Origin: a virus
Taxonomy: Duplodnaviria; Caudoviricetes
IMG/VR virus record: IMGVR_UViG_3300030330_004274
Coordinates: 96,001 to 160,000 of that record
Length of the DNA: 64,000 bases
Strand: one strand, 5' to 3'
Under the pieces are notes generated by a model. That model worked only from the letters and a program-made list of their open reading frames with translations, made no database searches and was not told the DNA's origin. The position numbers and the translations under genes were made by a program. Positions 1 through 64,000 of this stretch are shown one piece after another. Position 1 is the stretch's first letter; each line of letters begins with the position of its first letter.

Positions 1-2
1 TT

Positions 3-1100
3 GGTCACATTCATCAATTGGTAACTCAACCAGGTATATATGAAGTAAATGGTGGTCAAGTAGATATATCGAACTTTATAGATATTGGTTCGGCAGTTGC
101 AAAAGGAACTTATAGTGGTTCATCAACATTTATCAATCAAACAAGTATTTTTTCACCTATAATTGGCGGTAATACTGGTTACTTCAATGAAACATTTAGA
201 GTTGGTGAATCTGCAACAGGTATTCACATAACAGGAAGTGGAACACCAAACATTAAATCAGGTGATTATGTTACAGGTCACGGAGGTGCTGGATGGATAA
301 TTGATTCAAGTAGTGCCGAATTTAATTCAATTACAGTCAGAGGAACGGTAAGTGCATCTGCTGGAGAAATTGGTGGATTATCAATTAGTAGTACTAAATT
401 ATCATCTGGAAATTTATTTGAAATATCCGCCTCATCAACATCAGGTGAACTATTCATATCATCAAGTAATTTTAAAGTTTCTAATACTGGTAATATAACT
501 GCATCAAATGTTAATTTAAGTGGTGTGTTAAGTGCATCTGCAGGATTAATTGGTGGATTTACAACTGATGCTAATCACATATCCGCTAATTCAGATAAGA
601 TAGTATTAGATTCAGCCGCAAATAATGGTGAAATAAGAATGGGTGGTGCAACTAATTTAACTAATGGTAATGGTTTTTATGCAAATGGAAATGGTAGTTT
701 TAGAGCTGGTGATGCTGCCGATAACTTTATTAAAAAAGATGGTAATGGATTACAAATAAAATCAGACCCAATAACTTTAGATTCAGATGGTAACTTAACT
801 ATAAGTGGAACATTATCATCAAGTATTGGTAACATTGGTGGTTGGACACTTGGTGAAACTTCAATGTCAAATGCATGGACTGGTTATAGTGGAATAAAAT
901 TAGCAAGAACAGAAGGAATAGTTGGAAAGGGTACAACAAAACACACATATGAAACTCACGGTGGGTGGTTTTTCTTTGATGTTGGACATATATCAATTCC
1001 ACCAGGTTCTGGTGGTCACATTATACAAGATACTGGAGATGAAACTTGGGGTAGTGGAGATGGTGGAATAGCTCCGGCAGGTAATCCAGGTTCAGATTAG
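3..1100 (+). CDS. C-terminal part of a large tail fibre/baseplate-associated protein (5' truncated)
   Basis: Frame is open from nt 3. Gly/Ser/Thr-rich beta repeats (ITASNVNLSGVLSASAGLIGGF, LSSSIGNIGGW). Confidence 0.6.
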   Translation, partial: GHIHQLVTQPGIYEVNGGQVDISNFIDIGSAVAKGTYSGSSTFINQTSIFSPIIGGNTGYFNETFRVGESATGIHITGSGTPNIKSGDYVTGHGGAGWIIDSSSAEFNSITVRGTVSASAGEIGGLSISSTKLSSGNLFEISASSTSGELFISSSNFKVSNTGNITASNVNLSGVLSASAGLIGGFTTDANHISANSDKIVLDSAANNGEIRMGGATNLTNGNGFYANGNGSFRAGDAADNFIKKDGNGLQIKSDPITLDSDGNLTISGTLSSSIGNIGGWTLGETSMSNAWTGYSGIKLARTEGIVGKGTTKHTYETHGGWFFFDVGHISIPPGSGGHIIQDTGDETWGSGDGGIAPAGNPGSD

Positions 1101-1113
1101 GGAGATATAATTT

Positions 1114-2667
1114 ATGGCAAAATATGATTTAAGAATAATATTAGATACTGAAAAAGGTGAAAAACACTCTTATTATAGTAGTGCTTCTTATGCAGGTTTG
1201 GCTCAAGGTGGTAATTTTGCGAATACGGATATAACCCATTCTTTATCTGCATCACAAGTATATGATAGAATTATTAATATGAGGTCTTGTTCATATGTTA
1301 ATTCACCAACTACGGCATCACTTGCAGCAGGTTCTTTTAGTTTTCATGCAAGTACAAGATTTAGTAGTAGTAAGTTTTTATCTGCAAGTTTAAAAAACCC
1401 AGCATCAGGTGTAAATGATACGGGTTCTATTTTATTTGAAGAATCTGAAAGTGCTCCATCAGGTCCAGATTATTTAAAAAGATATAAATTCTTTGGTGAA
1501 AAGGTTAGTTCTGTATTAGGAGTACCAGAAGGAGTATGGATATATTCAGATGAATTTAGACTTTCAAACACAGGTTCTCGTAAAAATTATCTATCAGGTG
1601 ATGTGATTGCTCAATCTCTTGTTTGTACACATAATTTAGGAGTTGCAAATACTGGTCAAGTAACAACTGATATACCATTTAAAGTTGATGGTGATTCAGA
1701 TAGATTTTTAAAATTTATTAATACAAAAGATTATGATATACCAACTGTAGATTTTTTAATAGGATATAATAATGAAATAGATAGATATGTAATTGATGGT
1801 AAAGATACAGCTGGTAATAGAAGTCTTCATATAACTGCAAGTATGATTCAACTGCACGATGATTTACATTTTAAAAATACTACTGGTGCAGGCACAATTA
1901 TGTTTGGAACTAATAAAGCAGAAATCTCTTCAGATTCAACTGGAAAGACACTCACTTTGAAACCATTAGCAGGCGGTGATGTTATTTTTGATTTGTCCAA
2001 TGGTGATGATATAAGATTTAGAAATCCTCAAAGTGATTACTGGTTAGAATTTAAAGGAAATGAATCTCGTATAGATTTAGAAGGAGATTTAAAATTTGAG
2101 GGTACAGGTTCAATATCTGCTATAAAACATATAACTGGAAGTGGAAATATAAAAATGGATGGACATGTGCATGCAAAAACATATCAAAGTATACCTGTAA
2201 TGGCATATAAAACATCTGCAACCAATGGTGAGGAATATTATTTTCCAATTGGTCCACATTATTTCCAATCTACTTACGGTCAAGCACAAATAGACCCCGA
2301 AACTCCATTGGTTCAAACTGCTATGGCTGATTTAAAAATAACAAGAATGAAAATACAATTGGCTACTTTAGCTTTAAACAACATCGGTGGTGGTTTTAAA
2401 ATTTATTGTAGAAAGTGGGGTGGTAGTGGTGATATTGATGATAATGCTAATTGGTCTACTGTAGGAACTGCTTGGACTGTAGCATCATCAAATCAAGCAG
2501 CATACACAAGATTTTATCACGCACCAACGGATTGGGCAATTGATGCTGGTGAGATATGGGGAATGCAATTTGAAAGAAATAACGGATTTGCTGCAGGTTC
2601 AACAAATGTATGGTTTAATGGTGCTATAACAATAGAACAAGATTGGAATAACCAAGTTTCATCATAG
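1114..2667 (+). CDS. Putative tail fibre/virion structural protein
   Basis: GGGAG SD. Contains HITAS/HITGSGNI motifs shared with neighbouring fibre genes. Confidence 0.5.
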   Translation: MAKYDLRIILDTEKGEKHSYYSSASYAGLAQGGNFANTDITHSLSASQVYDRIINMRSCSYVNSPTTASLAAGSFSFHASTRFSSSKFLSASLKNPASGVNDTGSILFEESESAPSGPDYLKRYKFFGEKVSSVLGVPEGVWIYSDEFRLSNTGSRKNYLSGDVIAQSLVCTHNLGVANTGQVTTDIPFKVDGDSDRFLKFINTKDYDIPTVDFLIGYNNEIDRYVIDGKDTAGNRSLHITASMIQLHDDLHFKNTTGAGTIMFGTNKAEISSDSTGKTLTLKPLAGGDVIFDLSNGDDIRFRNPQSDYWLEFKGNESRIDLEGDLKFEGTGSISAIKHITGSGNIKMDGHVHAKTYQSIPVMAYKTSATNGEEYYFPIGPHYFQSTYGQAQIDPETPLVQTAMADLKITRMKIQLATLALNNIGGGFKIYCRKWGGSGDIDDNANWSTVGTAWTVASSNQAAYTRFYHAPTDWAIDAGEIWGMQFERNNGFAAGSTNVWFNGAITIEQDWNNQVSS

Positions 2668-2676
2668 GAGATAATT

Positions 2677-3594
2677 ATGGCAAGAAATGAAGATTTTAGA
2701 AAAGAAACGAGAGAAAAATTAAAACCAAAATTTAAAACAAAAAGACTTTTTGTAACTGGTTCTTCAAAAGATAATAAAGACCAAATCTTAACAGAAGATT
2801 ATAATGAAATGTCAAAATCATTTTCTGAAAATACATATTTATCTCCTAATAAAACTAACGATGCACCATTGGGTGCAGTTGTTTATATGATGAATGAGAT
2901 AAAAGATGATATTGTAGATATTCACACAGAAATATCTCGAAGTGTGTATGTATCACAAGTTTCTGAATACTCAAATATAGCAACGGCATCAATTGGTAGT
3001 ATAAGTTCAAGTTTATTTCCTCATAAAGAAGATACATATAATTTAGGTTCAGCATCAATGGAATGGCACACTGCATATATGTTAACTGCTTCAATTGGTG
3101 GTGGTATATTTACATCTGCTTCATTAGCAGGTGGTGGTGGAAATGCTGATTTTTCAAGTGTTGGAGAAAACATTGTACCAGATTCAGATAATGCTAGAGA
3201 TTTAGGTTCAAGTACAAAAGAATTTAGAAATCTATACATTGATGGAATTGCGTATATTGACAGTATTGCTGGTGGTACATTGACTCGACCTATTAGAACA
3301 ATTGTAACTGCAGTAACTGGTGCTCCAAAAAATAATACATTGGATGCTGGAGATACTAATGCTTTTGAATTTAATGCATCAAAAGCTATTACAATAGATT
3401 TGATAGCACCATCATTTCCAGGACAAGAAATAACAATTATGAACATCAATAGTGGAGCAGTAACAATAACTCGTTCATCAAAGGGACAAGCTAGAACAAT
3501 TTATCATGCAAAAGGTGCAAATCTAACAATAAACCAACACGAAGCTTACAAATTAGTATGTAATCAAAATCAAGTTTGGTATGTGATTAGTTAA
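2677..3594 (+). CDS. Putative tail fibre-related protein
   Basis: AGGAG SD. Tandem 'P..D..Y/RDLGS....W/FR..Y' fibre motifs (PHKEDTYNLGSASMEW, PDSDNARDLGSSTKEFRNLY). Confidence 0.55.
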   Translation: MARNEDFRKETREKLKPKFKTKRLFVTGSSKDNKDQILTEDYNEMSKSFSENTYLSPNKTNDAPLGAVVYMMNEIKDDIVDIHTEISRSVYVSQVSEYSNIATASIGSISSSLFPHKEDTYNLGSASMEWHTAYMLTASIGGGIFTSASLAGGGGNADFSSVGENIVPDSDNARDLGSSTKEFRNLYIDGIAYIDSIAGGTLTRPIRTIVTAVTGAPKNNTLDAGDTNAFEFNASKAITIDLIAPSFPGQEITIMNINSGAVTITRSSKGQARTIYHAKGANLTINQHEAYKLVCNQNQVWYVIS

Positions 3595-3622
3595 TAAAAA
3601 CAATGGAAAAGAATAAAACATT

Positions 3623-3638
3623 ATATTTATATATGAAT
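3623..3638 (+). promoter_or_regulatory. Late-promoter-like motif ATATTTATATATGAAT
   Basis: One of 14 related intergenic copies, each upstream of a + strand gene. Confidence 0.7.
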
Positions 3639-3649
3639 AGGACTATACG

Positions 3650-3997
3650 ATGGCTAAATCTAAAGTAAAATGGAATGGAACAACTGAAGATGGTAGAACC
3701 ACTTCTGTAGTTTGGGGAGATAATCCATTTACTTGGGGTGATGTAGCATTAGCAGTTGAAATAGCAGATGCTATTGATGGTGTTGGTTATAAGAAAAGAA
3801 AAGAACGTCTTGATAATATATTCAAAGACGAGGAAAAAAAGAAAAGATTTATTCACTTGGTTTGTAGAATTAAAGGTGAAAAAGTTTATGATGATAAAGT
3901 AGAAGTAAAAGATGTTGATGTTAAAGTAGAAGATGCTGAATTAGTTGTAGAAACCATTGTAAAGAAGGTTAAGTTGGAGATAAAAGAAAATGTATAA
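3650..3997 (+). CDS. Hypothetical protein
   Basis: ORF with AGGA SD directly after the promoter motif. Confidence 0.7.
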   Translation: MAKSKVKWNGTTEDGRTTSVVWGDNPFTWGDVALAVEIADAIDGVGYKKRKERLDNIFKDEEKKKRFIHLVCRIKGEKVYDDKVEVKDVDVKVEDAELVVETIVKKVKLEIKENV

Positions 3998-4547
3998 ATT
4001 ATATACCGATAAACAAGAAACATTTGAATGTGATTTATTTTTAGAAGGTGCAGATTTAAAAGAATCAACTGCAAGAATATTAGTTGAAACAAAAGATATA
4101 ACTCTTTTATTTCCAGGCACAATATCAAAAGAAGGAAATTGTAAAGTTCCTATTAAAAAATTAAAAGGTTTACTTGGTGAAGATACAACAGGTAATATAA
4201 AATTAGAAGTTATAGCAGAGGATACTTTGATTGAACCTTGGCAATCTGATTTTGTGGTCGAAACATCTAAAAAAGTTACTGTTGAGGTAAAATCACAAAG
4301 TAGTAAAAAACCAATCAGAGAAATTTCAAATAAACCAAAAGTAGTAATCTCTAATGTAAAAAAAGATTTAAATCCAATTAATGAAATAGTTAGTGTATTG
4401 AAAAACAATAAAATAACTTTATCAAAAATTGTTAAAAATAAAAAGAAATTTGCAAATATTCTTGAAAATTATTCAAAAAAAGTTAATTATCAAGGAGGAA
4501 CTAAAAAGTTTATAAAAGAAGTTATAAAAAAATTAAACAAAGTGTAG
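3990..4547 (+). CDS. Hypothetical protein (beta-rich N-terminus, basic C-terminus)
   Basis: GGAG SD, overlaps the upstream gene. Confidence 0.7.
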   Translation: MYKLYTDKQETFECDLFLEGADLKESTARILVETKDITLLFPGTISKEGNCKVPIKKLKGLLGEDTTGNIKLEVIAEDTLIEPWQSDFVVETSKKVTVEVKSQSSKKPIREISNKPKVVISNVKKDLNPINEIVSVLKNNKITLSKIVKNKKKFANILENYSKKVNYQGGTKKFIKEVIKKLNKV

Positions 4548-4559
4548 GAGTGATGAATT

Positions 4560-5093
4560 ATGTCGTTTGATTTAACAAATAAGAACATACAAGACACTTT
4601 TCAGAATTTACTACAACAGACTGGTAGTAGTGATGCATTATATGATTTAGAAGGCACTCAAGTAAATCATATAAATATCACTAATATTACTTCTTCAGTA
4701 TTAGAAATACCAAATACTACTAACCAAACAGGTAACAAATTACACTCAAGAAGTGGAACTTTGTTTTTTGGTGACACAAATCTTGAAACTGGTGGTGGTG
4801 GTATATCAAATGTTGTTGAAGATACTACACCACAGTTAGGCGGAAATTTAGATTTAAATACAACAACCATTAGTGGTAGTGGAAATATAGATTTTTCAGG
4901 TAGTTTAAAAACAACAGCTGTTAATGCTACTGATGATTTCTTTTTACTTAAATCTGGTAGTATGGAAAGTATAAAAGTTAATGGTCAAGGTGTATTAACA
5001 TTAGGAGGATATACTCTTGAACCAACAGCTGTTAGAGGTGGATTATATTATAATCACGATGATGATGAACTTTATGTGGGAAAAAATAATTAA
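4560..5093 (+). CDS. Short tail-fibre-like protein
   Basis: AGGAG SD. VVEDTTPQLGGNLDLN motif typical of phage fibres. Confidence 0.6.
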   Translation: MSFDLTNKNIQDTFQNLLQQTGSSDALYDLEGTQVNHINITNITSSVLEIPNTTNQTGNKLHSRSGTLFFGDTNLETGGGGISNVVEDTTPQLGGNLDLNTTTISGSGNIDFSGSLKTTAVNATDDFFLLKSGSMESIKVNGQGVLTLGGYTLEPTAVRGGLYYNHDDDELYVGKNN

Positions 5094-5108
5094 AAATAAG
5101 TTTTATAT

Positions 5109-5120
5109 ATACTTATATAT
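5109..5120 (+). promoter_or_regulatory. Late-promoter-like motif variant ATACTTATATAT
   Basis: Same extended context TTATATATACTTATATATA as at 55104-55122. Confidence 0.55.
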
Positions 5121-5136
5121 AGATTAGGAGAGTAGA

Positions 5137-6261
5137 ATGGCAACTTGGAAAAAGATTATAACGAGTGGAAGTAACGCTGATTTAAATCAGATAACTGCAA
5201 GTGCAGTTAAATTTCCAGATGATTCAATACCAATTGCTTCACTTGTATCTGATGCAGTAGACATTGTTGCAGGTGATGGATTAAAAACAGGTGGTTCTGT
5301 AACACTTGGTAGTTCTGTAACATTAGATATTGATGTAAGTGATTTTGCAGGAACTGGTTTAAGTGGTGATGGTTCAGAGAATTTAAATATAGATGCTGCT
5401 CAAACAGGTATAACATCCATACTTGCAACTGATTTAAAAATTGGTGAAGATAATGAAACAAAAATTGATTTTGAAACAGTTGATGAAATACATTTTGATG
5501 TAGATAATACAGAATTATTAAATTTAAGTGCTAGTGTAATTAGTGGTTCTGCAGTATCTACTGGTTCATTTGGATTATTACGAGTAGGTGGAACAAGTTT
5601 TACTGCAGCACAATTAACTGATGCAGTTGATAATGATATTGAATTTGATGGTTCTACTGCAAATGGTGTTTTAACATTTAAAGATGCCGATGAAATGTCA
5701 GTTGAAAGTAATTTAACTTTTGATGGAACTAATTTACTTATTGGTAGTACTGGTAAACTATATTTAAATGATGCTGGTGGTGAACATATATCAGGTGATG
5801 GTAATATTTTATCTATTGCAGGTGGAAACGAAATAGATTTAACAGCAACAGCGATTGATATAAATGGTAATGTTGATATTAGTGGTAATACAGTAATTGG
5901 TGGTGATTTAACAGTAAATGGTACAACTACGACCATAGGAACTACTAATACTGAAGTAAAAGACCAATTTATATTTTTGGCAAGTGGTTCTGCTGGTAGT
6001 AATTTAGATGCTGGTATTATTGTACAAAGTGGTTCAGCACATAATTCTGGTTCTGCACTTTATCACGATAAATCAGACCAAAGATGGTCAGTTGCAAAAA
6101 ATATGGGTAAAACAAATAGTGGAGCTACTAATTCACCAACACAATTTGTAACTACAGTAAAAACTGATACTGTAAATCCTAGCACAGATTCTGGTTCGTA
6201 TGGGGCAGGTGAAATGCATGTCAATACATCAACTGGTGAAATTTGGATAAGATTTGGATAA
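5137..6261 (+). CDS. Tail fibre protein
   Basis: N-terminus MATWKKIITSGS is paralogous to 6547. GDLTVNGTTTTI..TNTEVKD fibre motif. Confidence 0.7.
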   Translation: MATWKKIITSGSNADLNQITASAVKFPDDSIPIASLVSDAVDIVAGDGLKTGGSVTLGSSVTLDIDVSDFAGTGLSGDGSENLNIDAAQTGITSILATDLKIGEDNETKIDFETVDEIHFDVDNTELLNLSASVISGSAVSTGSFGLLRVGGTSFTAAQLTDAVDNDIEFDGSTANGVLTFKDADEMSVESNLTFDGTNLLIGSTGKLYLNDAGGEHISGDGNILSIAGGNEIDLTATAIDINGNVDISGNTVIGGDLTVNGTTTTIGTTNTEVKDQFIFLASGSAGSNLDAGIIVQSGSAHNSGSALYHDKSDQRWSVAKNMGKTNSGATNSPTQFVTTVKTDTVNPSTDSGSYGAGEMHVNTSTGEIWIRFG

Positions 6262-6270
6262 GAGGTATGA

Positions 6271-6474
6271 ATGGCAGTAAACTTTAATGGTGGATTTAAA
6301 GTGGGTGGTGTTGAATATAGACATCCACTATCATCAGAAGAAATAAGATTTTTATTAACGATATTAAAACAATGTAATTTTACAGGTGAAGAGTTAGAAA
6401 ATTTAATGGTAATAACTTTGAAATTACAAGAAGAGTATAAAGTAGTTTTAGAAAAAGAAAAACAGACAAAGTAG
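6271..6474 (+). CDS. Small helical protein, possible fibre assembly chaperone
   Basis: GAGG SD, lies between two fibre genes. Function inferred from position only. Confidence 0.5.
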   Translation: MAVNFNGGFKVGGVEYRHPLSSEEIRFLLTILKQCNFTGEELENLMVITLKLQEEYKVVLEKEKQTK

Positions 6475-6535
6475 TTATTGGCCCAATGTGTGGCAACATT
6501 GGGAAGTGGGCTTAACACAAGTAACCAACCGTAAC
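6474..6535 (+). ncRNA. Structured cis-regulatory RNA (three-way junction, c-di-GMP-II-riboswitch-like core)
   Basis: GC-richer intergenic island. P1 GTTATTGG/CCGTAAC; P2 CCCAATGT/ACATTGGG; P3 GG-GCTT/AAGT-AA-CC. Ends immediately before the AGGAGG SD of 6547. Confidence 0.55.
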
Positions 6536-6546
6536 AGGAGGATTTA

Positions 6547-8847
6547 ATGCCAAACTGGAAAAAAGTCATTACTTCAGGAAGTAATGTACATCTCAATCAT
6601 ATAACTTCAAGTGGAAACATTAGTTCAAGTGGTGGAACTTTATCTGCAAATGCAGTTGAAGTACAAGGTAATACTGCACTTAATATAGTTGGTGGTAAGG
6701 TAACTTTTGGACAACACATAGGTGACCTTCAGATTGGTAAAAATACTTCACAAACTACTCTTACAGTAGCAGCACACATAACCGCAAGTGGAAACATAAG
6801 TTCAAGTGGAAGATTACAAGCTATAGCTTTAGATGTGGTAGGTGGGGGTTCATCTACTCGACAAACTGCAGTTCAATATCATTCACCCTCCAATACTATA
6901 ACATTTGGAGATACAGATTTACCAACAAAAGTTCAAGGAACTACTCTTACACTAACTCCAAACATAACCGCAAGTGGAAACATAAGTGCTAGTAATACTT
7001 CATTTTTTAGTGGACAAGATGCAATTTTTACAAGAGAATTAAGAGTAGGTGGTGCTCCTTCAGTAAATGAACCTGGAGTTGTTGTAAGTGGACAAATAAG
7101 TTCAAGTGGTTTCATTTCAACTAAATCACACATAACCGCAAGTGGAAATATAAGTTCAAGTGGAAACTTATCTGTAACTGGTGATTTAAATTTAGATGGA
7201 AAATCTCATTTTGAAGGAAACATAACCGCGAGTGGAGACATAAGTTCAAGTGGTGATATTATTGGTGGTGATTTAAAATTAACAGCTGGTTCAATACAAC
7301 TTGCATCAGATGCAGATAACAAAATAGAGATAGATGGTTCTGGACATAAATATAATGCTAAAGCTGGACATACAATGCATTATAATGAACAACAAGAAAA
7401 TGTTACGATTAAAATGGATTCATCTGCTGGAAACAATTTATTTTCAAAAGGTAATGCACAATTAATTGGAATGGGTGGTAACGAAGACCCTAAAGCTACA
7501 TTAGATATTACAGGTAATTTACAGGCATCATCACACATAACCGCAAGTGGAACAATAAGTGCAAGTGGGGGTGGGCATGTATTTGGAGGAAGTGGAGCTG
7601 GTTCATTAGACGTTCAAGGTACAATTACTTCAAGTGGTGATATAAGTGCAAGTGGTGCAAATTTTATTGGACATGATATTGAATTATATGGAGGACAAGT
7701 TTCCCTAAAAAATTCAGGTTCCCAATCTAATATTAGATTTTATTGTGAATCCAACAATGCTCACTTTGTAAAACTTCAAGCTCCTGCTCACGCTGATTTT
7801 GGTGGTAATGTTACAATAACTCTTCCACCAACAACAGATACATTAGTGGGTAAAACCACAACTGATACTTTAACAAACAAAACTTTAACAAGTCCAGATA
7901 TTAATACACCTGATATTGATGGTGGTACGATTGATAATACGATTATTGGTGGAACAACAAAAACTGCTGGTTCATTTACAATACTTACGGGTGTGAATAT
8001 AACTGGTAGTGGTGCAATAAGTGGAAGTGGAACAGGTTCATTCGGAGCTTTAAAAGTAAATGGAACTGATTATCTTGGTAATCCAACAAGTTATTTGACA
8101 GAACTTGATGAGAGTACTGATGCAACAGATGATAAAATCATCCTTTGGGACCAGAACGCAAGTGCTTGGAAGTATATGACACTTGATAACTTACAAGATT
8201 CTATCGATACAACTGGTGGAGGTGGTGGCGGTGGAATATCATTTGATGGTAGTGCTGCAAATGGTGTTCTTACATTTAAAGATTCCGATGAAGCAACCGT
8301 TGAATCTAATTTAACTTTTGATGGAACTACTTTAATCACTGCTGGTAATTTAAGTGCAAGTGGTAATTTTCAAGTTGAACAAACTGCTTCAATACAATTT
8401 AATAATTTTGACACAGGTTCAAATCCAAGAGGTGATACATATGGTACTGTAGGTAATGCTATGGGTGATATTGTAAAATTTGGTATAGTTGATACAGGTA
8501 CGATGGTTGAAGGAAAAGTATATTATTTGAATACAAGTGGACAATGGGTTTTAGCTAATGCTACTGATAATACTGCTGGTGCAGATGAATTATTAGCTAT
8601 TGCTTTAGGAGATAACCCTGCAGTACACGGAATGTTATTGAGGGGTGTTGTAAGAATATCTAATGCTCCTGCAGCTTCTAATGTAAGAGGTCGTGCGGTT
8701 TATATAAGTACAACTGGTGGGTTAGCAACTACTACAGCCCCAAGTAGTAATAATAATATAGTTAGGGTAATGGGATACCTTTTAGATAATACTAAAAAAC
8801 AAATTTGGTTTAATCCATCATCAGTATGGGTGAAAGTAACAGCATAG
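6547..8847 (+). CDS. Tail fibre protein
   Basis: HITASGNISSSG repeats, TDTLTNKTLTSP motif, C-terminal domain with GKVYYL...W..A.A motif. Confidence 0.75.
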   Translation: MPNWKKVITSGSNVHLNHITSSGNISSSGGTLSANAVEVQGNTALNIVGGKVTFGQHIGDLQIGKNTSQTTLTVAAHITASGNISSSGRLQAIALDVVGGGSSTRQTAVQYHSPSNTITFGDTDLPTKVQGTTLTLTPNITASGNISASNTSFFSGQDAIFTRELRVGGAPSVNEPGVVVSGQISSSGFISTKSHITASGNISSSGNLSVTGDLNLDGKSHFEGNITASGDISSSGDIIGGDLKLTAGSIQLASDADNKIEIDGSGHKYNAKAGHTMHYNEQQENVTIKMDSSAGNNLFSKGNAQLIGMGGNEDPKATLDITGNLQASSHITASGTISASGGGHVFGGSGAGSLDVQGTITSSGDISASGANFIGHDIELYGGQVSLKNSGSQSNIRFYCESNNAHFVKLQAPAHADFGGNVTITLPPTTDTLVGKTTTDTLTNKTLTSPDINTPDIDGGTIDNTIIGGTTKTAGSFTILTGVNITGSGAISGSGTGSFGALKVNGTDYLGNPTSYLTELDESTDATDDKIILWDQNASAWKYMTLDNLQDSIDTTGGGGGGGISFDGSAANGVLTFKDSDEATVESNLTFDGTTLITAGNLSASGNFQVEQTASIQFNNFDTGSNPRGDTYGTVGNAMGDIVKFGIVDTGTMVEGKVYYLNTSGQWVLANATDNTAGADELLAIALGDNPAVHGMLLRGVVRISNAPAASNVRGRAVYISTTGGLATTTAPSSNNNIVRVMGYLLDNTKKQIWFNPSSVWVKVTA

Positions 8848-8855
8848 GAGGGTAA

Positions 8856-9251
8856 ATGGTAGATTATACAAAAGAAGAATTACAACAAATGTTGATAGAA
8901 AAAGATGATGAAGAAAGAGCAGCAGAAGATGCAGCTTTAACATCTTCAGTTTTGTATAAATTTGAACAAGATATGGGAACTACAATAAAATCAAGTGATT
9001 ATGAAATGGTTGTTCATAAAACAACTGGTAGTTTTCAAACTCCAATAATAAGGGTTCATAAAAGTAAAACTCAAAATAAACAATTTATTGAAACACCTCA
9101 TTATTGGAATGAAACAAGAGATGGTGTGTTAGTGGCAAGAGCAAGAACATCTTCTTCTTATTCAAGTGGTTCATATGGTGAATCATACACAACACCAACT
9201 TTACAAATTTTAGGAACAAGAGTAAAAGATTTAACAATATTAAAATCTTAA
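8856..9251 (+). CDS. Hypothetical protein
   Basis: AGGAGG SD, within fibre operon. Confidence 0.65.
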   Translation: MVDYTKEELQQMLIEKDDEERAAEDAALTSSVLYKFEQDMGTTIKSSDYEMVVHKTTGSFQTPIIRVHKSKTQNKQFIETPHYWNETRDGVLVARARTSSSYSSGSYGESYTTPTLQILGTRVKDLTILKS

Positions 9252-9262
9252 AGGAATAAACT

Positions 9263-10873
9263 ATGGCAACTTATTATGTTAGTGCAACAACGGGTAATGA
9301 TTCCAATAATGGAACATCAGTAGCTTTAGCAAAAGCTACAATTGGTGCTGGTGAGAATCTTGCAACAACTGCTGGTGATATAGTTTATATCGCACCTGGT
9401 ACTTATAGAGAATCAATAACTCACGGATATAGTGGAACAGCTGCAAATAGAATTTATTTCATTGGTGACCCAGATTGTGAAAAATTTGGTACTGCTGTAG
9501 AACCTGGTGTTGTAAGAATAACAATTTCAGATGCAGATGATATTGGTCAGGCTTCAGGTACTTGTGTGTATAGTGGTGGTAGAGATTTCATTACTTGGAA
9601 AAATGTTTATGTAGATGGTGGAACTGGTGGAATCACTTCATATAATGATAATAATATAACTTATGGATTTCGTGGTTTAGCTGATTCAGATTATATGGAA
9701 ATAATAAATTGTATGGCTCAGCATGTTTATTATGGAGCTTATAGAGTTGCATATATGATAGATAGTGTTCTTATGTCATATGCATATGGTTGTAGAGATG
9801 GTTATCAAGCCGAAAGATGTATAGGTGCAGGTGCTTATGCGGGATTTTATTCAGTAGCAAGAGTTGATAATTGTGTTGGTACTGGTTATTATCCTTTTTT
9901 GTATAACGATGAAACGGTTAATTCTACAGGTTTTGGTGGTATAACAATGGGAAGACCATATAATGGTGATTATATACACGATTGTCACGGTGTATTAAAT
10001 TACTATGGAGCATATGGTGGTGGAAATACTAATTCTAGCCAGAATGGTCATATCAGTAGTTCAGTTATGAGTATGACAAGATATTCTTCTAATTATGGTT
10101 ATTTACACGGAATAAAAATAACAAGTACTCAATATCAATGGGTTAATAATAGAGACCCACTTGTAGGCAAAAATGCATCAACGGATATGCAAGGTGATGG
10201 TTTACTTTGGGATAGAATAGGATTATGTCTTTGGGATATTAATGATGTAAGAAAATTAGCAGATGTTGCAAGTCCTCGATTATTAAATAATTCATTAAGA
10301 GGTTTTACATCTGTTGATACAGATGATGAAGCAGGAGCAACAGATTATTTTGGTAATCCAAGAAAGATGGGAATTATTCAAGGACAATATCTTGAAGGTC
10401 AATCTGGTTTTCTAACTTCAAGTAGAGATATAGGACATGAAGAATTTTCAACTATTGCAATATCAAGTTCAATATCATCAAGTGGAACAAGACATGGATT
10501 TACTATAACTGATGAAGGAATATTTAAAATACCAATTGTGGTATCGGCATCATCTGCAGTAACTGCTAGTATTGGAGTAAGACATAGTAAAGGTGCGGGA
10601 AATGCAGTTAAACCTCAATTTCAATTAAGATATTCCGAAACAGATGTAACGGCATCAGCTACATCGTATAATACAACTACAGCAGCTCAAGAACACTTAT
10701 CAGGTTCTGATTTAATTATACAATCTGTAACATCAACTGCTAATGATAATGATTGGGAAACACTATCAGTATCGGGCTCATTTACTAAAAATGCAGAATT
10801 AGATTTAGTAGTTATTAATCAACAAACTGGTTCTGATTCTATTAGTGGGTTTAGTGATTTGGAGATTACATAA
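9263..10873 (+). CDS. Right-handed beta-helix (pectate-lyase-like) protein, possible tailspike/depolymerase
   Basis: N-terminal YYVSATTGNDSNNG...GDIVYIAPGTYRE motif followed by Gly/Tyr/Cys repeats. Confidence 0.65.
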   Translation: MATYYVSATTGNDSNNGTSVALAKATIGAGENLATTAGDIVYIAPGTYRESITHGYSGTAANRIYFIGDPDCEKFGTAVEPGVVRITISDADDIGQASGTCVYSGGRDFITWKNVYVDGGTGGITSYNDNNITYGFRGLADSDYMEIINCMAQHVYYGAYRVAYMIDSVLMSYAYGCRDGYQAERCIGAGAYAGFYSVARVDNCVGTGYYPFLYNDETVNSTGFGGITMGRPYNGDYIHDCHGVLNYYGAYGGGNTNSSQNGHISSSVMSMTRYSSNYGYLHGIKITSTQYQWVNNRDPLVGKNASTDMQGDGLLWDRIGLCLWDINDVRKLADVASPRLLNNSLRGFTSVDTDDEAGATDYFGNPRKMGIIQGQYLEGQSGFLTSSRDIGHEEFSTIAISSSISSSGTRHGFTITDEGIFKIPIVVSASSAVTASIGVRHSKGAGNAVKPQFQLRYSETDVTASATSYNTTTAAQEHLSGSDLIIQSVTSTANDNDWETLSVSGSFTKNAELDLVVINQQTGSDSISGFSDLEIT

Positions 10874-11121
10874 TGGGATTAATTACTAAAAACGGACGAA
10901 TTCATATAATAAATTCCCCAAAAGGTGGCAAACAAAAAGCTGGTTTTGTAACGAAAAATGGAAGATTATCTATTTTAATTCCTTACAAACCTACAGATGT
11001 TGTAGCAGAAGACCCTTCTACAGATTTAGGTTTTAGTGCTGTTAATGGTGTTGCAGTTGGTAGTATTGCTGCAGTATCAGGTGTTGCAAAGGCAAGTATT
11101 TCAAAAGTAAGTGGAGTTTAG
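10873..11121 (+). CDS. Small hypothetical protein
   Basis: TAATG coupling to upstream gene, internal GxxTKNGR duplication. Confidence 0.6.
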   Translation: MGLITKNGRIHIINSPKGGKQKAGFVTKNGRLSILIPYKPTDVVAEDPSTDLGFSAVNGVAVGSIAAVSGVAKASISKVSGV

Positions 11122-11122
11122 T

Positions 11123-11323
11123 ATGCATAATTACCTTAAAAATAGTGGAAGTTTATATAGAGAATATGTTGGAGAAGATTTTTATGATAATCATTGGGAT
11201 GATTTAATATTATATGTATCATCAAGTGATTTTTTTCCAATATCACCCACCGCAGAACAAATTAATAATTGTGATATATGGCTTAAAACATCAGGTTCGG
11301 CTGTTTTTAGGACAATGATTTAA
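11123..11323 (+). CDS. Small hypothetical protein
   Basis: ATG 11123 has GGAG at 11113-11116, so it is preferred over the ORF-track start at 11111. Confidence 0.55.
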   Translation: MHNYLKNSGSLYREYVGEDFYDNHWDDLILYVSSSDFFPISPTAEQINNCDIWLKTSGSAVFRTMI

Positions 11324-12120
11324 TGGCTACAACTAATTTACAGGCAGCCTTAAGTGCAAATGTTTTTTCTGGAGCATTTGGTGATGCTACTTTTACAGCT
11401 GCGAGAAATGAAACTACAGCAGATGGAGCTTATGGTAATTCAGCAAATCAAAATCCAGATAGTAGTTCTGGAATAGTAGCTGCATATGCTGTTGATATAT
11501 TTGGTGCTAATAACAGAAGTCATTTAATAGGATTTTATATGTTGGATTTTGATTTAAGTTCTATAAGTACAACCATTACGGGATTAACATTAAAATTAAA
11601 AGGAAAATCTGTAACAGCCATCGGTGATGTGGCTACTGGAACAACAACAATGCATGATGCTGATGCTATTCTTTTGAAAAGTCAACATCAAGATACTCCA
11701 GATTTAACTGATATAAATAATTTTACAGGACATCAAGCTGGTTACGATGCAGATGATGTTACTGAATTTTCAAGCGCTTTTGGTCCAGCTGCAGGCACTT
11801 GGAATATTGGTTCATATAATGAGATAACTTTAAATTCAGATGCTGTTTCTGATGCAAATACTCAAAAAGCAGCAGGTAATAGATTTAAAATGTGTGCTAT
11901 AAACAAGAGTAGAACTTATGACAATGATGATACTAATTTAGGTGATTCAACTGGTGCATATAACAGAGACTATTTTTATCTTAATTTTGAAGCTGATACT
12001 GAAAATAGTGACCCACCGATATTAGTTGTAACACACGAAGATGGAACGGTAACACTTCCCACCTTTTCATTAAAAGGAGGAAATTTATCTTTAAAGGGTG
12101 GAACTCTTACAATAAAATAA
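11323..12120 (+). CDS. Putative virion structural protein (beta-sandwich)
   Basis: FDLSSISTTITGLTLKL...P.L.V pattern. Last gene of the fibre block. Confidence 0.5.
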   Translation: MATTNLQAALSANVFSGAFGDATFTAARNETTADGAYGNSANQNPDSSSGIVAAYAVDIFGANNRSHLIGFYMLDFDLSSISTTITGLTLKLKGKSVTAIGDVATGTTTMHDADAILLKSQHQDTPDLTDINNFTGHQAGYDADDVTEFSSAFGPAAGTWNIGSYNEITLNSDAVSDANTQKAAGNRFKMCAINKSRTYDNDDTNLGDSTGAYNRDYFYLNFEADTENSDPPILVVTHEDGTVTLPTFSLKGGNLSLKGGTLTIK

Positions 12121-12140
12121 TCATATTCTTTACTTTCTTT

Positions 12141-12156
12141 ATATTTATATATGAAT
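12141..12156 (+). promoter_or_regulatory. Late-promoter-like motif ATATTTATATATGAAT
   Basis: 25 bp identical to 28056-28080. Confidence 0.7.
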
Positions 12157-12182
12157 AATTATATAATAATGGGAGAACCATT

Positions 12183-12959
12183 TTGATTAAGTTAAAACAA
12201 CTATTAACAGAAGGTGTGTTTGATAAAGGTATCTTAAAAGCAGTTTTTATGGCTGGAGGACCTGGAAGTGGTAAAACTTATGTTGCCAGTCAAATATTTG
12301 GTATTCCAAATAAAGACATCAATGTATCTGCAAGTGGATTAAAAACAGTAAACTCCGATACAGAGTTTGAATTTTTATTAAAAAAATATGGATTTGAAAC
12401 ATTTGGTACAGGTAAATTAGATATTGATAAATGGCCTGATGAAGTTTTTGATATGATTGCTGGTGGTGATGAAGATTCCGAAGAAATGACAGTTAGAAAG
12501 AAAGCTAAGTTAATGACAGCAGCTAGAAAAAAACAATATACACAAGGTAGATTGGGAATGATTATTGATGGAACTGGTCACAATTTCCAAAAGATTAAAA
12601 AAGAAAGAGACCAATTAACAAAAATGGGTTATGATACTTATATGGTATTTGTTAACACATCATTGGAAGTTGCACATAAAAGAAACAAAGAAAGAACAAG
12701 GAGATTACCTGAAAAGATATTAGAAAAATCGTGGAATGATGTTCAAAAGAATATTGGTGGATTTCAGGCTTTATTTGGTAGTTCTAATTTTGTAATCGTT
12801 GATAACTCTAATTTTTTAAAAGCAGATGAGGCCCAAAAGAAATTTGGAAAGATAGTAAGAAAATATATAGATAAATTTGTAGGTAAAGCAATTAAAAATC
12901 CAATAGGTAAAGCATGGGTTAGACACCAAATGCTTTTAAGGGGTGGAAAAAAGAAGTAA
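12183..12959 (+). CDS. P-loop kinase (zeta-toxin/AAA_33-like)
   Basis: Walker A AGGPGSGKT, IIDGTG, and lid R...R.R. TTG start with GGGAG SD. MIKLKQLLTE leader. Confidence 0.75.
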   Translation: MIKLKQLLTEGVFDKGILKAVFMAGGPGSGKTYVASQIFGIPNKDINVSASGLKTVNSDTEFEFLLKKYGFETFGTGKLDIDKWPDEVFDMIAGGDEDSEEMTVRKKAKLMTAARKKQYTQGRLGMIIDGTGHNFQKIKKERDQLTKMGYDTYMVFVNTSLEVAHKRNKERTRRLPEKILEKSWNDVQKNIGGFQALFGSSNFVIVDNSNFLKADEAQKKFGKIVRKYIDKFVGKAIKNPIGKAWVRHQMLLRGGKKK

Positions 12960-12992
12960 AGATTTTTGATAAAAAGATAGATACGGTTACAC

Positions 12993-13001
12993 TGGTATAT
13001 T
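12993..13001 (+). promoter_or_regulatory. Host sigma70-type extended -10 (TGnTATATT)
   Basis: TGGTATATT. The 11-mer GTATATTATAT also occurs at 19768-19778. Confidence 0.4.
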
Positions 13002-13026
13002 ATATAACCTTAATTGGAGAACTGAA

Positions 13027-13437
13027 ATGGAAGAACAAATCCAAAATCAGGTTTCATTTTTAATAGGTAAGTATGGATGGTTATTTATTATCGGTGTTCT
13101 CACATTACTCTTCAGGTCTACAATTGAAAAATTTGTGGCAGGTTTAATGATTTTTATGGGTAATGATTACAACGAGGATGATGTTGTAGAGGTTGACGGG
13201 AAACCAGGTCGAATTGTTCGATGTGGGATATGGAGTACAACATTTTTCACTTATGATGTCAGAGATGGTATCATTGTGGGGGGAGCGAAACTGGTCGTTC
13301 AGAATGACAAACTGAAAGACCTTAAAATAGAAAAACCTTTACCACTTTTGGACTTGTCAAAATATAAAGTGGATACAACTTGTCAGGAGTTATTAGCAGA
13401 GTTAACAAAACTTCAGACAAAGGAGAAGAAAAAATGA
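13027..13437 (+). CDS. Minimal MscS-like membrane protein
   Basis: TM helix followed by GNDYNEDDVVEVDGKPGRIVRCGIWSTTF, resembling the MscS beta domain (GD.I.I.G..G.V..I). Confidence 0.55.
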   Translation: MEEQIQNQVSFLIGKYGWLFIIGVLTLLFRSTIEKFVAGLMIFMGNDYNEDDVVEVDGKPGRIVRCGIWSTTFFTYDVRDGIIVGGAKLVVQNDKLKDLKIEKPLPLLDLSKYKVDTTCQELLAELTKLQTKEKKK

Positions 13438-13550
13438 AAAACTTAATGATACTAACATTTCTATTAATATTTACAGTAGGGTGTAAATCTGAATGTGAAG
13501 AAGTACCTGTAAAAGAACTTACAGATGAAGAAATTGAAAAGATATTTTAG
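13434..13550 (+). CDS. Small lipoprotein, 38 aa (absent from ORF track)
   Basis: MKNLMILTFLLIFTVG-C lipobox, AGGAG SD, ATGA overlap with upstream stop. Confidence 0.6.
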   Translation: MKNLMILTFLLIFTVGCKSECEEVPVKELTDEEIEKIF

Positions 13551-13563
13551 TTAGGAGAAAAAA

Positions 13564-14652
13564 ATGAAAAAGTTACTATCAATACTATTAACTTCTGCCA
13601 TCTTATTTGCTGAAGAAGGTAGTAATTATTTTGTAGATAATTTTTTAAAGTATTCTACATTTTACACAAGTGTAAGTTTAAACTCACCATTTGTTCCACA
13701 ATCTCAATGGGATGTTGATGTAGACAATGGAACATTTATTGAAACAACAAAAGAAAACGAATTGGGATACAATGTTTCTATTGGTGTTAGAAAACTCGCA
13801 CGATTTAAATATCAAGCAAAAGGTAAGAACTTCTATGATGGTTCGGAAAAGAACTTATCAGATGTCGCTACAATTGGTAATGTAAGTGGTTGGGAATACT
13901 TGGTTAAGTATTCAGCAATTCGTTCTTTTGGTGAAGAGTTCGTTGATACAGAATCTTGGATTAGATATTTAGGTGATAACTATGTGGTTAAAGGTTCATA
14001 TGCAAATTTTGGAAGACAAGGTTTGGAATTTGGACAAGTTGATGCTAGATGGAGAAAACCAGTAGGAACAAATTGGAATATAACTCTTGGTGGTAACTTT
14101 AGAGGACACCCAGCATATGGTCTATTTCCATTCAATGATTGGTTGGCCGGTTCTAACGGACAATGGTGGGAATTAGCATATAATTATGGATATGATGATG
14201 AATATTATTTTCAAGATTTTAATCAGAACGGTATTCAAGACCCAGGTGAACCAGGTAACTACGAATGGTTTGATGAAAATGGTGAATTGATTGCAGAATC
14301 AGATGATGAATTTTATGAATATTATTATGGTGATGTAATTAATCTATATAATGAAGAAGAAATTGATAAGTTAGGTTACCAATGGGAAGCATCAGTAGTT
14401 TTGGGTGTAGATTACTATTTATATGATAAGAAGTATTGGGTTCACGGATGGGCATCTGTAATGCCATATAGTAAAGGTTTGACTGATTATTCATTCACTT
14501 ATGAAACTGGTGATATGGATTTTGATATAGGTTTGGTAGCGGGGTATAAGTTTAATAGAAACATAGGTATCTTCGGTGAGGGAAGATATTTGAAATATTT
14601 TGGTATTGATGCTTATGAATTAAAAGCGGGTATCAATGTAACCATATTTTAG
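13564..14652 (+). CDS. Outer-membrane beta-barrel protein
   Basis: Signal peptide, alternating aromatic strands, C-terminal YELKAGINVTIF beta-signal. Confidence 0.7.
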   Translation: MKKLLSILLTSAILFAEEGSNYFVDNFLKYSTFYTSVSLNSPFVPQSQWDVDVDNGTFIETTKENELGYNVSIGVRKLARFKYQAKGKNFYDGSEKNLSDVATIGNVSGWEYLVKYSAIRSFGEEFVDTESWIRYLGDNYVVKGSYANFGRQGLEFGQVDARWRKPVGTNWNITLGGNFRGHPAYGLFPFNDWLAGSNGQWWELAYNYGYDDEYYFQDFNQNGIQDPGEPGNYEWFDENGELIAESDDEFYEYYYGDVINLYNEEEIDKLGYQWEASVVLGVDYYLYDKKYWVHGWASVMPYSKGLTDYSFTYETGDMDFDIGLVAGYKFNRNIGIFGEGRYLKYFGIDAYELKAGINVTIF

Positions 14653-14661
14653 GAGAAAATA

Positions 14662-15018
14662 ATGAAAAAACAACCATTAAAAGAAATGTTAAAAAAAATC
14701 GGTGGTGGTCATTTACTTAGTGAAAATGATGGTCATCCTCAAATCATAAAGAAAAACAAAGAAGTAGCTCATAACTGAGCGACTCATATGGAGTGGAAGT
14801 CTTCCGCTGATAAAGAAAGATATGGTGATATGATTGGTGAAGTTATACATCATACATTATTTGAAGATGGAACTATTACAAAATATGATGTAAAGTTCGG
14901 AAACAAAACAATTAAAAATATTCCAACAGATAAATTAACTGTCGTGGAAATGCAAGAACATCATCACGAACCTACTGAAGAAGATGATGAAGAAAAAGAA
15001 GAAGGAAGTTGTAGTTAA
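14662..15018 (+). CDS. Candidate selenoprotein, 118 aa, in-frame TGA at codon 39 (14776-14778)
   Basis: AGGAG SD at 14651 and ATG 14662 are in frame with ORF 14788. Reads ...VAHN-TGA-ATHMEW..., with a SECIS-like hairpin downstream. Confidence 0.7.
14792..14808 (+). promoter_or_regulatory. Bacterial SECIS-like hairpin
   Basis: AGTGGAA-GTC-TTCCGCT. The G-starting loop begins 21 nt after the UGA. Confidence 0.6.
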
Positions 15019-15828
15019 ATGATAAAATTAAAATCACTACTATTTGAACAAGAAGAAAAGAAAATACATCCAAGTGTATCTCATTGGGAAAATGAGTTAG
15101 CACAGAAGTATGCAACTTTTTTATTAGAAAAATATGGTAAACCTAAAGTTAATGGTAAAAAAATGTTGTTGTGGGAAAATGTTGAATTAATCGATGAAGA
15201 AAATTATCAATATAAAGTAAAAAAAATTGATAAACTTTATATTTTAGATGAACACATTGAACATTCATTTCCCGCAGACCACATTGATTATTGTTATTCA
15301 ACTTTAAAAATACCACAAATACAAGCTAAAGATGGTAAATCAACAATTGACCCTGAATTAGTTGGTAAGTTTGCTGGTGTTACAGGTTCTATTATTGTAG
15401 ATGGATTGAAGGGTGAAGTTACTGCTCGTTGTGGTGATACAGTTGCAAACGATGTAACTTTAAATTTTGTTCTTGATTCCATAAATGGTAAAACAGAACC
15501 AACAAAAGAAGAGTATGGTAATAGAATATTAACTATGAAGAAAAGAAGTAAAGTAGATGAAAATTTAAGAAAATGGTTTAAAGATAAATGGGTAAACATT
15601 GGAAAAAAAGATAAATCTGGTAAACATCCACCTTGTGGCACAAGTGGAAAAAAAAGAGGATATGCTAAATGTGTACCTGCTTCTAAAGCTCGTTCAATGA
15701 GTAAAAAAGAAAAAGAATCAGCTACTCGAAGAAAAAGAGCAGCACAAAACAAAGCAAACAGAGGTGGTAAACAATCTGCAGGACAAGGTAAAGCTCCAAT
15801 AAGAGTTTCTACAAAACCAAAGAAATAG
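15019..15828 (+). CDS. Hypothetical two-domain protein with putative capsid-targeting leader
   Basis: MIKLKSLLFE leader. Basic C-terminal LRKWFKDKWVNIG...PCG...KCVP domain seen in large phages. Confidence 0.65.
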   Translation: MIKLKSLLFEQEEKKIHPSVSHWENELAQKYATFLLEKYGKPKVNGKKMLLWENVELIDEENYQYKVKKIDKLYILDEHIEHSFPADHIDYCYSTLKIPQIQAKDGKSTIDPELVGKFAGVTGSIIVDGLKGEVTARCGDTVANDVTLNFVLDSINGKTEPTKEEYGNRILTMKKRSKVDENLRKWFKDKWVNIGKKDKSGKHPPCGTSGKKRGYAKCVPASKARSMSKKEKESATRRKRAAQNKANRGGKQSAGQGKAPIRVSTKPKK

Positions 15829-15837
15829 GAGAATGTA

Positions 15838-16509
15838 ATGAAAATTTCTAAAAAAAGATTAAAAGAAATAATTTTGGAAGAATATAATAATGTTGTATTA
15901 GAAAGTGGTATGATGACAGAAGAACAATTTGATGAAGCAGCAGGTAAGAAAGATGCTTGTTATCACAAAGTAAAAGCAAGATATGATGTGTGGCCTTCTG
16001 CTTATGCAAGTGGTGCTTTGGTTAAGTGTAGAAAAGTTGGTGCTAAGAATTGGGGTAAATCTAAAAAAGAAGGTATGGAAGAAGATAATATTAAGATAAA
16101 TAAAAAAGAAATGGAAAAACTTCATAAAGGAGAAAAAGTATCTAAAGGTAATGTAGATATAGAATATGATGTAGTAAATGAAGATGATTACAAAGATTTT
16201 ACTTCATATATGAAAGAAAACTATGGTGGTTTAAAAGAATCACAATTAGAAGAAGCAGAATATCAAGGTAGAAAAGTTAAACTTGGTAAGCCAATGCAAG
16301 GTGATGTGAAAAAATTTAAAGTTTATGTAAAAAATCCAAAAGGTAATGTTGTTAAAGTTAACTTTGGTCAAGGTGGTGGTGCTAAAGGTGGAACTATGAA
16401 AATTAGAAAATCTAATCCAAAAGCAAGAAAATCATTTAGAGCACGACACAATTGTGATAATCCTGGTCCAAGACATAAGGCAAGATATTGGAGTTGTAGA
16501 AAGTGGTAA
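15838..16509 (+). CDS. Hypothetical modular basic protein with putative capsid-targeting leader
   Basis: KKDACYHKVK...WPSAYASG and AEYQGRKV...RKSFRARHNC...ARYWSC modules typical of T4-like marine phages. Confidence 0.7.
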   Translation: MKISKKRLKEIILEEYNNVVLESGMMTEEQFDEAAGKKDACYHKVKARYDVWPSAYASGALVKCRKVGAKNWGKSKKEGMEEDNIKINKKEMEKLHKGEKVSKGNVDIEYDVVNEDDYKDFTSYMKENYGGLKESQLEEAEYQGRKVKLGKPMQGDVKKFKVYVKNPKGNVVKVNFGQGGGAKGGTMKIRKSNPKARKSFRARHNCDNPGPRHKARYWSCRKW

Positions 16510-16510
16510 T

Positions 16511-17197
16511 ATGCAAAAAATAGGTGAAATATTAGTATCAAAGGGTTATGTAACCCAACAACAACTTGATGGTGTGATGGCTGTTAAAGGTGAAGATGTT
16601 CAAGTAGGTCAAGTTCTTATACAATGGGGATTACTTACTGAACAACAATTAATGGAAGCGTTGGAGATTCAAACACCTCCACCACCTCCACCACCTCCAC
16701 CGCCAGTTCAACCACAGATGCAACAACCCGTTCAACCTGGATTTCAACAAATACCACAACAACCTGTAGCACCAAGTGGAGCACCAGATTTGACAATGGA
16801 TACATTACAAACATCAAAGTTTAAAATTGATTTAAAAACTATGATTTATATTGGTTCATTATTGGTAAGTGGTATTACAATGTATTTTACATTTATGTCA
16901 GAGTTGGATGCTAGATTTGGAGCATTAGAGGATGGTGACAATACAATGATGGTTGATATGGATAAAAGATTAACAGCATTGGAAACAAACATTGATAAAA
17001 GGGTAACAGAATTAGAAAACAAATTCACACCAATTGGTGATGGGGTTTATGCTGTAGACCCTAATTCATCTTGGCCGCCATCTCGTGGTGAGTACAAAAT
17101 GAAGGATGAAATGTCAAGAAATAAAATTATGGCTTTAGAAAAAGAAATTGAAGAACTCAAAGAAGAAATTGAGGACTTAGAGGATAAAGTAAAGTAG
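16511..17197 (+). CDS. MshEN-domain membrane protein (MshEN, Pro/Gln linker, TM helix, coiled coil)
   Basis: KIGEILVSKGYVTQQQL...QVGQVLIQWGLLTEQQLMEALEIQ. ATG 16511 directly follows the upstream stop. Confidence 0.65.
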   Translation: MQKIGEILVSKGYVTQQQLDGVMAVKGEDVQVGQVLIQWGLLTEQQLMEALEIQTPPPPPPPPPPVQPQMQQPVQPGFQQIPQQPVAPSGAPDLTMDTLQTSKFKIDLKTMIYIGSLLVSGITMYFTFMSELDARFGALEDGDNTMMVDMDKRLTALETNIDKRVTELENKFTPIGDGVYAVDPNSSWPPSRGEYKMKDEMSRNKIMALEKEIEELKEEIEDLEDKVK

Positions 17198-17205
17198 GAG
17201 AGGTT

Positions 17206-17583
17206 ATGTTTAAAAAATTATTTATATTAGGAATGTTAATTACATCACTCTTCGGAGGGATTAGAGAATTAACGGATGAAAACTTTGGTAGAGCGACAAG
17301 TAGAGGATTGGTGGTAGTTGAGTTTTGGGCTACTTGGAATGAAGCTAACAAAGTAACAATATTGGATGAATGGGATACATTCGATGCAAAAGTATATAGA
17401 CTTAACATTGATTTATATCCTAAAATACAAGCAGACAATAATGTGGTTATACTTCCAACTATTATCTTCTATGATGAGGGTGAGGAAGTTAAAAGACTTC
17501 AAGGTGATATGAGTTTTACCTTAAAGACAACAACAAAAGAACTCGATGAAATAATAGAAGAAATACTTGGAAGCAAGTTTTAG
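17206..17583 (+). CDS. Exported thioredoxin-fold protein lacking CxxC
   Basis: Signal peptide. LTDENF...VVVEFWATWNEAN...ILPTIIF pattern. No Cys in the protein. Confidence 0.7.
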   Translation: MFKKLFILGMLITSLFGGIRELTDENFGRATSRGLVVVEFWATWNEANKVTILDEWDTFDAKVYRLNIDLYPKIQADNNVVILPTIIFYDEGEEVKRLQGDMSFTLKTTTKELDEIIEEILGSKF

Positions 17584-17592
17584 GAGGAAGTT

Positions 17593-18573
17593 ATGAAAAA
17601 AATACTAATGTTAATGATGAGTTTTATATTACTATTTACAATAAGTTGTGATGATGATGATACAATTGTAGGTGGTGGAATAATACCTGAACCAGAATTA
17701 GTTGGTTGTGAGGGAACAACATTCTACGATTGGAGTGATTTTCAATTTGAAACATCACTTGATGCTGGTGCAACTACTTGGTTAGGTTTTGATTTAAGTG
17801 AAACAACTTTGTTTTCAATAAATTTAAATCAAGCAGGTTTTCATTGTGCTATATTTGAATTTTGTGATGGAGAGTTAGGTGCTCCACCACCATTATATAG
17901 TTTTATGTCAAATGGAAATGGACAAGAAGTTGGTATTGTAACAGAGGGAATGTATTATTTAGAGATTACAAATACAAGACCAGGTAGATTAGATTTTACT
18001 TTTGATATAAGTTTAAATGACATAGTTTATGGTTGTTTAAATGATGATGCATTAAACTACAATTCAGATGCAAATGTAGATGATGGTAGTTGTGAATTTA
18101 ACGATTGTAATACCGAGTGGTTTTCACTAAATTATGGTGAAATGGTATTGGATTGTGATGGTATTTGTGCACCTGTATCTTGGTTAGGTGATGGTTGGTG
18201 TGATGATGGAGCTTATGCTATTTATCCAAGTGAAGAGGCATACAATAATTATCAAGATTGTTCTTATAATGGTGGTGAAGATTGTGACCAATATTTAACA
18301 CCAATAAATTTATATTGTGCAGAATTGAATTTTGATGAAGGTGATTGTGAGGTAATTGATGAAGAATGTTCACCTGGTTTGATTGAAGATTGTAATGGAA
18401 TATGTGCACCTGCTGGATGGTTGGGTGATGGTTTCTGTGATGATGGTTCATATGAATATAATGGAAATCCAATATTCTTTGATTGTGAAGAGTTTGATTT
18501 TGATAATGGTGATTGTGTCGGACAAGGAAGAACAACACAAAGAACATCAAATAAAATTTTTATAGGAAAGTAA
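17593..18573 (+). CDS. Cys/Asp-rich lipoprotein with LNR/Notch-like repeats
   Basis: Lipobox FTISC, YGCLNDDALNYN..DDGSC motif, two WLGDGxCDDG...C.E..FDxGDC repeats. Confidence 0.65.
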   Translation: MKKILMLMMSFILLFTISCDDDDTIVGGGIIPEPELVGCEGTTFYDWSDFQFETSLDAGATTWLGFDLSETTLFSINLNQAGFHCAIFEFCDGELGAPPPLYSFMSNGNGQEVGIVTEGMYYLEITNTRPGRLDFTFDISLNDIVYGCLNDDALNYNSDANVDDGSCEFNDCNTEWFSLNYGEMVLDCDGICAPVSWLGDGWCDDGAYAIYPSEEAYNNYQDCSYNGGEDCDQYLTPINLYCAELNFDEGDCEVIDEECSPGLIEDCNGICAPAGWLGDGFCDDGSYEYNGNPIFFDCEEFDFDNGDCVGQGRTTQRTSNKIFIGK

Positions 18574-18574
18574 T

Positions 18575-18805
18575 ATGAAAAAGTTATTAATAGGTTTTTT
18601 GCTGGTATCATTTTTGGTATCAGCAAAAACCATAAATGAAGATATTAAAGAAGAAGTTGGTAGGTATAAAATAGAAATTACGACATATGTAAATAAAAAA
18701 GGTAGTGTATATGTATTGGAAACTATATTTGATACCAAGACAGGTAAAGTAATTGATAGAAAACGATATTATCATACAAATTATGGAAAAAAGAAAAAAA
18801 GATGA
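18575..18805 (+). CDS. Small exported protein
   Basis: Signal peptide MKKLLIGFLLVSFLVSA. Confidence 0.6.
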   Translation: MKKLLIGFLLVSFLVSAKTINEDIKEEVGRYKIEITTYVNKKGSVYVLETIFDTKTGKVIDRKRYYHTNYGKKKKR

Positions 18806-19164
18806 TTAAACTAAAAGAAATATTAAATGAAGGTAATATGAAAATTGGTAAAGGTAAATATGCTAATATCTATGATATGAAAAAACAAATCAAAGATGGT
18901 GAATTTGACCCAAAGAATCCATCTGTTGCAGTTACTGGTTTGGGAGTATATAGTTTAAAAGGTTTAGAGAAAAAAATTAAAAAAGAATTGACAAGTCGTA
19001 TGGGTGATTTAGGATATGAAAGTGGTGCTAAAAATTTAAATTATGTGTTGTTTACAAGGTATGCAACATTAGGTGCAAAGATACAAGGATTATGGGAAGT
19101 GTATCAACAGATGAACTCACCAGCTTATAAAAGAGCTGTAACAATGTATAGTAGAAAAAAATAG
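18802..19164 (+). CDS. Hypothetical protein with MIKLKEILNE leader
   Basis: ATGA overlap, member of the leader family. Confidence 0.65.
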   Translation: MIKLKEILNEGNMKIGKGKYANIYDMKKQIKDGEFDPKNPSVAVTGLGVYSLKGLEKKIKKELTSRMGDLGYESGAKNLNYVLFTRYATLGAKIQGLWEVYQQMNSPAYKRAVTMYSRKK

Positions 19165-19167
19165 TAA

Positions 19168-19737
19168 ATGATTAAAGAATTATTATTATCTACAATTATA
19201 GGTTTTTCGGTGAGTGTAAGAACACCAAATGATGAAACAAAACCATTGGATTATGAATATTCAGTTAAGGCTGAAAAGAATGAAGGTAAATTTACTTATT
19301 ATGAAAAACTTGATTATGAAAGGGAGTTAGGTGAAAAGTATATTGACTTTACCGGAAATTATAATTATAAGTTTGATAATAAGTTATATATTGGATTGGA
19401 TTATATAGATAAAGAATCTAAAGATATTTTTTATAAAACATTAAATTTAGGATGGCAACATAATAGTGGATTTAAGATTGGTTTATCGGCTAAACACGAT
19501 GAAGATTATTCTTATTTGGCCAATTTTGGATATAACAAAAAAATTAAACAAGATGATTTAGAATACATTGTAGGATTATCAATTAAATCTAATTTAGAAG
19601 ATAATGTGTTTAACATAAAAAGTGAAGTAAAAAAATGGTTTACTGAAAAAGTAAATGTTTTTGCTTTATATAAACACGAGTACTATAATGAAAAAGAAGA
19701 TTTTCAATTTAAGGTTGGTATAGGAGTTAAATTATAA
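19168..19737 (+). CDS. Putative outer-membrane beta-barrel protein
   Basis: Alternating beta strands, C-terminal FQFKVGIGVKL. Confidence 0.55.
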   Translation: MIKELLLSTIIGFSVSVRTPNDETKPLDYEYSVKAEKNEGKFTYYEKLDYERELGEKYIDFTGNYNYKFDNKLYIGLDYIDKESKDIFYKTLNLGWQHNSGFKIGLSAKHDEDYSYLANFGYNKKIKQDDLEYIVGLSIKSNLEDNVFNIKSEVKKWFTEKVNVFALYKHEYYNEKEDFQFKVGIGVKL

Positions 19738-19745
19738 AAAAAGCG

Positions 19746-19774
19746 TTGTTTTTTAATTAAAAATGTCGTATATT
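19746..19774 (+). promoter_or_regulatory. Sigma70-type promoter TTGTTT-17bp-TATATT
   Basis: -35 at 19746-19751, -10 at 19769-19774, upstream of 19790. Confidence 0.5.
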
Positions 19775-19789
19775 ATATGAAGGACTATT

Positions 19790-22700
19790 ATGAACAAACT
19801 TGTACAAGAAATAATAAAACCAATATTAGAAGCCGATTCTAAAATCACAAAAGTTGTCGGTATCTATGGTGGTAGATTTCAACCATTCGGTCCTCATCAT
19901 TATAAAACTTATAAGTGGTTGGAAAAACAAGTTGATGATGCTTATATCACAACATCCAATATAAAAAAACCACCAAGACATCCAATGAACTTTAAAGAAA
20001 AAGTTAGACATATGTCAAAGATGGGTGTTCCTGCAAGTAGAATCATAGAAGAGAAATCACCTTATGTGGCCAAAAGTTTGGCAAAAAAATATGATGAAGA
20101 AAAAACAGTATTTGTTTATGTATTTGGTGCCAAAGATGCCGGTAGATTAGGTGGTGGTGGTAAATACTTTCAAGATTATAAAAAAAACATAACAAATTTA
20201 AAGGGACATAAACATCACGGATATTATTTAGTTGCTCCACATGTCTCAATGTCAGTTGGTGGTAAAGAAGTAAGTGGAACAACAATGAGAGAATTACTTG
20301 GTTCAGATAAATATGATGATAAAGAAAGAGTCAAGTTATTTAAAAAAATGTTTGGATACTTTAATCAAGGTGTATTCAATATGATGGTTAATAAATTTAA
20401 AAAATTATTTGAATCAGATATACAAATAGTGCCTTGGGATAATACAAAACCAAAACCAAAAAATCCAAAGTTATTTGATAAAAAGAAAAGAGATTTATTA
20501 CACGATATATCTTTAGAAAAGGCATTAAAAAAATTAAAAATACCTCAAAAACTAATGAAAGGTAATAGACAAAAAATTATTAACTATATAACATCAAATC
20601 CACAAATAGTTACTCAATTATTAAGATTAGCAACAGAAGATGTAAATGAAGGGTTACCATCAAAAGTATCAAGTAAATATAAAAAATTAAAAGTTGCTTT
20701 AAGTACAGATGCAGAAAAAGATTTTTATAAACATCACGCAGGTGATAATATTGGAAAACCATCTGAAAGAGATACATATGATTGGGATGATGATTATAAA
20801 GAAGTAGGTGGAGTTCAAGATGATGAAAAGGATGATAAAGTAAAAGGTTGGGAACCTGTAAAAGAAAGTGTTGATTTACCAATCAAAGTTGGTGATGTGG
20901 TTAAAATGGGTAGGTTTAAAAACAAAAAAGTTGTTATTAAATCTATTGAATATAATGAAAAAGGTGATTTACTTATTAATGGAAGACCTGCACTTAAATT
21001 TAGAATCGTTAAATCAAAAGAAATAGATGAGTTTTTAATTCACAATGATATTAATAAACTTTTAAAAGAGGTTACTGTAGGTGGTGGTATAGGTGCAGAT
21101 GATGGCCCGAATGCAATGTATGGTGGTATGGGTGGTTATGCAGGTAGAAACAAACAAGAGGCAGAACAACTTGGTTGGGAAGTTATAGATTATATATTAG
21201 ATGTAGAAGTACCAAAAGTTCCACCATTTAAAAAAGAATTTGAAGATGATAGGATTGATGCCGTAACATTCATGCCTTCAGGTATTGGGACAGGAACAAC
21301 AGCAAATAATCAAGTAAATTTGACTGGTACAAAAGCATATAATAAATGGAAAAAATGGATGAGTGGTGTTGCACAAACCGTTGGTATGGAATTAATGAAG
21401 TTCAAAAAACAAAAAGATGATGAAAAGGCACAAAAGAAAGCTGTTTCAAAAGATTCAAGAGAAACTTTAAAAGTACAAAAAAAAGATGAAAAACAACAAA
21501 CAAGAGATGTTAAACAAGTAAAAGTTCAAGAATCATTTACAAAAGACTGGTGGAAAAAAAATTTAACAGAAAAAATAGTTACAAAAACACAATTAAAACC
21601 AAGAGGGAAGGAGTTATTACTTATGGGAGGAGCTTACGGACATATGGCACATCCATTTGATGACAAAGATTTAACTTTTGGTGATTTGAAAAAAATCATC
21701 ACAGATGGATTAGGTGGACATCTTAATCGTGAGGATGGAGTTACAGAAAAGTTAGATGGTCAAAACATAATGATAAGTTGGAAAGATGGAAAACTTATTG
21801 CAGCTAGAAATAAAGGACACATTAAGAATGGTGGTAAGACCGCTCTTGATGCAAAAGGAATGGCAAGTAAATTTAAAGGTAGAGGAGAAATAGCAAACGC
21901 TTTTAATTTTGCTATGAAAGATTTAGGAAAATCAATAGGTGCATTATCAGAAAAACAAAAAACAAAGATATTCAACAATGGATATAATTTTATGAATTTA
22001 GAAGTAATGTGGCCTAAATCAGCAAATGTTATTGATTATGATGTTGCACATTTAGTATTTCACGGAGCACTAAAATATGATGATAGTGGTAAGGTAATCG
22101 GTGAAGTACCTGGTAGTGCTCGAATGTTGGCAGGAATGATTAAACAAGTTAATATGCATATAGGAAAAAAATATTCAATTAGTAAACCTGTATTTTTAAC
22201 AATACCAAAACATCAAGATTTTAGTGCAAAGAAAGATAAATTTATTGGTAAATTAAATAAATTAAGAAATCAATATGGATTAAAAGATGAAGATACATTA
22301 GGTTTATATCACCAATCATATTGGGAAGAATATATTTACAATGCAGCACAACAATTTGGATATACAATTCCAAATAAAATTTTAGAAAATTTAACTAAAA
22401 GATGGGCGTTTTTTGATAAATCATATAAGATACCAAAGATAAAAAAAGATTTAAAAAAACAATCTAAATTTTTAGAGTGGGTTTTAAGTACAGATAAAAA
22501 TAATCATAAATCAATGGTTAAGAAAAATATGAAACCATTTGAAACATTATTCTTTGAAGTAGGTGCAGAAATATTAAAAAATGTTGAAGGATTTATGGCT
22601 GCTAGTCCAAATAAGGCAGTTCAAGGAATTAGAAAAAGATTAAAGAAAGCTATTTCAAGTGTAAAAGCAGGTGGTGATTTAAAGAAATTAAATACCTTAA

Positions 22701-22849
22701 AGGCACAATTAGATAAATTAAATGCAATTGGTGGAACAGAGGCTATTGTTCCGAGTGAGGGCATAGTATTTAAATATCAAGGAAAAACCTATAAATTTAC
22801 AGGTGCATTTGCTCCTATAAATCAAATTACGGGTTTAATTTCATTTTGA
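19790..22849 (+). CDS. Multidomain protein: HIGH-type cytidylyltransferase-like N-domain plus C-terminal ligase-like (KxDG) domain
   Basis: GGRFQPFGPHH...VSGTTMR at the N-terminus. GHMAHPFD, TEKLDGQN and EGIVF...YKFTG at the C-terminus. Confidence 0.65.
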   Translation: MNKLVQEIIKPILEADSKITKVVGIYGGRFQPFGPHHYKTYKWLEKQVDDAYITTSNIKKPPRHPMNFKEKVRHMSKMGVPASRIIEEKSPYVAKSLAKKYDEEKTVFVYVFGAKDAGRLGGGGKYFQDYKKNITNLKGHKHHGYYLVAPHVSMSVGGKEVSGTTMRELLGSDKYDDKERVKLFKKMFGYFNQGVFNMMVNKFKKLFESDIQIVPWDNTKPKPKNPKLFDKKKRDLLHDISLEKALKKLKIPQKLMKGNRQKIINYITSNPQIVTQLLRLATEDVNEGLPSKVSSKYKKLKVALSTDAEKDFYKHHAGDNIGKPSERDTYDWDDDYKEVGGVQDDEKDDKVKGWEPVKESVDLPIKVGDVVKMGRFKNKKVVIKSIEYNEKGDLLINGRPALKFRIVKSKEIDEFLIHNDINKLLKEVTVGGGIGADDGPNAMYGGMGGYAGRNKQEAEQLGWEVIDYILDVEVPKVPPFKKEFEDDRIDAVTFMPSGIGTGTTANNQVNLTGTKAYNKWKKWMSGVAQTVGMELMKFKKQKDDEKAQKKAVSKDSRETLKVQKKDEKQQTRDVKQVKVQESFTKDWWKKNLTEKIVTKTQLKPRGKELLLMGGAYGHMAHPFDDKDLTFGDLKKIITDGLGGHLNREDGVTEKLDGQNIMISWKDGKLIAARNKGHIKNGGKTALDAKGMASKFKGRGEIANAFNFAMKDLGKSIGALSEKQKTKIFNNGYNFMNLEVMWPKSANVIDYDVAHLVFHGALKYDDSGKVIGEVPGSARMLAGMIKQVNMHIGKKYSISKPVFLTIPKHQDFSAKKDKFIGKLNKLRNQYGLKDEDTLGLYHQSYWEEYIYNAAQQFGYTIPNKILENLTKRWAFFDKSYKIPKIKKDLKKQSKFLEWVLSTDKNNHKSMVKKNMKPFETLFFEVGAEILKNVEGFMAASPNKAVQGIRKRLKKAISSVKAGGDLKKLNTLKAQLDKLNAIGGTEAIVPSEGIVFKYQGKTYKFTGAFAPINQITGLISF

Positions 22850-22850
22850 T

Positions 22851-22862
22851 ATATTTATATAT
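22851..22862 (+). promoter_or_regulatory. Late-promoter-like motif ATATTTATATAT
   Basis: Upstream of the operon leading to the terminase. Confidence 0.65.
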
Positions 22863-22882
22863 AATAAAACAAGAGGTTAACT

Positions 22883-23413
22883 ATGGCAAGAAGTGAAAAA
22901 CTCGAAAAGAATTTATCAAAGGTTCAATCTTATATAGATGGAACTTATGAAGGAAAAACACAAGTTGGATATTCACCTACTGATGAAGTAAGAAAAGTTG
23001 GTGATAAATGGACTGATTCAGATGGATACGAGTGGGAACAGAAAGAAGGATTTCGAGTTAAAAACTCTGTGATGCCTGCAGTTGGTATGTTCAATCACCA
23101 ATGTAAAAGTTGTAATAAAAATTGTAGTCCAAAAATGGCAAAGCCGTGGGATAGAGATTGTTTTAAAGCAGATGGTAGATGTTATCATTGTCAAATTAAC
23201 TACGAAATGGATTTAAAATTTGAATCAAAATTAAAATGGTTTGCTTATAGAAGATTAAAAGATTTACAAAATATGGAATCTATTGAAAAAGATATGGAAC
23301 AATGGGTTGACGAAATGACAGAACAGAGAAAACAAAATCCATTTGATGAGACAGTAGCAAATGCTATGGCAAATGGTGAAGTAGAAATGTCAATAAAAAA
23401 CAACACACAATAG
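22883..23413 (+). CDS. Putative Zn-binding protein
   Basis: CKSC...CYHC pairs, GAGG SD. Confidence 0.6.
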   Translation: MARSEKLEKNLSKVQSYIDGTYEGKTQVGYSPTDEVRKVGDKWTDSDGYEWEQKEGFRVKNSVMPAVGMFNHQCKSCNKNCSPKMAKPWDRDCFKADGRCYHCQINYEMDLKFESKLKWFAYRRLKDLQNMESIEKDMEQWVDEMTEQRKQNPFDETVANAMANGEVEMSIKNNTQ

Positions 23414-23423
23414 GAGAAGTCAA

Positions 23424-23573
23424 ATGGAATGGGTATTAGCAAATTGGGAATGGATAATGTTAGGATTTTACACATTAGAAAAAATCGTAAAATTATCACC
23501 AAGTAAAAAAGACGATATTATTTTTGATACTGTATTGAAACCAATATGGGACAAATTACCGTTTGGAAAATAA
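23424..23573 (+). CDS. Small membrane protein, holin-like, 49 aa (absent from ORF track)
   Basis: AGGAG SD. MEWVLANWEWIMLGFYTLEKIVKLSPSKKDD has an N-terminal hydrophobic helix and the SPSKKDD motif. Confidence 0.55.
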   Translation: MEWVLANWEWIMLGFYTLEKIVKLSPSKKDDIIFDTVLKPIWDKLPFGK

Positions 23574-23574
23574 T

Positions 23575-23838
23575 ATGTTTAATAAAGTAAAAAAATACAT
23601 AATTGGATTTTTTGTTTTATGTGGTGGTATTTTAGCTGCATTCTTATCAGGTAAAAGTGCTGGTAAAAAAGCTGAAAAGTTTAAAAATGTCAAAAAAGAT
23701 ATTAAAAAAACTAAAGCATCTATTAAAACAAGAAAAACTAATATAAGTAAAACAAAAAAAAGAAAATATAAGAAAAAAGATGTTGGTACAAAAGATGCTG
23801 CAGATTATCTAAAAAAGTTTGCTAAAGGAAAAAAATAA
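23575..23838 (+). CDS. Membrane-anchored basic coiled-coil protein (possible spanin component)
   Basis: N-terminal TM (YIIGFFVLCGGILAAFL). ATG 23575 follows the upstream stop. Confidence 0.5.
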   Translation: MFNKVKKYIIGFFVLCGGILAAFLSGKSAGKKAEKFKNVKKDIKKTKASIKTRKTNISKTKKRKYKKKDVGTKDAADYLKKFAKGKK

Positions 23839-24224
23839 TGGCAATAATGGATGATATAAAAATATTGAATAGAAGAGTTAGTCAGAGGTCACCGATTAAT
23901 ATTTTTAAACGAACAACACCTGATATTTCTGGTGTAAATACTATGTCCATAGAACATTTAGATACTCGTGGTGATGAATTTCGTGTACCATTAGGGTTTA
24001 TCCACATTGGCTCTTATCACATACATCGTGATAAAGGGCCAATGGTAGGTTCAACTCATTCAACAAAAAAACACGATATTTTAATACCACTAAACGAAGA
24101 GGCTGCAAATAAAGTAAGAAAATATCTTGGATTTAATCCATATCCAAATAATGATTACGAAAATTTTCAACCACAAAGTAGTAATACTAACAACAATACC
24201 AACAATGGTGGAGGAACTTATTAA
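23838..24224 (+). CDS. Hypothetical protein
   Basis: TAATG-coupled. Contains a His-rich GSYHIHRDKGPMVGSTH motif. Confidence 0.6.
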   Translation: MAIMDDIKILNRRVSQRSPINIFKRTTPDISGVNTMSIEHLDTRGDEFRVPLGFIHIGSYHIHRDKGPMVGSTHSTKKHDILIPLNEEAANKVRKYLGFNPYPNNDYENFQPQSSNTNNNTNNGGGTY

Positions 24225-24559
24225 TGAAAAAGTTATTATTAATATTATTAATGTTTTCTTTTAGTTTCACAGAGGAAATAGATTCAAATGTAGTTCCTTG
24301 TGAAGGCACTTGTTTATCAGAACAAGAAACTAAAGATTTATTTAATAATATAAAAGAATTACAATTTGATTTAGATAAATACAAAGAATTAAACTTACAA
24401 TATGATGGTTTAATAAAAGATTATGAAAAACAACTAATATTGAAAGATGAAATGATAGACCTTGTAAAACCAAAATGGTATGATAATAAATATCTTTGGT
24501 TTTTCGGTGGTATATTAATAACATCAGGTTCAATATATTTAGCGGGACAAATAGACTAA
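24224..24559 (+). CDS. Exported coiled-coil protein with C-terminal hydrophobic segment (possible spanin component)
   Basis: Signal peptide, heptad repeats, KPKWYDNKYLWFFGGILI tail. Confidence 0.5.
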   Translation: MKKLLLILLMFSFSFTEEIDSNVVPCEGTCLSEQETKDLFNNIKELQFDLDKYKELNLQYDGLIKDYEKQLILKDEMIDLVKPKWYDNKYLWFFGGILITSGSIYLAGQID

Positions 24560-24560
24560 A

Positions 24561-26165
24561 ATGAGTGAAGTAAATTTAAAACAGATAATCAAAAGAGAGT
24601 ATGTAAAATGTGTAGATGACCCTATACATTTTATGAAAAAATACTGCACAATACAGCATCCAAAAAGAGGCAAAGTAAAATTTGATTTGTATGATTATCA
24701 AGAAAAATGTTTAACTGAATTTACTGAAAATCGTTACAATATAATTTTAAAATCAAGACAATTAGGATTATCTACTCTTTCTGCAGGATATGCATTATGG
24801 ACAATGTTATTTAAAAATGATAAAAACATTCTTGTTATTGCTACTGGTAAAGATGTTGCAAAAAATCTTGTTACAAAAGTAAGAGTGATGTATGATGGAT
24901 TACCACAATGGTTAAAAACTTCAACTGAAGAGGTAAATAAATTATCACTAAGGTTTAAAAACGGGTCACAAATTAAAGCAATCGCTTCAAATGAATCAGC
25001 AGGTCGTTCAGAAGCATTATCTCTTTTGATAATTGATGAGGCTGCGTTTATTGATAAGATTGGTACAATATGGACAGCTGCACAACAAACACTAGCAACT
25101 GGTGGTGATGCAATCGTTCTTTCTACACCTAATGGTGTGGGTAATTGGTTTCATAAAGAATGGGTTGGTGCAGAAGAAGGTACGAATGAATTTAATACAA
25201 TTAAACTTCATTGGACAAATCATCCAGATAGAGACCAAACTTGGAGAGATGAACAAAATAAAATTTTAGGTCCTTCACAAGCTGCTCAAGAATGTGATGC
25301 TGATTTCCTTACTTCTGGACAATCTGTAGTTGACCCTAAAATACTAACTTGGTACAAAGATACTATGATTAAGGCACCTGTGTTGGAAGAGGGTATAGAT
25401 AGAAATTTATGGGTATGGGAACAACCTGATTATTCTAAACAATATATTGTCGTTGCAGATGTTTCAAGGGGAGATGGTTCGGATTATTCGGCATGTCAAG
25501 TTTTTGAAGTTGAAGATATGAAACAATGTGCTGAATACAAAGGTAAATTATCCACAACAGATTATGGACATTTTCTTATTGATTTGGCTACTAAATACAA
25601 TGATGCTTTACTTGTAGTTGAGAACAATAACATTGGTTGGGCCACAATACAAACCATTATAGATAGAGGATATAAAAATCTATTCTATCAATCAAAAGAT
25701 TTAAAAGTTGTTGATGTTGAACATCAGATAAATAACAAGTATAGAGCACAAGATAGAAGTATGGTGCCTGGATTTTCAACAACAATGAAAACCAAACCAT
25801 TAATTATAGCAAAAATGGAAGAATACACAAGAGAAAAATTAGTAAAACTTTATTCAAACAGATTAATAGATGAATTATTTGTTTATATTTATAAAAATTC
25901 AAAAACAGAAGCAATGGAAGGTTATAATGATGATTTAGTAATGTCTTATGCAATTGCTCTATGGATTAGAGATACAGCATTAAGAATACAAACAGATAAA
26001 AATAATCAACAATGGGCAATGATGGATACGATGTTAAATGTAAATGGAAATCAATCTGAACATGCAAATGGTTTTGGTAAGGGTGGTGATAAACCTGCAA
26101 AAAATCCATACGAAGTGGATTTGGGTAATGGTGAAAAAGAAGATTTAACTTGGTTAATTAAATAA
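24561..26165 (+). CDS. terL: Terminase large subunit (T4 gp17-like)
   Basis: KSRQLGLST Walker A, LLIIDEAAF Walker B, STPNG coupling motif, ADVSRGDGSD and NDDLVMS nuclease motifs. Confidence 0.95.
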   Translation: MSEVNLKQIIKREYVKCVDDPIHFMKKYCTIQHPKRGKVKFDLYDYQEKCLTEFTENRYNIILKSRQLGLSTLSAGYALWTMLFKNDKNILVIATGKDVAKNLVTKVRVMYDGLPQWLKTSTEEVNKLSLRFKNGSQIKAIASNESAGRSEALSLLIIDEAAFIDKIGTIWTAAQQTLATGGDAIVLSTPNGVGNWFHKEWVGAEEGTNEFNTIKLHWTNHPDRDQTWRDEQNKILGPSQAAQECDADFLTSGQSVVDPKILTWYKDTMIKAPVLEEGIDRNLWVWEQPDYSKQYIVVADVSRGDGSDYSACQVFEVEDMKQCAEYKGKLSTTDYGHFLIDLATKYNDALLVVENNNIGWATIQTIIDRGYKNLFYQSKDLKVVDVEHQINNKYRAQDRSMVPGFSTTMKTKPLIIAKMEEYTREKLVKLYSNRLIDELFVYIYKNSKTEAMEGYNDDLVMSYAIALWIRDTALRIQTDKNNQQWAMMDTMLNVNGNQSEHANGFGKGGDKPAKNPYEVDLGNGEKEDLTWLIK

Positions 26166-26177
26166 TAAGAGGAAATT

Positions 26178-28028
26178 ATGGCAGAACAAGAAAATATATT
26201 TTTAAGATTAGGAAAATTATTCCAAAATCAAATAGTTTTAAGAAAAACAGATTCAGGACAAGTAAAAGTCAAAGATGTAGATTTTTCTCAAACTGGACTA
26301 AAATCAAATTTTATAGATAGATACGCACGATTGATGGGTTCTTCAAATTTAGGTAGTTATGCTGCAAGAGAAAGTAGAAACGCATATGATACTGCTCGAA
26401 GAGAACTTTATAAAGATTATGAATTAATGGATGCAGACCCAATTATATCATCTGCGTTAGATGTATATTCAGATGAATCTACTATAAATAATGTAGAAAA
26501 TAAAATTTTAAGAGTTAAATCTGATAACACAAAAGTAGTAAGTATATTAAATAATTTATTTTCAGATGTGCTTAATATAGAATTTAACTTATGGTCTTGG
26601 ATTAGAAATCTTACAAAGTATGGTGACTTTTATTTAAATTTAGAAATATTAGATAAATATGGTGTTGTAAATGTAAAACCTCTTTCACCATATGATGTAC
26701 ATAGATTAGAAGACCACGACCCAAGTAATCCAAAACAAGTACAATTTGAAGTTGAGGGTGACAGTGGTGATAGTTTAGGTAGAAATAATAAACCAAAAGT
26801 TTTAGAAAACTATGAAGTAGCTCATTTTAGAAATTTATCAGATACAAATTATCTACCTTATGGTAAATCAATGTTAGAAGGTGCAAGAAGAGTATGGAAA
26901 CAATTAACTCTTATGGAAGATGCTATGTTGATTCATAGAATGATGAGAGCACCAGAAAAAAGGATATTCAAAGTAGATATTGGAAACATACCACCAAATG
27001 AAGTAGAAAACTTTATGAATCAAATTATCAATAAAATGAAAAAAGTACCAGTTATTGACCAAAAAACAGGTGATTATAATTTAAGATATAATATAGAATC
27101 AGTAACAGAAGATTATTACTTACCTGTTCGTGGTTCAGATAGTGGAACAAATATAGAATCTTTACCTGGTTTAACAAACGAAGGTGCTATTGATGATATT
27201 GAATATTTAAGAAACAAACTTATGGCAGCATTAAAAATACCAAAAGCATTTCTTGGGTATGATGAGAATGTAGGTTCAAAAGCTACATTGGCTGCTGAAG
27301 ATGTAAGATTTGCAAGAACGATTGAAAGATTACAAAAAATAATTATTGCAGAATTAGAAAAAATTGCTATTGTTCATTTATATACACAAGGATTTGAAGA
27401 TGCGGAATTAATTAATTTTGAATTAGAATTAACAAATCCATCAATGATACATCAACAAGAAAAATTAGAGTTATTATCTCAACAACAAGATATAGCAAGT
27501 TCTTTACTTGAGAATAAAATTATGTCAAGAGAATGGGTATGGGATAATATTTTTGATTTAAATGAAGGTCAAAAGAAAAGTATATTTGAAGGTATTATTG
27601 AAGATAGAAAACAACAATTTAGATTTGAACAAATCGAAGCTGAAGGAAACGACCCAGCAGAATCTGGTGAATCAGTTGGTACTCCGGCAGACCTAATGGG
27701 AATCCAACACGAAGAAGGTGGTGAAGAGGGTGGTGGAATGCCTATGGCCAGAAGTGCTGATTGGGGTGGCGATAGAAGAAGTGGTACAGAAGAGCAAGAG
27801 TATGGTAATGAATACGATGCTGATGATTTAAAAGATGCCACAAAATATGAAAAACAAAAATATGGAAAACGAGAGTTCAAAGGTAAATCACCATTGGCTG
27901 TTGGTAAAGGTGGGACGATTGTTGCAAGAGAGGGATTATTAAATTCTCTAAAGAAAAAATTTGAAACAAAAAATAAAAAACAAGACTTGTTAAGTGAAGA
28001 AAATATTTTAGACGAAGATAATGAATAA
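26178..28028 (+). CDS. Portal protein (T4 gp20-like)
   Basis: KQLTLMEDAMLIHRMMRAPEKRIFKVDIGNIP and EDYYLPVRG...IESLPG motifs. Confidence 0.95.
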   Translation: MAEQENIFLRLGKLFQNQIVLRKTDSGQVKVKDVDFSQTGLKSNFIDRYARLMGSSNLGSYAARESRNAYDTARRELYKDYELMDADPIISSALDVYSDESTINNVENKILRVKSDNTKVVSILNNLFSDVLNIEFNLWSWIRNLTKYGDFYLNLEILDKYGVVNVKPLSPYDVHRLEDHDPSNPKQVQFEVEGDSGDSLGRNNKPKVLENYEVAHFRNLSDTNYLPYGKSMLEGARRVWKQLTLMEDAMLIHRMMRAPEKRIFKVDIGNIPPNEVENFMNQIINKMKKVPVIDQKTGDYNLRYNIESVTEDYYLPVRGSDSGTNIESLPGLTNEGAIDDIEYLRNKLMAALKIPKAFLGYDENVGSKATLAAEDVRFARTIERLQKIIIAELEKIAIVHLYTQGFEDAELINFELELTNPSMIHQQEKLELLSQQQDIASSLLENKIMSREWVWDNIFDLNEGQKKSIFEGIIEDRKQQFRFEQIEAEGNDPAESGESVGTPADLMGIQHEEGGEEGGGMPMARSADWGGDRRSGTEEQEYGNEYDADDLKDATKYEKQKYGKREFKGKSPLAVGKGGTIVAREGLLNSLKKKFETKNKKQDLLSEENILDEDNE

Positions 28029-28055
28029 AACTTTAGAATAAATATGAATTTACTT

Positions 28056-28071
28056 ATATTTATATATGAAT
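28056..28071 (+). promoter_or_regulatory. Late-promoter-like motif ATATTTATATATGAAT
   Basis: Exact copy of the motif. Confidence 0.7.
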
Positions 28072-28104
28072 AATTATATACTTGTCAAAAACGGAGATAT
28101 ATGA

Positions 28105-28983
28105 ATGCATAAGCTAAAACATACAAAAATCCGTAACACAGGACTTTTATTTGAATTTTTATTAAGACAAATAACTTCCGATGTGTTAAATAGCGATAAA
28201 GATAGTGTTGCGGTAAAAATCATTAAAGATAAATTTAATGAAAATACAGAGTTAGGTAAGGAACTGGCTCTTTATAATATAATAATAAATAAAAAATTCA
28301 ATACTGATAAAAAAGCAGATTATTTTATTAATGAAGTTCTTTCAGCAAGAACAAAATTAAAAACTCAAGTTTTAAAACGAGAGAGATATAATCTTATAAA
28401 AGAAATAAAAAACAATTATGATTTAACAAAATTATTATCTTCCAAAGTATCTAATTATAAAGTTTATGCATCAATATATAAATTATTTGAATATGCTTCT
28501 ACAATGTCTCCATCACAAAAAACAGAATCGTTTTTTAATTTAGTAGAGCATGTAACTACAAATAATAAGGAAATTAAATTATCAGAAACTATTGGAACTA
28601 AATTACCACAAGATGAAGATTTAAGAATTATAACATATAAAACTTTATTAGAAAAATTTAATGCAAAATATACTAAATTAAATCTTCCACAAAAATCATT
28701 ATTAAGAGCTTATATTAATAATGTATCTGGTACTAATTCATTAAAAGAATTTATTGAAACAGTTGTACCTGTTATTAAAAAAGATTTAAAAAAATACTCT
28801 AAAAATTTAAAAGATAAAGTTGTAAAAATCAAAATGAAAGAGGCAATTAAATCTGTTGATAAATTTTGTAAAGTTGGTAATGGTACTATTATTAAAGATT
28901 CAGTAGTTATACAAACTATGAGATATATGGAATTATTGAAGGAGCTAAAGAAAAGTGGAAATAAAAAACAAAAAGTCCTTTAA
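28105..28983 (+). CDS. Head-module hypothetical protein
   Basis: Between portal and protease. HTKIRNTGLLFEFL N-terminus. Confidence 0.7.
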   Translation: MHKLKHTKIRNTGLLFEFLLRQITSDVLNSDKDSVAVKIIKDKFNENTELGKELALYNIIINKKFNTDKKADYFINEVLSARTKLKTQVLKRERYNLIKEIKNNYDLTKLLSSKVSNYKVYASIYKLFEYASTMSPSQKTESFFNLVEHVTTNNKEIKLSETIGTKLPQDEDLRIITYKTLLEKFNAKYTKLNLPQKSLLRAYINNVSGTNSLKEFIETVVPVIKKDLKKYSKNLKDKVVKIKMKEAIKSVDKFCKVGNGTIIKDSVVIQTMRYMELLKELKKSGNKKQKVL

Positions 28984-29263
28984 TAGTTTAGTTAAATCAT
29001 TAACTGAAAAGATTTTAGAGGAAGAAGATTTAGATGAAATAACTACAACAGGTAATGTTGCTGGATATTCTACTCCTTTTGCTTTTAGTAGTAAAGAGGA
29101 TAAAAAAAAGAAGAAAAAAAGATTAACAAAAAGTACTGGTTATTCTGTAGTTAAAGAAGCTCTCGATGATAAAGATTTACAAAAAATAACAAAATTAATC
29201 AAAGTTGTTGTTGGTGATATAATAAGAGATATTTGGTTAAAAAGAAGTGCTTGGAATAAATAG
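28955..29263 (+). CDS. Hypothetical head-associated protein
   Basis: GTG start after AAGGAG. EITTTGNVAGYSTPFAF motif. Confidence 0.65.
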   Translation: MEIKNKKSFNSLVKSLTEKILEEEDLDEITTTGNVAGYSTPFAFSSKEDKKKKKKRLTKSTGYSVVKEALDDKDLQKITKLIKVVVGDIIRDIWLKRSAWNK

Positions 29264-29274
29264 GAGATATTTAA

Positions 29275-29694
29275 ATGGCTAAAACATATTCATCAGGTTC
29301 AAGAATGGATGATAGATATTATGCTAATGTAAAACAACAATTAGAAGGCATAACATTTAATAAAAGACAAAAAGCCGCTATGGCATGGAAATTACAACCT
29401 CTATGTTTGTCAGAAGCAACTGCAGCAGCAGATGATACAACTCCAAGTGTTGCAAATATAAATGTATTATTGATTGGTGCAAATTCTGGAGGAACTGCAA
29501 TAACTCAACTTGATGATGCAATTGCAGGACAAGTTGTAACCATAATAATTACAAGTGGTACAAATTCATCAACAATAGCAGATAGTGGTAATTTTAAATT
29601 AAGTGCAGCATTTAATCCAAATGCAGATGATACTATAACTTTATACACATCGAATGGTACAACTTGGTACGAAATAAGCAGGTCAGCAAATTAA
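29275..29694 (+). CDS. Hypothetical structural protein
   Basis: AGGAG SD. C-terminal GQVVTI...W.E.S domain resembles the C-terminus of 2677. Confidence 0.6.
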   Translation: MAKTYSSGSRMDDRYYANVKQQLEGITFNKRQKAAMAWKLQPLCLSEATAAADDTTPSVANINVLLIGANSGGTAITQLDDAIAGQVVTIIITSGTNSSTIADSGNFKLSAAFNPNADDTITLYTSNGTTWYEISRSAN

Positions 29695-29708
29695 TAGGAG
29701 ATATTAGG

Positions 29709-30335
29709 ATGGCAAAAGAAATAATAGTAGATTATATACCATTTGAGGTAACACCACAACAAATCAATGAATCTATGAAAAACAATAATGGTAGGTTGGT
29801 TGTTAAGGGTGTGTTACAAAGAGCAGAAGCAAAAAATCAAAATGGTAGAATCTATCCCAAAGAAACTTTGATGAGAGAAGCAAAAAAATATGCAGAAATT
29901 CAAATCAAAGAAAGAAGGGCATTAGGAGAACTCGACCATCCAGATTCTTCTGTTGTTAATCTAAATAATGTATCACACAATGTATTAGAAATGCATTGGA
30001 AAGGTGATGATTTGGTTGGTACTGTTGAAGTACTTGGAACACCTGCAGGAAACATCTTAAAAGAATTATTTAAATCAGGTATTAAACTTGGTATTTCATC
30101 AAGAGGATTAGGTTCAGTAAAAGAAATATATGAAGATGAAAGTGATGCAGTAGAAGTACAACCAGATTTTGAATTGATTGCATTTGATTTTGTATCAAAT
30201 CCATCCACACACGGAGCATTCTTATCACCAACAAATGAAGGTAGATTAAATGAAGGTGTTGGAACAAGAGATGGTGTGTGTTGTCACGATTGTAAAATTG
30301 AAAACATAATCAACGATATATTCAGAGGAGAATAA
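29709..30335 (+). CDS. Prohead protease (T4 gp21-like)
   Basis: NQNGRIYP, ALGELDHP, GISSRGLGS and DFVSNPS motifs. ATG 29709 has AGGAG at 29696. Confidence 0.95.
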   Translation: MAKEIIVDYIPFEVTPQQINESMKNNNGRLVVKGVLQRAEAKNQNGRIYPKETLMREAKKYAEIQIKERRALGELDHPDSSVVNLNNVSHNVLEMHWKGDDLVGTVEVLGTPAGNILKELFKSGIKLGISSRGLGSVKEIYEDESDAVEVQPDFELIAFDFVSNPSTHGAFLSPTNEGRLNEGVGTRDGVCCHDCKIENIINDIFRGE

Positions 30336-30336
30336 A

Positions 30337-30669
30337 ATGGATTATAAAAAAATGATGGGATATGGTGATAAAAAGAAAGTTACCAAAAAAGAATCAAAAC
30401 CTAAACAAAATAAAGTATTAGAATCCATTAAAGAAGAGTTTGGATATAAAAATAATTTAAAAGAAGTAGGTGCTGCCCCACAATATAAAAAATTTGTAAA
30501 ATCAATAGATAAAGAAAGAGATAAAGTTGGAAGAGAAACTTTAAAATTTGTTGATTTATTAAGAAAAAAAGGATTAACTGATGCAGCAGATGATTTGTTG
30601 GATAGTTACAAAAAAAATATTGTTAAATTTGGGTTAGAAGTTAAAAAAATTATGAGAAAGATAATATAA
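30337..30669 (+). CDS. Hypothetical protein (putative head internal)
   Basis: GAGGAG SD, IKE/LKE motifs. Confidence 0.6.
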   Translation: MDYKKMMGYGDKKKVTKKESKPKQNKVLESIKEEFGYKNNLKEVGAAPQYKKFVKSIDKERDKVGRETLKFVDLLRKKGLTDAADDLLDSYKKNIVKFGLEVKKIMRKII

Positions 30670-32177
30670 TGCCTTCATCGTCAAAATCACAACAAAGGTT
30701 TTTTGGAGTTGTGAAAGCGATGCAAAAAGGTGAAATGCCTAAAAAAGGTGAAGCAGGTAAACTTGCTAAAACAATGAGTAAAGATGATGTTGATGATTTT
30801 GCTTCAACGAAACACAAAGGGAAACCAGAAAAAGTGAAACAAGAGACAAAAGTTAGACAATTAATTAGAAAAATGGTTCGTGAAACTATGACAGAAATTG
30901 ATGAAGCTGCTAAAAGAGATTATAAAGCAGAATACAAAAAGTTTCAATCATCTACTAAATCTAAAAAATACAGAGCAGAATTAAACAAATACAATAGACA
31001 AAAAGGAACTTATGGAAATGGTGATGGTAAAGATGCATCACATAAAGGTGGGAAGATTGTAGGATTTGAAGCAGAATCAAAGAATAGAGGAAGAGCTGAA
31101 AAGAGTAGATTGAAGAAAGAAGGAAAACTCAACGAAAAACCAAAAGTTCAAAGATATGTAGTAGGACTTGACAATGGTGAAGTGATGAGTGGAGACAAAT
31201 CAGTAACTGAAAAAAGAGCTTTACAAATAATGTCAAGAATCTCTAAACGGTCTGATGGTTGGGTTAATCCATTTATGATTGGTGTGGAGGCTTGGAATGG
31301 AACTCATCCAAAAAGTAAAGGTAAACCACATAAAATGAATAAAAAGAAAATTATGGTTAAAGAAGGATTGGATTTAAAGAAACTTGAAACTGCTATAAAA
31401 GATTTTCAAAACAAAATTAAAAAACAAGGTAGAGTTACCAATGCTAGAGATGAAGAACATTTAAAACAATTGATTAAAGTTTACAAACAAATGGGTGGAA
31501 GAAAAATTAAAGAGGCTTGTCAAAAAGGATACAAGACACATCCAACTCGTAAAACAAAAGAAATGTTTGGTAAAAGGTATCGTAATTGTATTAAGGCAGA
31601 AGATAAACTTAAAGAGGGTTCTGATACCTTTGTTAATATCTTGAACAAATTTGGATTCAAAAAAGGTGCAAGAGATTGGGGTGGACATCAGTTCTTTGTT
31701 CATAAGAGTAAAGATTTATACGCAACATACAATCCAAGTGGTAGAAGTATAGTTATTGAGCCAAAACGAGGTGGTAAACCTGTATTTGATTCTGCTAGAA
31801 GTAATTTTTCTATTAGAGCTTTGTTAAATTATTTACAATCACCTAAAAATAAATTTGTAAGTACAGAAGGAAAACTTACAGAATCACAACAAGTGGCCAA
31901 AACCATTCTACAACAATTAGGTGGTAATAGATTTATTGCTATGACTGGTGCAAAGAATTTTGGTTCAAGTAGAAATAGTTTACAATTTAAGATAGGTAGA
32001 AACTCAAAATCAATATCGCATGTCATAATAACTTTGAAATCTTCTGATTTATATGATGTGGAGTTTATTAGAATGAGAGGTACAAGTAGAAAAGTAGTTA
32101 AAAAGGTAAAAGGTGTATATGCAGACCAACTTGGTACAATGTTTAAAAAATATACTGGTATGAATGTGAGATTGTAA
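30669..32177 (+). CDS. Modular basic protein (putative protease-processed internal polyprotein)
   Basis: Several small domains separated by KLNE, MVKE, KIKE, KLKE, KLTE. One module is HNH-like (GDGKDASH...SKNRGR). Confidence 0.6.
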   Translation: MPSSSKSQQRFFGVVKAMQKGEMPKKGEAGKLAKTMSKDDVDDFASTKHKGKPEKVKQETKVRQLIRKMVRETMTEIDEAAKRDYKAEYKKFQSSTKSKKYRAELNKYNRQKGTYGNGDGKDASHKGGKIVGFEAESKNRGRAEKSRLKKEGKLNEKPKVQRYVVGLDNGEVMSGDKSVTEKRALQIMSRISKRSDGWVNPFMIGVEAWNGTHPKSKGKPHKMNKKKIMVKEGLDLKKLETAIKDFQNKIKKQGRVTNARDEEHLKQLIKVYKQMGGRKIKEACQKGYKTHPTRKTKEMFGKRYRNCIKAEDKLKEGSDTFVNILNKFGFKKGARDWGGHQFFVHKSKDLYATYNPSGRSIVIEPKRGGKPVFDSARSNFSIRALLNYLQSPKNKFVSTEGKLTESQQVAKTILQQLGGNRFIAMTGAKNFGSSRNSLQFKIGRNSKSISHVIITLKSSDLYDVEFIRMRGTSRKVVKKVKGVYADQLGTMFKKYTGMNVRL

Positions 32178-32410
32178 TGATTAAACTAAAAGATATATTA
32201 ATAGAAAAAACAGTTAAATACAACGAAAAAGATTGGAAGAAATATAACAGTATGGTTAAACGAAATAAACTTGTTGCATTCCAAACTGCAAATGGCAGAC
32301 AATTTACTTGGAGTGATGATAGTGATAAGGATGGAGTTTGGGGTATTGACCAAGATGGTGGAGACCACGATTTTACACACGATGAAATATCTCACATATT
32401 AATATTTTAG
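32177..32410 (+). CDS. Hypothetical protein with MIKLKDILIE leader
   Basis: Leader family, TAATG coupling. Confidence 0.65.
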   Translation: MIKLKDILIEKTVKYNEKDWKKYNSMVKRNKLVAFQTANGRQFTWSDDSDKDGVWGIDQDGGDHDFTHDEISHILIF

Positions 32411-32419
32411 GAGAGAATA

Positions 32420-32713
32420 GTGATTATTAAACTAAAAGACATATTAACAGAAAAGAAAAAAATGGACCAAAAGTATTTGGATAAAATACATAAGTTGACT
32501 AAATACAATAATCATACCGAATCAAGAATATTTGTTGCTACACTTGTTGGTGATAAAAAATTAATGAAAGCATATGAAGGATTAAAAGCAGTACAAGACT
32601 ATATGGGAAGAGCAAATGAAATTATTAAACCAAGAACATACTTAGATTTAAAATTAAAAGATGCTATAGAAAGAAAATTTTTAAATTCAGCAGAAATCTG
32701 GGGATTACTATAA
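32420..32713 (+). CDS. Hypothetical protein with MIIKLKDILTE leader
   Basis: GTG start, AGGAG SD. Confidence 0.65.
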   Translation: MIIKLKDILTEKKKMDQKYLDKIHKLTKYNNHTESRIFVATLVGDKKLMKAYEGLKAVQDYMGRANEIIKPRTYLDLKLKDAIERKFLNSAEIWGLL

Positions 32714-33297
32714 TGATTAAATTAAAAAAAATATTAGAAGGAACTTGTGGATATGGTGAGAATGGTGAACTTGGTGAAGAACCAGCAGGTCCTCATTTAA
32801 TTAAAAAGAAAAAAATAAAAGAATTTGATGCTAAAATGCAAAAAAATCATTTCCTTAATCTAATTAAACAAGAAATAGAAAGTCTTAAAGGTCAAATCGC
32901 ATATGCTAAAGATAAGGTTAGATATAAAGGAACACCTGATTGGGAAAAGAAAGAATTTAAAGGGGTTTTAAAAGATTTATTTAAAAAATTAAAAGATTCT
33001 GAAAAACATTATAAAAGAGTTCAGAAACTTAAAGAAGAAAAACTTACAGAAGGAAAGTTTCAAATGAAAGGTAAGTATTTATATATGCCAAGTGGTGAGG
33101 TATCATCAATACCAACTCATCGTGATAGGGATGCAATTGTTGTTGGTATTAAATATAACCAATTTAAAATTTATATGGATGGAACAAAACCATATGCATA
33201 TGGTTCAAGATATGATAAAAGATTTAATAATACAAAAGATTTAGTTAAATGGTTAAATGATTCAAAAGCTAAATATATAGGAATAGATAATAAATGA
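32713..33297 (+). CDS. Hypothetical protein with MIKLKKILE leader
   Basis: Leader family, internal KIKE and KLTE. Confidence 0.65.
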   Translation: MIKLKKILEGTCGYGENGELGEEPAGPHLIKKKKIKEFDAKMQKNHFLNLIKQEIESLKGQIAYAKDKVRYKGTPDWEKKEFKGVLKDLFKKLKDSEKHYKRVQKLKEEKLTEGKFQMKGKYLYMPSGEVSSIPTHRDRDAIVVGIKYNQFKIYMDGTKPYAYGSRYDKRFNNTKDLVKWLNDSKAKYIGIDNK

Positions 33298-33845
33298 AAC
33301 TTCAAGATATAATAAAAGATATAGAATTAGGTAAAGTTTATACTGATAAAGATAAACCACCTTTTAAAGTAAATGAAGTTTCTTTAAAAAGATGGAAAGT
33401 TTATGTTTCAGGTCAATCAGAACCACTTACTCTTTTAGGTAAAGATGCAAAATCTGTTAAACAATTGGCATATCAAATGATACAGAATAGTAGTGTAAGA
33501 GTAAGAAAAGTTGTTAGAGAAGGATTAGATGAAGTTGGGGATATGGATAGACCTCAAGGATTTTCATCACCAGAAGCAAAAAAAGTAATTGATTCAGAAT
33601 TAAAAGATTGGGCAAAAGATTTAAGAAAAGTTCAAGGTAGAGTTGTAAAAACTTGGATGTCAAAAGCTAAAAGTGGTGTTATTGATTACTTTGATTTAAT
33701 TAGAGGATTACAAACAGGTGATGCGAGAAGAGCTCATCCATATGAAGTAGATTTTTTAATGAAATTATTAACTAAAGATAAAATTATAAATAGATTTAGA
33801 AGTTACTTTGGTGGTAAAAAAGGTAAAGCTAGTAGAACTAAATAG
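33294..33845 (+). CDS. Hypothetical protein (MKLQDIIKDIE leader)
   Basis: ATGA overlap with upstream gene. Confidence 0.65.
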   Translation: MKLQDIIKDIELGKVYTDKDKPPFKVNEVSLKRWKVYVSGQSEPLTLLGKDAKSVKQLAYQMIQNSSVRVRKVVREGLDEVGDMDRPQGFSSPEAKKVIDSELKDWAKDLRKVQGRVVKTWMSKAKSGVIDYFDLIRGLQTGDARRAHPYEVDFLMKLLTKDKIINRFRSYFGGKKGKASRTK

Positions 33846-33853
33846 AGGAAATA

Positions 33854-34147
33854 ATGGCAAAAATTACAAATCAACATTTATCAGATAGATTAGATTGTAT
33901 TGAAAAAAGATTACCAAATGGTGAACTTAAAGAAATGCATGAAATGATAAAAGAAATAAAGGAGATTTTATTAGACCCTGAAGATGGTATTGTTGTAAGG
34001 GTAAATAAAAATACATATTGGAGAAAAGAATTGGACGCAGATGAGTTTAAAGCATTATTAAGATGGAAACAAGGTGTAACACATGCAATGTGGGTAGTTT
34101 ATTCAGCCGTGTTGGGAATATTAGTTAAATTAATATTTTGGAGTTAA
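33854..34147 (+). CDS. Coiled-coil protein with C-terminal TM helix (XhlA/holin-like architecture)
   Basis: Hydrophobic tail AMWVVYSAVLGILVKLIFWS. Confidence 0.5.
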   Translation: MAKITNQHLSDRLDCIEKRLPNGELKEMHEMIKEIKEILLDPEDGIVVRVNKNTYWRKELDADEFKALLRWKQGVTHAMWVVYSAVLGILVKLIFWS

Positions 34148-34150
34148 TGA

Positions 34151-35044
34151 ATGGCATTAATTGATAAAAAAAGTACAAAAACAATAAATGAAGATAGTGG
34201 AAAATATACTGGTACTTCCAAGTTGATTAATCTTGGTAAAGGGATAGAAAATTTCACTACACCATCATTATTAGATAGAACACGACCTGGTTTAAGTGAT
34301 ATAAAAAAAACTTTGGATAAACCTACAGGTGATATTGATAAAAAACCAGCATTTAATAAAATAGATAAAATAGATACTATTAAAAAACCACTTATTATGA
34401 AAGAACCTGTTGATAAAGGTAAATTAGTAAAACCTTTACCAAATAAGAAACCAATAAATACAGAATCAAATTTACTTAACTTTCCATTACCAGAAATTAA
34501 TAAAAGAAATCTTAACCAAAGTGTTCATTTAGGTACAAATGGTGAGATAGAACCTGGATATAGTAGATTGGATTTAGTACAAGATACAGAAGCAGATTTT
34601 GATACAAAAACTAAAATGATAAGTACCTTTACTAAACCACAAATGGAAGAAATTAAAAATTTACAAAAACCGACAGCTGTAATAGATAAAAATATGAAGG
34701 AAACTACAGAAAAACCATTGGGTAATCCAAAGAAAGATTTAGAAGTTGGAAAAAATAATTTAACAACTAATTTTAATACTCCCAAAGATGATAAAATTGG
34801 TAAAAATAATTTAACAAGTGATTTTAATCCATTAAAGCCAACAATTGGTGGTAATAACTTAACAAGTGATTTTAACAAATCAACAATAAAAATTGGTGGC
34901 AACAACTTAACAAGTGATTTTAATCCATTAAGACCTGCAATTGGTCAAAATAATTTAGGAAGTAATTTTAGTGTTCCAAAAAATGATATTGGAACTAATA
35001 ATTTAACAAGTGATATTGATACATCATTAAAATACAAACCATAG
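34151..35044 (+). CDS. Low-complexity protein with C-terminal IGxNNLTSDF repeats
   Basis: Six 16-17 aa repeats. Confidence 0.65.
   Translation: MALIDKKSTKTINEDSGKYTGTSKLINLGKGIENFTTPSLLDRTRPGLSDIKKTLDKPTGDIDKKPAFNKIDKIDTIKKPLIMKEPVDKGKLVKPLPNKKPINTESNLLNFPLPEINKRNLNQSVHLGTNGEIEPGYSRLDLVQDTEADFDTKTKMISTFTKPQMEEIKNLQKPTAVIDKNMKETTEKPLGNPKKDLEVGKNNLTTNFNTPKDDKIGKNNLTSDFNPLKPTIGGNNLTSDFNKSTIKIGGNNLTSDFNPLRPAIGQNNLGSNFSVPKNDIGTNNLTSDIDTSLKYKP
34745..35030 (+). repeat. Coding tandem repeat (~48-51 bp x6)
   Basis: AA(T/C)AA(T/C)TTAACAAGTGAT-like cores, all in frame. Confidence 0.75.
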
Positions 35045-35053
35045 GAGACAAAA

Positions 35054-35635
35054 ATGGCAAAGTTAAAAAATATACTACAAGAGGTGTTTGAAGACACACC
35101 AAAAGTAGATAAATTCAAAGTTGTAGAAGGTGTTAGAAACTTTGGTATTGTTGGTAAACAACTTTATAACAACAATAACATCGTTGAAGTTGCCAAACAA
35201 CTATCAGAAATAGCAGAATCTGCACATAACCATATTCTTGGTGAACAAGATGATTGGTTTGATAAGATTTCAGTAAACAAAAATATGAAAACATTAAAAG
35301 GTAGTGTGGTTGAATTTCAAAAAGCTGCTAAAGAAGCACATCAATTGAATCAACGAATGACTGCATTGTATGAAGACATAGGACATGTATTGAATCGTTA
35401 TTATGATATTGATGAAGCAGTTGACCACATTGATGATAAAGAGGCAAATACTAAATTTGATGATTTAAAAGATAAAGACATTGATAATGATGGTGATACA
35501 GATGATTCAGATGAATATTTACACAAAAAATTAGGAACTGTTGCTAAAAAAGATGAATCAGTAAAACCAAGATTGAAAGATGTTGGGGGTGTTGTTGGAA
35601 TCCCATCGCTTGGAGCAATGATTAAGGGTAAATAA
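35054..35635 (+). CDS. Putative head protein with EF-hand-like motif
   Basis: MAKLKNILQE leader, DKDIDNDGDTDDSDEYL. Confidence 0.6.
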   Translation: MAKLKNILQEVFEDTPKVDKFKVVEGVRNFGIVGKQLYNNNNIVEVAKQLSEIAESAHNHILGEQDDWFDKISVNKNMKTLKGSVVEFQKAAKEAHQLNQRMTALYEDIGHVLNRYYDIDEAVDHIDDKEANTKFDDLKDKDIDNDGDTDDSDEYLHKKLGTVAKKDESVKPRLKDVGGVVGIPSLGAMIKGK

Positions 35636-35961
35636 TGGATTTACTTCATCATTTAACACATCTTTTAATCTATAGTGCTCTTTTGTGGCAAATAGTTTTA
35701 GGATGTTACATATTATTGATATGGGTTTCTAAAAATATTAAATTTACACAGTCTCCTGTTCTTAATATTTCAGAAACAACAAAAAGTGGTTCTGTAATTG
35801 AAGAAAAAAAAGTAAAAAAAGATTTAGGACCCATTGAAGTAGATGTAAAGAAAAATGTAGTAATGGACACGAAATCAGATGAGAGTAGTGTTAAGTTAGA
35901 TGAAAAAATTAAGGGTAAAGTAAAAACCCAAAAAGATAAACTAAAAAAACTAAGAGGTTAA
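35635..35961 (+). CDS. Single-pass membrane protein, putative actin partner
   Basis: N-terminal TM. C-terminal IEVD.K...KGKVK..KDKLK.LR motif shared with 53825. Confidence 0.65.
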   Translation: MDLLHHLTHLLIYSALLWQIVLGCYILLIWVSKNIKFTQSPVLNISETTKSGSVIEEKKVKKDLGPIEVDVKKNVVMDTKSDESSVKLDEKIKGKVKTQKDKLKKLRG

Positions 35962-35962
35962 T

Positions 35963-37021
35963 ATGGCTAAGGGATTAGATTGTGGAACAAGTTATTATAT
36001 AACAGCCACAGAAGATAGTATAAAAAAACAAAGAAATGTATTCTTAACAGTTGACGGTGATGCAAATCAAGTTAAACGAATGTTAAAAAGACAAAGAATA
36101 CCTTTCGTAGAAAAAGCAGGTAAAGTTCATATCGTTGGACAACACGCTTTTAATTATGCACAAATATTTAGTACAACAGATTTAAAGAGACCTATGTCTC
36201 AAGGATTATTGAATCCTAAAGAAAAAGATGCTCTACCTGTATTGAATGCTATTATAGGTGAGTTGATTGGAAAAGCTAAAGGTAAAGAAACTTGTGTTTA
36301 TTGTGTACCTGCTAAACCAATCGACCAAACAAGAGAAGTTTCTTATCACGAAGATGTATTGAAACAGATTATTGAAACATATGGATACGATGTAAAAGTT
36401 ATAGAGGAGAGTGTTGCTCTCGCCTATGAAGGACTCGTAGATAATGATTTAACTGGTATTGCTATATCTATGGGAGCGGGAATGTGTAATATATGTGTGA
36501 TGTATCAAGGGATGAGTGCACTCTCCTTTTCTGTAGCAAGAGGTGGTGATTGGATTGATGAAAATGTAGCATCGGATTGTGGTGTTACAAAAGCAAAAGT
36601 AATTTCAATCAAAGAAAGTTCAAGTAATTTAGATTTAACGAAAAGTGCAATAAATGATATTTATAATGAGGGAAGTGATGAGTACAATATAATTAATGCC
36701 ATTCGTTCTTATTACGGAGCATTAGTCAATTACTTGTTGACAAACCTAAAACATCAGTTTGAAAACGCTGAAAGTGTACCAAACTTCCCAAATGCAATTC
36801 CAATTGTATTTGGTGGTGGAACATCATTGGTTAAAGGTTTTATGGAAGTAGTAGGGGAACAATTTAATCAAGATGAGTTTCCTATACAAGTTAAAGAATT
36901 TACATTAGTCGAAGATGCTCACACAGCAGTCGCAAGAGGTTGTTTGAGTGAAGCACAATTAATTGAAGAAGAGGAGAATGAAGATGAAAATCAAGAAGAG
37001 TCATCTGAAGGAACTGATTAA
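35963..37021 (+). CDS. Actin-fold ATPase (MreB/FtsA superfamily, volactin-like)
   Basis: Phosphate-1 GLDCGT, connect-1 IEESVA, phosphate-2 ISMGAGMCN, ARGGDWID, adenosine GGGTS, connect-2 AVARG. Confidence 0.85.
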   Translation: MAKGLDCGTSYYITATEDSIKKQRNVFLTVDGDANQVKRMLKRQRIPFVEKAGKVHIVGQHAFNYAQIFSTTDLKRPMSQGLLNPKEKDALPVLNAIIGELIGKAKGKETCVYCVPAKPIDQTREVSYHEDVLKQIIETYGYDVKVIEESVALAYEGLVDNDLTGIAISMGAGMCNICVMYQGMSALSFSVARGGDWIDENVASDCGVTKAKVISIKESSSNLDLTKSAINDIYNEGSDEYNIINAIRSYYGALVNYLLTNLKHQFENAESVPNFPNAIPIVFGGGTSLVKGFMEVVGEQFNQDEFPIQVKEFTLVEDAHTAVARGCLSEAQLIEEEENEDENQEESSEGTD

Positions 37022-38261
37022 ACTTTCTATTGCAGAGGCAATATGGGAACAAGAGAATGAGGAAAAACCACAACCTCCTGCACCTCCAAAAGAAAAAGAG
37101 GATGAAAAACCTATGACTAAAATAGATGATAATCCTTTTTCTAAAAAAGATGATATAGAAGAGATTGATTTTAAAAGTAAAGAAGCCTTTCAAAAATATA
37201 AAGCAAAACATAAAATGAGAGGTTCGACTAAAGTAAATATCGCTGGAAAAGAAACTACTGTTGATAAGGCAAGTGGTAAAAAGAAAAAAGAACCTGAAAT
37301 GGATGCAGGTGGTCCTTCTTATGCAAATGTACCAAAAGGTGCTAAAACTTCAAAACAAGCTAAACAAATGTCAAAGATAGAAAAAGATATGGAAAAAGCA
37401 GTGAATGATGCAAATGAAAAAATGGCATTTGACCAAGTGCCAGGTATTCGTATAAAACAAATTACAAATGCAGAACAAGATGTTATTAGACACGACCATA
37501 TAGATAAAACACTTAAGGCTTTAGAAAAAGCTGGTAGTAATAAAGTTGATGCATTTAAATCATTAGGTGATGCATATAAACAATCAGAAAAAGATAGGAA
37601 TGCACAATATAAAAAAGATAAAGAAAAATTGGGTGATAAAAAGGCATCATCAAACTTTTATGATAATATTGAAAAACAAAAAAGAATAGGTTTTCAAATG
37701 CAAAAACTTTTAGGTAAAACAAACTTTGAGTTTGATGATATAAAAGAATCCACAAGAAGAAGACATACCGTAAAAGAAGTAAGAATGTGGATGAAAAAAT
37801 TAGAAGAGAATCGTTATAAAAGAGTATATAATTCAGATGCTCGTAGAGTTGCTTGGATGGTAAATAACGAAGGTAGAAAATTAGACGAAATGCCAATTTC
37901 TATGAAAAAGAAATGGACAAAGGCTCAATACGGAAGAGAAAGATATTTGGCAAAAGAGTTTTTAAGAGCACAAAATGTAATGGAACAAAAAATAAGAGGT
38001 GTAATTAGACAAATAGTGGCAGAAGAAATTCGTCATACTAATGCAAGATTCTTATATGTTCCTAAAAACGATATTAAAAAAGTTCAAACAATATTAAAAC
38101 GAGGAATCCAAAAAGGTAAAGTTGAAGTTGATAATAAACCAAGTTCAAAAGAAAGAGGATTTTATCGAATTACAGTTGAAAAACAAAAATTTAATGATAT
38201 TGTAGAGGCATTAATGTTGAAAAGAATTAGTGTAAAAACAATAGCAAGAGGAAAAGCGTAA
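36984..38261 (+). CDS. Hypothetical modular protein with MKIKKSHLKELI...IAE leader
   Basis: GAGGAG SD at 36971-36976 lies inside the acidic tail of the actin gene, favouring ATG 36984. Confidence 0.6.
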   Translation: MKIKKSHLKELIKLSIAEAIWEQENEEKPQPPAPPKEKEDEKPMTKIDDNPFSKKDDIEEIDFKSKEAFQKYKAKHKMRGSTKVNIAGKETTVDKASGKKKKEPEMDAGGPSYANVPKGAKTSKQAKQMSKIEKDMEKAVNDANEKMAFDQVPGIRIKQITNAEQDVIRHDHIDKTLKALEKAGSNKVDAFKSLGDAYKQSEKDRNAQYKKDKEKLGDKKASSNFYDNIEKQKRIGFQMQKLLGKTNFEFDDIKESTRRRHTVKEVRMWMKKLEENRYKRVYNSDARRVAWMVNNEGRKLDEMPISMKKKWTKAQYGRERYLAKEFLRAQNVMEQKIRGVIRQIVAEEIRHTNARFLYVPKNDIKKVQTILKRGIQKGKVEVDNKPSSKERGFYRITVEKQKFNDIVEALMLKRISVKTIARGKA

Positions 38262-38278
38262 CAAACAAAGAGGTTAGT

Positions 38279-38518
38279 ATGAAAAAAAGAAAAAACTTTA
38301 GGAAGAAAAGACCTAAAGAAAGGTTGGCAGGGTTACAAGTAAAAGTATATGATAATAATGTTGAAAAGGCATTGAAACAATTAAAAAGAAAAATAAAAAA
38401 TTCTAACCTAATGTTAGATTTAAAAAACAAGGCTTATTACAGAAAACCATCAGAAATTAAAAGAGAAAAAAAGAATTTAGCCGTTTTAAGAAGTAAATAT
38501 CAACAAGCAAAAAATTAA
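38279..38518 (+). CDS. rpsU: Phage-encoded 30S ribosomal protein bS21
   Basis: V.V..NNVEKALKQLKRK......L...K....Y.KPS..KR signature. Confidence 0.9.
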   Translation: MKKRKNFRKKRPKERLAGLQVKVYDNNVEKALKQLKRKIKNSNLMLDLKNKAYYRKPSEIKREKKNLAVLRSKYQQAKN

Positions 38519-38560
38519 TAAAAATTATTAAAAAAAATTAACTTTTTTTGTTACTTTGGT

Positions 38561-38570
38561 ATATTTATAT
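38561..38570 (+). promoter_or_regulatory. Late-promoter-like motif ATATTTATAT
   Basis: Heads the scaffold-capsid transcript. Confidence 0.65.
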
Positions 38571-38584
38571 ACACAAACCACAAT

Positions 38585-38651
38585 ACACCGTCCTATTATT
38601 TTTACGGTGTCTAAATATAACTTAACGATATTAAGTTTCCTAATAAACTTA
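38585..38651 (+). promoter_or_regulatory. Structured 5' leader of the scaffold/capsid operon
   Basis: Stems ACACCGT/ACGGTGT and AACTTAA/TTAAGTT, with an alternative TAAGTTT/AAACTTA. Confidence 0.45.
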
Positions 38652-38683
38652 TTCCAAAATAAAAAAATATATGGAGAAATCAA

Positions 38684-39826
38684 ATGGGTGATTTATTAAA
38701 AGAAGCCATTGCAGATGCAAAAGCAGTTAGAGAAACAGCTTTACAGAATGCAAAAATGGCGTTAGAAGAAGCATTTACACCTCAATTGAAATCTATGTTG
38801 TCTGCTAAACTAAAAGAAGATGAAGAAGCTGAAGAGGGCGAACACGATACTGAAGAGGGTTCTTATATGGAAGATGAAGAAGCTGAAGAAGGTCACGATA
38901 CTGAAGAGGGTTCTTATATGGAAGATGAAGAAGCTGAAGAAGGTCACGATACTGAAGAAACTTACGAAGAAGATGAAGTCGAAGAAGATGATGAAGTTCC
39001 TGCAGCTGATGGTGAAGAAGACGATGACGATGATGATGAGGATGAAGATGAAGCCGAAGAAGGTGACCTCGATTTAGAAGCAGTCATTAAAGAACTTGAA
39101 TCTGAATTAGAAGATGATGAGGAAGTTAATGAAGATGTTGAAGAAACAGATAATGCATATGATGAGGATGCTGAAACAGCCGAAGGTGGTGAACCTATGG
39201 GTGAAGGTGAAGAAAAAGAAGAGGATGATGATGTTGAAATTGATGAATCTCTTTTCAATGAAGAGGATTTAGGCAATGGAAAACCAGAAGAAACTGATAA
39301 TGCTCATACAGAAGAAGGTGAAGAGGACATTAAAGAACAATCTAAATCTTCTGAAATTGGTAAAGGTGATAATAAAGGTAATTATGCATCTGGTGCCGAT
39401 GAAGAAGACCCTGGTAAGGGAGAACAGTTCAAGAAAGTTAAAATGGAATCTATTAAATCTGAACTTAAAGAGTACAAAGAAGCAGTTAAATTCCTTAAAG
39501 ATAAACTTCACGAGGTGAACATTTTGAATGCTAAATTGTTGTTTACAAACAAATTGTTTAAAGCGTATAGTTTGAATAATAATCAGAAATTAAAAGTGGT
39601 CGAAACTTTTGATAGAGCTCAAACTACCCGTGAAATTAAATTAGTGTATAGTACATTAGCTGAACAGTTCGGTGATAATGGTGCTATTACAAGAAAAAAA
39701 TCAATTACTGAATCAGCGAGTTCTGCTGTGAGTTCAACTAAACCTTCTAAAGCATCACGAAAAGTGATTACTGAAGAAACTAAAGTTGCTAACAGGTTTA
39801 AAAAACTTGCTGGTATCATTAAGTAA
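38684..39826 (+). CDS. Prohead scaffold/core protein (gp22-like)
   Basis: Very acidic, coiled-coil ends, directly upstream of the major capsid gene. Confidence 0.85.
   Translation: MGDLLKEAIADAKAVRETALQNAKMALEEAFTPQLKSMLSAKLKEDEEAEEGEHDTEEGSYMEDEEAEEGHDTEEGSYMEDEEAEEGHDTEETYEEDEVEEDDEVPAADGEEDDDDDDEDEDEAEEGDLDLEAVIKELESELEDDEEVNEDVEETDNAYDEDAETAEGGEPMGEGEEKEEDDDVEIDESLFNEEDLGNGKPEETDNAHTEEGEEDIKEQSKSSEIGKGDNKGNYASGADEEDPGKGEQFKKVKMESIKSELKEYKEAVKFLKDKLHEVNILNAKLLFTNKLFKAYSLNNNQKLKVVETFDRAQTTREIKLVYSTLAEQFGDNGAITRKKSITESASSAVSSTKPSKASRKVITEETKVANRFKKLAGIIK
38843..38958 (+). repeat. 51-bp perfect tandem repeat (2 copies plus partial) in the scaffold gene
   Basis: CACGATACTGAAGAGGGTTCTTATATGGAAGATGAAGAAGCTGAAGAAGGT starting at 38843, 38894 and 38945 (partial). 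Confidence 0.9.
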
Positions 39827-39843
39827 ATTAGGAGATAATAAAA

Positions 39844-41586
39844 ATGTCAAACTATGTAAATGATGCACTTTTAGATGCATCTCCTTATAAAAAACAACAA
39901 GAAGAAGCTAAAGCTCTCGTTAATAAATGGGATAAAACTGGTCTTCTTGATGGTTTGAATGAGGATTTTCAAAAAAGTGGAATGGCTATCATGCTTGAAA
40001 ACCAAGCAAGACAGTTAATTTCAGAGAACTCTGCGACAGGTGGTACAGGTGGTACTGGTACTGCTACTGCTGCAGGTTCTGAAGAATGGTCTGGTGTTGC
40101 TCTTCCATTGGTTAGAAGAATCTTTGGTGAGATTGCAGCTCAAGACTTTGTATCAGTTCAACCAATGAATTTACCATCTGGTCTTGTATTCTATTTAGAC
40201 TTTAAATATGGTAAATCTGTTGAAGGATTTGGTAAAAACTCAAGTGTTCCTGGCGGTTCTGTAGATTCACTTGGTGGTAAAACTGGTCCTAACAATCCAT
40301 CAGGTTCGTCTGCTGGTGTAGATGGATATGGTGTTGGTGGTCTATATGGCGAAGGTCGTTATGACTACTCAATTAATGAGCAAATAAAAACAGGTTTAGT
40401 TTCAGACCAAAATGGTACACTTGCAACTGGTGAGTTTATTACTGGTTCAGTTACTTACAAAGATATTAACTTTAATCAAGAACATTCTGCTTCTTTAGCA
40501 GCAAGTAAATTAGTTAAAGTATCTGTTTTAGGTTCTGATTTATCAAACGCTGACTTTAAAGCAGTAAGGTCTTTCAACCTTACACAATCTGCTGATGGTG
40601 GTACTGCTATGACAGATGGTAACTATAAAGTTCTTCCACAGTTCACATCATATGATGGAACTAATGTAAACTTTATCGTTTCTTGTTCTGGTCAAAGTGT
40701 ATTTGCTGCTGGTGGTGCAAATGCTGCTAATGAGTTTAACACTGGTTCTGTTATCTTTAGTCAACAACCAACTGAAGCTTCAAGAGGTGATTTTGAGGAT
40801 ACAGTAGGTAATGCGACTGCTGATACATTAGCAATACCTGAAGTTGATTTAAATCTTAAATCTGCTGCTATCGTTGCAAAAACAAGAAAACTAAAAGCTG
40901 TATGGACACCTGAGTTAGCTCAAGACCTTAATGCTTATCATTCTGTTGATGCTGAAGCAGAATTAACATCAATGTTATCTGAATATATTTCTTTAGAGAT
41001 AGATTTAGAAATCCTTGATATGTTAATTGCAGATGCTGTTACTACAGACTTCTGGTCAGTAACTCCTGGTGAGGACTATGATGGTTCTGGTACTGATGAA
41101 GGTGCTTGGAACATTACAACTTTCTATGGTACAAGATTCGAGTGGTATCAAACTCTTGTAGCGAAAATCCAAAAAGTTTCTAACGAAATTCACAGATTAA
41201 CGCTAAGAGGTGGTGCTAACTTCGTTGTTGTATCTCCAAAAGTTGCTACAATCCTTGAATCTATACCTGGATATATGACTCAAACTGATGGTAATAAAGC
41301 TAGTTTTGCTGCTGGTGTTCAATCTATCGGGTCTTTACAAAACAGATATACTGTTTATAAAAATCCATATATGACTGAAAATCAAATATTAGTAGGGTTT
41401 AGAGGTTCAAACTTCCTTGAAACAGGTGCGGTTTATGCTCCATATGTTCCATTGATTATGACTCCTCTTGTGTATGACCCAAGTGACTTCACTCCAAGAA
41501 AAGGCGTGATGACTCGTTATGCTAAGAAAATGATTAGACCAGAGTTCTATGGTAAGATTGGTATTAAAGATTTAAATTTAGTGTAA
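39844..41586 (+). CDS. Major capsid protein (T4 gp23-like)
   Basis: VQPMNLPSGL, AKTRKLKAVWTPELAQDLNAYH, YAPYVPL and FTPRKGVMTRYA motifs. Confidence 0.97.
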   Translation: MSNYVNDALLDASPYKKQQEEAKALVNKWDKTGLLDGLNEDFQKSGMAIMLENQARQLISENSATGGTGGTGTATAAGSEEWSGVALPLVRRIFGEIAAQDFVSVQPMNLPSGLVFYLDFKYGKSVEGFGKNSSVPGGSVDSLGGKTGPNNPSGSSAGVDGYGVGGLYGEGRYDYSINEQIKTGLVSDQNGTLATGEFITGSVTYKDINFNQEHSASLAASKLVKVSVLGSDLSNADFKAVRSFNLTQSADGGTAMTDGNYKVLPQFTSYDGTNVNFIVSCSGQSVFAAGGANAANEFNTGSVIFSQQPTEASRGDFEDTVGNATADTLAIPEVDLNLKSAAIVAKTRKLKAVWTPELAQDLNAYHSVDAEAELTSMLSEYISLEIDLEILDMLIADAVTTDFWSVTPGEDYDGSGTDEGAWNITTFYGTRFEWYQTLVAKIQKVSNEIHRLTLRGGANFVVVSPKVATILESIPGYMTQTDGNKASFAAGVQSIGSLQNRYTVYKNPYMTENQILVGFRGSNFLETGAVYAPYVPLIMTPLVYDPSDFTPRKGVMTRYAKKMIRPEFYGKIGIKDLNLV

Positions 41587-41636
41587 ACTAAATAATCTTT
41601 TAATCTTACTTCTGGTAAGTCATAAGGAGGTAACTT

Positions 41637-41671
41637 GAAAAACCCCTACTTTTTGTGGGGGTTTTTCTTTT
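41637..41671 (+). terminator. Rho-independent terminator after the capsid gene
   Basis: GAAAAACCCCTAC-TTTTT-GTGGGGGTTTTTC followed by TTTT. Confidence 0.85.
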
Positions 41672-41677
41672 CAATTG

Positions 41678-41693
41678 ATATTTATATACGAAT
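41678..41693 (+). promoter_or_regulatory. Late-promoter-like motif ATATTTATATACGAAT
   Basis: One mismatch to consensus, directly follows the terminator. Confidence 0.65.
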
Positions 41694-41697
41694 CAAT

Positions 41698-41763
41698 AAA
41701 AGTAGTACTAAACATTATTGATGTAGTAAGTTAAACATAACCTGAAAAGTAGTACTAAACATT
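41698..41763 (+). repeat. 19-bp direct repeat AAAAGTAGTACTAAACATT x2 plus degenerate middle copy
   Basis: Copies at 41698-41716 and 41745-41763, with GTAGTAAGTTAAACAT at 41723-41738. Confidence 0.8.
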
Positions 41764-41777
41764 TAGGAGAAAAAAAA

Positions 41778-42278
41778 ATGGCAAAAAGAGGCTATAGAGG
41801 AAAACATCCTCATAATGATATGAAAGTATCTCAAACGGCAGTTAATAATAAAGCTGCTAACAATTCCAAATTAGTAGATGAATATAATAAAACTGGTGCT
41901 AAAAATAAGTATGATTATATAAAAAGTCACGAAGGATTTTATCCACAAGCAACAGCTACAATAGTATGTCACGGAAATAATGATGATGATGAAACAATTA
42001 CTATTATTTCAACAGATGGTACATCAAAAACTTATACTGGTAAAGATGCTGGTACTGATGCTAGTGCTGGTGAATTTAACACTGGTGGAAACGCTGCAGC
42101 AGCTGCTACTGGATTAGAATCTTGTATAGAACATGCAAATGGACATGGTGGTAAAATAACAGTTGAGAAAGATTCTGCTACTTTAACTTTAACTCAAGTA
42201 GAACCTGGTAAAGATGGTAATACAACAATTACAAGTGGTTTAACAGGAGGTTCAAAAACTAATTTTACTGGTGGTTAA
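41778..42278 (+). CDS. Putative capsid decoration/structural protein
   Basis: Own promoter and terminator right after MCP. ATATI...GNTTIT..FTGG beta domain. Confidence 0.5.
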   Translation: MAKRGYRGKHPHNDMKVSQTAVNNKAANNSKLVDEYNKTGAKNKYDYIKSHEGFYPQATATIVCHGNNDDDETITIISTDGTSKTYTGKDAGTDASAGEFNTGGNAAAAATGLESCIEHANGHGGKITVEKDSATLTLTQVEPGKDGNTTITSGLTGGSKTNFTGG

Positions 42279-42300
42279 ACAATAATTAAAAAACAACTTA

Positions 42301-42328
42301 AAGGGTGGGAATTATCTCACCCTTTTTT
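42301..42328 (+). terminator. Rho-independent terminator
   Basis: AAGGGTGGGA-ATTA-TCTCACCCTT followed by TTTT. Confidence 0.85.
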
Positions 42329-42339
42329 GTGCAATTCTA

Positions 42340-42354
42340 ATATTTATATATGAA
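42340..42354 (+). promoter_or_regulatory. Late-promoter-like motif ATATTTATATATGAA
   Basis: Directly follows the terminator. Confidence 0.7.
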
Positions 42355-42395
42355 GAAATATATCTATTTTATATACTAAAGATTAGGAGAAATTT

Positions 42396-42809
42396 ATGGC
42401 AGCCGGTAATTATTCCTTTACAATAGAACAAGGAGCAACAACAGATTTTGAGATTGTATATAAGGATTCAGCGGGTAATCCAATTGATTTGTCAGGTTAT
42501 CAAGCAAGAATGCATTTAAGAAAATCTGCAGATGAAGCAACTACATATCTCGTATTATCATCAAGTTTACAAGCAGATGGAACTGGTTTGAATTTAAGTG
42601 GTTCTGGTGGTTTAACTGCCACAAAACCACCTACATCTGGTAGTATTGGAATATATGTAAGTCATGCAACATCATCTAATCTTTCCTTTACAGATGCAGT
42701 TTATGATTTAGAAATAGTTTCAAGTAGTGGTGATTCTGCAACAGTCACAAGATTAATACAAGGAAAAATAAAATTATCTAAAGAAGTTACCAAAGGCAGT
42801 AGTTATTAA
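42396..42809 (+). CDS. Fibre-attachment/adaptor protein (BppU-N-like)
   Basis: IEQGAT...PIDLSGYQARM...YDLEI...RLIQG motif. Confidence 0.6.
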   Translation: MAAGNYSFTIEQGATTDFEIVYKDSAGNPIDLSGYQARMHLRKSADEATTYLVLSSSLQADGTGLNLSGSGGLTATKPPTSGSIGIYVSHATSSNLSFTDAVYDLEIVSSSGDSATVTRLIQGKIKLSKEVTKGSSY

Positions 42810-42819
42810 GGAGAATTAA

Positions 42820-45800
42820 GTGGCTATTAACATTAAACCAGATTCGCCTAATTCAATTTTAATTAGTGGTAGTAATAACCAAATTGAAGTTAAAACTTCA
42901 AATAGTAGTGCTAATAATATTACCATATCTCAAGGTGAAACCAAAACAGTAAATGTAACTGCACTTGGACCTCAAGGGTCTCAAGGAATACAAGGTGTTC
43001 AAGGATTACCTGGTAATATAACTGGTTCGGTTACTAATATTACTGCAAGTGGAACTATAATGGGATATGATAACTTTTTGTTAAGAGATGGAGGCCCAAC
43101 TGGAGACAAAGTCGTTGATATATTAAATTCATCCGATGATGGTCTTATAAGAGTTTATCAAAATAATTCAGTTAAAGCAAGAATACACGGAAATGGAACA
43201 TCATATTTTGATGGTGGAAATGTTGGTATAGGTACTGGTCATACTGTACCGAAGGAATTAACCGTAGAAGGTGACATAAGTTCAAGTGGTGCAATCAATA
43301 CTTTATCACACATAACCGCAAGTGGAAACATAAGTTCAAGTGGTATTTTATACAATGATGAAATATATTCTGATGGGGGAGTAAGAGTTCAACTTACCGA
43401 TGGTACTTATCAAAGAGCAGTTGTACCAAGTACCTCTGATAATATTCAGTTTGGTGATGCCGGTGTTGATGATTTAAAATTTAAAAATGCTGCAGGTAAT
43501 GCGGTTGTAATTAAAGAAAGTGGAAATGTTGGTATTGGAACACAAACTCCAACAGAAAAATTACAAGTTGTTGGTAATATTCTTACAAGTGGAGCAATCA
43601 AATCATCACATATAACTTCAAGTGGAAACATAAGTGGTAGTAATGGAAACATATTAGGATTTAATTCAGCCTCATTTAATTACATATCAGCATCACACAT
43701 TGATACTAATGCAGATTCATTGAGTATTGGTGGTGTATCAATGAATAAAACACTTTTACAAAATTTAAAACGAGGTTTTTCATCAACTTCTTTAACTGCA
43801 GTAGGAAAATCTGCAACAACTGGTTCTTTTTTAATTACTGGTTCATTAGAAGTAGATACAGGTGATAGAACTGTAACAATCGGTCCTATATCAAATGGAG
43901 CATCGGCCGATATAAGTGTTGCAGGTGGGGCTTTATTCTTACAATCTGATTCAGGTAATAATATTCAAGCAGGTGGCCCAATATGGCCATCTTCAACTTT
44001 AACAAAAGATTTAGGTTCATCAACAAGATTATGGAGAAGTCTTTCTGTTCAACATATATCTGCAAGTGGAACAATAAGTGGTAGTAGTGGTGATATAGTA
44101 GGATTTAATAATATAACTGCTGAGGGAGATTTATTTGTTAAACAATACATCAAACACAAAGGTGATGATAATACATTCATAAACTTTACTGATAATAGGA
44201 TTCGATTTAATGCTGGTGGTATTAATTTTTTGAGTTTAGACCAAGATGGTAGTGCTCCCTATCCTGCTACAGTTAATAATGGTGGTAATAGAATCAACTT
44301 TAGAGTTGTGGATAGAAATACCGACCTTCTTCTAAAAACTGATTCTGAATTATTTAAGGTTAACTTATATTATGCAGGTAATCAAAAATTAGAAACAACC
44401 ATAGGTGGTATTAATGTAACTGGTCACATAACTGCAAGTGGAGATATAAGTTCAAGTGGAACTACAACTACTGAAGATTTAATTGTTAAGGATAATGCAA
44501 CAGTTGCTGGTAATTTAGATATTGCTGATACGATATATCATACGGGAGATTCAAATACAAAGATAAGATTCCCTGCTGTCGATACGATTGCTTTTCATAC
44601 TTCTGGTGATGAACAAATGAGAATTGATTCAGCTGGAAACATAACCGCGAGTGGAAACATAACTGCAAGTGGTGATTTAAATATAACAAACATAACTGCA
44701 AGTGGAACTGGTACATTTAATAAATTAGAAGTACATAATCCAAGCCCAAAATTAATATTAAAAGATACAACTGATGATGACAATCATTCTATACAATTTA
44801 CAGACCCATCAAATGTAGTGCATTATCAAATAGATTCTGGAAATGATATTTTTAATTTTAAATCTGTTGTAAACAATCCAATGTCTTTTTGGACTAATAA
44901 TACCGAAAGAATAAGAATTTTAAATGATGGAAAAGTTGGTATCGGAACATCAAGTCCAACAAAACCATTACAAGTAGCAGGTGATATAAGTGCTAGTGGT
45001 GATTATTTTTCACCTGAGTTCTCATCAATTGGAGGACATATAACCGCAAGTGGAAACATCAGTGCAAGTGGAACAGGTACTCATCATTTTGGTGGCACCG
45101 TCCAATTAGATGGTAGTGGTTTAGTTATTCAAAATGATTCTACTACAGAAATTACTTTTACTGGAACGAATAATTCAAACATTACTTCACAAGGAAATCT
45201 GTATCTCAAAGCTGGTTCATCAAAGAAAATGTACTTTGGTGCAAACAATACTGATGAACAAGTTGCAATAGATACAAATGGATTTGTTGGTATCGGAACA
45301 ACAAGTCCAGATGCTCCTTTACATATAAGTAGTTCTGATAATGTAGCAGCAATATTTGGTTCAACTGATTCTCTTTCCTATATATCTTTTCTGACACCAA
45401 CTACTGATGATAAGAATAGTGTTAGAGTAGGAGCCGTTGGAAATCAATTACAATTTATAGCAGGTGGTTCAGAAGCTGTTAGAATTAATGGTAGTGGAAA
45501 TGTCGGTATCGGAACAACTGCTCCAACAAAAAAATTACAAGTAGCAGGTGATATAAGTGCGAGTGGTGATATTCATTTAAATAATACTAAAGCTTTAAAA
45601 ATACAAAATGCAGCTGGAACTTCAACTCAAGTTGTAAAAGTTGATTCTGGTGATGATATTTATATTGGACATCCTAATTTTGATAACATATATGTACAAG
45701 GTAGTGGTGGAACTATTATGACACTACTTGGTACTGGTAATGTTGGAATCGGAACAACAAATCCAACTGTCAAATTGGATGTAGAAAGTAGTGATGATTT

Positions 45801-48800
45801 ATTGGCTACTTTTGTCTCAACGGATAATAAAGCAATTGTACAAATAAAAGATAATGATACAGTAGGATATATCTCTGCAGAAAATTCACATCTTTCATTA
45901 GGTGGGAACACTGGTGTTAATACAAATAATTTAAATATAGCAACTGCAAGTGGACATGTTTCTATTGGAACAACCAACCATACAAAAGAATTAACCATAG
46001 AAGGTTCAATGAGTGCAAGTGGATTCATACACGCATCAGGTTCAATTTTAGGAACTCAAGATGACCCATCAAGAATTTTTGATAAGAATAAAGATTTATT
46101 TATTTCTGCATCTGATGATTTATTTTTAAAAGCAGATGATATTAATATTCAAACTCATGCCGGTGGTAATTGGATAACATTAAATGGTGGTGATGGGAAG
46201 ATGGGTATCGGAGATAGTAGCCCAACAGAAAAATTAGTAGTAGATGGTAACATAAGTGCAAGTGGTAGAATATATATAGGTGATGGTACAGAAGCATTAC
46301 CTTCTCTCACATTTGGATTATCTACAGATACAGGACTTTATAGAAGGTCTAATAATGTAATTGGATTCTCTGCGGGTGGTGATGGACAGATGACTCTTAA
46401 TGAAACAGGTGTTAGTATTGGTGAGGGTTATGTTGCAAACAATAATACACCTGCAAATGCAAATGGTTTAATTGTTGAAGGTAGAGTTGGTATTGGAAAT
46501 CCAGCACCATCAAAAACCTTAACTGTAGCTGGTGATATAAGTGCTAGTGGAAATCTTTTTGTTGTAGGTGCAATTTCAGCATCTTCAATCAATACAACAA
46601 TCGTATCATCTTCTGTACTTTTCACAAGTGGTTCAAATATCATTGGTGATTCTGTTACTGATAAACATCATTTTACAGGTTCAGTTTCTATAAGTGGTTC
46701 AGGACCACAATTAAATGTTAGAGGTGATATTCCAAAATTAAGATTAGAAGATACGAATGCAACCAATAAGGCATTTGGTGAAGTTTTACATTCTAATGGT
46801 GTATTAACTTTAAGGGCTGATGAGGATGGTGATGTAGGTGGTTCTATGATTACTATGGAAATTGATGGTACTCAAAAAATAAAAATTTTAAATGATGGAA
46901 AAATGGGTATTTCAAATACTACAATAACTCCAACAAAACAATTACAAGTAGAAGGTGATATAAGTGCAAGTGGTGATTTATTTGTTAGAACTGGTTCGTT
47001 TGGTATAGGTGATAAAATGTTTATTCATGCTGATAGTAGTAATTCCGACATAGTTGCCAACAACAATCATTTTCAACTAAGAACAAATAGAACACAAGAT
47101 GCAATAAAAATTAAACCAAACAATACTGATGTAATGTTTATTAGTGCTAGTGGTAATGTTGGTATTGGAACAACAACTCCTGTATTTTCAAGTGGTACAG
47201 GTTTAATGATTAACGATTCAACTCAAGCAAATTTAAGATTAGCAGATGGAAGTGATTATACTGATGTTGCTAATTCTGCAGGTGACTTGTATTTAATTAA
47301 TAGAAAATCAACTGGTGATATTAAATTTAGAGTAAATACATCAACAGAAGCTATGACAATTGTTGAAAGTGGAAATATCGGTATCGGAACAACAAGTCCA
47401 CAACAATTATTGCATGTATCAGGTGGTGGTGTAAGAATTTCACCTGTTCACGGAAATGTAGCTTCATTACAATTAGAAGATACACGAGCAAGTTATGTTG
47501 GTCAAATCGCACAACGCTCTGATGGTAGAATATCAATAACTACTCGAACAGGTGTATTTGGAAACTCTGGAAGTTTAGAAATACTTGATACTGGAAGAAT
47601 TGGTATTGGAACAACAAGTCCAGACACACTACTACACATTAGTGGTACTAACAATGTAAACCTTTTAAAACTTGATGCACCAAAAGGTGAATTTGTATTT
47701 AAAACAAATTCAACATCAGGTTATACAAGTAATTTTCTATTAGATGATACGGGTTTGGATATAGGACACGATAGTGTTCATAGAGCATTGAATTTAAAAA
47801 CTGGTGCTGAAGATAGACTTACAATTCTTGGTGGTGGAAAAGTCGGTATTGGAACAACAAGTCCAGAAGCAGGACACACAACAGGTGCAGGATTAACAAT
47901 ACAAAATAATGGTACTATGGCAAGTACTGCTTCATTTGCAGCTGCTAGAATATCATCTTCTTTATTATTAAAATCCAGTGATAATCAATTTCTTGCTTTT
48001 GATATGAATGAAATATCTCAATATGGTGATAGTTTACATCTTGCTGCATTAGGTAATGCAACTAATGATGGTAACATTTTTATTAAAGCCAATGCAAATA
48101 GTGCAACTTCTATGACCACAAGAATGTTCATTTCATCAAGTGGAAATATCGGTATCGGAACAACCGCTCCAACAGAAAAACTTTCAGTAAAAGGTGGATA
48201 CATTATAGCAACTGGTTCTTCTCATACTCACGGATTTGTATTAGATAGAGCAGGTATTGATACATACTCAATAAGACCTCTTGATGGTGGATTAACAATT
48301 TATAATGAAACTGAAACTCGTAAAGAAATGACTTTCGATGGGACAGGAAAAGTTGGTATTGGAAATCAGAATCCAACTCATAAATTAACAGTTGGTGGTG
48401 ATATAAGTGCAAGTGGTAATTTACTTTTAGGTGGTGGGATAACTTCAAGTAAAGATATAGTTCTTGACGATTTTGCCGATGCTGCTATAAGATTCAAAGA
48501 TGGTTCTGGTGCCACAACTAATAATTTTTTAGAAAATGACCAATGGAAACAATCAGCTACTCTTGGAACAACTATAAACAATACAGCAGGAATAATTAAA
48601 TTAGAATCTAAAGGTGTTTCTAATGGATTAGTATTAAGTGGTTCAAATGTTGGTATCGGAACATCCGATATTAAAAATGGATTACATATTAGTGGTTCGA
48701 CTGGAACAACATCAGGTATCAGACAATCAAGAGCTGGTGTTAAAATATGGAATCAAGAAATTGACTCAAATGGAAGACTTCAATGGGGTTATCGTTCAAC

Positions 48801-51800
48801 TGAAGCGGGAAGTAGAACCACAACATTTACATTAGATGATAATAACAATGTTGGTATTGGTGTAGCTGCACCATCAACTAAACTTCATATAGTTGAAACT
48901 GGTAGTAGTAATTCTCAATTAAGAATAGAATCTACTGGTTCAGGTGGAGGTGAAAATGTAGCTGGTATTAATTTATATGCAGATAATGATTTTGCACAAG
49001 AAGCATATTTTAGAATGGGTGATGATGGTTTAAAAATTGGAACTACTGATAATGAAGATATAACTTTTGAAACTGATAATGGAGATAAATCACTTGTTCT
49101 TAAACATAATGCAGGTCAACCAAATGATGTAGGTTTTCACGGAGTTGGTAGTTCAAATACACTATTTATTTCTCAAAGTGGTCAAGTTGGTATAGCTAAG
49201 GGTGGAAAAAATTGGAGTACTAATGGCCCAACAGGTTCTCTTTGTATTGAGGCAATACAAACTCTATCAGGTTCATTTTGGCAATCCCCACATATAAAAT
49301 TACAATCAAGAAATACTTCCAACTATGAAGGTAGAGTTGGTATGACATTTGAAACAAGTACCAATAGAGGTGGATATGGTTTTTCAATTGGTGCTAATAG
49401 ATACCATACCGATGGTAGACCTGCGTTTACAATTAATAGTCATTATGGTGGTAATGATTTATCAAGAGGGTCTGGTAATGAAATTATTAGAGTTGATGGA
49501 TATAATAATAGAGTTGGTATTGGTGTAAATGAATTTACAAGTTCTGTTCCATCAACAGTATTGCATGTTAAAGATAACCATCTTGATTATAGAGTGGGTG
49601 TTAATGGTATAGGAACAATTCATTCTTCATCTGGAACACACGGTATGGCTGATTTCACAATTACAGATAAAGATAATAGTGATACAAGAGCTGCTCTACA
49701 AGTTCAAGGTAACAATGGTAATACGGAAGTGTTGTTTGCTGCGAGTAGTGGAAAAGTTGGTATCGGAACAACAAGTCCATCACAAACTTTAACCGTAGCA
49801 GGAGGAATTAGTTCAAGTGGTGATTTAACTGTTGGTAATCAAGTGGGAAGTGCTGTTAATGCATATGGAACATTACAAGTAAATCAACCAGCAGATAATG
49901 ATGAAAATGGAATAGGAATCATTAATTCAACTAATCAAAGAAGTTTAAGAATATATGTAGATGGTAGTAATAATTCAATTCTTAATAGTGGTGATGGTGG
50001 TGGACAAAATCTTATTTTAAATGAAGGTGCTGGTAAAGTAGGTATCGGAACAACAAGTCCAACAACATTATTCCATATACACAAAGAAATGACTAACAAC
50101 GCTGATAATAGTTTAATGACTATACAAGGTGATTTGGCTGCAGGAGATTTAGGTACTGAAAAAGTATTAATAGACTTCACGATGACGGATAACAATGATA
50201 ATAACTATCCACAAGTCAAAATAGGTGCGGCAGTAGGAAGAAATGCAGACGCAGATAGTTTAGCTAAAGAAGGTAGTGGAGCATTTGTTGTATATACTTC
50301 ACCTGGTTCATCTAATACTGATGGAGAAGATAATACAGCGGAAAGAATGCGAGTTGATTATCTTGGAAATGTTGGTATCGGAACAACAAGTCCAGACCAA
50401 CTTTTACATATTCAAGATGACAATCATTTACAATTAAAATTAGATTCATCACAAGGTTCGGATAAAGATATTACACTAAGATTTACATCATCAGCTCAAA
50501 CTTGGGATTTCAAACAATATGCTCAAGGTAATTTAAATGACCATCAATATGGAATGCATTTAGTTGATGTTACAAATAGTAGTAAAGCACCATTTAGTGT
50601 TTTCCCTAATAATGCATCTAAAACATTAGTATTAAGTGGTTCAAGAGTTGGTATCGGAACATCAAGTCCAGAAAAACTATTAGATGTAAAAGCAACTGGT
50701 GATAACGATGGGATACGATTGGAGAGGGCTGGTGGTACAGATGTTGTTGCTTTATTAAATCAAGCTGCTACAGATGCTGCAGAATTTGGATTATATGATG
50801 GTGGTGTTAAAAAAATACATATTACATCCGCTAATGGTAACGATAATTATTTTAATAATGGTGGAAATGTTGGTATCGGAACATCAAGTCCAACTGAAAA
50901 ATTAGAATTAGCAAGTGGTGGTAAAATAAAACTAACTTCAACAAGTGCAACTTCAGGTTCAGTTATTGTTTTAGCTCACGATACTGAGGCTATACTATCA
51001 ACAGAAAACGATAGTGCTACTAATGACCCAATACAATTTGTTTTAAAACATAATATGGGTGACACAGAATTAATCAATAGAAGAGGTGATTTAATATTAT
51101 CTGCTAGTGGAAACATTGGTATCGGAACAAAAAGTCCAAATAGAGATTTCCATCTTTCTGGCTCAGGTGTCGTACGATTAGCTATTGATGGACAAGGTGG
51201 AAATAATGCAAGACTTCATTTTCAAGAAGGTGGTGCGGAAAGAATGAACATTGGTTTTAATCCAACTGGTAAATATTTTGATTTTTATGATGGTGCAAAT
51301 ACATTTGCTAAATTTTATAGTGGTAGTAATTCTGCTAATACACTTGTTGCAAGTAGTTCAAAAATAGGTATTGGAACAGCAACTCCTGATAATCCTTTAC
51401 ACATTGTTTATAATAGTAGTGCAGGAGAAGGTTCTGTTCAAAACAATACAGGTGCTGTTGGTTTACAGATTGAAAATACTAATGCGGATGGAGTCGCAGC
51501 TATACATTTAAGGTCATCAGATTCTGATGGTTATATATTGTATGATGATTCAGGTGCTAACAAAGGAGATTTTTATTTTAAAACAGATGGTCAAGATGGT
51601 GATGCTGTTTTAACTTTATTAGATGGTGGAAATGTCGGTATCGGAACAGAGAGTCCAGCACAAAAATTAGAAGTAGTTGGAAACATAAGTGCAAGTGGAA
51701 CTATATACGCAGACCAATTTAATGATGGTGGAACTAATCTAAATGTACCAGATTATGTTTTTGAACCAGAGTATAGATTAAGAACATTAACAGAGGTAGA

Positions 51801-51978
51801 AGAACATATATCTGCTTCTAAACATTTACCAGGTATCCCATCAATTGATGATATAAATGGGTGGAAAGAACTATCAGTAGGTGATAGAGATATGAAACTT
51901 CTTGAAAAAGTTGAGGAATTAACACTATACATTATCAGTTTACAAAAACAAATTAATGAGTTAAAAAACTCTAAATAA
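42820..51978 (+). CDS. Giant fibre protein (3052 aa) with C-terminal chaperone-like domain
   Basis: GTG start with AAGGAG. Short collagen-like GPQGSQGIQGVQG, more than 20 GNVGIGT.SP...L.V.G.ISASG repeats, PDYVF...HLPGIPS...LLEKVEELTLY C-terminus. Confidence 0.85.
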   Translation: MAINIKPDSPNSILISGSNNQIEVKTSNSSANNITISQGETKTVNVTALGPQGSQGIQGVQGLPGNITGSVTNITASGTIMGYDNFLLRDGGPTGDKVVDILNSSDDGLIRVYQNNSVKARIHGNGTSYFDGGNVGIGTGHTVPKELTVEGDISSSGAINTLSHITASGNISSSGILYNDEIYSDGGVRVQLTDGTYQRAVVPSTSDNIQFGDAGVDDLKFKNAAGNAVVIKESGNVGIGTQTPTEKLQVVGNILTSGAIKSSHITSSGNISGSNGNILGFNSASFNYISASHIDTNADSLSIGGVSMNKTLLQNLKRGFSSTSLTAVGKSATTGSFLITGSLEVDTGDRTVTIGPISNGASADISVAGGALFLQSDSGNNIQAGGPIWPSSTLTKDLGSSTRLWRSLSVQHISASGTISGSSGDIVGFNNITAEGDLFVKQYIKHKGDDNTFINFTDNRIRFNAGGINFLSLDQDGSAPYPATVNNGGNRINFRVVDRNTDLLLKTDSELFKVNLYYAGNQKLETTIGGINVTGHITASGDISSSGTTTTEDLIVKDNATVAGNLDIADTIYHTGDSNTKIRFPAVDTIAFHTSGDEQMRIDSAGNITASGNITASGDLNITNITASGTGTFNKLEVHNPSPKLILKDTTDDDNHSIQFTDPSNVVHYQIDSGNDIFNFKSVVNNPMSFWTNNTERIRILNDGKVGIGTSSPTKPLQVAGDISASGDYFSPEFSSIGGHITASGNISASGTGTHHFGGTVQLDGSGLVIQNDSTTEITFTGTNNSNITSQGNLYLKAGSSKKMYFGANNTDEQVAIDTNGFVGIGTTSPDAPLHISSSDNVAAIFGSTDSLSYISFLTPTTDDKNSVRVGAVGNQLQFIAGGSEAVRINGSGNVGIGTTAPTKKLQVAGDISASGDIHLNNTKALKIQNAAGTSTQVVKVDSGDDIYIGHPNFDNIYVQGSGGTIMTLLGTGNVGIGTTNPTVKLDVESSDDLLATFVSTDNKAIVQIKDNDTVGYISAENSHLSLGGNTGVNTNNLNIATASGHVSIGTTNHTKELTIEGSMSASGFIHASGSILGTQDDPSRIFDKNKDLFISASDDLFLKADDINIQTHAGGNWITLNGGDGKMGIGDSSPTEKLVVDGNISASGRIYIGDGTEALPSLTFGLSTDTGLYRRSNNVIGFSAGGDGQMTLNETGVSIGEGYVANNNTPANANGLIVEGRVGIGNPAPSKTLTVAGDISASGNLFVVGAISASSINTTIVSSSVLFTSGSNIIGDSVTDKHHFTGSVSISGSGPQLNVRGDIPKLRLEDTNATNKAFGEVLHSNGVLTLRADEDGDVGGSMITMEIDGTQKIKILNDGKMGISNTTITPTKQLQVEGDISASGDLFVRTGSFGIGDKMFIHADSSNSDIVANNNHFQLRTNRTQDAIKIKPNNTDVMFISASGNVGIGTTTPVFSSGTGLMINDSTQANLRLADGSDYTDVANSAGDLYLINRKSTGDIKFRVNTSTEAMTIVESGNIGIGTTSPQQLLHVSGGGVRISPVHGNVASLQLEDTRASYVGQIAQRSDGRISITTRTGVFGNSGSLEILDTGRIGIGTTSPDTLLHISGTNNVNLLKLDAPKGEFVFKTNSTSGYTSNFLLDDTGLDIGHDSVHRALNLKTGAEDRLTILGGGKVGIGTTSPEAGHTTGAGLTIQNNGTMASTASFAAARISSSLLLKSSDNQFLAFDMNEISQYGDSLHLAALGNATNDGNIFIKANANSATSMTTRMFISSSGNIGIGTTAPTEKLSVKGGYIIATGSSHTHGFVLDRAGIDTYSIRPLDGGLTIYNETETRKEMTFDGTGKVGIGNQNPTHKLTVGGDISASGNLLLGGGITSSKDIVLDDFADAAIRFKDGSGATTNNFLENDQWKQSATLGTTINNTAGIIKLESKGVSNGLVLSGSNVGIGTSDIKNGLHISGSTGTTSGIRQSRAGVKIWNQEIDSNGRLQWGYRSTEAGSRTTTFTLDDNNNVGIGVAAPSTKLHIVETGSSNSQLRIESTGSGGGENVAGINLYADNDFAQEAYFRMGDDGLKIGTTDNEDITFETDNGDKSLVLKHNAGQPNDVGFHGVGSSNTLFISQSGQVGIAKGGKNWSTNGPTGSLCIEAIQTLSGSFWQSPHIKLQSRNTSNYEGRVGMTFETSTNRGGYGFSIGANRYHTDGRPAFTINSHYGGNDLSRGSGNEIIRVDGYNNRVGIGVNEFTSSVPSTVLHVKDNHLDYRVGVNGIGTIHSSSGTHGMADFTITDKDNSDTRAALQVQGNNGNTEVLFAASSGKVGIGTTSPSQTLTVAGGISSSGDLTVGNQVGSAVNAYGTLQVNQPADNDENGIGIINSTNQRSLRIYVDGSNNSILNSGDGGGQNLILNEGAGKVGIGTTSPTTLFHIHKEMTNNADNSLMTIQGDLAAGDLGTEKVLIDFTMTDNNDNNYPQVKIGAAVGRNADADSLAKEGSGAFVVYTSPGSSNTDGEDNTAERMRVDYLGNVGIGTTSPDQLLHIQDDNHLQLKLDSSQGSDKDITLRFTSSAQTWDFKQYAQGNLNDHQYGMHLVDVTNSSKAPFSVFPNNASKTLVLSGSRVGIGTSSPEKLLDVKATGDNDGIRLERAGGTDVVALLNQAATDAAEFGLYDGGVKKIHITSANGNDNYFNNGGNVGIGTSSPTEKLELASGGKIKLTSTSATSGSVIVLAHDTEAILSTENDSATNDPIQFVLKHNMGDTELINRRGDLILSASGNIGIGTKSPNRDFHLSGSGVVRLAIDGQGGNNARLHFQEGGAERMNIGFNPTGKYFDFYDGANTFAKFYSGSNSANTLVASSSKIGIGTATPDNPLHIVYNSSAGEGSVQNNTGAVGLQIENTNADGVAAIHLRSSDSDGYILYDDSGANKGDFYFKTDGQDGDAVLTLLDGGNVGIGTESPAQKLEVVGNISASGTIYADQFNDGGTNLNVPDYVFEPEYRLRTLTEVEEHISASKHLPGIPSIDDINGWKELSVGDRDMKLLEKVEELTLYIISLQKQINELKNSK

Positions 51979-52004
51979 AATAAACCTTATTCTTCACTTT
52001 CCTT

Positions 52005-52020
52005 ATATTTATATATGAAT
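52005..52020 (+). promoter_or_regulatory. Late-promoter-like motif ATATTTATATATGAAT
   Basis: Exact copy of the motif. Confidence 0.7.
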
Positions 52021-52049
52021 GACTATATCTAATCTATAGGAGAATATAA

Positions 52050-53234
52050 ATGTCAAAATTTAGTTTTTTATATGAAGACCCAATTTCTTCTGGTGATGTT
52101 GTAGGTGAAACACCTCACGGAATTTATGATACAGATAGTGAATTTCAAAATGATAGTTTAACAGTTTGTAAATATGTAGCTAGAAAACTTGGACATCCAG
52201 TTATGCAGTTAGAGTATGATAAAAACTCTATTTATGCCTGTTTTGAAGAGGCTATTTCTGAATATTCACAACAAATAAATCATTACAATACAAAGAATTG
52301 GTTATGGGAACATTATGGTTCAACAAATAGACAGAGTGGTTCTACTTTTGGTGATATGGGTTCACACGAACCAGAATCGCCTCATTTAGGATTATCTGTC
52401 ACATTAGCAGAACAATATGGTGAAGCAGTTGGAGTAGGTGGTGGTGTAACTATGTTTACAGGTTCAATAACATTAACATCATCAAAACAAGTTTATGATT
52501 TAGAAAATGATGCAACTATAAGTTCTTCACATTCTAATGAAAGATTAGAAATACAACGAGTATTTAATCACGGACCAGCTGCAGTAACAAAATTTTATGA
52601 CCCATATGCAGGTTCATTTGACCAACAACAAATGTTAGACCAATTTGGTATGGGAGATGTTGCTCCTGCAGTTACATATATTATGAGACCTGTATCACAC
52701 GATATATCAAGGGCACAGGCAATTGAAACAAGTGATAAGATTAGAAAATCTGCATATTCATTTGAACTGATAAATAATCAATTAAGAATATTTCCAAGAC
52801 CAAAAGATGATGATGCAGGTGATAAAGTATATTTTCATTATTATCTTAAAACTGATAAAAATTCAACAACAAGAACTTGGACAAATTCAAAAGTATCAGA
52901 CCCATCCAATATACCTTATAAGTTTCTTACCTATGAGGAAATAAATGCAGCTGGTAGAAATTGGATAAGAAAATTCACACTTGCATTATCTAAAGAATTA
53001 TTAGGAATCATTAGAAGTAAATATGCTTCAATGCCACTTCCTAACGGTGATGTAACTTTGGATGGTGAATCACTCAAGGCAGAAGGTAGAGAAGAAAAAG
53101 AACAATTATTAACAGAGTTAAAAGAGTTTTTAGATTCTGTATCTTTATCAGAGGGTGCTAGAAAAGAACAAGAACAGGCAGAGGCACAACAACAAATATT
53201 GAACAAAGCCCCATTGGGTATTTACATAGGATAA
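52050..53234 (+). CDS. Neck protein (T4 gp13-like)
   Basis: RKLGHPVMQLE N-terminus, WIRKFTLALSKELLG.IRSKY...LPNG.VTLDG C-terminus. Confidence 0.85.
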   Translation: MSKFSFLYEDPISSGDVVGETPHGIYDTDSEFQNDSLTVCKYVARKLGHPVMQLEYDKNSIYACFEEAISEYSQQINHYNTKNWLWEHYGSTNRQSGSTFGDMGSHEPESPHLGLSVTLAEQYGEAVGVGGGVTMFTGSITLTSSKQVYDLENDATISSSHSNERLEIQRVFNHGPAAVTKFYDPYAGSFDQQQMLDQFGMGDVAPAVTYIMRPVSHDISRAQAIETSDKIRKSAYSFELINNQLRIFPRPKDDDAGDKVYFHYYLKTDKNSTTRTWTNSKVSDPSNIPYKFLTYEEINAAGRNWIRKFTLALSKELLGIIRSKYASMPLPNGDVTLDGESLKAEGREEKEQLLTELKEFLDSVSLSEGARKEQEQAEAQQQILNKAPLGIYIG

Positions 53235-53238
53235 GATT

Positions 53239-53709
53239 ATGGCAACTAAACCATTTTTTATACCACAAAAAGAATTTGATTTAATCAATGCAATGAATGA
53301 AGAATTGATTGATGATATTGTGGGACAATATGTAGATGTTTATAAAGTTAATGTAGAAAATACAGATGAAAATGTCTATGGTGAATCAACAACAAAATAT
53401 TATGATGTAGGATTTAGAGTAAATTGTTTGATAAATTATAACGAACCTGAGATAGTACAAGAAGAGTGGGGTGCAGATAAAAGGGGTTCAATTGAAATGT
53501 ATTTTCAAAGAGAAAATCTATCAAGTGGCTCATTAAACTTTTTTCCTGAAATTGGTGATATTGTTAATTGGAATGATATGTATTGGGAAATAGGTTCAGT
53601 AACAGAACCACAATTGTTTGCTGGTAACACAGAGTTTAAACATAATATTGTAGCAAAAGCAAACAAAAGTAGATTATCATCATTACAGATTGAAGAGAGA
53701 CCAAGATAA
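53239..53709 (+). CDS. Head closure/neck protein (gp14-like)
   Basis: ENVYGE...PEIGDIV.W....WEI motif, follows the gp13-like gene. Confidence 0.7.
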   Translation: MATKPFFIPQKEFDLINAMNEELIDDIVGQYVDVYKVNVENTDENVYGESTTKYYDVGFRVNCLINYNEPEIVQEEWGADKRGSIEMYFQRENLSSGSLNFFPEIGDIVNWNDMYWEIGSVTEPQLFAGNTEFKHNIVAKANKSRLSSLQIEERPR

Positions 53710-53825
53710 TGCCAAACAAAGCAGCTAAATTAAGAAAACAAGAAAGAAGAAAGAAGAATAAAATATTAGAGAAAACTGGTAGAACACCAGCTCAAATAAA
53801 AAGATTTAAAAAACGAGGACAATAA
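53709..53825 (+). CDS. Small very basic protein, 38 aa (absent from ORF track)
   Basis: MPNKAAKLRKQERRKKNKILEKTGRTPAQIKRFKKRGQ, TAATG-coupled on both sides. Confidence 0.65.
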   Translation: MPNKAAKLRKQERRKKNKILEKTGRTPAQIKRFKKRGQ

Positions 53826-54208
53826 TGGCTGTTCAACAAATAACACATAAAAAAATTATAAAGTATGATACTTCTAATCCTAACTATAAGGAAACACCTA
53901 AACCTAAACAAGAGGTAAGTGGTAATGTTAGAGAGGATGAAGATGTTTATGGTGAAAAAAAACATACTTACACACCCGAACCAAATGGTAATTTACAAAT
54001 GGAACAGATGATGGGTAAGTTGATGAATAAATTAGATAACTTTGATTCACCAAGTCAAACAGGTACAAAGGCAATAGAAGTAGATATAAAAAGAGAGATT
54101 GCTATAGGTAAAGTTGATACGAGTGCAGTCCAATCACAAGAATTTAAAGGTAAAGTTAAAAATAAAAAAGATAAACTAAAAGCATTGAGAAGAAGAAATG
54201 GCCGTTAA
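53825..54208 (+). CDS. Hypothetical protein, C-terminal paralogue of 35635
   Basis: AIEVDIKREIAIGKVDTSAVQSQEFKGKVKNKKDKLKALR. Confidence 0.7.
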   Translation: MAVQQITHKKIIKYDTSNPNYKETPKPKQEVSGNVREDEDVYGEKKHTYTPEPNGNLQMEQMMGKLMNKLDNFDSPSQTGTKAIEVDIKREIAIGKVDTSAVQSQEFKGKVKNKKDKLKALRRRNGR

Positions 54209-55079
54209 ACCAATAACAAATAAACAAGTAGTAAGTAGAGGGATAGTTAATAGAGAAAAACAAGTTAGCACTCGAAACATAAGTGGTAATCAATCTAAAA
54301 CTGTCGTACCTGGTTTAAATTTTGGAAAAAATCATGCAATAACACTTAAAGATATTGACACTTCTATTATGTCATATGTTAAAAATGTGATGAATCCAAA
54401 AATAAGAGAGGCAAATGAATCTGTAAAAGTACCAGTTATGTATGGTAATGAAGAAAGATGGAAAGCGGTTAGAAAAAGAGGAGTGTTAAGAGATAAAGAT
54501 GGTACTGTTATTTTACCTTTAATAGTTATGAAAAGAAATGATACTACATTTAATGATACAATGATTAAATCAGATTTTGATATTGAAAATGAATATCATC
54601 AGATAATTAGAAGTAATAAATGGTCAAAAACAAATAGATATGATAATTTTTCAGTTCAAACAGGTATCCAACCAGTAAATAACTTGATTGTGACAGGAGT
54701 ACCAGATTTTATAGTATGTACATATTCTTTTGTAATTTTAACAAATTTTATAGAACAAGTTAATCAATTAACAGAATTATTTATTGAACATGCTAATAAA
54801 TATTGGGGTGATTCAACAGATTATAAATTTTTAGCAAAGTTAGAGGGTGGTATTGCTGATGCATCAGAATTGACCGTTGATGGTGAAAGATTAATTAAAA
54901 ATGAATTTTCTATAACAGTAAATGCATACATATCACCAGAATTTACAGAAACTATTCTTGGTAAAATTGCAGAAACAAAAATGGTGCCTACTGTTGGTAA
55001 AGTTACATTTAATGAAGGCAGTTCAGATGCTACTTCTCAACAAATTGCATCCCCAAGAAATATTGAACAAGGTAGTTAA
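54198..55079 (+). CDS. Tail completion/sheath stabiliser (T4 gp15-like)
   Basis: KVPVMYGNEERW...LPLI motif, VPDF...YSF..TN..EQ.NQL.E, and position. Confidence 0.75.
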   Translation: MAVKPITNKQVVSRGIVNREKQVSTRNISGNQSKTVVPGLNFGKNHAITLKDIDTSIMSYVKNVMNPKIREANESVKVPVMYGNEERWKAVRKRGVLRDKDGTVILPLIVMKRNDTTFNDTMIKSDFDIENEYHQIIRSNKWSKTNRYDNFSVQTGIQPVNNLIVTGVPDFIVCTYSFVILTNFIEQVNQLTELFIEHANKYWGDSTDYKFLAKLEGGIADASELTVDGERLIKNEFSITVNAYISPEFTETILGKIAETKMVPTVGKVTFNEGSSDATSQQIASPRNIEQGS

Positions 55080-55109
55080 AAAAAAATTGATGTTTTTATA
55101 AAGTTATAT

Positions 55110-55121
55110 ATACTTATATAT
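55110..55121 (+). promoter_or_regulatory. Late-promoter-like motif variant ATACTTATATAT
   Basis: Matches the 5109 copy. Confidence 0.55.
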
Positions 55122-55153
55122 AAGAAAACATTTAACAATGGAGGTTATTAATA

Positions 55154-55450
55154 ATGGCAGAACCAATTAAATTCACAGAAGAAGAAAAAAAACAAGTTGT
55201 AGATATTAGAAACAACTATCAAAATGTTCAAATTAGATTTGGAGAGTTTGCTCTTTATAAATTAAAGGTAGAAGAAGATTATGAAGCTTTGAATGTCTTG
55301 GAAGATAATTTAAGAAAAGAGTATAAATCTATTCAGAAAAGTGAACAAGAACTCATTGATGGATTAACAAAAAAATATGGTACAGGTACTCTGAACCCAA
55401 CTACAGGTGAGTTCACACCAGATGCATCTACTGAAAAACCTAAAAAATAA
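55154..55450 (+). CDS. Coiled-coil protein (possible assembly chaperone)
   Basis: Heptad repeats, KYGTGTLNPTTGEF tail, GGAGG SD. Confidence 0.55.
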   Translation: MAEPIKFTEEEKKQVVDIRNNYQNVQIRFGEFALYKLKVEEDYEALNVLEDNLRKEYKSIQKSEQELIDGLTKKYGTGTLNPTTGEFTPDASTEKPKK

Positions 55451-55495
55451 TTTTTAATTTAAAAAAATAAATGTATCGTTTGGAGATTGAGTCAT

Positions 55496-55511
55496 ATATT
55501 TATATATGAAT
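55496..55511 (+). promoter_or_regulatory. Late-promoter-like motif ATATTTATATATGAAT
   Basis: Exact copy upstream of the sheath gene. Confidence 0.7.
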
Positions 55512-55585
55512 AAATCAGGTCATTCTGATACATTAATGTATATTCAAACTTATAAGTTAACAAATTAATTTTAGGAGAACTCCCA

Positions 55586-57439
55586 ATGGCAGAAAAAGTA
55601 ATTTCCCCAGGCGTGTTTACCAATGAGGTAGACCAAACCTTTTTACCGGCGGCAATCGGTGATATAGGGGCTGCTTTAGTTGGTCCGACTGTAAAAGGTC
55701 CAGCTATGGTGCCAACAGTTGTATCTACCTACTCTCAATACCAAGCAATCTTCGGAGATGTGGTTGAGAGTGGTTCAACAAAGATTCAATTCTTGACATC
55801 ACACGCAGCACAAGAATATTTAAAACATTCAGATAGTTTAACAGTAGTAAGAATTTTAGATGGTACATTCGGTGGAGCTTCCGCAAATGTATTGACTGGT
55901 AGTAATGTGGCAGGTGGTAAAGCATTTACTGGTAGTTATGCAAAAAGTGGTACTCAAAACGCTGATGCTGATGCTCATTGTTTTAAATTACATACACTTG
56001 CAGATGGTGCAGTAATGAACAATAGTGGTTCAGTAGGAACTAATATGGTGTTAGATAGAGGTGGTTCTGATGATAATGTAAGGTATGAGATTACTTCGGT
56101 TAATTACAATAAAGGAACATTTACATTATTAATAAGAAGAGGTAGTGATGTTCATAATAGAAAACAAATTCTTGAAACATTTACTAATGTAAATCTTGAC
56201 CCTAACTCAAATAATTATATTGCAAAAGCAGTAGGTGATTCTTTTTTATCAATTCAAGGCACGGATGATGCACCTTATTTATCTTATACAGGTGAGTATC
56301 CACCAAAGTCTAACTATGTTAGAGTTGAAGTACTTAAAAAAACAATTGATTATTTAGATGAAAATGGTAATATAAGAAGTAATGCATTATCAGCATCTTT
56401 ACCAGCTCCAGGTAGTGGCTCAGTTCACGGTGCATTTAGTGGTGGAGATAACGGAGTTGCAGGATTTAATTCATCAGGTAGTACAGCAGGAACTGCTGCA
56501 GCAGCCGCATATAAATTCTATGAAAATATAGCATCTGCAGGTTCACAAGGATTTGTATTATCAAGTGGTGCTGATGGAACAAATGCTTATAAAAAAGCAT
56601 TAAATTTATTGGCTAACCAAGATGAATTTGATATTAATATGATAATGTTACCAGGTATTGTGGATAGTTTAGGTGGTGGACATACAGCAACAATCACAAA
56701 GGCTATTGAAGTTTGTGAAAATAGAGGTGATTGTTTCCTTGTATATGATACCGTTCCATATAATACAAGTGCAGTTTCAACTGTAACTGCTCAAGCAGCA
56801 ACAAGAGAATCAAATTATGCAGCAACATATTGGCCTTGGGTTCAAGTTCAAGATTCTCAATTAGGAACATTGAGATGGGTGCCACCTTCAGTAGTACTTC
56901 CAAGTGTGTATGCTTTTAATGATAAAGTTGCACAGCCTTGGTTTGCTCCTGCTGGTTTAAATCGTGGTGGTATTGATGTTGCGGTTCAAGCAGAAAGAAA
57001 ATTAACTCAAGGAAATCGTGATGATTTATATGATGCAAATGTTAATCCAATTGCTACTTTCCCTGGTCAAGGCGTTGTGGTATTTGGACAAAAAACTCTA
57101 CAAAAGAAAGCATCTTCATTAGATAGAGTGAATGTAAGAAGATTACTTATTAGAGTTAAGAAGTTCATTGCATCATCTTCAAGATTCCTTGTGTTTGAAC
57201 AAAATACAGAGGCTACAAGAAGAAGATTCTTGAATATTGCTAATCCTTATTTAGAACAAGTTCAATCACAAAGTGGATTGAGTGCATTTAAAGTGATAAT
57301 GGATGAAACAAATAATACACCTGATTCAATTGATAGAAATCAATTAATCGGACAGTTGTTCTTACAACCAACAAGAACTGCTGAGTTTATTATTCTTGAT
57401 TTCACCGTTCAACCGACTGGTGCTACTTTTCCAGAGTAA
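55586..57439 (+). CDS. Tail sheath protein (gp18-like)
   Basis: ISPGVF.NEVD, PWFAPAGLNRG, GQKTL...LDRVNVRRL, PTRTAEFI motifs. Confidence 0.97.
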   Translation: MAEKVISPGVFTNEVDQTFLPAAIGDIGAALVGPTVKGPAMVPTVVSTYSQYQAIFGDVVESGSTKIQFLTSHAAQEYLKHSDSLTVVRILDGTFGGASANVLTGSNVAGGKAFTGSYAKSGTQNADADAHCFKLHTLADGAVMNNSGSVGTNMVLDRGGSDDNVRYEITSVNYNKGTFTLLIRRGSDVHNRKQILETFTNVNLDPNSNNYIAKAVGDSFLSIQGTDDAPYLSYTGEYPPKSNYVRVEVLKKTIDYLDENGNIRSNALSASLPAPGSGSVHGAFSGGDNGVAGFNSSGSTAGTAAAAAYKFYENIASAGSQGFVLSSGADGTNAYKKALNLLANQDEFDINMIMLPGIVDSLGGGHTATITKAIEVCENRGDCFLVYDTVPYNTSAVSTVTAQAATRESNYAATYWPWVQVQDSQLGTLRWVPPSVVLPSVYAFNDKVAQPWFAPAGLNRGGIDVAVQAERKLTQGNRDDLYDANVNPIATFPGQGVVVFGQKTLQKKASSLDRVNVRRLLIRVKKFIASSSRFLVFEQNTEATRRRFLNIANPYLEQVQSQSGLSAFKVIMDETNNTPDSIDRNQLIGQLFLQPTRTAEFIILDFTVQPTGATFPE

Positions 57440-57460
57440 TTAGGAAATAAGTAAATAACT

Positions 57461-57500
57461 AAAAAAAGGGAAAATTTAATAAAGTTTTCCCTTTTTTTTT
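57461..57500 (+). terminator. Rho-independent terminator
   Basis: AAAAAAAGGGAAAA...TTTTCCCTTTTTTTTT. Confidence 0.8.
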
Positions 57501-57509
57501 AAATTATAG

Positions 57510-57522
57510 ATATTTATATATG
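57510..57522 (+). promoter_or_regulatory. Late-promoter-like motif ATATTTATATATG
   Basis: Upstream of the tube gene. Confidence 0.65.
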
Positions 57523-57562
57523 TAAAAACATATGTAAGTTTTTCAGAAATAGGAGAATTTTA

Positions 57563-58051
57563 ATGGCAACAGTATTAGAACCACAAGATATAATGTTTAC
57601 ACCATTTGAACCTAAATTAAAAAATAGGTTCATAATGAGAATTGATGGTATTCCTGCGTACTTAATTAAAACCGCTGGTAGACCACAGATAACATTTGAT
57701 GAAGTTGAATTAAATCATATGAATGTTACAAGGTATGTTAAAGGTAAAGGTAAATGGCAAGCTTTACAGGTAACATTGTATGACCCAGTTGTTCCTTCTG
57801 CTTCTCAAGCAGTGATGGAATGGGTAAGATTATCACACGAATCAGTAACTGGTAGAGATGGATATTCTGATTTCTATAAGAAAGAAGTGACATTTAATGT
57901 GTTAGGACCAGTAGGTGATGTAGTAGAAGAATGGATACTAAAAGGTTGTTATATCACAGATGCACAATTTGGTGATTTAGACTTCGGTTCTTCAGACCCT
58001 GCTGAAATTACACTATCTTTACGATACGATTACGCAATACTTCAATTCTAA
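57563..58051 (+). CDS. Tail tube protein (gp19-like)
   Basis: Follows sheath. FEPKLKNRF...W.L.G......G.LD....P.EITL.L.YDY. Confidence 0.9.
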   Translation: MATVLEPQDIMFTPFEPKLKNRFIMRIDGIPAYLIKTAGRPQITFDEVELNHMNVTRYVKGKGKWQALQVTLYDPVVPSASQAVMEWVRLSHESVTGRDGYSDFYKKEVTFNVLGPVGDVVEEWILKGCYITDAQFGDLDFGSSDPAEITLSLRYDYAILQF

Positions 58052-58075
58052 AAGATAAACATAAATATAGTATAG

Positions 58076-58111
58076 AAAAACCTTCAATAAAAAAATATTG
58101 AGGGTTTTTTT
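58076..58111 (+). terminator. Rho-independent terminator
   Basis: AAAAACCTTCAATA-loop-TATTGAGGGTTTTTTT. Confidence 0.8.
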
Positions 58112-58120
58112 ATTTTGTAT

Positions 58121-58136
58121 ATATTTATATATGAAT
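58121..58136 (+). promoter_or_regulatory. Late-promoter-like motif ATATTTATATATGAAT
   Basis: Exact copy of the motif. Confidence 0.7.
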
Positions 58137-58151
58137 TAGTTATGAGGTTTT

Positions 58152-58631
58152 ATGAAAAGTACATTTAATGAAATAATAGAAGTGGTTTTAGAACACGAAG
58201 GTGGTTATGTGAATGACCCTGATGATGCCGGTGGTGAAACCAAGTATGGAATCGCCAAAAGATGGTATCCAGATGTTGATATTAAAAATCTAACAAAAGA
58301 ACAAGCTAAAAAAATATATCATACAGACTATTGGAGACGAGGAAAGTGTGATGATGTTCCTCCACAATTAAGACATATATACTTTGATATGTGTGTTAAT
58401 TTTGGTAGAAGAGGAGCTGTAAAGGTTTTACAACAGGCTGCTAATTCTAAAAACAGAAACAAAATTGAAGTTGATGGTGGTATGGGCCCAATGACTTTAA
58501 AAGCCATACAAAACATAAGTGTGGATAGAGTGAGAGCGTATAGAGTTTTAAGATTTGCTAACATAGTTATCGACAAACCAAACCAAGAAAAGTTTTGGAT
58601 GGGTTGGTTTAGACGAGCATTAGAAGTTTAA
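58152..58631 (+). CDS. Glycoside hydrolase family 108 endolysin with peptidoglycan-binding C-domain
   Basis: HEGGYVNDPDDAGGETKYGI, FD.CVN.G, VDG.MGP.T and GW..R motifs. Confidence 0.9.
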   Translation: MKSTFNEIIEVVLEHEGGYVNDPDDAGGETKYGIAKRWYPDVDIKNLTKEQAKKIYHTDYWRRGKCDDVPPQLRHIYFDMCVNFGRRGAVKVLQQAANSKNRNKIEVDGGMGPMTLKAIQNISVDRVRAYRVLRFANIVIDKPNQEKFWMGWFRRALEV

Positions 58632-58651
58632 GTTACATAGGAGATTAAATA

Positions 58652-59434
58652 ATGGCAGAAGCTAAAGAAAATAAAACACAAGAAAAACAAACTTTTCAAT
58701 TTCCAACAGAGGTTATTGATTTACCAACGAAGGGTCTTTGTTATTCAAAAGAATCCCCTTTAAGTAAGGGTACACTTGAGATTAAATATATGACTGCGAA
58801 AGAAGAAGATATTCTTACATCACAGAATTTAATCAAAAAAGGTATTGTAATTGATAAATTATTAGATTCACTTATCGTAACACCTGGTGTTACAACAAAT
58901 GATTTAACTATTGGTGATAAAAATGCTGTTATGATAGCTGCTAGAATATTAGCATATGGTGCAGAATATAGTTGTGAAGTTGTTAATCCTACTACTGGTG
59001 AAAAACTTAATCATACATTTAATCTGGCAGAATGTGAATTTTCAGAACCTGTAGAAGGTATTGATTATTCTAATGGTGTATTTGATATTGAACTTCCAAT
59101 TAGTAAAGTAAATATTAAATTTAAACTTTTGACTGGTGCAGATGAAAAAATAATGGAAAAGGATATTGCAGGACTTAAAAAAATAGGACAAACTGCAGAA
59201 ATTACCACAAGGTTAAAAAGATTAATAGTTGAAGTAAATGGCGAAACAAGTCAAGCAACAATAAATAATTTTGTTGATAATATGTTATCAAGAGATTCTT
59301 TATTTTTAAGAGATTATGTAAAAGAAGTATCACCAGATATAGATTTAACTCAAGAAATTGACATAGAAGGAGAAACCGTCAAGGTAGTAATACCAATGAC
59401 GGTAAACTTTTTTTGGCCTAACTCCCAGTCATAG
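58652..59434 (+). CDS. Baseplate hub/tail assembly chaperone (gp26/gp51-like), short form
   Basis: IDLPTKG..Y, MTAKEEDIL, P.IDL...IPMTVNFFWP. Lies upstream of the tape measure gene. Confidence 0.75.
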   Translation: MAEAKENKTQEKQTFQFPTEVIDLPTKGLCYSKESPLSKGTLEIKYMTAKEEDILTSQNLIKKGIVIDKLLDSLIVTPGVTTNDLTIGDKNAVMIAARILAYGAEYSCEVVNPTTGEKLNHTFNLAECEFSEPVEGIDYSNGVFDIELPISKVNIKFKLLTGADEKIMEKDIAGLKKIGQTAEITTRLKRLIVEVNGETSQATINNFVDNMLSRDSLFLRDYVKEVSPDIDLTQEIDIEGETVKVVIPMTVNFFWPNSQS

Positions 59435-59642
59435 AATCCAAATTCACGAAACAATTTTTCAAATGTTGTATAACTCACAAGGTGGTTTTACTTGGGGTGA
59501 GTTATATACCATGCCTGTATATTTAAGGTCTTTTTATGCAAAACAATTAATAGAGGCAAAAAAGAGAGAAAAAGAAGAAATGGATAAACAAAGAAATAAA
59601 TCGGGTAGAACACCATCAATACCATCTGTGCCTCGTAGATAA
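59409..59642 (+). CDS. Frameshift extension of the tail chaperone (+1/-2 frame)
   Basis: Frame opens at 59406, just before the T7 run at 59408-59414. Encodes FFGLTPSHRIQIHETIFQM...FTWGELYTMPVYLRSFY. No SD of its own. Confidence 0.65.
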   Translation, partial: FFGLTPSHRIQIHETIFQMLYNSQGGFTWGELYTMPVYLRSFYAKQLIEAKKREKEEMDKQRNKSGRTPSIPSVPRR

Positions 59643-59666
59643 TCAATATAATTTTTCACAATTTTG

Positions 59667-59682
59667 ATATTTATATATGAAT
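59667..59682 (+). promoter_or_regulatory. Late-promoter-like motif ATATTTATATATGAAT
   Basis: Exact copy of the motif. Confidence 0.7.
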
Positions 59683-59707
59683 AGATACATCTAATTAGGA
59701 GAGTATT

Positions 59708-59980
59708 ATGTCGAAGAAAAAATCATATATGAATAAATCAAATATTCTAAAAGAAAACTTTCTAACAGATTTCTTTAAAAAAATGTTTCGCAGTACAGGT
59801 GAAGATAAAGTTATGAAAAAATTAAAAAAAGTACCTGGAATGGCTGCAAAAATTAAACAAGCAGCAAAAGATATGAGAGCTTTAGATAAAGATATGAATA
59901 AAAGAGGTTATATATGGAAACCAGAAAAAGGTGGGTGGGTTGATAAAAAAACAGGTAAAAACCCATTCGGTGAATTTTAA
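59708..59980 (+). CDS. Small basic hypothetical protein
   Basis: AGGAG SD, N-terminal ...NILKE motif. Confidence 0.65.
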   Translation: MSKKKSYMNKSNILKENFLTDFFKKMFRSTGEDKVMKKLKKVPGMAAKIKQAAKDMRALDKDMNKRGYIWKPEKGGWVDKKTGKNPFGEF

Positions 59981-60008
59981 AAATACTTTTCAATTATAGG
60001 GAAAAATT

Positions 60009-62624
60009 ATGGCCGAAAAAGATATACCAATAAATGACCAATCCGTTGATGATGCATCCTCAAGTATCGGTGAAGCGATTCAAAGTGCCGGGTCGGAGAT
60101 TTCAAAAAAGATAAAGAAAAATCTTGTATCTGGAGGTGATAAACTTGTTGATAATTTTCTAAAATCTCTTTCTTCAACTGTAGTTGAAATGAAAACTGAA
60201 TTAGAAAAGGGTGGTGATGGAATTTTTAGTACAGATAAGGCACAAGAAGTAGGAAAAGCTTTTGCTGAATCTGCAGAGGGTCTTGCTTCTGGTATAGTAT
60301 CTTCTGAAGACTTTAAAAAAATAGCAGAAAACCTTCTTTCTATTATAGGACCAGATTCACAATTAGCTAAGGATATTCAAACAACATTAAATAATTTAGA
60401 AATCAAAGATGTAAGAGATAAACTTAAATCTGGAATTGATGAGGGTGTTGAGGGTGCCCTGCAGAATTTGCCGTCCAATTGGTTTACTAAAGCGATAGGT
60501 ATGGATGCAGCCATTAACGATGGGGCCAAAGAGTTTTTTCAAAAATTTTCTAAAGCAGGAATGGCAGTTGGTCAATTTATTTCTAAAAATTGGAAATTAG
60601 CATTAGGAGCAGCATTAATTGCAGGTGCATTCTTAGCAATAGATGACCAAGTTAATGCTATTGGTGATAACTTTGGTGCTGTAAGTAATCAGATGCAAGC
60701 CGATTTAATCACATTACGAGCAGATTTTGCTAGATTAGGAATGTCTGCAGAAGATTTGGCTGCCACCGTACAAGGATTAAGTGGTGATTTTGGTCTATCA
60801 GTAGAAAGGGCAAAAGAGTTAGCACCTGGTATTGCAGACACATCTAAAGCATTAGGGGTAAGTGCTCAAGAGGGTACAAAATTAGTTGGAATACTAATGA
60901 AAACATCAGGTTTATCAGCAGAACAGGCACAGAATTTCTTAAAGGGTGCAGAAATGATGGCAAGAACTGCTGGAATCGCACCTGGTGTTCTTATGAAAGA
61001 TATAGCAAATGCCAGTGAAGAGTTTGCACTGTTTTCAAAAGATGGTGGTGAGAATATGGCAAAAGCTGCAGTTACTGCAAGAAAGTTTGGTATGGAATTA
61101 TCTACTCTTGCTAAAACTGCAAAAGGTTTATTAAATTTCCAAGATAGTTTAAATGCAGAATTAGAAGCAAGTATAATGATAGGTAGGAACATCAATCTTC
61201 AAAAAGCAAGACAACTTGCACTTGAAGGTGATATAGCAGGTGTTGCAATGGAGATTTCAAGAATCGTAGGAGGTCAGGCAGAGTTTGAAAAAATGAGTGT
61301 TCTTGAAAGAGAAGCATTGGCTAATGCAGTTGGTTTAAGTGTAGAGGAATTATCTAAATTTGTAAGTTTACAAGGAAAATCAAATGCAGAATTAAAAAGA
61401 ACAACTGATTTTGATGTATCGGAAGTTGTTGGTGAGGATGCAATTGGTAATGTAACACAATTAAAAAATGAATTAGAAGTTGCTAAACTTCAAATATTAG
61501 GATTTGTTGCATCAATTGCAAATCTTGGTGGGATATTTGGAGATGTAAATCCTCTTGTACAAGTATTGATTTTAGGTACACTTGCATTAACAGCATATTT
61601 TGGATTTTTAATAATAAAAACATTGGCACAAGCAGCGGCAAATAGATTTTTGGCCAAATCATTTGAAAAGTTAGGTAAGGCAAAAGCAAAAGCAGATGTG
61701 CCGCCAAAAGGTGGTGGTATTGGGAAAAGTTTAATGAAAATGGGAAAAAATTTACTTCCATTGGCAGGCTCAATGATTCTGATTGCAGGTGCAGTTTTCA
61801 TTTTAGCTAAAGCATTTCAAGGATTTAGTGATGTTACTTGGGATGGAGTTTCAAAGGGTATAACCGTGATGGTTGCATTTACAGCAATGGTATTGGTTAT
61901 AGGTGCTTTTGCGGCAATAGGTATAAAACTTTCTCTTGCAATATTGATATTGGCTGTTGCTGTAGGTGTATTAGCTTTAGCAATGATGGGATTTGCCAAA
62001 GGTTCTGAAATGTTTATTCCCTTTTTAGATTGGGTAGTAGAGAATGGGCTTGCTGCGTTCTTCCCATTAATGGCACTTGGTCTCGCATTTAGTTTATTAT
62101 CTACTTTGTTACTTTTTGCATCGGCTGGTATTTTAATTGCATTACCAGGTTTGATAATTTTAACAGGTTTCTTGGCATTGATGACAATTATTCTACCAGG
62201 TATAGCATCGGGTATGGAAACATTTAGTACCGCACTTACACCTTTACTTGATAGAGTTGGAGAAGTTGGTCAACTTGCAATAGCACTTGCAGGTTTAGCA
62301 GGTTCAATGTTTATGTTATCAGGTGCGTTATTGGCAGTTGGATTGGCTGGAGTATTTGCATTACCTACTCTTATGGCATTAGGAATAGGTGGTGGTATGT
62401 TTCTTGCTACTACTGGTGGTGATGGTGGAGCAGAAGGTGAAGGTACAAATACAAAAGATTTATATGACCAATTAGTACTGATGAATGGAAGATTAGCAAC
62501 TCTTGAAGAGAACTTTCATAAAAATTGGGTGCCAGCAATTGTGGAATCTAATGTGGATGGAGCTAAGAAAGGTGCTAAAGAACAAGGTAGAATTATGACA
62601 CAGAATTTAGGGTTTGCAGATTAA
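60009..62624 (+). CDS. Tape measure protein
   Basis: Ala/Gly-rich helical sequence, LNLQKAR-like AELEAS...INLQKARQLAL.GD motif, long hydrophobic C-half, follows the chaperone. Confidence 0.85.
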   Translation: MAEKDIPINDQSVDDASSSIGEAIQSAGSEISKKIKKNLVSGGDKLVDNFLKSLSSTVVEMKTELEKGGDGIFSTDKAQEVGKAFAESAEGLASGIVSSEDFKKIAENLLSIIGPDSQLAKDIQTTLNNLEIKDVRDKLKSGIDEGVEGALQNLPSNWFTKAIGMDAAINDGAKEFFQKFSKAGMAVGQFISKNWKLALGAALIAGAFLAIDDQVNAIGDNFGAVSNQMQADLITLRADFARLGMSAEDLAATVQGLSGDFGLSVERAKELAPGIADTSKALGVSAQEGTKLVGILMKTSGLSAEQAQNFLKGAEMMARTAGIAPGVLMKDIANASEEFALFSKDGGENMAKAAVTARKFGMELSTLAKTAKGLLNFQDSLNAELEASIMIGRNINLQKARQLALEGDIAGVAMEISRIVGGQAEFEKMSVLEREALANAVGLSVEELSKFVSLQGKSNAELKRTTDFDVSEVVGEDAIGNVTQLKNELEVAKLQILGFVASIANLGGIFGDVNPLVQVLILGTLALTAYFGFLIIKTLAQAAANRFLAKSFEKLGKAKAKADVPPKGGGIGKSLMKMGKNLLPLAGSMILIAGAVFILAKAFQGFSDVTWDGVSKGITVMVAFTAMVLVIGAFAAIGIKLSLAILILAVAVGVLALAMMGFAKGSEMFIPFLDWVVENGLAAFFPLMALGLAFSLLSTLLLFASAGILIALPGLIILTGFLALMTIILPGIASGMETFSTALTPLLDRVGEVGQLAIALAGLAGSMFMLSGALLAVGLAGVFALPTLMALGIGGGMFLATTGGDGGAEGEGTNTKDLYDQLVLMNGRLATLEENFHKNWVPAIVESNVDGAKKGAKEQGRIMTQNLGFAD

Positions 62625-62636
62625 TGGAGATAATAA

Positions 62637-64000
62637 ATGTCATTTAAAAAATTACAAAACATATTTACAGAATCTGATAAGTTCAATCAAATAGTTGAAC
62701 CATCTGTAACAAATGTTCAAGATAGTATTCCTAATGAATTATCTCAAATGCAAGAATCTCAATTAGATACAAAATTTTCAGAGAAAAGAGTAGAACAAGT
62801 ACAGGCTGGATTTGGAGCAGGAGTTGATTTTTTACCAAATGATAAAGCAAGTGGTTTTGATGTAAGAATTGAACCAGGTCAAACTTCATTTAATAATGTT
62901 ACTCAAACACCTATCAGTAATAGAGGGATAGGTGGTTCATTAGGAGATGGTTCTTTTGAACCAAGTGTTCCACTTCAAACTCGTTTTGATTTAAATTTTG
63001 AAAATTTACGAAATATGTCAGAAAGTAATTTAGGAATTGATGGAATACTTGGTAGTGGGATTGCATCTAATACTTTAATAGGTCAACCTGTAGAATTTCA
63101 ATCACTACTTAATACTTTTGCAGAATCAAGATTTTCTCAAGATATTATAAATCAAAGTCAATTTGGTATTGAGGGTTCAATTTTTGAAAGACCTATATTT
63201 AATTTTGATTTCGCATCAGGTAAATCTAAACTTGAAGCTATATTAAATCCACCAAAGAAAAAACTCTCTAAAAAAGAATTAATAAAACAACAATTAAAAG
63301 CAAAAATTGGTGAAGAGTTAGATAAGAAAAAAACAGAATATTTAGATGATTTAAAGAAAAATGTAATGGCAAAATTAGAAGACCCTACAACTTCTCTTTA
63401 TAAAGGAATTTCAGGTGTACAAACAAAAGTATTCTCTTCAGTTGAAAAAAATATTGGTGCATTTGGTAATAGTAGGATTGCTAATTTTATTACAAAAAAA
63501 ACAGGTGACCCTAATGTTTTAAGTGAGGCACTTGGTGGAGCAAAAGACCAACTTGCAAGTGTAAGGGCATCAACTGATTTGGTTAATTTGGCCAAACAAA
63601 AAATACCTAATATAATTGATGATGCAAAAAAGAAGGTAACTGATACTCAAAAAAATCTATCTACTGAAGACCCTGTCGCTCCAGGTGACCCAATACCTAA
63701 ATTAAGATTTTTTGCTTGGGATGAGTTTTATAATAAAGACCATACAAGTAAATCACCTGGTTATCATTATGGACCAAATGTTAATCATGCCAATTTAGAC
63801 CTTCGTTATCAAGGACAAGGTGATATATTGGAATCAAGTATAATATCAAGAACATCAGATATAACGGGTGGTAAATTAAAAAATTTACTTGGAGATAAAT
63901 TTCATACAAAAGAACCTTATATAGTTTATAATATTCCTACTGAATCAGGTAAGGCAAAAAGTGGAGTTAAAAAAATAATAGATGAACTTATAAGAGCAGC
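62637..64000 (+). CDS. Tail/baseplate-associated protein (3' truncated)
   Basis: GGAG SD, ATG 62637 (MSFKKLQNIFTES...), frame appears open to the window end, follows the tape measure gene. Confidence 0.6.
   Translation, partial: MSFKKLQNIFTESDKFNQIVEPSVTNVQDSIPNELSQMQESQLDTKFSEKRVEQVQAGFGAGVDFLPNDKASGFDVRIEPGQTSFNNVTQTPISNRGIGGSLGDGSFEPSVPLQTRFDLNFENLRNMSESNLGIDGILGSGIASNTLIGQPVEFQSLLNTFAESRFSQDIINQSQFGIEGSIFERPIFNFDFASGKSKLEAILNPPKKKLSKKELIKQQLKAKIGEELDKKKTEYLDDLKKNVMAKLEDPTTSLYKGISGVQTKVFSSVEKNIGAFGNSRIANFITKKTGDPNVLSEALGGAKDQLASVRASTDLVNLAKQKIPNIIDDAKKKVTDTQKNLSTEDPVAPGDPIPKLRFFAWDEFYNKDHTSKSPGYHYGPNVNHANLDLRYQGQGDILESSIISRTSDITGGKLKNLLGDKFHTKEPYIVYNIPTESGKAKSGVKKIIDELIRA

What the first reader, a model, noticed from the sequence alone, without database searches (positions are those of the whole stretch)
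6474..6546. c-di-GMP-II-riboswitch-like three-way junction abutting a tail fibre RBS
Seen: a 62-nt GC-richer intergenic element folds as P1 (6474-6481/6529-6535), P2 (6482-6489/6496-6503), linker AAGU, then GG-GCUU-loop-AAGU-AA-CC, then AA-CC. P1 ends at the base before AGGAGG. The recalled c-di-GMP-II aptamer order is P1-GG, P2, AAAUU-GG-GCAC...GUGC-AA-CC-GA-CC-P1. This element has the same order and conserved core but no kink-turn or pseudoknot arms, and has AA in place of GA. Inference: a minimal or variant cyclic-dinucleotide sensor, or a protein-binding structure, that tunes translation of a receptor-binding fibre to host state.
Basis: partly seen in the sequence, partly recalled or inferred. 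Interest (0 to 1): 0.75.

Follow-up and report, generated by a model that had tools for sequence, protein, structure and literature searches.

The report
New phage fibre-gene leader RNA
The 62-base element is real: it is one copy of a previously uncatalogued, strongly conserved three-stem RNA that sits just before the start codon of one tail-fibre-like gene in more than 160 marine phage sequences, including a cultured Flavobacterium phage. It most likely controls how much of that fibre is made, and it is not a c-di-GMP-II riboswitch.

Summary
The described fold exists at 6474-6535 exactly as written. One sequence alone is not convincing (fold z-score 0 to -1.1). Comparison is decisive. I found 164 distinct copies in marine viral contigs and one in the cultured Flavobacterium phage vB_FspM_immuto. 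All 163 real copies lie upstream of a gene starting MP(N/S/A)WKK: 160 are 6-19 nt before it and 3 carry a 112-120 nt insert; the 164th entry is a GC-rich chance match without that gene. All three stems covary strongly: 95.5% of cells are paired, against 82.6% in shuffles. One P1 pair reads AU:53, GC:36, other:0. Twelve junction nucleotides are invariant.

No Rfam 15 family matches. The c-di-GMP-II and glutamine models find nothing at E<=10, and my model finds nothing at ten true c-di-GMP-II riboswitches. The junction does share short strings with the c-di-GMP-II ligand pocket. However, the kink-turn, P3 and pseudoknot are absent, the base-reading G is an invariant A, and the AA bulge varies.

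Best reading: a new cis-acting leader that gates translation of a fibre-like structural gene through its P1 helix, with the invariant junction as docking site for an effector of unknown kind. The cultured phage makes this testable.

The parts
6474..6535 (+). The three-way-junction leader RNA as a whole. The model match runs 6473-6536.
   Evidence: R1 hit of 61.2 bits, E about 1e-15. It is the only copy in the genome.
6474..6481 (+). P1, 5' strand (GUUAUUGG; U6478 or U6479 is bulged).
   Evidence: Pairs with 6529-6535. Family counts for four P1 pairs are AU:59/GC:12/UA:5/CG:2, UA:61/CG:9/UG:8, UA:76/UG:9/CG:3, and AU:53/GC:36 with no unpaired case.
6482..6503 (+). P2 hairpin. It has 8 bp here and ranges from 2 bp plus a tetraloop to about 10 bp in relatives.
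   Evidence: Sequence. Its length varies from 8 to 26 nt with compensatory changes. The base pairs CC/GG are nearly invariant.
6504..6507 (+). J2/3 linker AAGU.
   Evidence: A 86/88, A 88/88, G 88/88, U 88/88.
6508..6526 (+). P3 hairpin: two G-C pairs (GG/CC), a two-nucleotide bulge (AA here), a G.U wobble, then a variable stem.
   Evidence: Outer pair GC:63, AU:25, other:0. Wobble GU:73, AU:13. Inner pairs show 4-5 pair types each. The bulge is AA 38, AU 25, UA 12, AG 7.
6527..6528 (+). J3/1 linker AA.
   Evidence: A 86/88 and A 88/88.
6529..6535 (+). P1, 3' strand (CCGUAAC).
   Evidence: It ends 11 nt before the ATG.
6537..6541 (+). Shine-Dalgarno-like GGAGG, starting one base after P1.
   Evidence: Sequence. 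In the commonest SD-bearing relatives the first G's of the SD pair inside an extended P1.
6547..8847 (+). Regulated gene: a 766-aa fibre-like protein starting MPNWKKVITSGS.
   Evidence: ORF. Relatives are unnamed marine proteins with bactofilin/FapA beta-helix Pfam hits. The homologue in phage immuto is annotated 'putative tail fiber-like protein'. Its repeats match annotated tail fibres of cyanophages and Pseudomonas jumbo phages.
6271..6474 (+). Upstream 67-aa ORF, a member of a small helical-hairpin protein family. Its stop codon overlaps the first base of P1.
   Evidence: 93 of 97 upstream ORFs fall in one BLAST cluster. AF2 model has pLDDT 77 and two helices. No Pfam or PDB match.
5137..6261 (+). 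Paralogous fibre-like gene starting MATWKKIITSGS. It carries no copy of the RNA.
   Evidence: Its N-terminus matches immuto gp055, 'virion structural protein'. An MAxWKK gene lies 1.2-2.8 kb upstream in 72 of 103 loci.
3623..3631 (+). Nearest upstream ATATTTATA box, the likely promoter of the operon that contains the leader in this genome.
   Evidence: 16 boxes in the window against 4.2 expected; 15 are on the + strand and several of them, checked against the ORF list, lie between ORFs.

Best explanation
This is one copy of a new family of cis-acting leader RNAs of 50-67 nt. The fold is a three-way junction. P1 stacks directly on P2 with no linker. The invariant strands AAGU (J2/3) and AA (J3/1) line the junction, together with the invariant closing pairs of all three stems.

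The RNA is transcribed with a fibre-like structural gene and ends 6-19 nt before its start codon. The proposed mechanism is inferred, not shown. The 3' strand of P1 occupies the stretch that a 30S subunit must hold single-stranded, about -7 to -25. Where an SD exists, P1 usually contains its first bases. The stability of P1 would therefore set the rate of translation initiation. The invariant junction would be the docking site of an effector that stabilises the fold.

The kind of effector is open. My odds are about 0.3 for a small molecule (orphan riboswitch), about 0.3 for a protein, and about 0.1 for the ribosome itself. Because a paralogous fibre-like gene with the same N-terminal anchor lies just upstream without the RNA, the element may set the ratio of two fibres on the virion.
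For: - **Family size:** 164 distinct copies.
- **Covariation:** 95.5% of cells paired against 82.6% in shuffles, 0 of 500 shuffles as high. Covariation score is 0.413 against 0.185 shuffled and 0.01-0.10 for slid partners. Ten of 16 pairs change on both sides.
- **Strand:** abundant G.U pairs (GU:73, UG:40) fit only the + strand.
- **Invariant core:** 12 invariant junction nucleotides, while loops and stem lengths vary freely.
- **Link to the gene:** an RNA-first scan and a gene-first scan both give complete co-occurrence with MP(N/S/A)WKK genes.
- **Spacing:** 6-19 nt to the ATG in 160 of 163 copies, mode 11.
- **SD overlap:** SD-like sequence in 61 of 164. In the main SD class the G's of the SD pair with the 5' flank of P1.
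- **Specificity:** one copy per genome and no chance hit better than E 0.018 (20.9 bits, against 27.8-69 bits for real copies) in about 2.4 Mb.
- **Phage-borne:** not found in 150 other genomes of the order of MAG G001, the metagenome-assembled genome (MAG) in which one copy was binned.
- **Cultured example:** phage immuto, 53.8 bits, with a compensatory A-U at an otherwise invariant P1 pair.
Against: - No experiment bears on function.
- No conserved alternative (anti-P1) pairing was found. The candidate pairing of the P1 5' strand with the start codon region does not covary.
- In the window itself the SD lies just outside P1.
- Nearest-neighbour folding gives P1 only a mean probability of 0.27 once 33 nt of coding sequence are added.
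- The exclusive link to one gene family may partly reflect shared descent of one phage lineage with conserved gene order. The gene association is therefore not many independent observations.
Confidence: 0.62

Rival explanations
1. One reading: a minimal, unknotted relative of the c-di-GMP-II aptamer that binds a cyclic dinucleotide or similar nucleotide signal in the junction and so ties fibre synthesis to the host's signalling state. This is a sub-case of the small-molecule option above.
For: - Both RNAs share short strings in the same order: GG/CC atop P1; AGU after the 3' strand of P2; a helix GG(G/A)C..G(U/C) with an AA bulge, then CC; two purines; then CC opening the 3' strand of P1.
- In c-di-GMP-II the ligand sits in the P1/P2/P4 junction and touches the AA bulge, the first linker purine and an A of the AGU linker (PMC13715770).
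- Moving the 5' strand of the pseudoknot from the P3 loop to just after AGU would give the phage topology. This step is my inference.
Against: - RF01786 and its clan give no match at E<=10, and the reciprocal R1 search is empty.
- There is no kink-turn, no P3, no pseudoknot and no unpaired A between P1 and P2.
- The G that reads the lower base is an invariant A.
- The AA bulge is AA in only 38 of 88 rows.
- Because the motif reads AACC twice, two different mappings onto c-di-GMP-II are possible. That shows how little information the likeness carries.
Confidence: 0.12
2. Effector-independent structure. In this reading the leader is a fixed fold that protects the 5' end of the mRNA, offers a ribosome standby or landing site, or enforces translational coupling with the small upstream ORF.
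For: - In 108 of 161 copies a (T)ATTTATA promoter-like box lies 10-17 nt upstream, sometimes directly after a terminator hairpin, so the RNA would begin at P1.
- That box is a strand-specific, over-represented signal in the window, and several copies lie between ORFs.
- In 34 of 97 copies the upstream stop codon abuts P1, so a terminating ribosome would open it.
Against: A protective or coupling hairpin needs no invariant junction. Twelve invariant nucleotides across copies whose neighbouring proteins have diverged to about 15-30% identity point to a specific partner. The two contexts, promoter-proximal and intercistronic, do not share one such passive role.
Confidence: 0.15
3. An RNA-processing element or a transcription element. 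Examples would be a new self-cleaving ribozyme, an RNase site that separates the fibre cistron, or a put-like RNA that makes RNA polymerase resistant to termination through the late operon.
For: The element is compact and has conserved junction nucleotides. It lies between cistrons or just after a promoter and ahead of a long structural operon.
Against: No ribozyme family matches at E<=10. The tight spacing to the ATG is not needed for either role. A processing site is pointless where the RNA already starts the transcript.
Confidence: 0.08
4. The element is a chance fold or a DNA-level signal, with no RNA structure under selection.
For: The fold energy of the single window sequence is no better than shuffles.
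Against: Compensatory changes occur in all three stems, and stem lengths vary in steps that are not multiples of three. G.U pairs fit one strand only. The model shows specificity at the 1e-15 level.
Confidence: 0.01

Closest known systems
c-di-GMP-II riboswitch (Rfam RF01786; structure 3Q3Z)
   Same: A three-helix junction of similar size lying in a 5' leader. Short junction strings are shared in the same order: GG/CC atop P1, AGU after P2, a GG(G/A)C helix with an AA bulge followed by CC, and a two-purine linker into the CC of P1.
   Different: The pseudoknot helix is a plain hairpin here. There is no kink-turn, no P3 and no unpaired A between P1 and P2. The ligand-reading G is an invariant A, and the bulge is variable. 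Covariance models fail in both directions. The gene context is a phage structural gene rather than signalling, motility or adhesion genes.
Glutamine riboswitch, glnA RNA (RF01739)
   Same: It has the same strand order: P1, an immediate P2 hairpin, then GGAAGU, then a P3 hairpin, then back to P1. It is about 60 nt long. It is found in marine bacteria and in pelagimyophage-type phages (PMC5393176; PMC9004378).
   Different: The 3' strand of the E-loop (GAAG) is absent, so the defining AGUA/GAA loop E cannot form. RF01739 gives no match at E<=10 in the whole genome.
Autogenous translational operators (T4 gene 32 and regA targets, ribosomal-protein leaders, the MS2 coat-protein operator). This entry rests on general knowledge and was not tested here.
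   Same: A structured element next to the RBS of one particular gene. It would be a plausible way to balance the stoichiometry of a virion part.
   Different: No binding protein is known. The RNA core is far more conserved than either neighbouring protein. No Rfam leader family matches.
Orphan phage cis-regulatory motifs such as PhotoRC, manA and wcaG in marine cyanophages (Weinberg 2010, PMC2864571)
   Same: These are conserved structured leaders found mainly in marine phage and metagenome sequences, with unknown effectors.
   Different: They have different sequences and folds, and none matches in Rfam 15. This motif is tied to a structural gene rather than to auxiliary metabolic genes.

Membership tests
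c-di-GMP-II riboswitch (RF01786, clan CL00127) | Match to the family covariance model at or near the gathering score (53.5 bits) | tested here: not met
   No match at gathering score or at E<=10 in the window, the 168.8-kb genome, or 11 other copies. As a control, the same model scores true examples at 63-81 bits.
c-di-GMP-II riboswitch (RF01786, clan CL00127) | P2 with a kink-turn, a P3 bridge, and a pseudoknot formed by the P3 loop | tested here: not met
   P2 is a simple hairpin as short as 2 bp plus a tetraloop. Loops are not conserved. The GG(G/A)C strand lies after P2, not in a loop.
c-di-GMP-II riboswitch (RF01786, clan CL00127) | Invariant ligand-contacting residues: the AA bulge (A69, A70) and the G that follows CC (G73) | tested here: not met
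   The bulge is AA in 38 of 88 rows, AU in 25 and UA in 12. The position after CC is A in 86 of 88 rows and never G. Residue roles are taken from PMC13715770.
c-di-GMP-II riboswitch (RF01786, clan CL00127) | Reciprocal recognition by a model of the phage motif | tested here: not met
   R1 with filters off finds nothing at the 10 riboswitch sites in L410-L419.
c-di-GMP-II riboswitch (RF01786, clan CL00127) | Binds c-di-GMP | not testable with these tools
   This needs in-line probing or ITC.
Glutamine riboswitch glnA (RF01739) | Match to the family covariance model (gathering score 35 bits) | tested here: not met
   No match at E<=10 in the whole genome or in other copies.
Glutamine riboswitch glnA (RF01739) | E-loop formed by the AGUA and GAA strands flanking P3 | tested here: not met
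   The 5' strand AAGU(A/G) is present. The 3' side reads AACC-AA and has no GAAG strand.
Riboswitch in general (metabolite-sensing leader) | A conserved aptamer with covarying stems in a 5' leader | tested here: met
Riboswitch in general (metabolite-sensing leader) | An expression platform: the RBS lies inside the switching helix, or an alternative pairing exists | tested here: inconclusive
   The G's of the SD pair inside an extended P1 in the main SD class, but not in the window. The candidate start-codon pairing fails a covariation test.
Riboswitch in general (metabolite-sensing leader) | Direct, selective binding of a small molecule | not testable with these tools
   No ligand can be inferred from the gene context, which is a single structural gene family.

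The most novel reading that the evidence does not exclude
The leader is a new riboswitch class carried only by phages. It would reuse the pocket design of c-di-GMP-II in an unknotted three-way junction with a changed base-reading residue, and it would sense a nucleotide-derived signal of the infected cell, such as a cyclic di- or oligonucleotide from host signalling or defence. The phage would use it to decide how much of a second receptor-binding fibre, which shares its N-terminal anchor with the fibre encoded just upstream, is mounted on progeny virions.
Probability: 0.12. Interest if true: 0.92.

Novelty: new variant of a known kind. Interest (0 to 1): 0.74.

Why it matters
Structured leaders that control phage structural genes are rare, and no riboswitch is known to govern a tail fibre. 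Its structure is exceptionally well supported, it is absent from Rfam 15, and it is always tied to one fibre-like gene. That gene has a paralogue with the same anchor next door.

If the leader responds to a signal, it would be a direct molecular link between the state of the infected cell and the receptor-binding equipment of the next phage generation. If it binds a protein or the ribosome, it is a new model for stoichiometry control or for SD-independent initiation in Bacteroidota. The copy in the cultured phage vB_FspM_immuto and its host Flavobacterium sp. LMO8 makes all of this testable at the bench.

Tried and rejected
1. **Rfam membership.** Gathering-score and E<=10 scans of the window, the local region and 11 other copies found nothing at the motif. 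RF01739 and RF01786 across the whole genome also found nothing.
2. **Single-sequence thermodynamics.** The fold is not distinguishable from shuffles.
3. **Start-codon sequestration.** I tested pairing of the P1 5' strand (UUGGC) with G-CCA-A of the start region. The Pro wobble base is a purine in 155 of 163 copies, against about 55% elsewhere in the same ORFs. It does not covary with its proposed partner: when that base is A, the wobble base stays A in 16 of 19. Rejected.
4. **GAAA-tetraloop receptor in P1.** The deletion variants read like the 11-nt receptor, but P2 and P3 loops and lengths do not correlate with it. Dropped.
5. **Host-encoded element.** The motif was not found in 150 other genomes of the order of MAG G001. 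The genome-collection pattern scan gave mostly chance hits; of the 120 rows returned, the screen picked out two real copies.
6. **Function of the small upstream protein.** No Pfam family, and a helical-hairpin model with no PDB match at E<=0.001.
7. **Link to 7-deazaguanine DNA modification.** This is known for immuto (PMC10516641), but there is no TGT/DpdA gene in this genome. Dropped.
8. **Absence from cultured phages.** A first tblastn of the window fibre's N-terminus against isolate phages found nothing. That result was misleading, because a DNA search then found immuto.
9. **Earlier notes of this scan.** Nothing was found; a second query was malformed.

Full report
**Observation**

The window is part of a 168.8-kb viral record. 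It is AT-rich (31.6% G+C), and terminase, portal and major head genes lie downstream of the site. On its own the fold is unremarkable, with z-scores of 0.01 and -1.09 against dinucleotide shuffles. Rfam 15 has no match at gathering score, or at E<=10 locally.

**Relatives**

Loci encoding relatives of the 766-aa protein that include its N-terminus carry the same element upstream. Parsing gave 89 distinct complete motifs, each followed by a gene starting MP(N/S/A)WKK. Four GC-rich chance hits lacked the 3' half.

To remove the bias of an RNA-based pattern, I then scanned for the gene's first codons only. All 100 matches that the covariance model returned from that search set lie upstream of an MPNWKK-type gene, except one weak second hit; three copies carry a 112-120 nt insert before the ATG. 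In all there are 164 distinct entries, one of which is a GC-rich chance match without the gene. Of the 163 real copies, 160 end 6-19 nt before the ATG, with a mode of 11.

**Structure**

It finds one hit per locus at 27.8-69 bits. The best chance hit in about 2.4 Mb has E = 0.018. R1 finds one hit in the whole genome.

On the gene-first alignment A3 (89 distinct rows), 95.5% of cells are standard pairs against 82.6% in shuffles. The covariation score is 0.413 against 0.185 for shuffles and 0.01-0.10 for slid partners. Ten of 16 pairs change on both sides. Examples:

- P1 pair: AU:53, GC:36, other:0.
- P3 outer pair: GC:63, AU:25, other:0.
- P1 outer pair: AU:59, GC:12, UA:5, CG:2.

P2 ranges from 2 bp plus a tetraloop to about 10 bp, and P3 varies likewise. 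Frequent G.U pairs fix the strand as that of the gene. Invariant in 88 rows are the GG/CC pairs atop P1, the first C-G pair of P2, AGU of the AAGU linker, one G-C pair of P3, and the second A of the AA linker.

The fold is therefore a three-way junction with no J1/2, a 4-nt J2/3 and a 2-nt J3/1. It also has a bulged base in P1, and a two-base bulge plus a G.U wobble in P3.

**Context**

The upstream ORF belongs to one family of 47-101-aa proteins in 93 of 97 cases. This family is very divergent, with a mean column identity of 15%. It is modelled as a helical hairpin with pLDDT 77 and has no Pfam or PDB match.

There are two arrangements of the leader:

- **Promoter-proximal.** In 108 of 161 copies a (T)ATTTATA box lies 10-17 nt upstream, sometimes straight after a terminator hairpin. 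These transcripts should begin at P1. This step is inferred. The box is over-represented and strand-specific in the window: 16 found against 4.2 expected, 15 on the + strand.
- **Intercistronic.** In the other arrangement, to which the window belongs, the stop codon of the small ORF abuts P1 (34 of 97 copies) and an SD follows. In the commonest form the G's of the SD pair with the 5' flank of P1.

A further gene starting MAxWKK lies 1.2-2.8 kb upstream in 72 of 103 loci. In the window this is 5137-6261, starting MATWKKIITSGS. It matches the N-terminus of a 'virion structural protein' of phage immuto.

The regulated protein's relatives are unnamed marine proteins with beta-helix (bactofilin, FapA) Pfam hits. 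Its repeats match annotated tail fibres of cultured cyanophages and jumbo phages. 'Tail fibre-like' is therefore reasonable but unproven.

**A cultured example**

A DNA search found Flavobacterium phage vB_FspM_immuto, a 160-kb phage isolated from the Baltic Sea. R1 scores 53.8 bits at NC_055915.1 137892-137945. This site lies between gp053, a member of the small-protein family, and gp052, a 'putative tail fiber-like protein' starting MPSWKKVILSGS. An ATATTTATA box lies 5 nt upstream of the model hit (3949-3957 against 3963). There is also a compensatory A-U at a P1 pair that is G-C in all other copies.

One copy sits on a 15-kb contig binned into a Pelagibacter MAG. The model finds no copy in 150 other genomes of that order. 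The element therefore appears to be phage-borne.

**Comparison with c-di-GMP-II**

I fetched true examples and displayed them against the Rfam consensus. A 2026 structural paper (PMC13715770) places the ligand in the P1/P2/P4 junction. There it contacts the AA bulge of P4, the G after CC, an A of the linker that follows P2, the first pair of P2, and a non-canonical pair atop P1.

The phage motif shares the strings AGU, GG(G/A)C..G(U), AA, CC, purine-A and CC in the same order, and GG/CC atop P1.

The differences are decisive for membership:

- The topology is different: a hairpin instead of a pseudoknot, with no kink-turn, P3 or J1/2 A.
- The base-reading G is an invariant A.
- The bulge that would hold the two ligand-contacting adenines is AA in only 38 of 88 rows.
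- Neither covariance model recognises the other family.
- Because the motif reads AACC twice, a second mapping is equally possible, so the likeness carries little information.

The glutamine riboswitch has the same strand order and the string GGAAGU (PMC5393176), and it occurs in related marine phages (PMC9004378). However, its E-loop partner strand is missing here and RF01739 gives no match.

**Mechanism**

What is shown: a conserved RNA structure on the sense strand, fixed next to one gene's start codon, with an invariant junction.

What is inferred: P1 competes with 30S loading, and the junction binds something that sets P1's stability.

No alternative pairing could be supported. The only candidate was the P1 5' strand pairing with the start-codon region, suggested by a purine at the Pro wobble position in 155 of 163 copies. 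It fails a direct covariation test.

The RNA core is much more conserved than either neighbouring protein, and the element occurs with and without SD sequences. Both points favour a universal partner, such as a metabolite or the ribosome. The exclusive tie to one gene and its neighbours favours a phage protein, although conserved gene order within one lineage weakens that argument. I therefore leave the effector open, with the odds given above.

**Novelty**

Noticed in passing
window 3623, 12141, 22851, 28056, 41678, 52005, 55496 and others (+ strand): ATATTTATA occurs 16 times against 4.2 expected. Fifteen are on the gene strand and several lie between ORFs, so this is probably the phage's own (late?) promoter box. 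It is the reverse complement of the T4 late promoter TATAAATA extended by one T at the 3' end (TATAAATAT; the T4 consensus is from memory), but here it is oriented with the genes.
   Followed up: partly
window 5137-6261: A second fibre-like gene starts MATWKKIITSGS. It has the same N-terminal anchor as the regulated gene and as immuto gp055 ('virion structural protein'). It has no leader RNA of its own. The two proteins may compete for one attachment site.
   Followed up: partly
L326 3953-4064, L369 2384-2503, L371 11540-11651: In three contigs a conserved 112-120-nt insert separates the leader from the ATG. It has two predicted hairpins and its nature is unknown.
   Followed up: no
window 6271-6474 and 141 relatives (alignment A4 holds 101): A family of very divergent small helical-hairpin proteins (47-101 aa) lies upstream of the leader in 93 of 97 loci where an upstream ORF was found. 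Only one G and one K are nearly invariant. It could be a fibre chaperone or a regulator.
   Followed up: partly
L238 / G001 contig C42: A 15-kb contig binned in a 'Candidatus Pelagibacter sp.' MAG carries a leader nearly identical to the window's. It is probably a phage contig mis-binned into the MAG, or a hint at the host.
   Followed up: partly
window 42820-51978: A single ORF of 3052 aa lies just after the major head gene. It was not examined.
   Followed up: no
L377 13575-13649: A weak second R1 hit (20.9 bits, E 0.018) keeps P1 and the start of P2 but lacks the junction core. It may be a decayed copy or a chance match.
   Followed up: no
L410 835-916 and 1501-1584: A genome from the same order as a Clostridiaceae MAG carries a c-di-GMP-I riboswitch and a c-di-GMP-II riboswitch about 600 nt apart on the same strand.
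   Followed up: no

Follow-up and report, generated by a model that had tools for sequence, protein, structure and literature searches.

The window, by which we mean the whole analysed stretch of 64,000 nucleotides, covers positions 96,001-160,000 of a 168.8-kb (~169 kb) viral genome (IMG/VR record IMGVR_UViG_3300030330_004274) and carries a head module of T4 type, in which the genes of portal, prohead protease and gp23-type capsid protein follow in this order (Table 1). Microcystis phage Mel-JY01 and Flavobacterium phage immuto are the closest isolates (~50% identity). The phage is an abundant marine one and has the look of a lytic virus of T4 type. Here a hyperplastic array of 9.5 kb fills the interval between the protease and capsid genes, and its members have capsid-targeting-like N-termini; the same interval of the nearest cultured relative holds three genes only. 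Within this array lie the two genes considered below, which code for a small membrane protein, hereafter TM108, and an actin-like protein. Both reading frames (108 and 352 aa) were found exactly where the original prediction had placed them, and so were all the motifs listed there for the larger product: MAKGLDCGT, QRNVF, RPMSQGLL, PAKPID, YHED, GIAISMGAGMCNIC and FSVARGGDWID. A terminator-like hairpin is present at 41637-41667, 3' of the capsid gene, and no tRNA genes were found within the 64-kb window. Since the T4 late-promoter word TATAAATA occurs in many intergenic gaps as its reverse complement and is not positioned upstream of the genes in question on the coding strand, no claim on the type of promoters is made.

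Table 1. Genes and sequence features considered here, in coordinates of the window
Feature	Position	Strand	Basis or remark
Terminase gene	24561		Head module
gp20 portal gene	26178		Portal_T4 5e-73 (Pfam)
gp21-type prohead protease, upstream limit of the expanded head-gene interval	29709..30335	+	Pfam Peptidase_S77 6.2e-29; phrog_207 1.2e-53
TM108, predicted single-pass membrane adaptor, 108 aa	35635..35961	+	ORF, hydropathy, conserved position upstream of actin
Codons of the TM helix (residues ~9-31) with conserved S..LWQ motif	35659..35727	+	Kyte-Doolittle; alignment A2
Codons of the conserved C-terminal tail of TM108 (residues 67-108), predicted actin-docking peptide	35833..35958	+	Conservation; complex model
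AAGAGG, Shine-Dalgarno sequence for the actin gene, within the last TM108 codons	35952..35957	+	Read from sequence
Predicted volactin-family actin-fold ATPase, 352 aa, acidic C-terminal tail	35963..37021	+	Pfam PF25216, AF2, Foldseek, BLASTP
Acidic scaffold-like gene, 380 aa	38684-39826		Before capsid gene
gp23-type major capsid protein, downstream limit of the expanded interval	39844..41586	+	Pfam Gp23 8.5e-80
Soluble 127-aa protein of the neck gene cluster with TM108-type C-terminal tail, candidate second adaptor	53825..54208	+	Tail HMM
Codons of the shared tail motif in ORF 53825 (residues 84-122)	54074..54190	+	BLASTP, HMM

The 352-aa protein matches the Pfam family Volactin (PF25216) over profile positions 1-321 of 321 with an E-value of 2.3e-75 and 254.5 bits against a cut-off of 35, and the match was repeated in a Pfam search of the whole genome. 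Its identity to the Haloferax gibbonsii volactin orthologue is 34% (BLASTP, E 4e-69), while similarity to bacterial MreB gave only E 0.008 over 189 residues. Membership in the MreB/Mbl family was rejected, with PF06723 scoring 24.6 bits, below its cut-off of 27, and the PHROGs collection gave no match for this protein. The profile search of PDB ranked MamK first (4e-16), followed by BeeR, MreB and FtsA. In the maximum-likelihood tree, for which the outgroup was MreB only (not ParM, FtsA or MamK), a branch with support 100/100 divided 48 volactin-type rows from the 2 rows of MreB; the actin of the window fell into a phage clade (support 100/99) situated outside the haloarchaeal one, with Planctomycetota as the nearest cellular rows at weak support. 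The profile matches, the tree and BLASTP agree that the protein is a volactin, as had been proposed from its motifs, and does not belong with MreB, ParM or FtsA. The AF2 model (pLDDT 94.2, pTM 0.92) has the top Foldseek matches MreB, MamK, BeeR, crenactin and actin, which are all polymerising actins. This grouping, and not one with ASKHA enzymes, had been anticipated, and an enzyme akin to Hsp70 or sugar kinases was rejected, as neither is found among the top Foldseek neighbours. Based on sequence comparison and the predicted fold, the protein genuinely belongs to the volactins, one branch of the actin superfamily, and we infer that it polymerises. In NCBI, two close homologues (P0075 and P0104) are binned as 'Candidatus Pelagibacter sp.' and 'Candidatus Woesearchaeota archaeon', labels that we judged unreliable for phage-like contigs.

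The actin fold is accompanied by the phosphate 1, phosphate 2 and adenosine motifs of the nucleotide site, and residues D6, G8, T9, E149, S169, G171, G173 and G285-G286-T287 are invariant. The phosphate-2 motif reads S-x-G-A-G across the volactin family and D-x-G-x-G in actin and MreB, and because of this family-wide replacement of Asp by Ser the ATPase chemistry of volactins may differ from that of actin and MreB. The phage actin has no membrane-binding helix of its own and ends with an acidic C-terminus. N-terminal TM segments were registered in 0/150 representatives, and a TM-actin fusion, which could have served as a Rosetta-stone link, was thereby rejected.

The gene directly before the actin gene was expected to encode a protein with a single TM segment, and it does: TM108 has one N-terminal TM helix (the best 19-residue Kyte-Doolittle window starts from residue 11 with a mean of 2.16), followed by a variable linker and a conserved basic C-terminal tail. 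Because the charges flanking the helix are -1 on its N side and +2 on its C side, the arrangement fits an N-out/C-in topology. Conservation is highest in the tail, whose core reads K.DE..KGKVKTQK.KLK.LR: identity is 0.70 over the tail and 0.85 over its core, compared with 0.42 for the linker, and mean column identity in the TM helix is 0.59 in alignment A2. The start codon of TM108 overlaps the stop codon of the preceding gene (TAATG), and only 1 nt separates TM108 from the actin gene, whose ribosome-binding site is placed so as to suggest translational coupling of the two. No Pfam family, including DUF7139, and no PHROG family matched TM108, and in ESM Atlas it matched virus-only hypothetical clusters. 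The neighbour of volactin in Haloferax, on the contrary, matches DUF7139 at 4e-36. Judging from their layout (membrane anchor, linker, basic C-terminal helix), the two proteins appear to be analogous, not demonstrably homologous.

Coupling of the actin to a membrane partner, the central element of the original prediction, gained support from modelling of the complex. The tail of TM108 combined with the actin gave a score of 0.68 and the best of 3 controls 0.00; the prediction runs agreed in at least 90% of contacts, partner pLDDT was at least 64, and the predicted interface was made by residues 77-107. This score was reached by 58/80 solved complexes and by 2/110 mismatched pairs, counts that are only approximate here because analysis-made alignments were used. 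The model supports docking of the TM108 tail on actin, even if a general tendency to put helices into the grooves of actin could also produce such an interface. That the tail is merely a short amphipathic stretch of basic character was counted against the adaptor-actin reading.

The same tail was found once more in this genome. For the tail of the TM108 family an HMM was made from which the window's own sequence had been left out; among 2181 six-frame ORFs of the 168.8-kb genome it matched the neck-cluster protein (ORF 53825) at E 1.6e-12, the runner-up having E 0.16, and BLASTP aligned the tail of this protein to TM108 residues 67-107 with 22/41 identical positions. This protein is conserved at 78-88% in 193 IMG/VR stretches (alignment A4) and has no match in PHROGs or ESM Atlas. 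Applied to distant loci, the narrow tail HMM recovered same-clade proteins only and was replaced by enrichment of the C-terminal regular expression [KARE]L..[LM][KRI][KRGAS], with other ORFs of the same loci used for comparison. In 80 distant phage loci it was found in 27/61 ORFs ending no more than 200 nt upstream of the actin gene and in 5/600 others (Fisher p 3e-26), and in bacterial volactin loci in 10/23 upstream ORFs and 0/455 others; p-values of this kind count related sequences and some spurious ORFs, overstate independence and are indicative only. In haloarchaea, the volactin loci carry a membrane protein of the DUF7139 family, the CdpA-like neighbour of volactin, whose tail is analogous. 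Tails of TM108 type are thus seen at the ends of genes preceding that of volactin in haloarchaea and Planctomycetota as well as in distant phages. Because the tail recurs both on ORF 53825 and upstream of distant volactin genes, adaptor and actin look like a conserved paired module. The distant phage loci also contain a class of soluble adaptors of ~200-250 aa with an uncharacterised N-terminal domain that could bind DNA.

Conservation of the membrane gene beside actin in related phages, on which the original prediction was to stand or fall, was confirmed in ~70 related IMG/VR loci, where a TM gene precedes the actin gene, in ~50 of them with a gap of -1 to 3 nt. In ~20 close relatives the pair is split by one to several genes. 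Homing endonucleases were expected as the inserts and rejected: these are small genes with capsid-targeting-like N-termini. Even in phage L164, with actin identity of just 41%, a protein with N-terminal TM segment is encoded 4 nt upstream and ends with ...LRNLRK; two distant huge-phage homologues from GenBank have no TM gene upstream of actin. Scanning of the collections with the 10-sequence alignment A3 detected volactin in at least 562 IMG/VR stretches. With 1056 clusters at 90% identity, and 1025 member sequences in the cluster of the best match alone, the actin gene of this lineage ranks among the commoner genes of marine phages. No description of phage volactins or of membrane-tethered phage volactin filaments was found in the searchable literature.

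What had been observed from the letters of this DNA is therefore confirmed, and its interpretation is supported in part. We consider it fairly probable, from sequence and models taken together, that the 352-aa volactin and its cognate adaptor TM108, encoded by apparently coupled genes, give rise to filaments captured by the membrane; the phage thus probably builds membrane-tethered actin filaments. According to the proposed mechanism, both genes would share transcription and translational coupling with those of the head, and TM108 would insert into the host inner membrane with a basic tail of ~77 residues facing the cytoplasm, the terminal ~30 of which would dock along subdomain IA and into the IA/IIA groove of actin. 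As the equivalent groove on ParM, at the barbed end, is used by ParR, it would be by its tip that an ATP-dependent filament is captured or nucleated at the membrane. Soluble ORF 53825, bearing the same tail, could link another cargo to the same filaments. The tight packing of the pair with head genes is what suggests its late expression. Its position in the head region is weak evidence for a role in head assembly, because the surrounding array is hyperplastic and consists of genes tagged for capsid targeting. Any assignment of the cargo, or of a role in virion assembly and positioning, DNA handling or control of host shape, would be speculative.

The last of these roles leads to a different reading, in which the membrane-tethered actin changes shape, size or division of the host, enlarging or stabilising the infected cell with no direct contact to virions. 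Cellular volactin governs the rod-to-disk change in Haloferax (PMC10869688), and the phage pair is located among accessory rather than core head genes and is missing from the nearest cultured relative, as is typical of accessory functions. Against it stand the location of the second tail-bearing protein's gene within the neck cluster and the arrangement of the actin gene, which runs in the direction of the late structural genes and is closely packed among them; we regard this reading as quite unlikely. Filaments of ParM/AlpC type, moving or anchoring replicating or packaging phage DNA through adaptors linked to DNA or the packaging machinery, with virion parts and cell shape not involved, seem decidedly improbable. 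An adaptor-plus-actin gene pair with predicted IA/IIA groove docking does parallel ParR-ParM, a prophage actin with adaptor, AlpC, supports viral DNA replication (PMC4446434), and the soluble adaptors of distant loci may be DNA-binding. However, no DNA-binding domain could be recognised in TM108 or ORF 53825 with Pfam and PHROGs, TM108 is predicted to be an integral membrane protein, a phage of lytic T4-like appearance would not need partition, and the sequence is that of volactin, not ParM or Alp. Highly improbable is a non-polymerising ATPase, chaperone or nucleotide-dependent switch, adjacent to a membrane gene through operon packing: many actin-fold proteins are indeed non-filament enzymes and the phosphate-2 Asp is replaced, but filament formers take all the top places among neighbours by structure and by sequence, with no Hsp70 or sugar kinase there, the founding member of the family polymerises in vivo, and synteny, the cross-phylum tail motif and the controlled complex prediction speak against chance adjacency.

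Membrane-captured volactin filaments being the preferred reading, one can also suppose that the short basic helix at the C-terminus serves volactin filaments of phages, bacteria and archaea alike as a universal end-binding peptide. This phage would carry it twice, once on the membrane anchor and once on the soluble adaptor encoded among the neck genes, and a virus-built actin system would tether filaments to the membrane by their tips and couple virion intermediates to them. This extension we hold to be doubtful; if true, a lytic phage would for the first time be seen to possess an actin-based cytoskeleton for assembly or positioning, and tip anchoring of Haloferax volactin via HVO_2016 would be explained. 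To our knowledge, the known phage cytoskeletons are the tubulins PhuZ and TubZ and a few segregation-type actins; phage volactin belongs to a different actin family, so far characterised only in one archaeon. If both adaptors operate as proposed, possession of a cytoskeleton that orders the infected cell is not confined to jumbo phages but extends to lytic phages of ordinary size. The module supplies a concrete candidate, open to testing, for the volactin-binding factors by which filaments become attached to membranes, and, being composed of a 352-aa actin and a peptide of ~40 residues, it is small enough for direct expression and assay.

Several known systems share some of these features. The closest solved structures to the phage actin are MamK, first in the profile search and at the top of Foldseek as well, and MreB, at the top of Foldseek. 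These form membrane-associated actin filaments using partner proteins, MamJ/MamY and RodZ, respectively; the phage actin has no magnetosome or cell-wall context and, again, no membrane helix of its own. ParR binds the barbed-end groove (IA/IIA) of ParM. The systems ParM-ParR-parC and AlpC/AlpA of prophage CGP3 likewise combine an actin-like filament with an adaptor for which insertion of a C-terminal helix into the IA/IIA groove is proposed, but have no significant sequence relation to phage volactin, and their adaptors bind DNA, whereas TM108 is predicted to be membrane-anchored and its gene precedes that of actin. AlpC is an example of an actin borne by a phage (PMC4446434). The PhuZ tubulin spindle of nucleus-forming jumbo phages, according to two reviews, organises late infection and moves capsids (PMC8314001, PMC7950403); it is a phage-encoded cytoskeleton too, but of tubulin fold and from another lineage (Chimalliviridae) with jumbo genomes, in contrast to the actin fold in a genome of 169 kb described here. 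The nearest parallel by family is volactin itself (VolA, HVO_2015, Haloferax volcanii), which belongs to PF25216 together with the phage actin and forms dynamic filaments contacting the membrane by tips, a behaviour known in cells within the volactin family only for this protein (PMC10869688). Haloarchaeal volactin has a CdpA-like neighbour (PMC12126565), and its gene, like that of the phage actin, is situated just downstream of one whose product, a membrane protein, combines a linker in the cytoplasm with a short element at the C-terminus (in Haloferax HVO_2016, DUF7139). The archaeal partner is larger (~300 aa) and has four TM segments, while that of the phage is a single-pass protein of 108 aa, and the phage system differs also by its viral setting within a T4-type head module and by an additional soluble protein with the same tail. 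Contact of VolA filaments with the membrane by their tips is nevertheless what an adaptor docking in the end groove would produce.

A volactin system is present in an ordinary-sized (169 kb) and very abundant marine T4-like lineage, and assignment of the 352-aa actin of this phage to the volactin family is supported by independent lines of computation. The protein matches all positions (1–321 of 321) of the Pfam profile Volactin PF25216 with E 2.3e-75 and 254.5 bits (cut-off 35). Membership in MreB was rejected, as the Pfam MreB score (24.6 bits) is under the 27-bit cut-off; the FtsA score was marginal. The original prediction, which preferred volactin to MreB on the basis of motifs, is supported in this respect, and every motif it quoted was found in the ORF. 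BLASTP aligned the actin with a volactin orthologue of Haloferax gibbonsii (34% identity, E 4e-69) and with a homologue from Planctomycetota (38%, E 3e-80), bacterial MreB giving E 0.008 only. For the profile built from 37 diverse relatives the nearest solved sequence was MamK (4e-16), followed by BeeR (1.7e-9), MreB (about 1e-7) and FtsA (1e-5). AlphaFold2 modelled the protein with high confidence (pLDDT 94.2, pTM 0.92); the best PDB matches registered for the model by Foldseek are MreB, MamK, BeeR, crenactin, actin and Arps, with no Hsp70 or sugar kinase in the top 50. A maximum-likelihood tree was built from 48 non-redundant family members plus two MreB sequences. A 100/100 branch splits the family from MreB, and the actin and two further phage sequences form a clade (100/99), the haloarchaeal clade standing apart; the backbone is poorly resolved, with phage, bacterial and archaeal sequences interleaved. 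Residues D6, G8, T9, E149, S169, G171, G173, G195-D196, G285-G286-T287 and G326 are among those invariant in the family, and the phosphate-2 position is occupied by Ser throughout volactins, in contrast to Asp in actin and MreB. The C-terminus of the protein is acidic, and no membrane-binding helix of its own was found in it.

Features of the actin locus and of structural genes around it
Feature	Position	Strand	Product or type	Basis
Terminase	24561		T4-type head gene	
Portal	26178		T4-type head gene	
Protease	29709		T4-type head gene	
TM108 gene	35635-35961	+	108 aa	ORF
Actin gene	35963-37021	+	352 aa	ORF
Capsid	39844		T4-type head gene	
Soluble protein with TM108-type tail	53825-54208		127 aa	tail HMM + BLASTP

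Coupling of the actin to TM108, a single-pass membrane protein and its candidate adaptor, is also supported by independent lines of computation. The start codon (ATG) of TM108 overlaps the stop codon of the gene before it (TAATG), the actin starts 1 nt past the TM108 stop, exactly as had been read originally, and the sequence AAGAGG lies inside the last TM108 codons, 6 nt upstream of the actin ATG. The only hydrophobic helix of TM108 (residues about 9–31, Kyte-Doolittle 2.16) has flank charges of −1 and +2, and because of this the 77-residue basic tail is predicted to be cytoplasmic by the positive-inside rule. Across about 70 related loci in IMG/VR, the TM gene precedes the actin within a kept order (193-aa gene, TM108, actin, 432-aa gene, acidic scaffold-like gene, capsid gene), so that the originally noted neighborhood is a conserved one. 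The distance from the TM stop to the actin start is −1 to 3 nt in about 50 of these loci and 60 to 3400 nt in the rest; in the eight wide-gap loci examined, the gap contains one to several small genes, many with MKITKSRLKEIIKEE-like starts. The linker of the TM108 family is variable (identity 0.42), and the C-terminal tail is its best conserved part (0.70, core 0.85; consensus K.DE..KGKVKTQK.KLK.LR). In a phage more distantly related (41% actin identity), the gene 4 nt upstream of actin codes for 85 aa, and its product has a TM helix at the N-terminus and ends in ...LRNLRK.

Complex prediction for the actin and TM108 residues 58–108, made with alignments of actin relatives and of the TM108 family, gave a score of 0.68, the best of 3 controls reaching 0.00; docking of the two proteins is thus predicted by the model. 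Of 80 solved complexes 58 attained that mark, as did 2 among 110 mismatched pairs; these counts apply approximately, since own alignments were used. At least 90% of contacts were shared by three runs, with partner pLDDT of at least 64. Residues 77–107 of TM108 are predicted to face actin segments 15–24, 38–53, 91–101, 132–139, 155–163 and 317–336. Based on secondary structure of the AlphaFold2 model, these segments would lie in subdomain IA, at the base of IB, at the hinge-helix end and in the C-terminal helix, and would line the IA/IIA groove. The interface may reflect a general tendency of the predictor to put helices into actin grooves. Recall of a close homologue is unlikely to account for the result, since no solved structure of a volactin-adaptor complex is known to us. 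The model supports binding of TM108 to actin, short of demonstrating it.

The phage also has a second, soluble protein with the same tail. Its gene belongs to the neck cluster, where it is flanked by an Ad2-like adaptor gene and the sheath gene. The protein was detected among 2181 six-frame ORFs of the genome by an HMM of the TM108-family tail from which the window's own sequence was left out (E 1.6e-12, next best 0.16), and direct BLASTP with TM108 gave 22/41 identities. Neither a TM helix nor a family match was found in this protein, which is conserved (78–88%) in 193 viral stretches and has no relatives in GenBank phages.

The window spans bases 96001–160000 of an IMG/VR virus record that comprises 168,793 bp and is judged 95% complete; G+C content of the window is ~31%, and nearly all genes lie on the + strand. 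Among isolates, Microcystis phage Mel-JY01 and Flavobacterium phage immuto come closest (about 50% identity). The interval between protease and capsid (30337–39826, +) contains 13 genes in 9.5 kb, compared with only three in immuto, and many of them have amphipathic N-termini ending in L/I-x-E, which resemble the capsid-targeting sequences of T4 with a protease site after them. The interval has the look of a hyperplastic array in which cargo genes of the internal-protein type have multiplied, and the TM108-actin pair sits in this accessory array. Placement of the pair in the head-assembly region was originally proposed, and its location among T4-type head genes is confirmed, but location alone is no proof of a role in head assembly. 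Given co-orientation, tight packing and no terminator-like site on the coding strand ahead of the one at 41637, the pair is likely co-transcribed with the head genes.

Shared N-termini in the array are MAKLKNILQE, MIKLKKILE and MKLQDIIKDIE; in relatives L008, L015, L023 and L042 genes between the TM gene and actin have MKITKSRLKEIIKEE N-termini. Two further ORFs belong to the array. ORF 38279-38518 (+, 79 aa), flanked by the 432-aa and scaffold-like genes, is a homologue of the ribosomal protein bS21 of phages (phrog_21469, E 1.9e-8). ORF 33854-34147 (+, 97 aa) is hydrophobic towards its C-terminus (…AMWVVYSAVLGILVKLIFWS) and may encode another small membrane protein of the head region. A single 2972-aa ORF (43060-51978, +) lies shortly downstream of the capsid gene. 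The word TATAAATA occurs 22 times in the window (13 expected), 17 copies being on the − strand, i.e. TATTTATA on the coding strand. Many of the latter fall in short gaps between genes, immediately ahead of structural genes, and TATTTATA (+ strand: 3624, 12142, 22852, 28057, 38562, 41679, 42341, 52006, 55497, 57511, 58122, 59668) is a possible late-promoter element in this lineage.

Word-indexed search matched the actin to 1056 clusters at 90% identity (E below 1e-5). The 120 matches listed are all marine metagenome proteins, 76–97% identical to it, and the cluster of the best match has 1025 member sequences. Exhaustive search of 50%-identity representatives gave 1025 clusters with E below 1e-3, among them 285 with E below 1e-30, and many of the proteins matched carry extra N- or C-terminal regions. 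Family members are encoded in at least 562 IMG/VR stretches, mostly contigs of 40–375 kb, and were confirmed in 433 stretches of GTDB species genomes, the best 80 of which belong to Halobacteria (many Haloferax), Planctomycetota, Omnitrophota, Acidobacteria, Nitrospirota and others. Bacterial contig L166 (6001–8770), with GGDEF/EAL and GatB neighbors, carries two tandem family genes with acidic N-terminal extensions, one starting with a zinc-ribbon-like motif. Among GenBank phages only two, both uncultured huge phages, have a homologue (32% identity); neither has a TM gene upstream of it, and no same-clade relative was found there. Literature search revealed no published description of a phage volactin.

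Quantitative tests of the shared tail spanned phages, bacteria and archaea. The motif [KARE]L..[LM][KRI][KRGAS] was scored in the last 22 residues of non-redundant ORFs, 80 aa or longer, that end within 200 nt upstream of actin, in a distant set of 80 viral loci whose actins are 38–45% identical to the first sequence of the query alignment. It was registered in 27/61 upstream ORFs versus 5/600 other + strand ORFs (Fisher p 3e-26; 3 of the 5 are plainly the same adaptor 2 kb upstream), and in bacterial loci it ends 10/23 upstream ORFs versus 0/455 others; since related sequences and some spurious ORFs are counted, these numbers show, as a sequence pattern and not as independent events, that this tail type is not confined to the clade of the window. 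Its carriers in distant phages form two classes: proteins of 100–125 aa with an N-terminal TM helix, and soluble ones of 190–250 aa, which share a conserved domain at the N-terminus and a FIP-type motif. No Pfam family was found for the soluble class. In L178, L187, L190, L208 and L220 the soluble adaptor upstream of actin has a DLG..VGPGP.W-like N-terminal domain and an ALKALRK-type tail; its middle part is rich in Ala, and it carries the motif EP(L/M)FIP(T/S)G. Upstream partners in Planctomycetota end in ...NLAKLKKLKGGG.

Volactin filaments are reported to contact the membrane by their tips only, and their binding factors were described as unknown (Schiller et al., PMC10869688). In haloarchaea the upstream gene encodes a membrane protein of roughly 300 aa (DUF7139, 4e-36) that ends in an analogous helix, e.g. 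...VVDRIRGLFS, and corresponds to the CdpA-like HVO_2016 described beside volactin by Liao et al. (PMC12126565).
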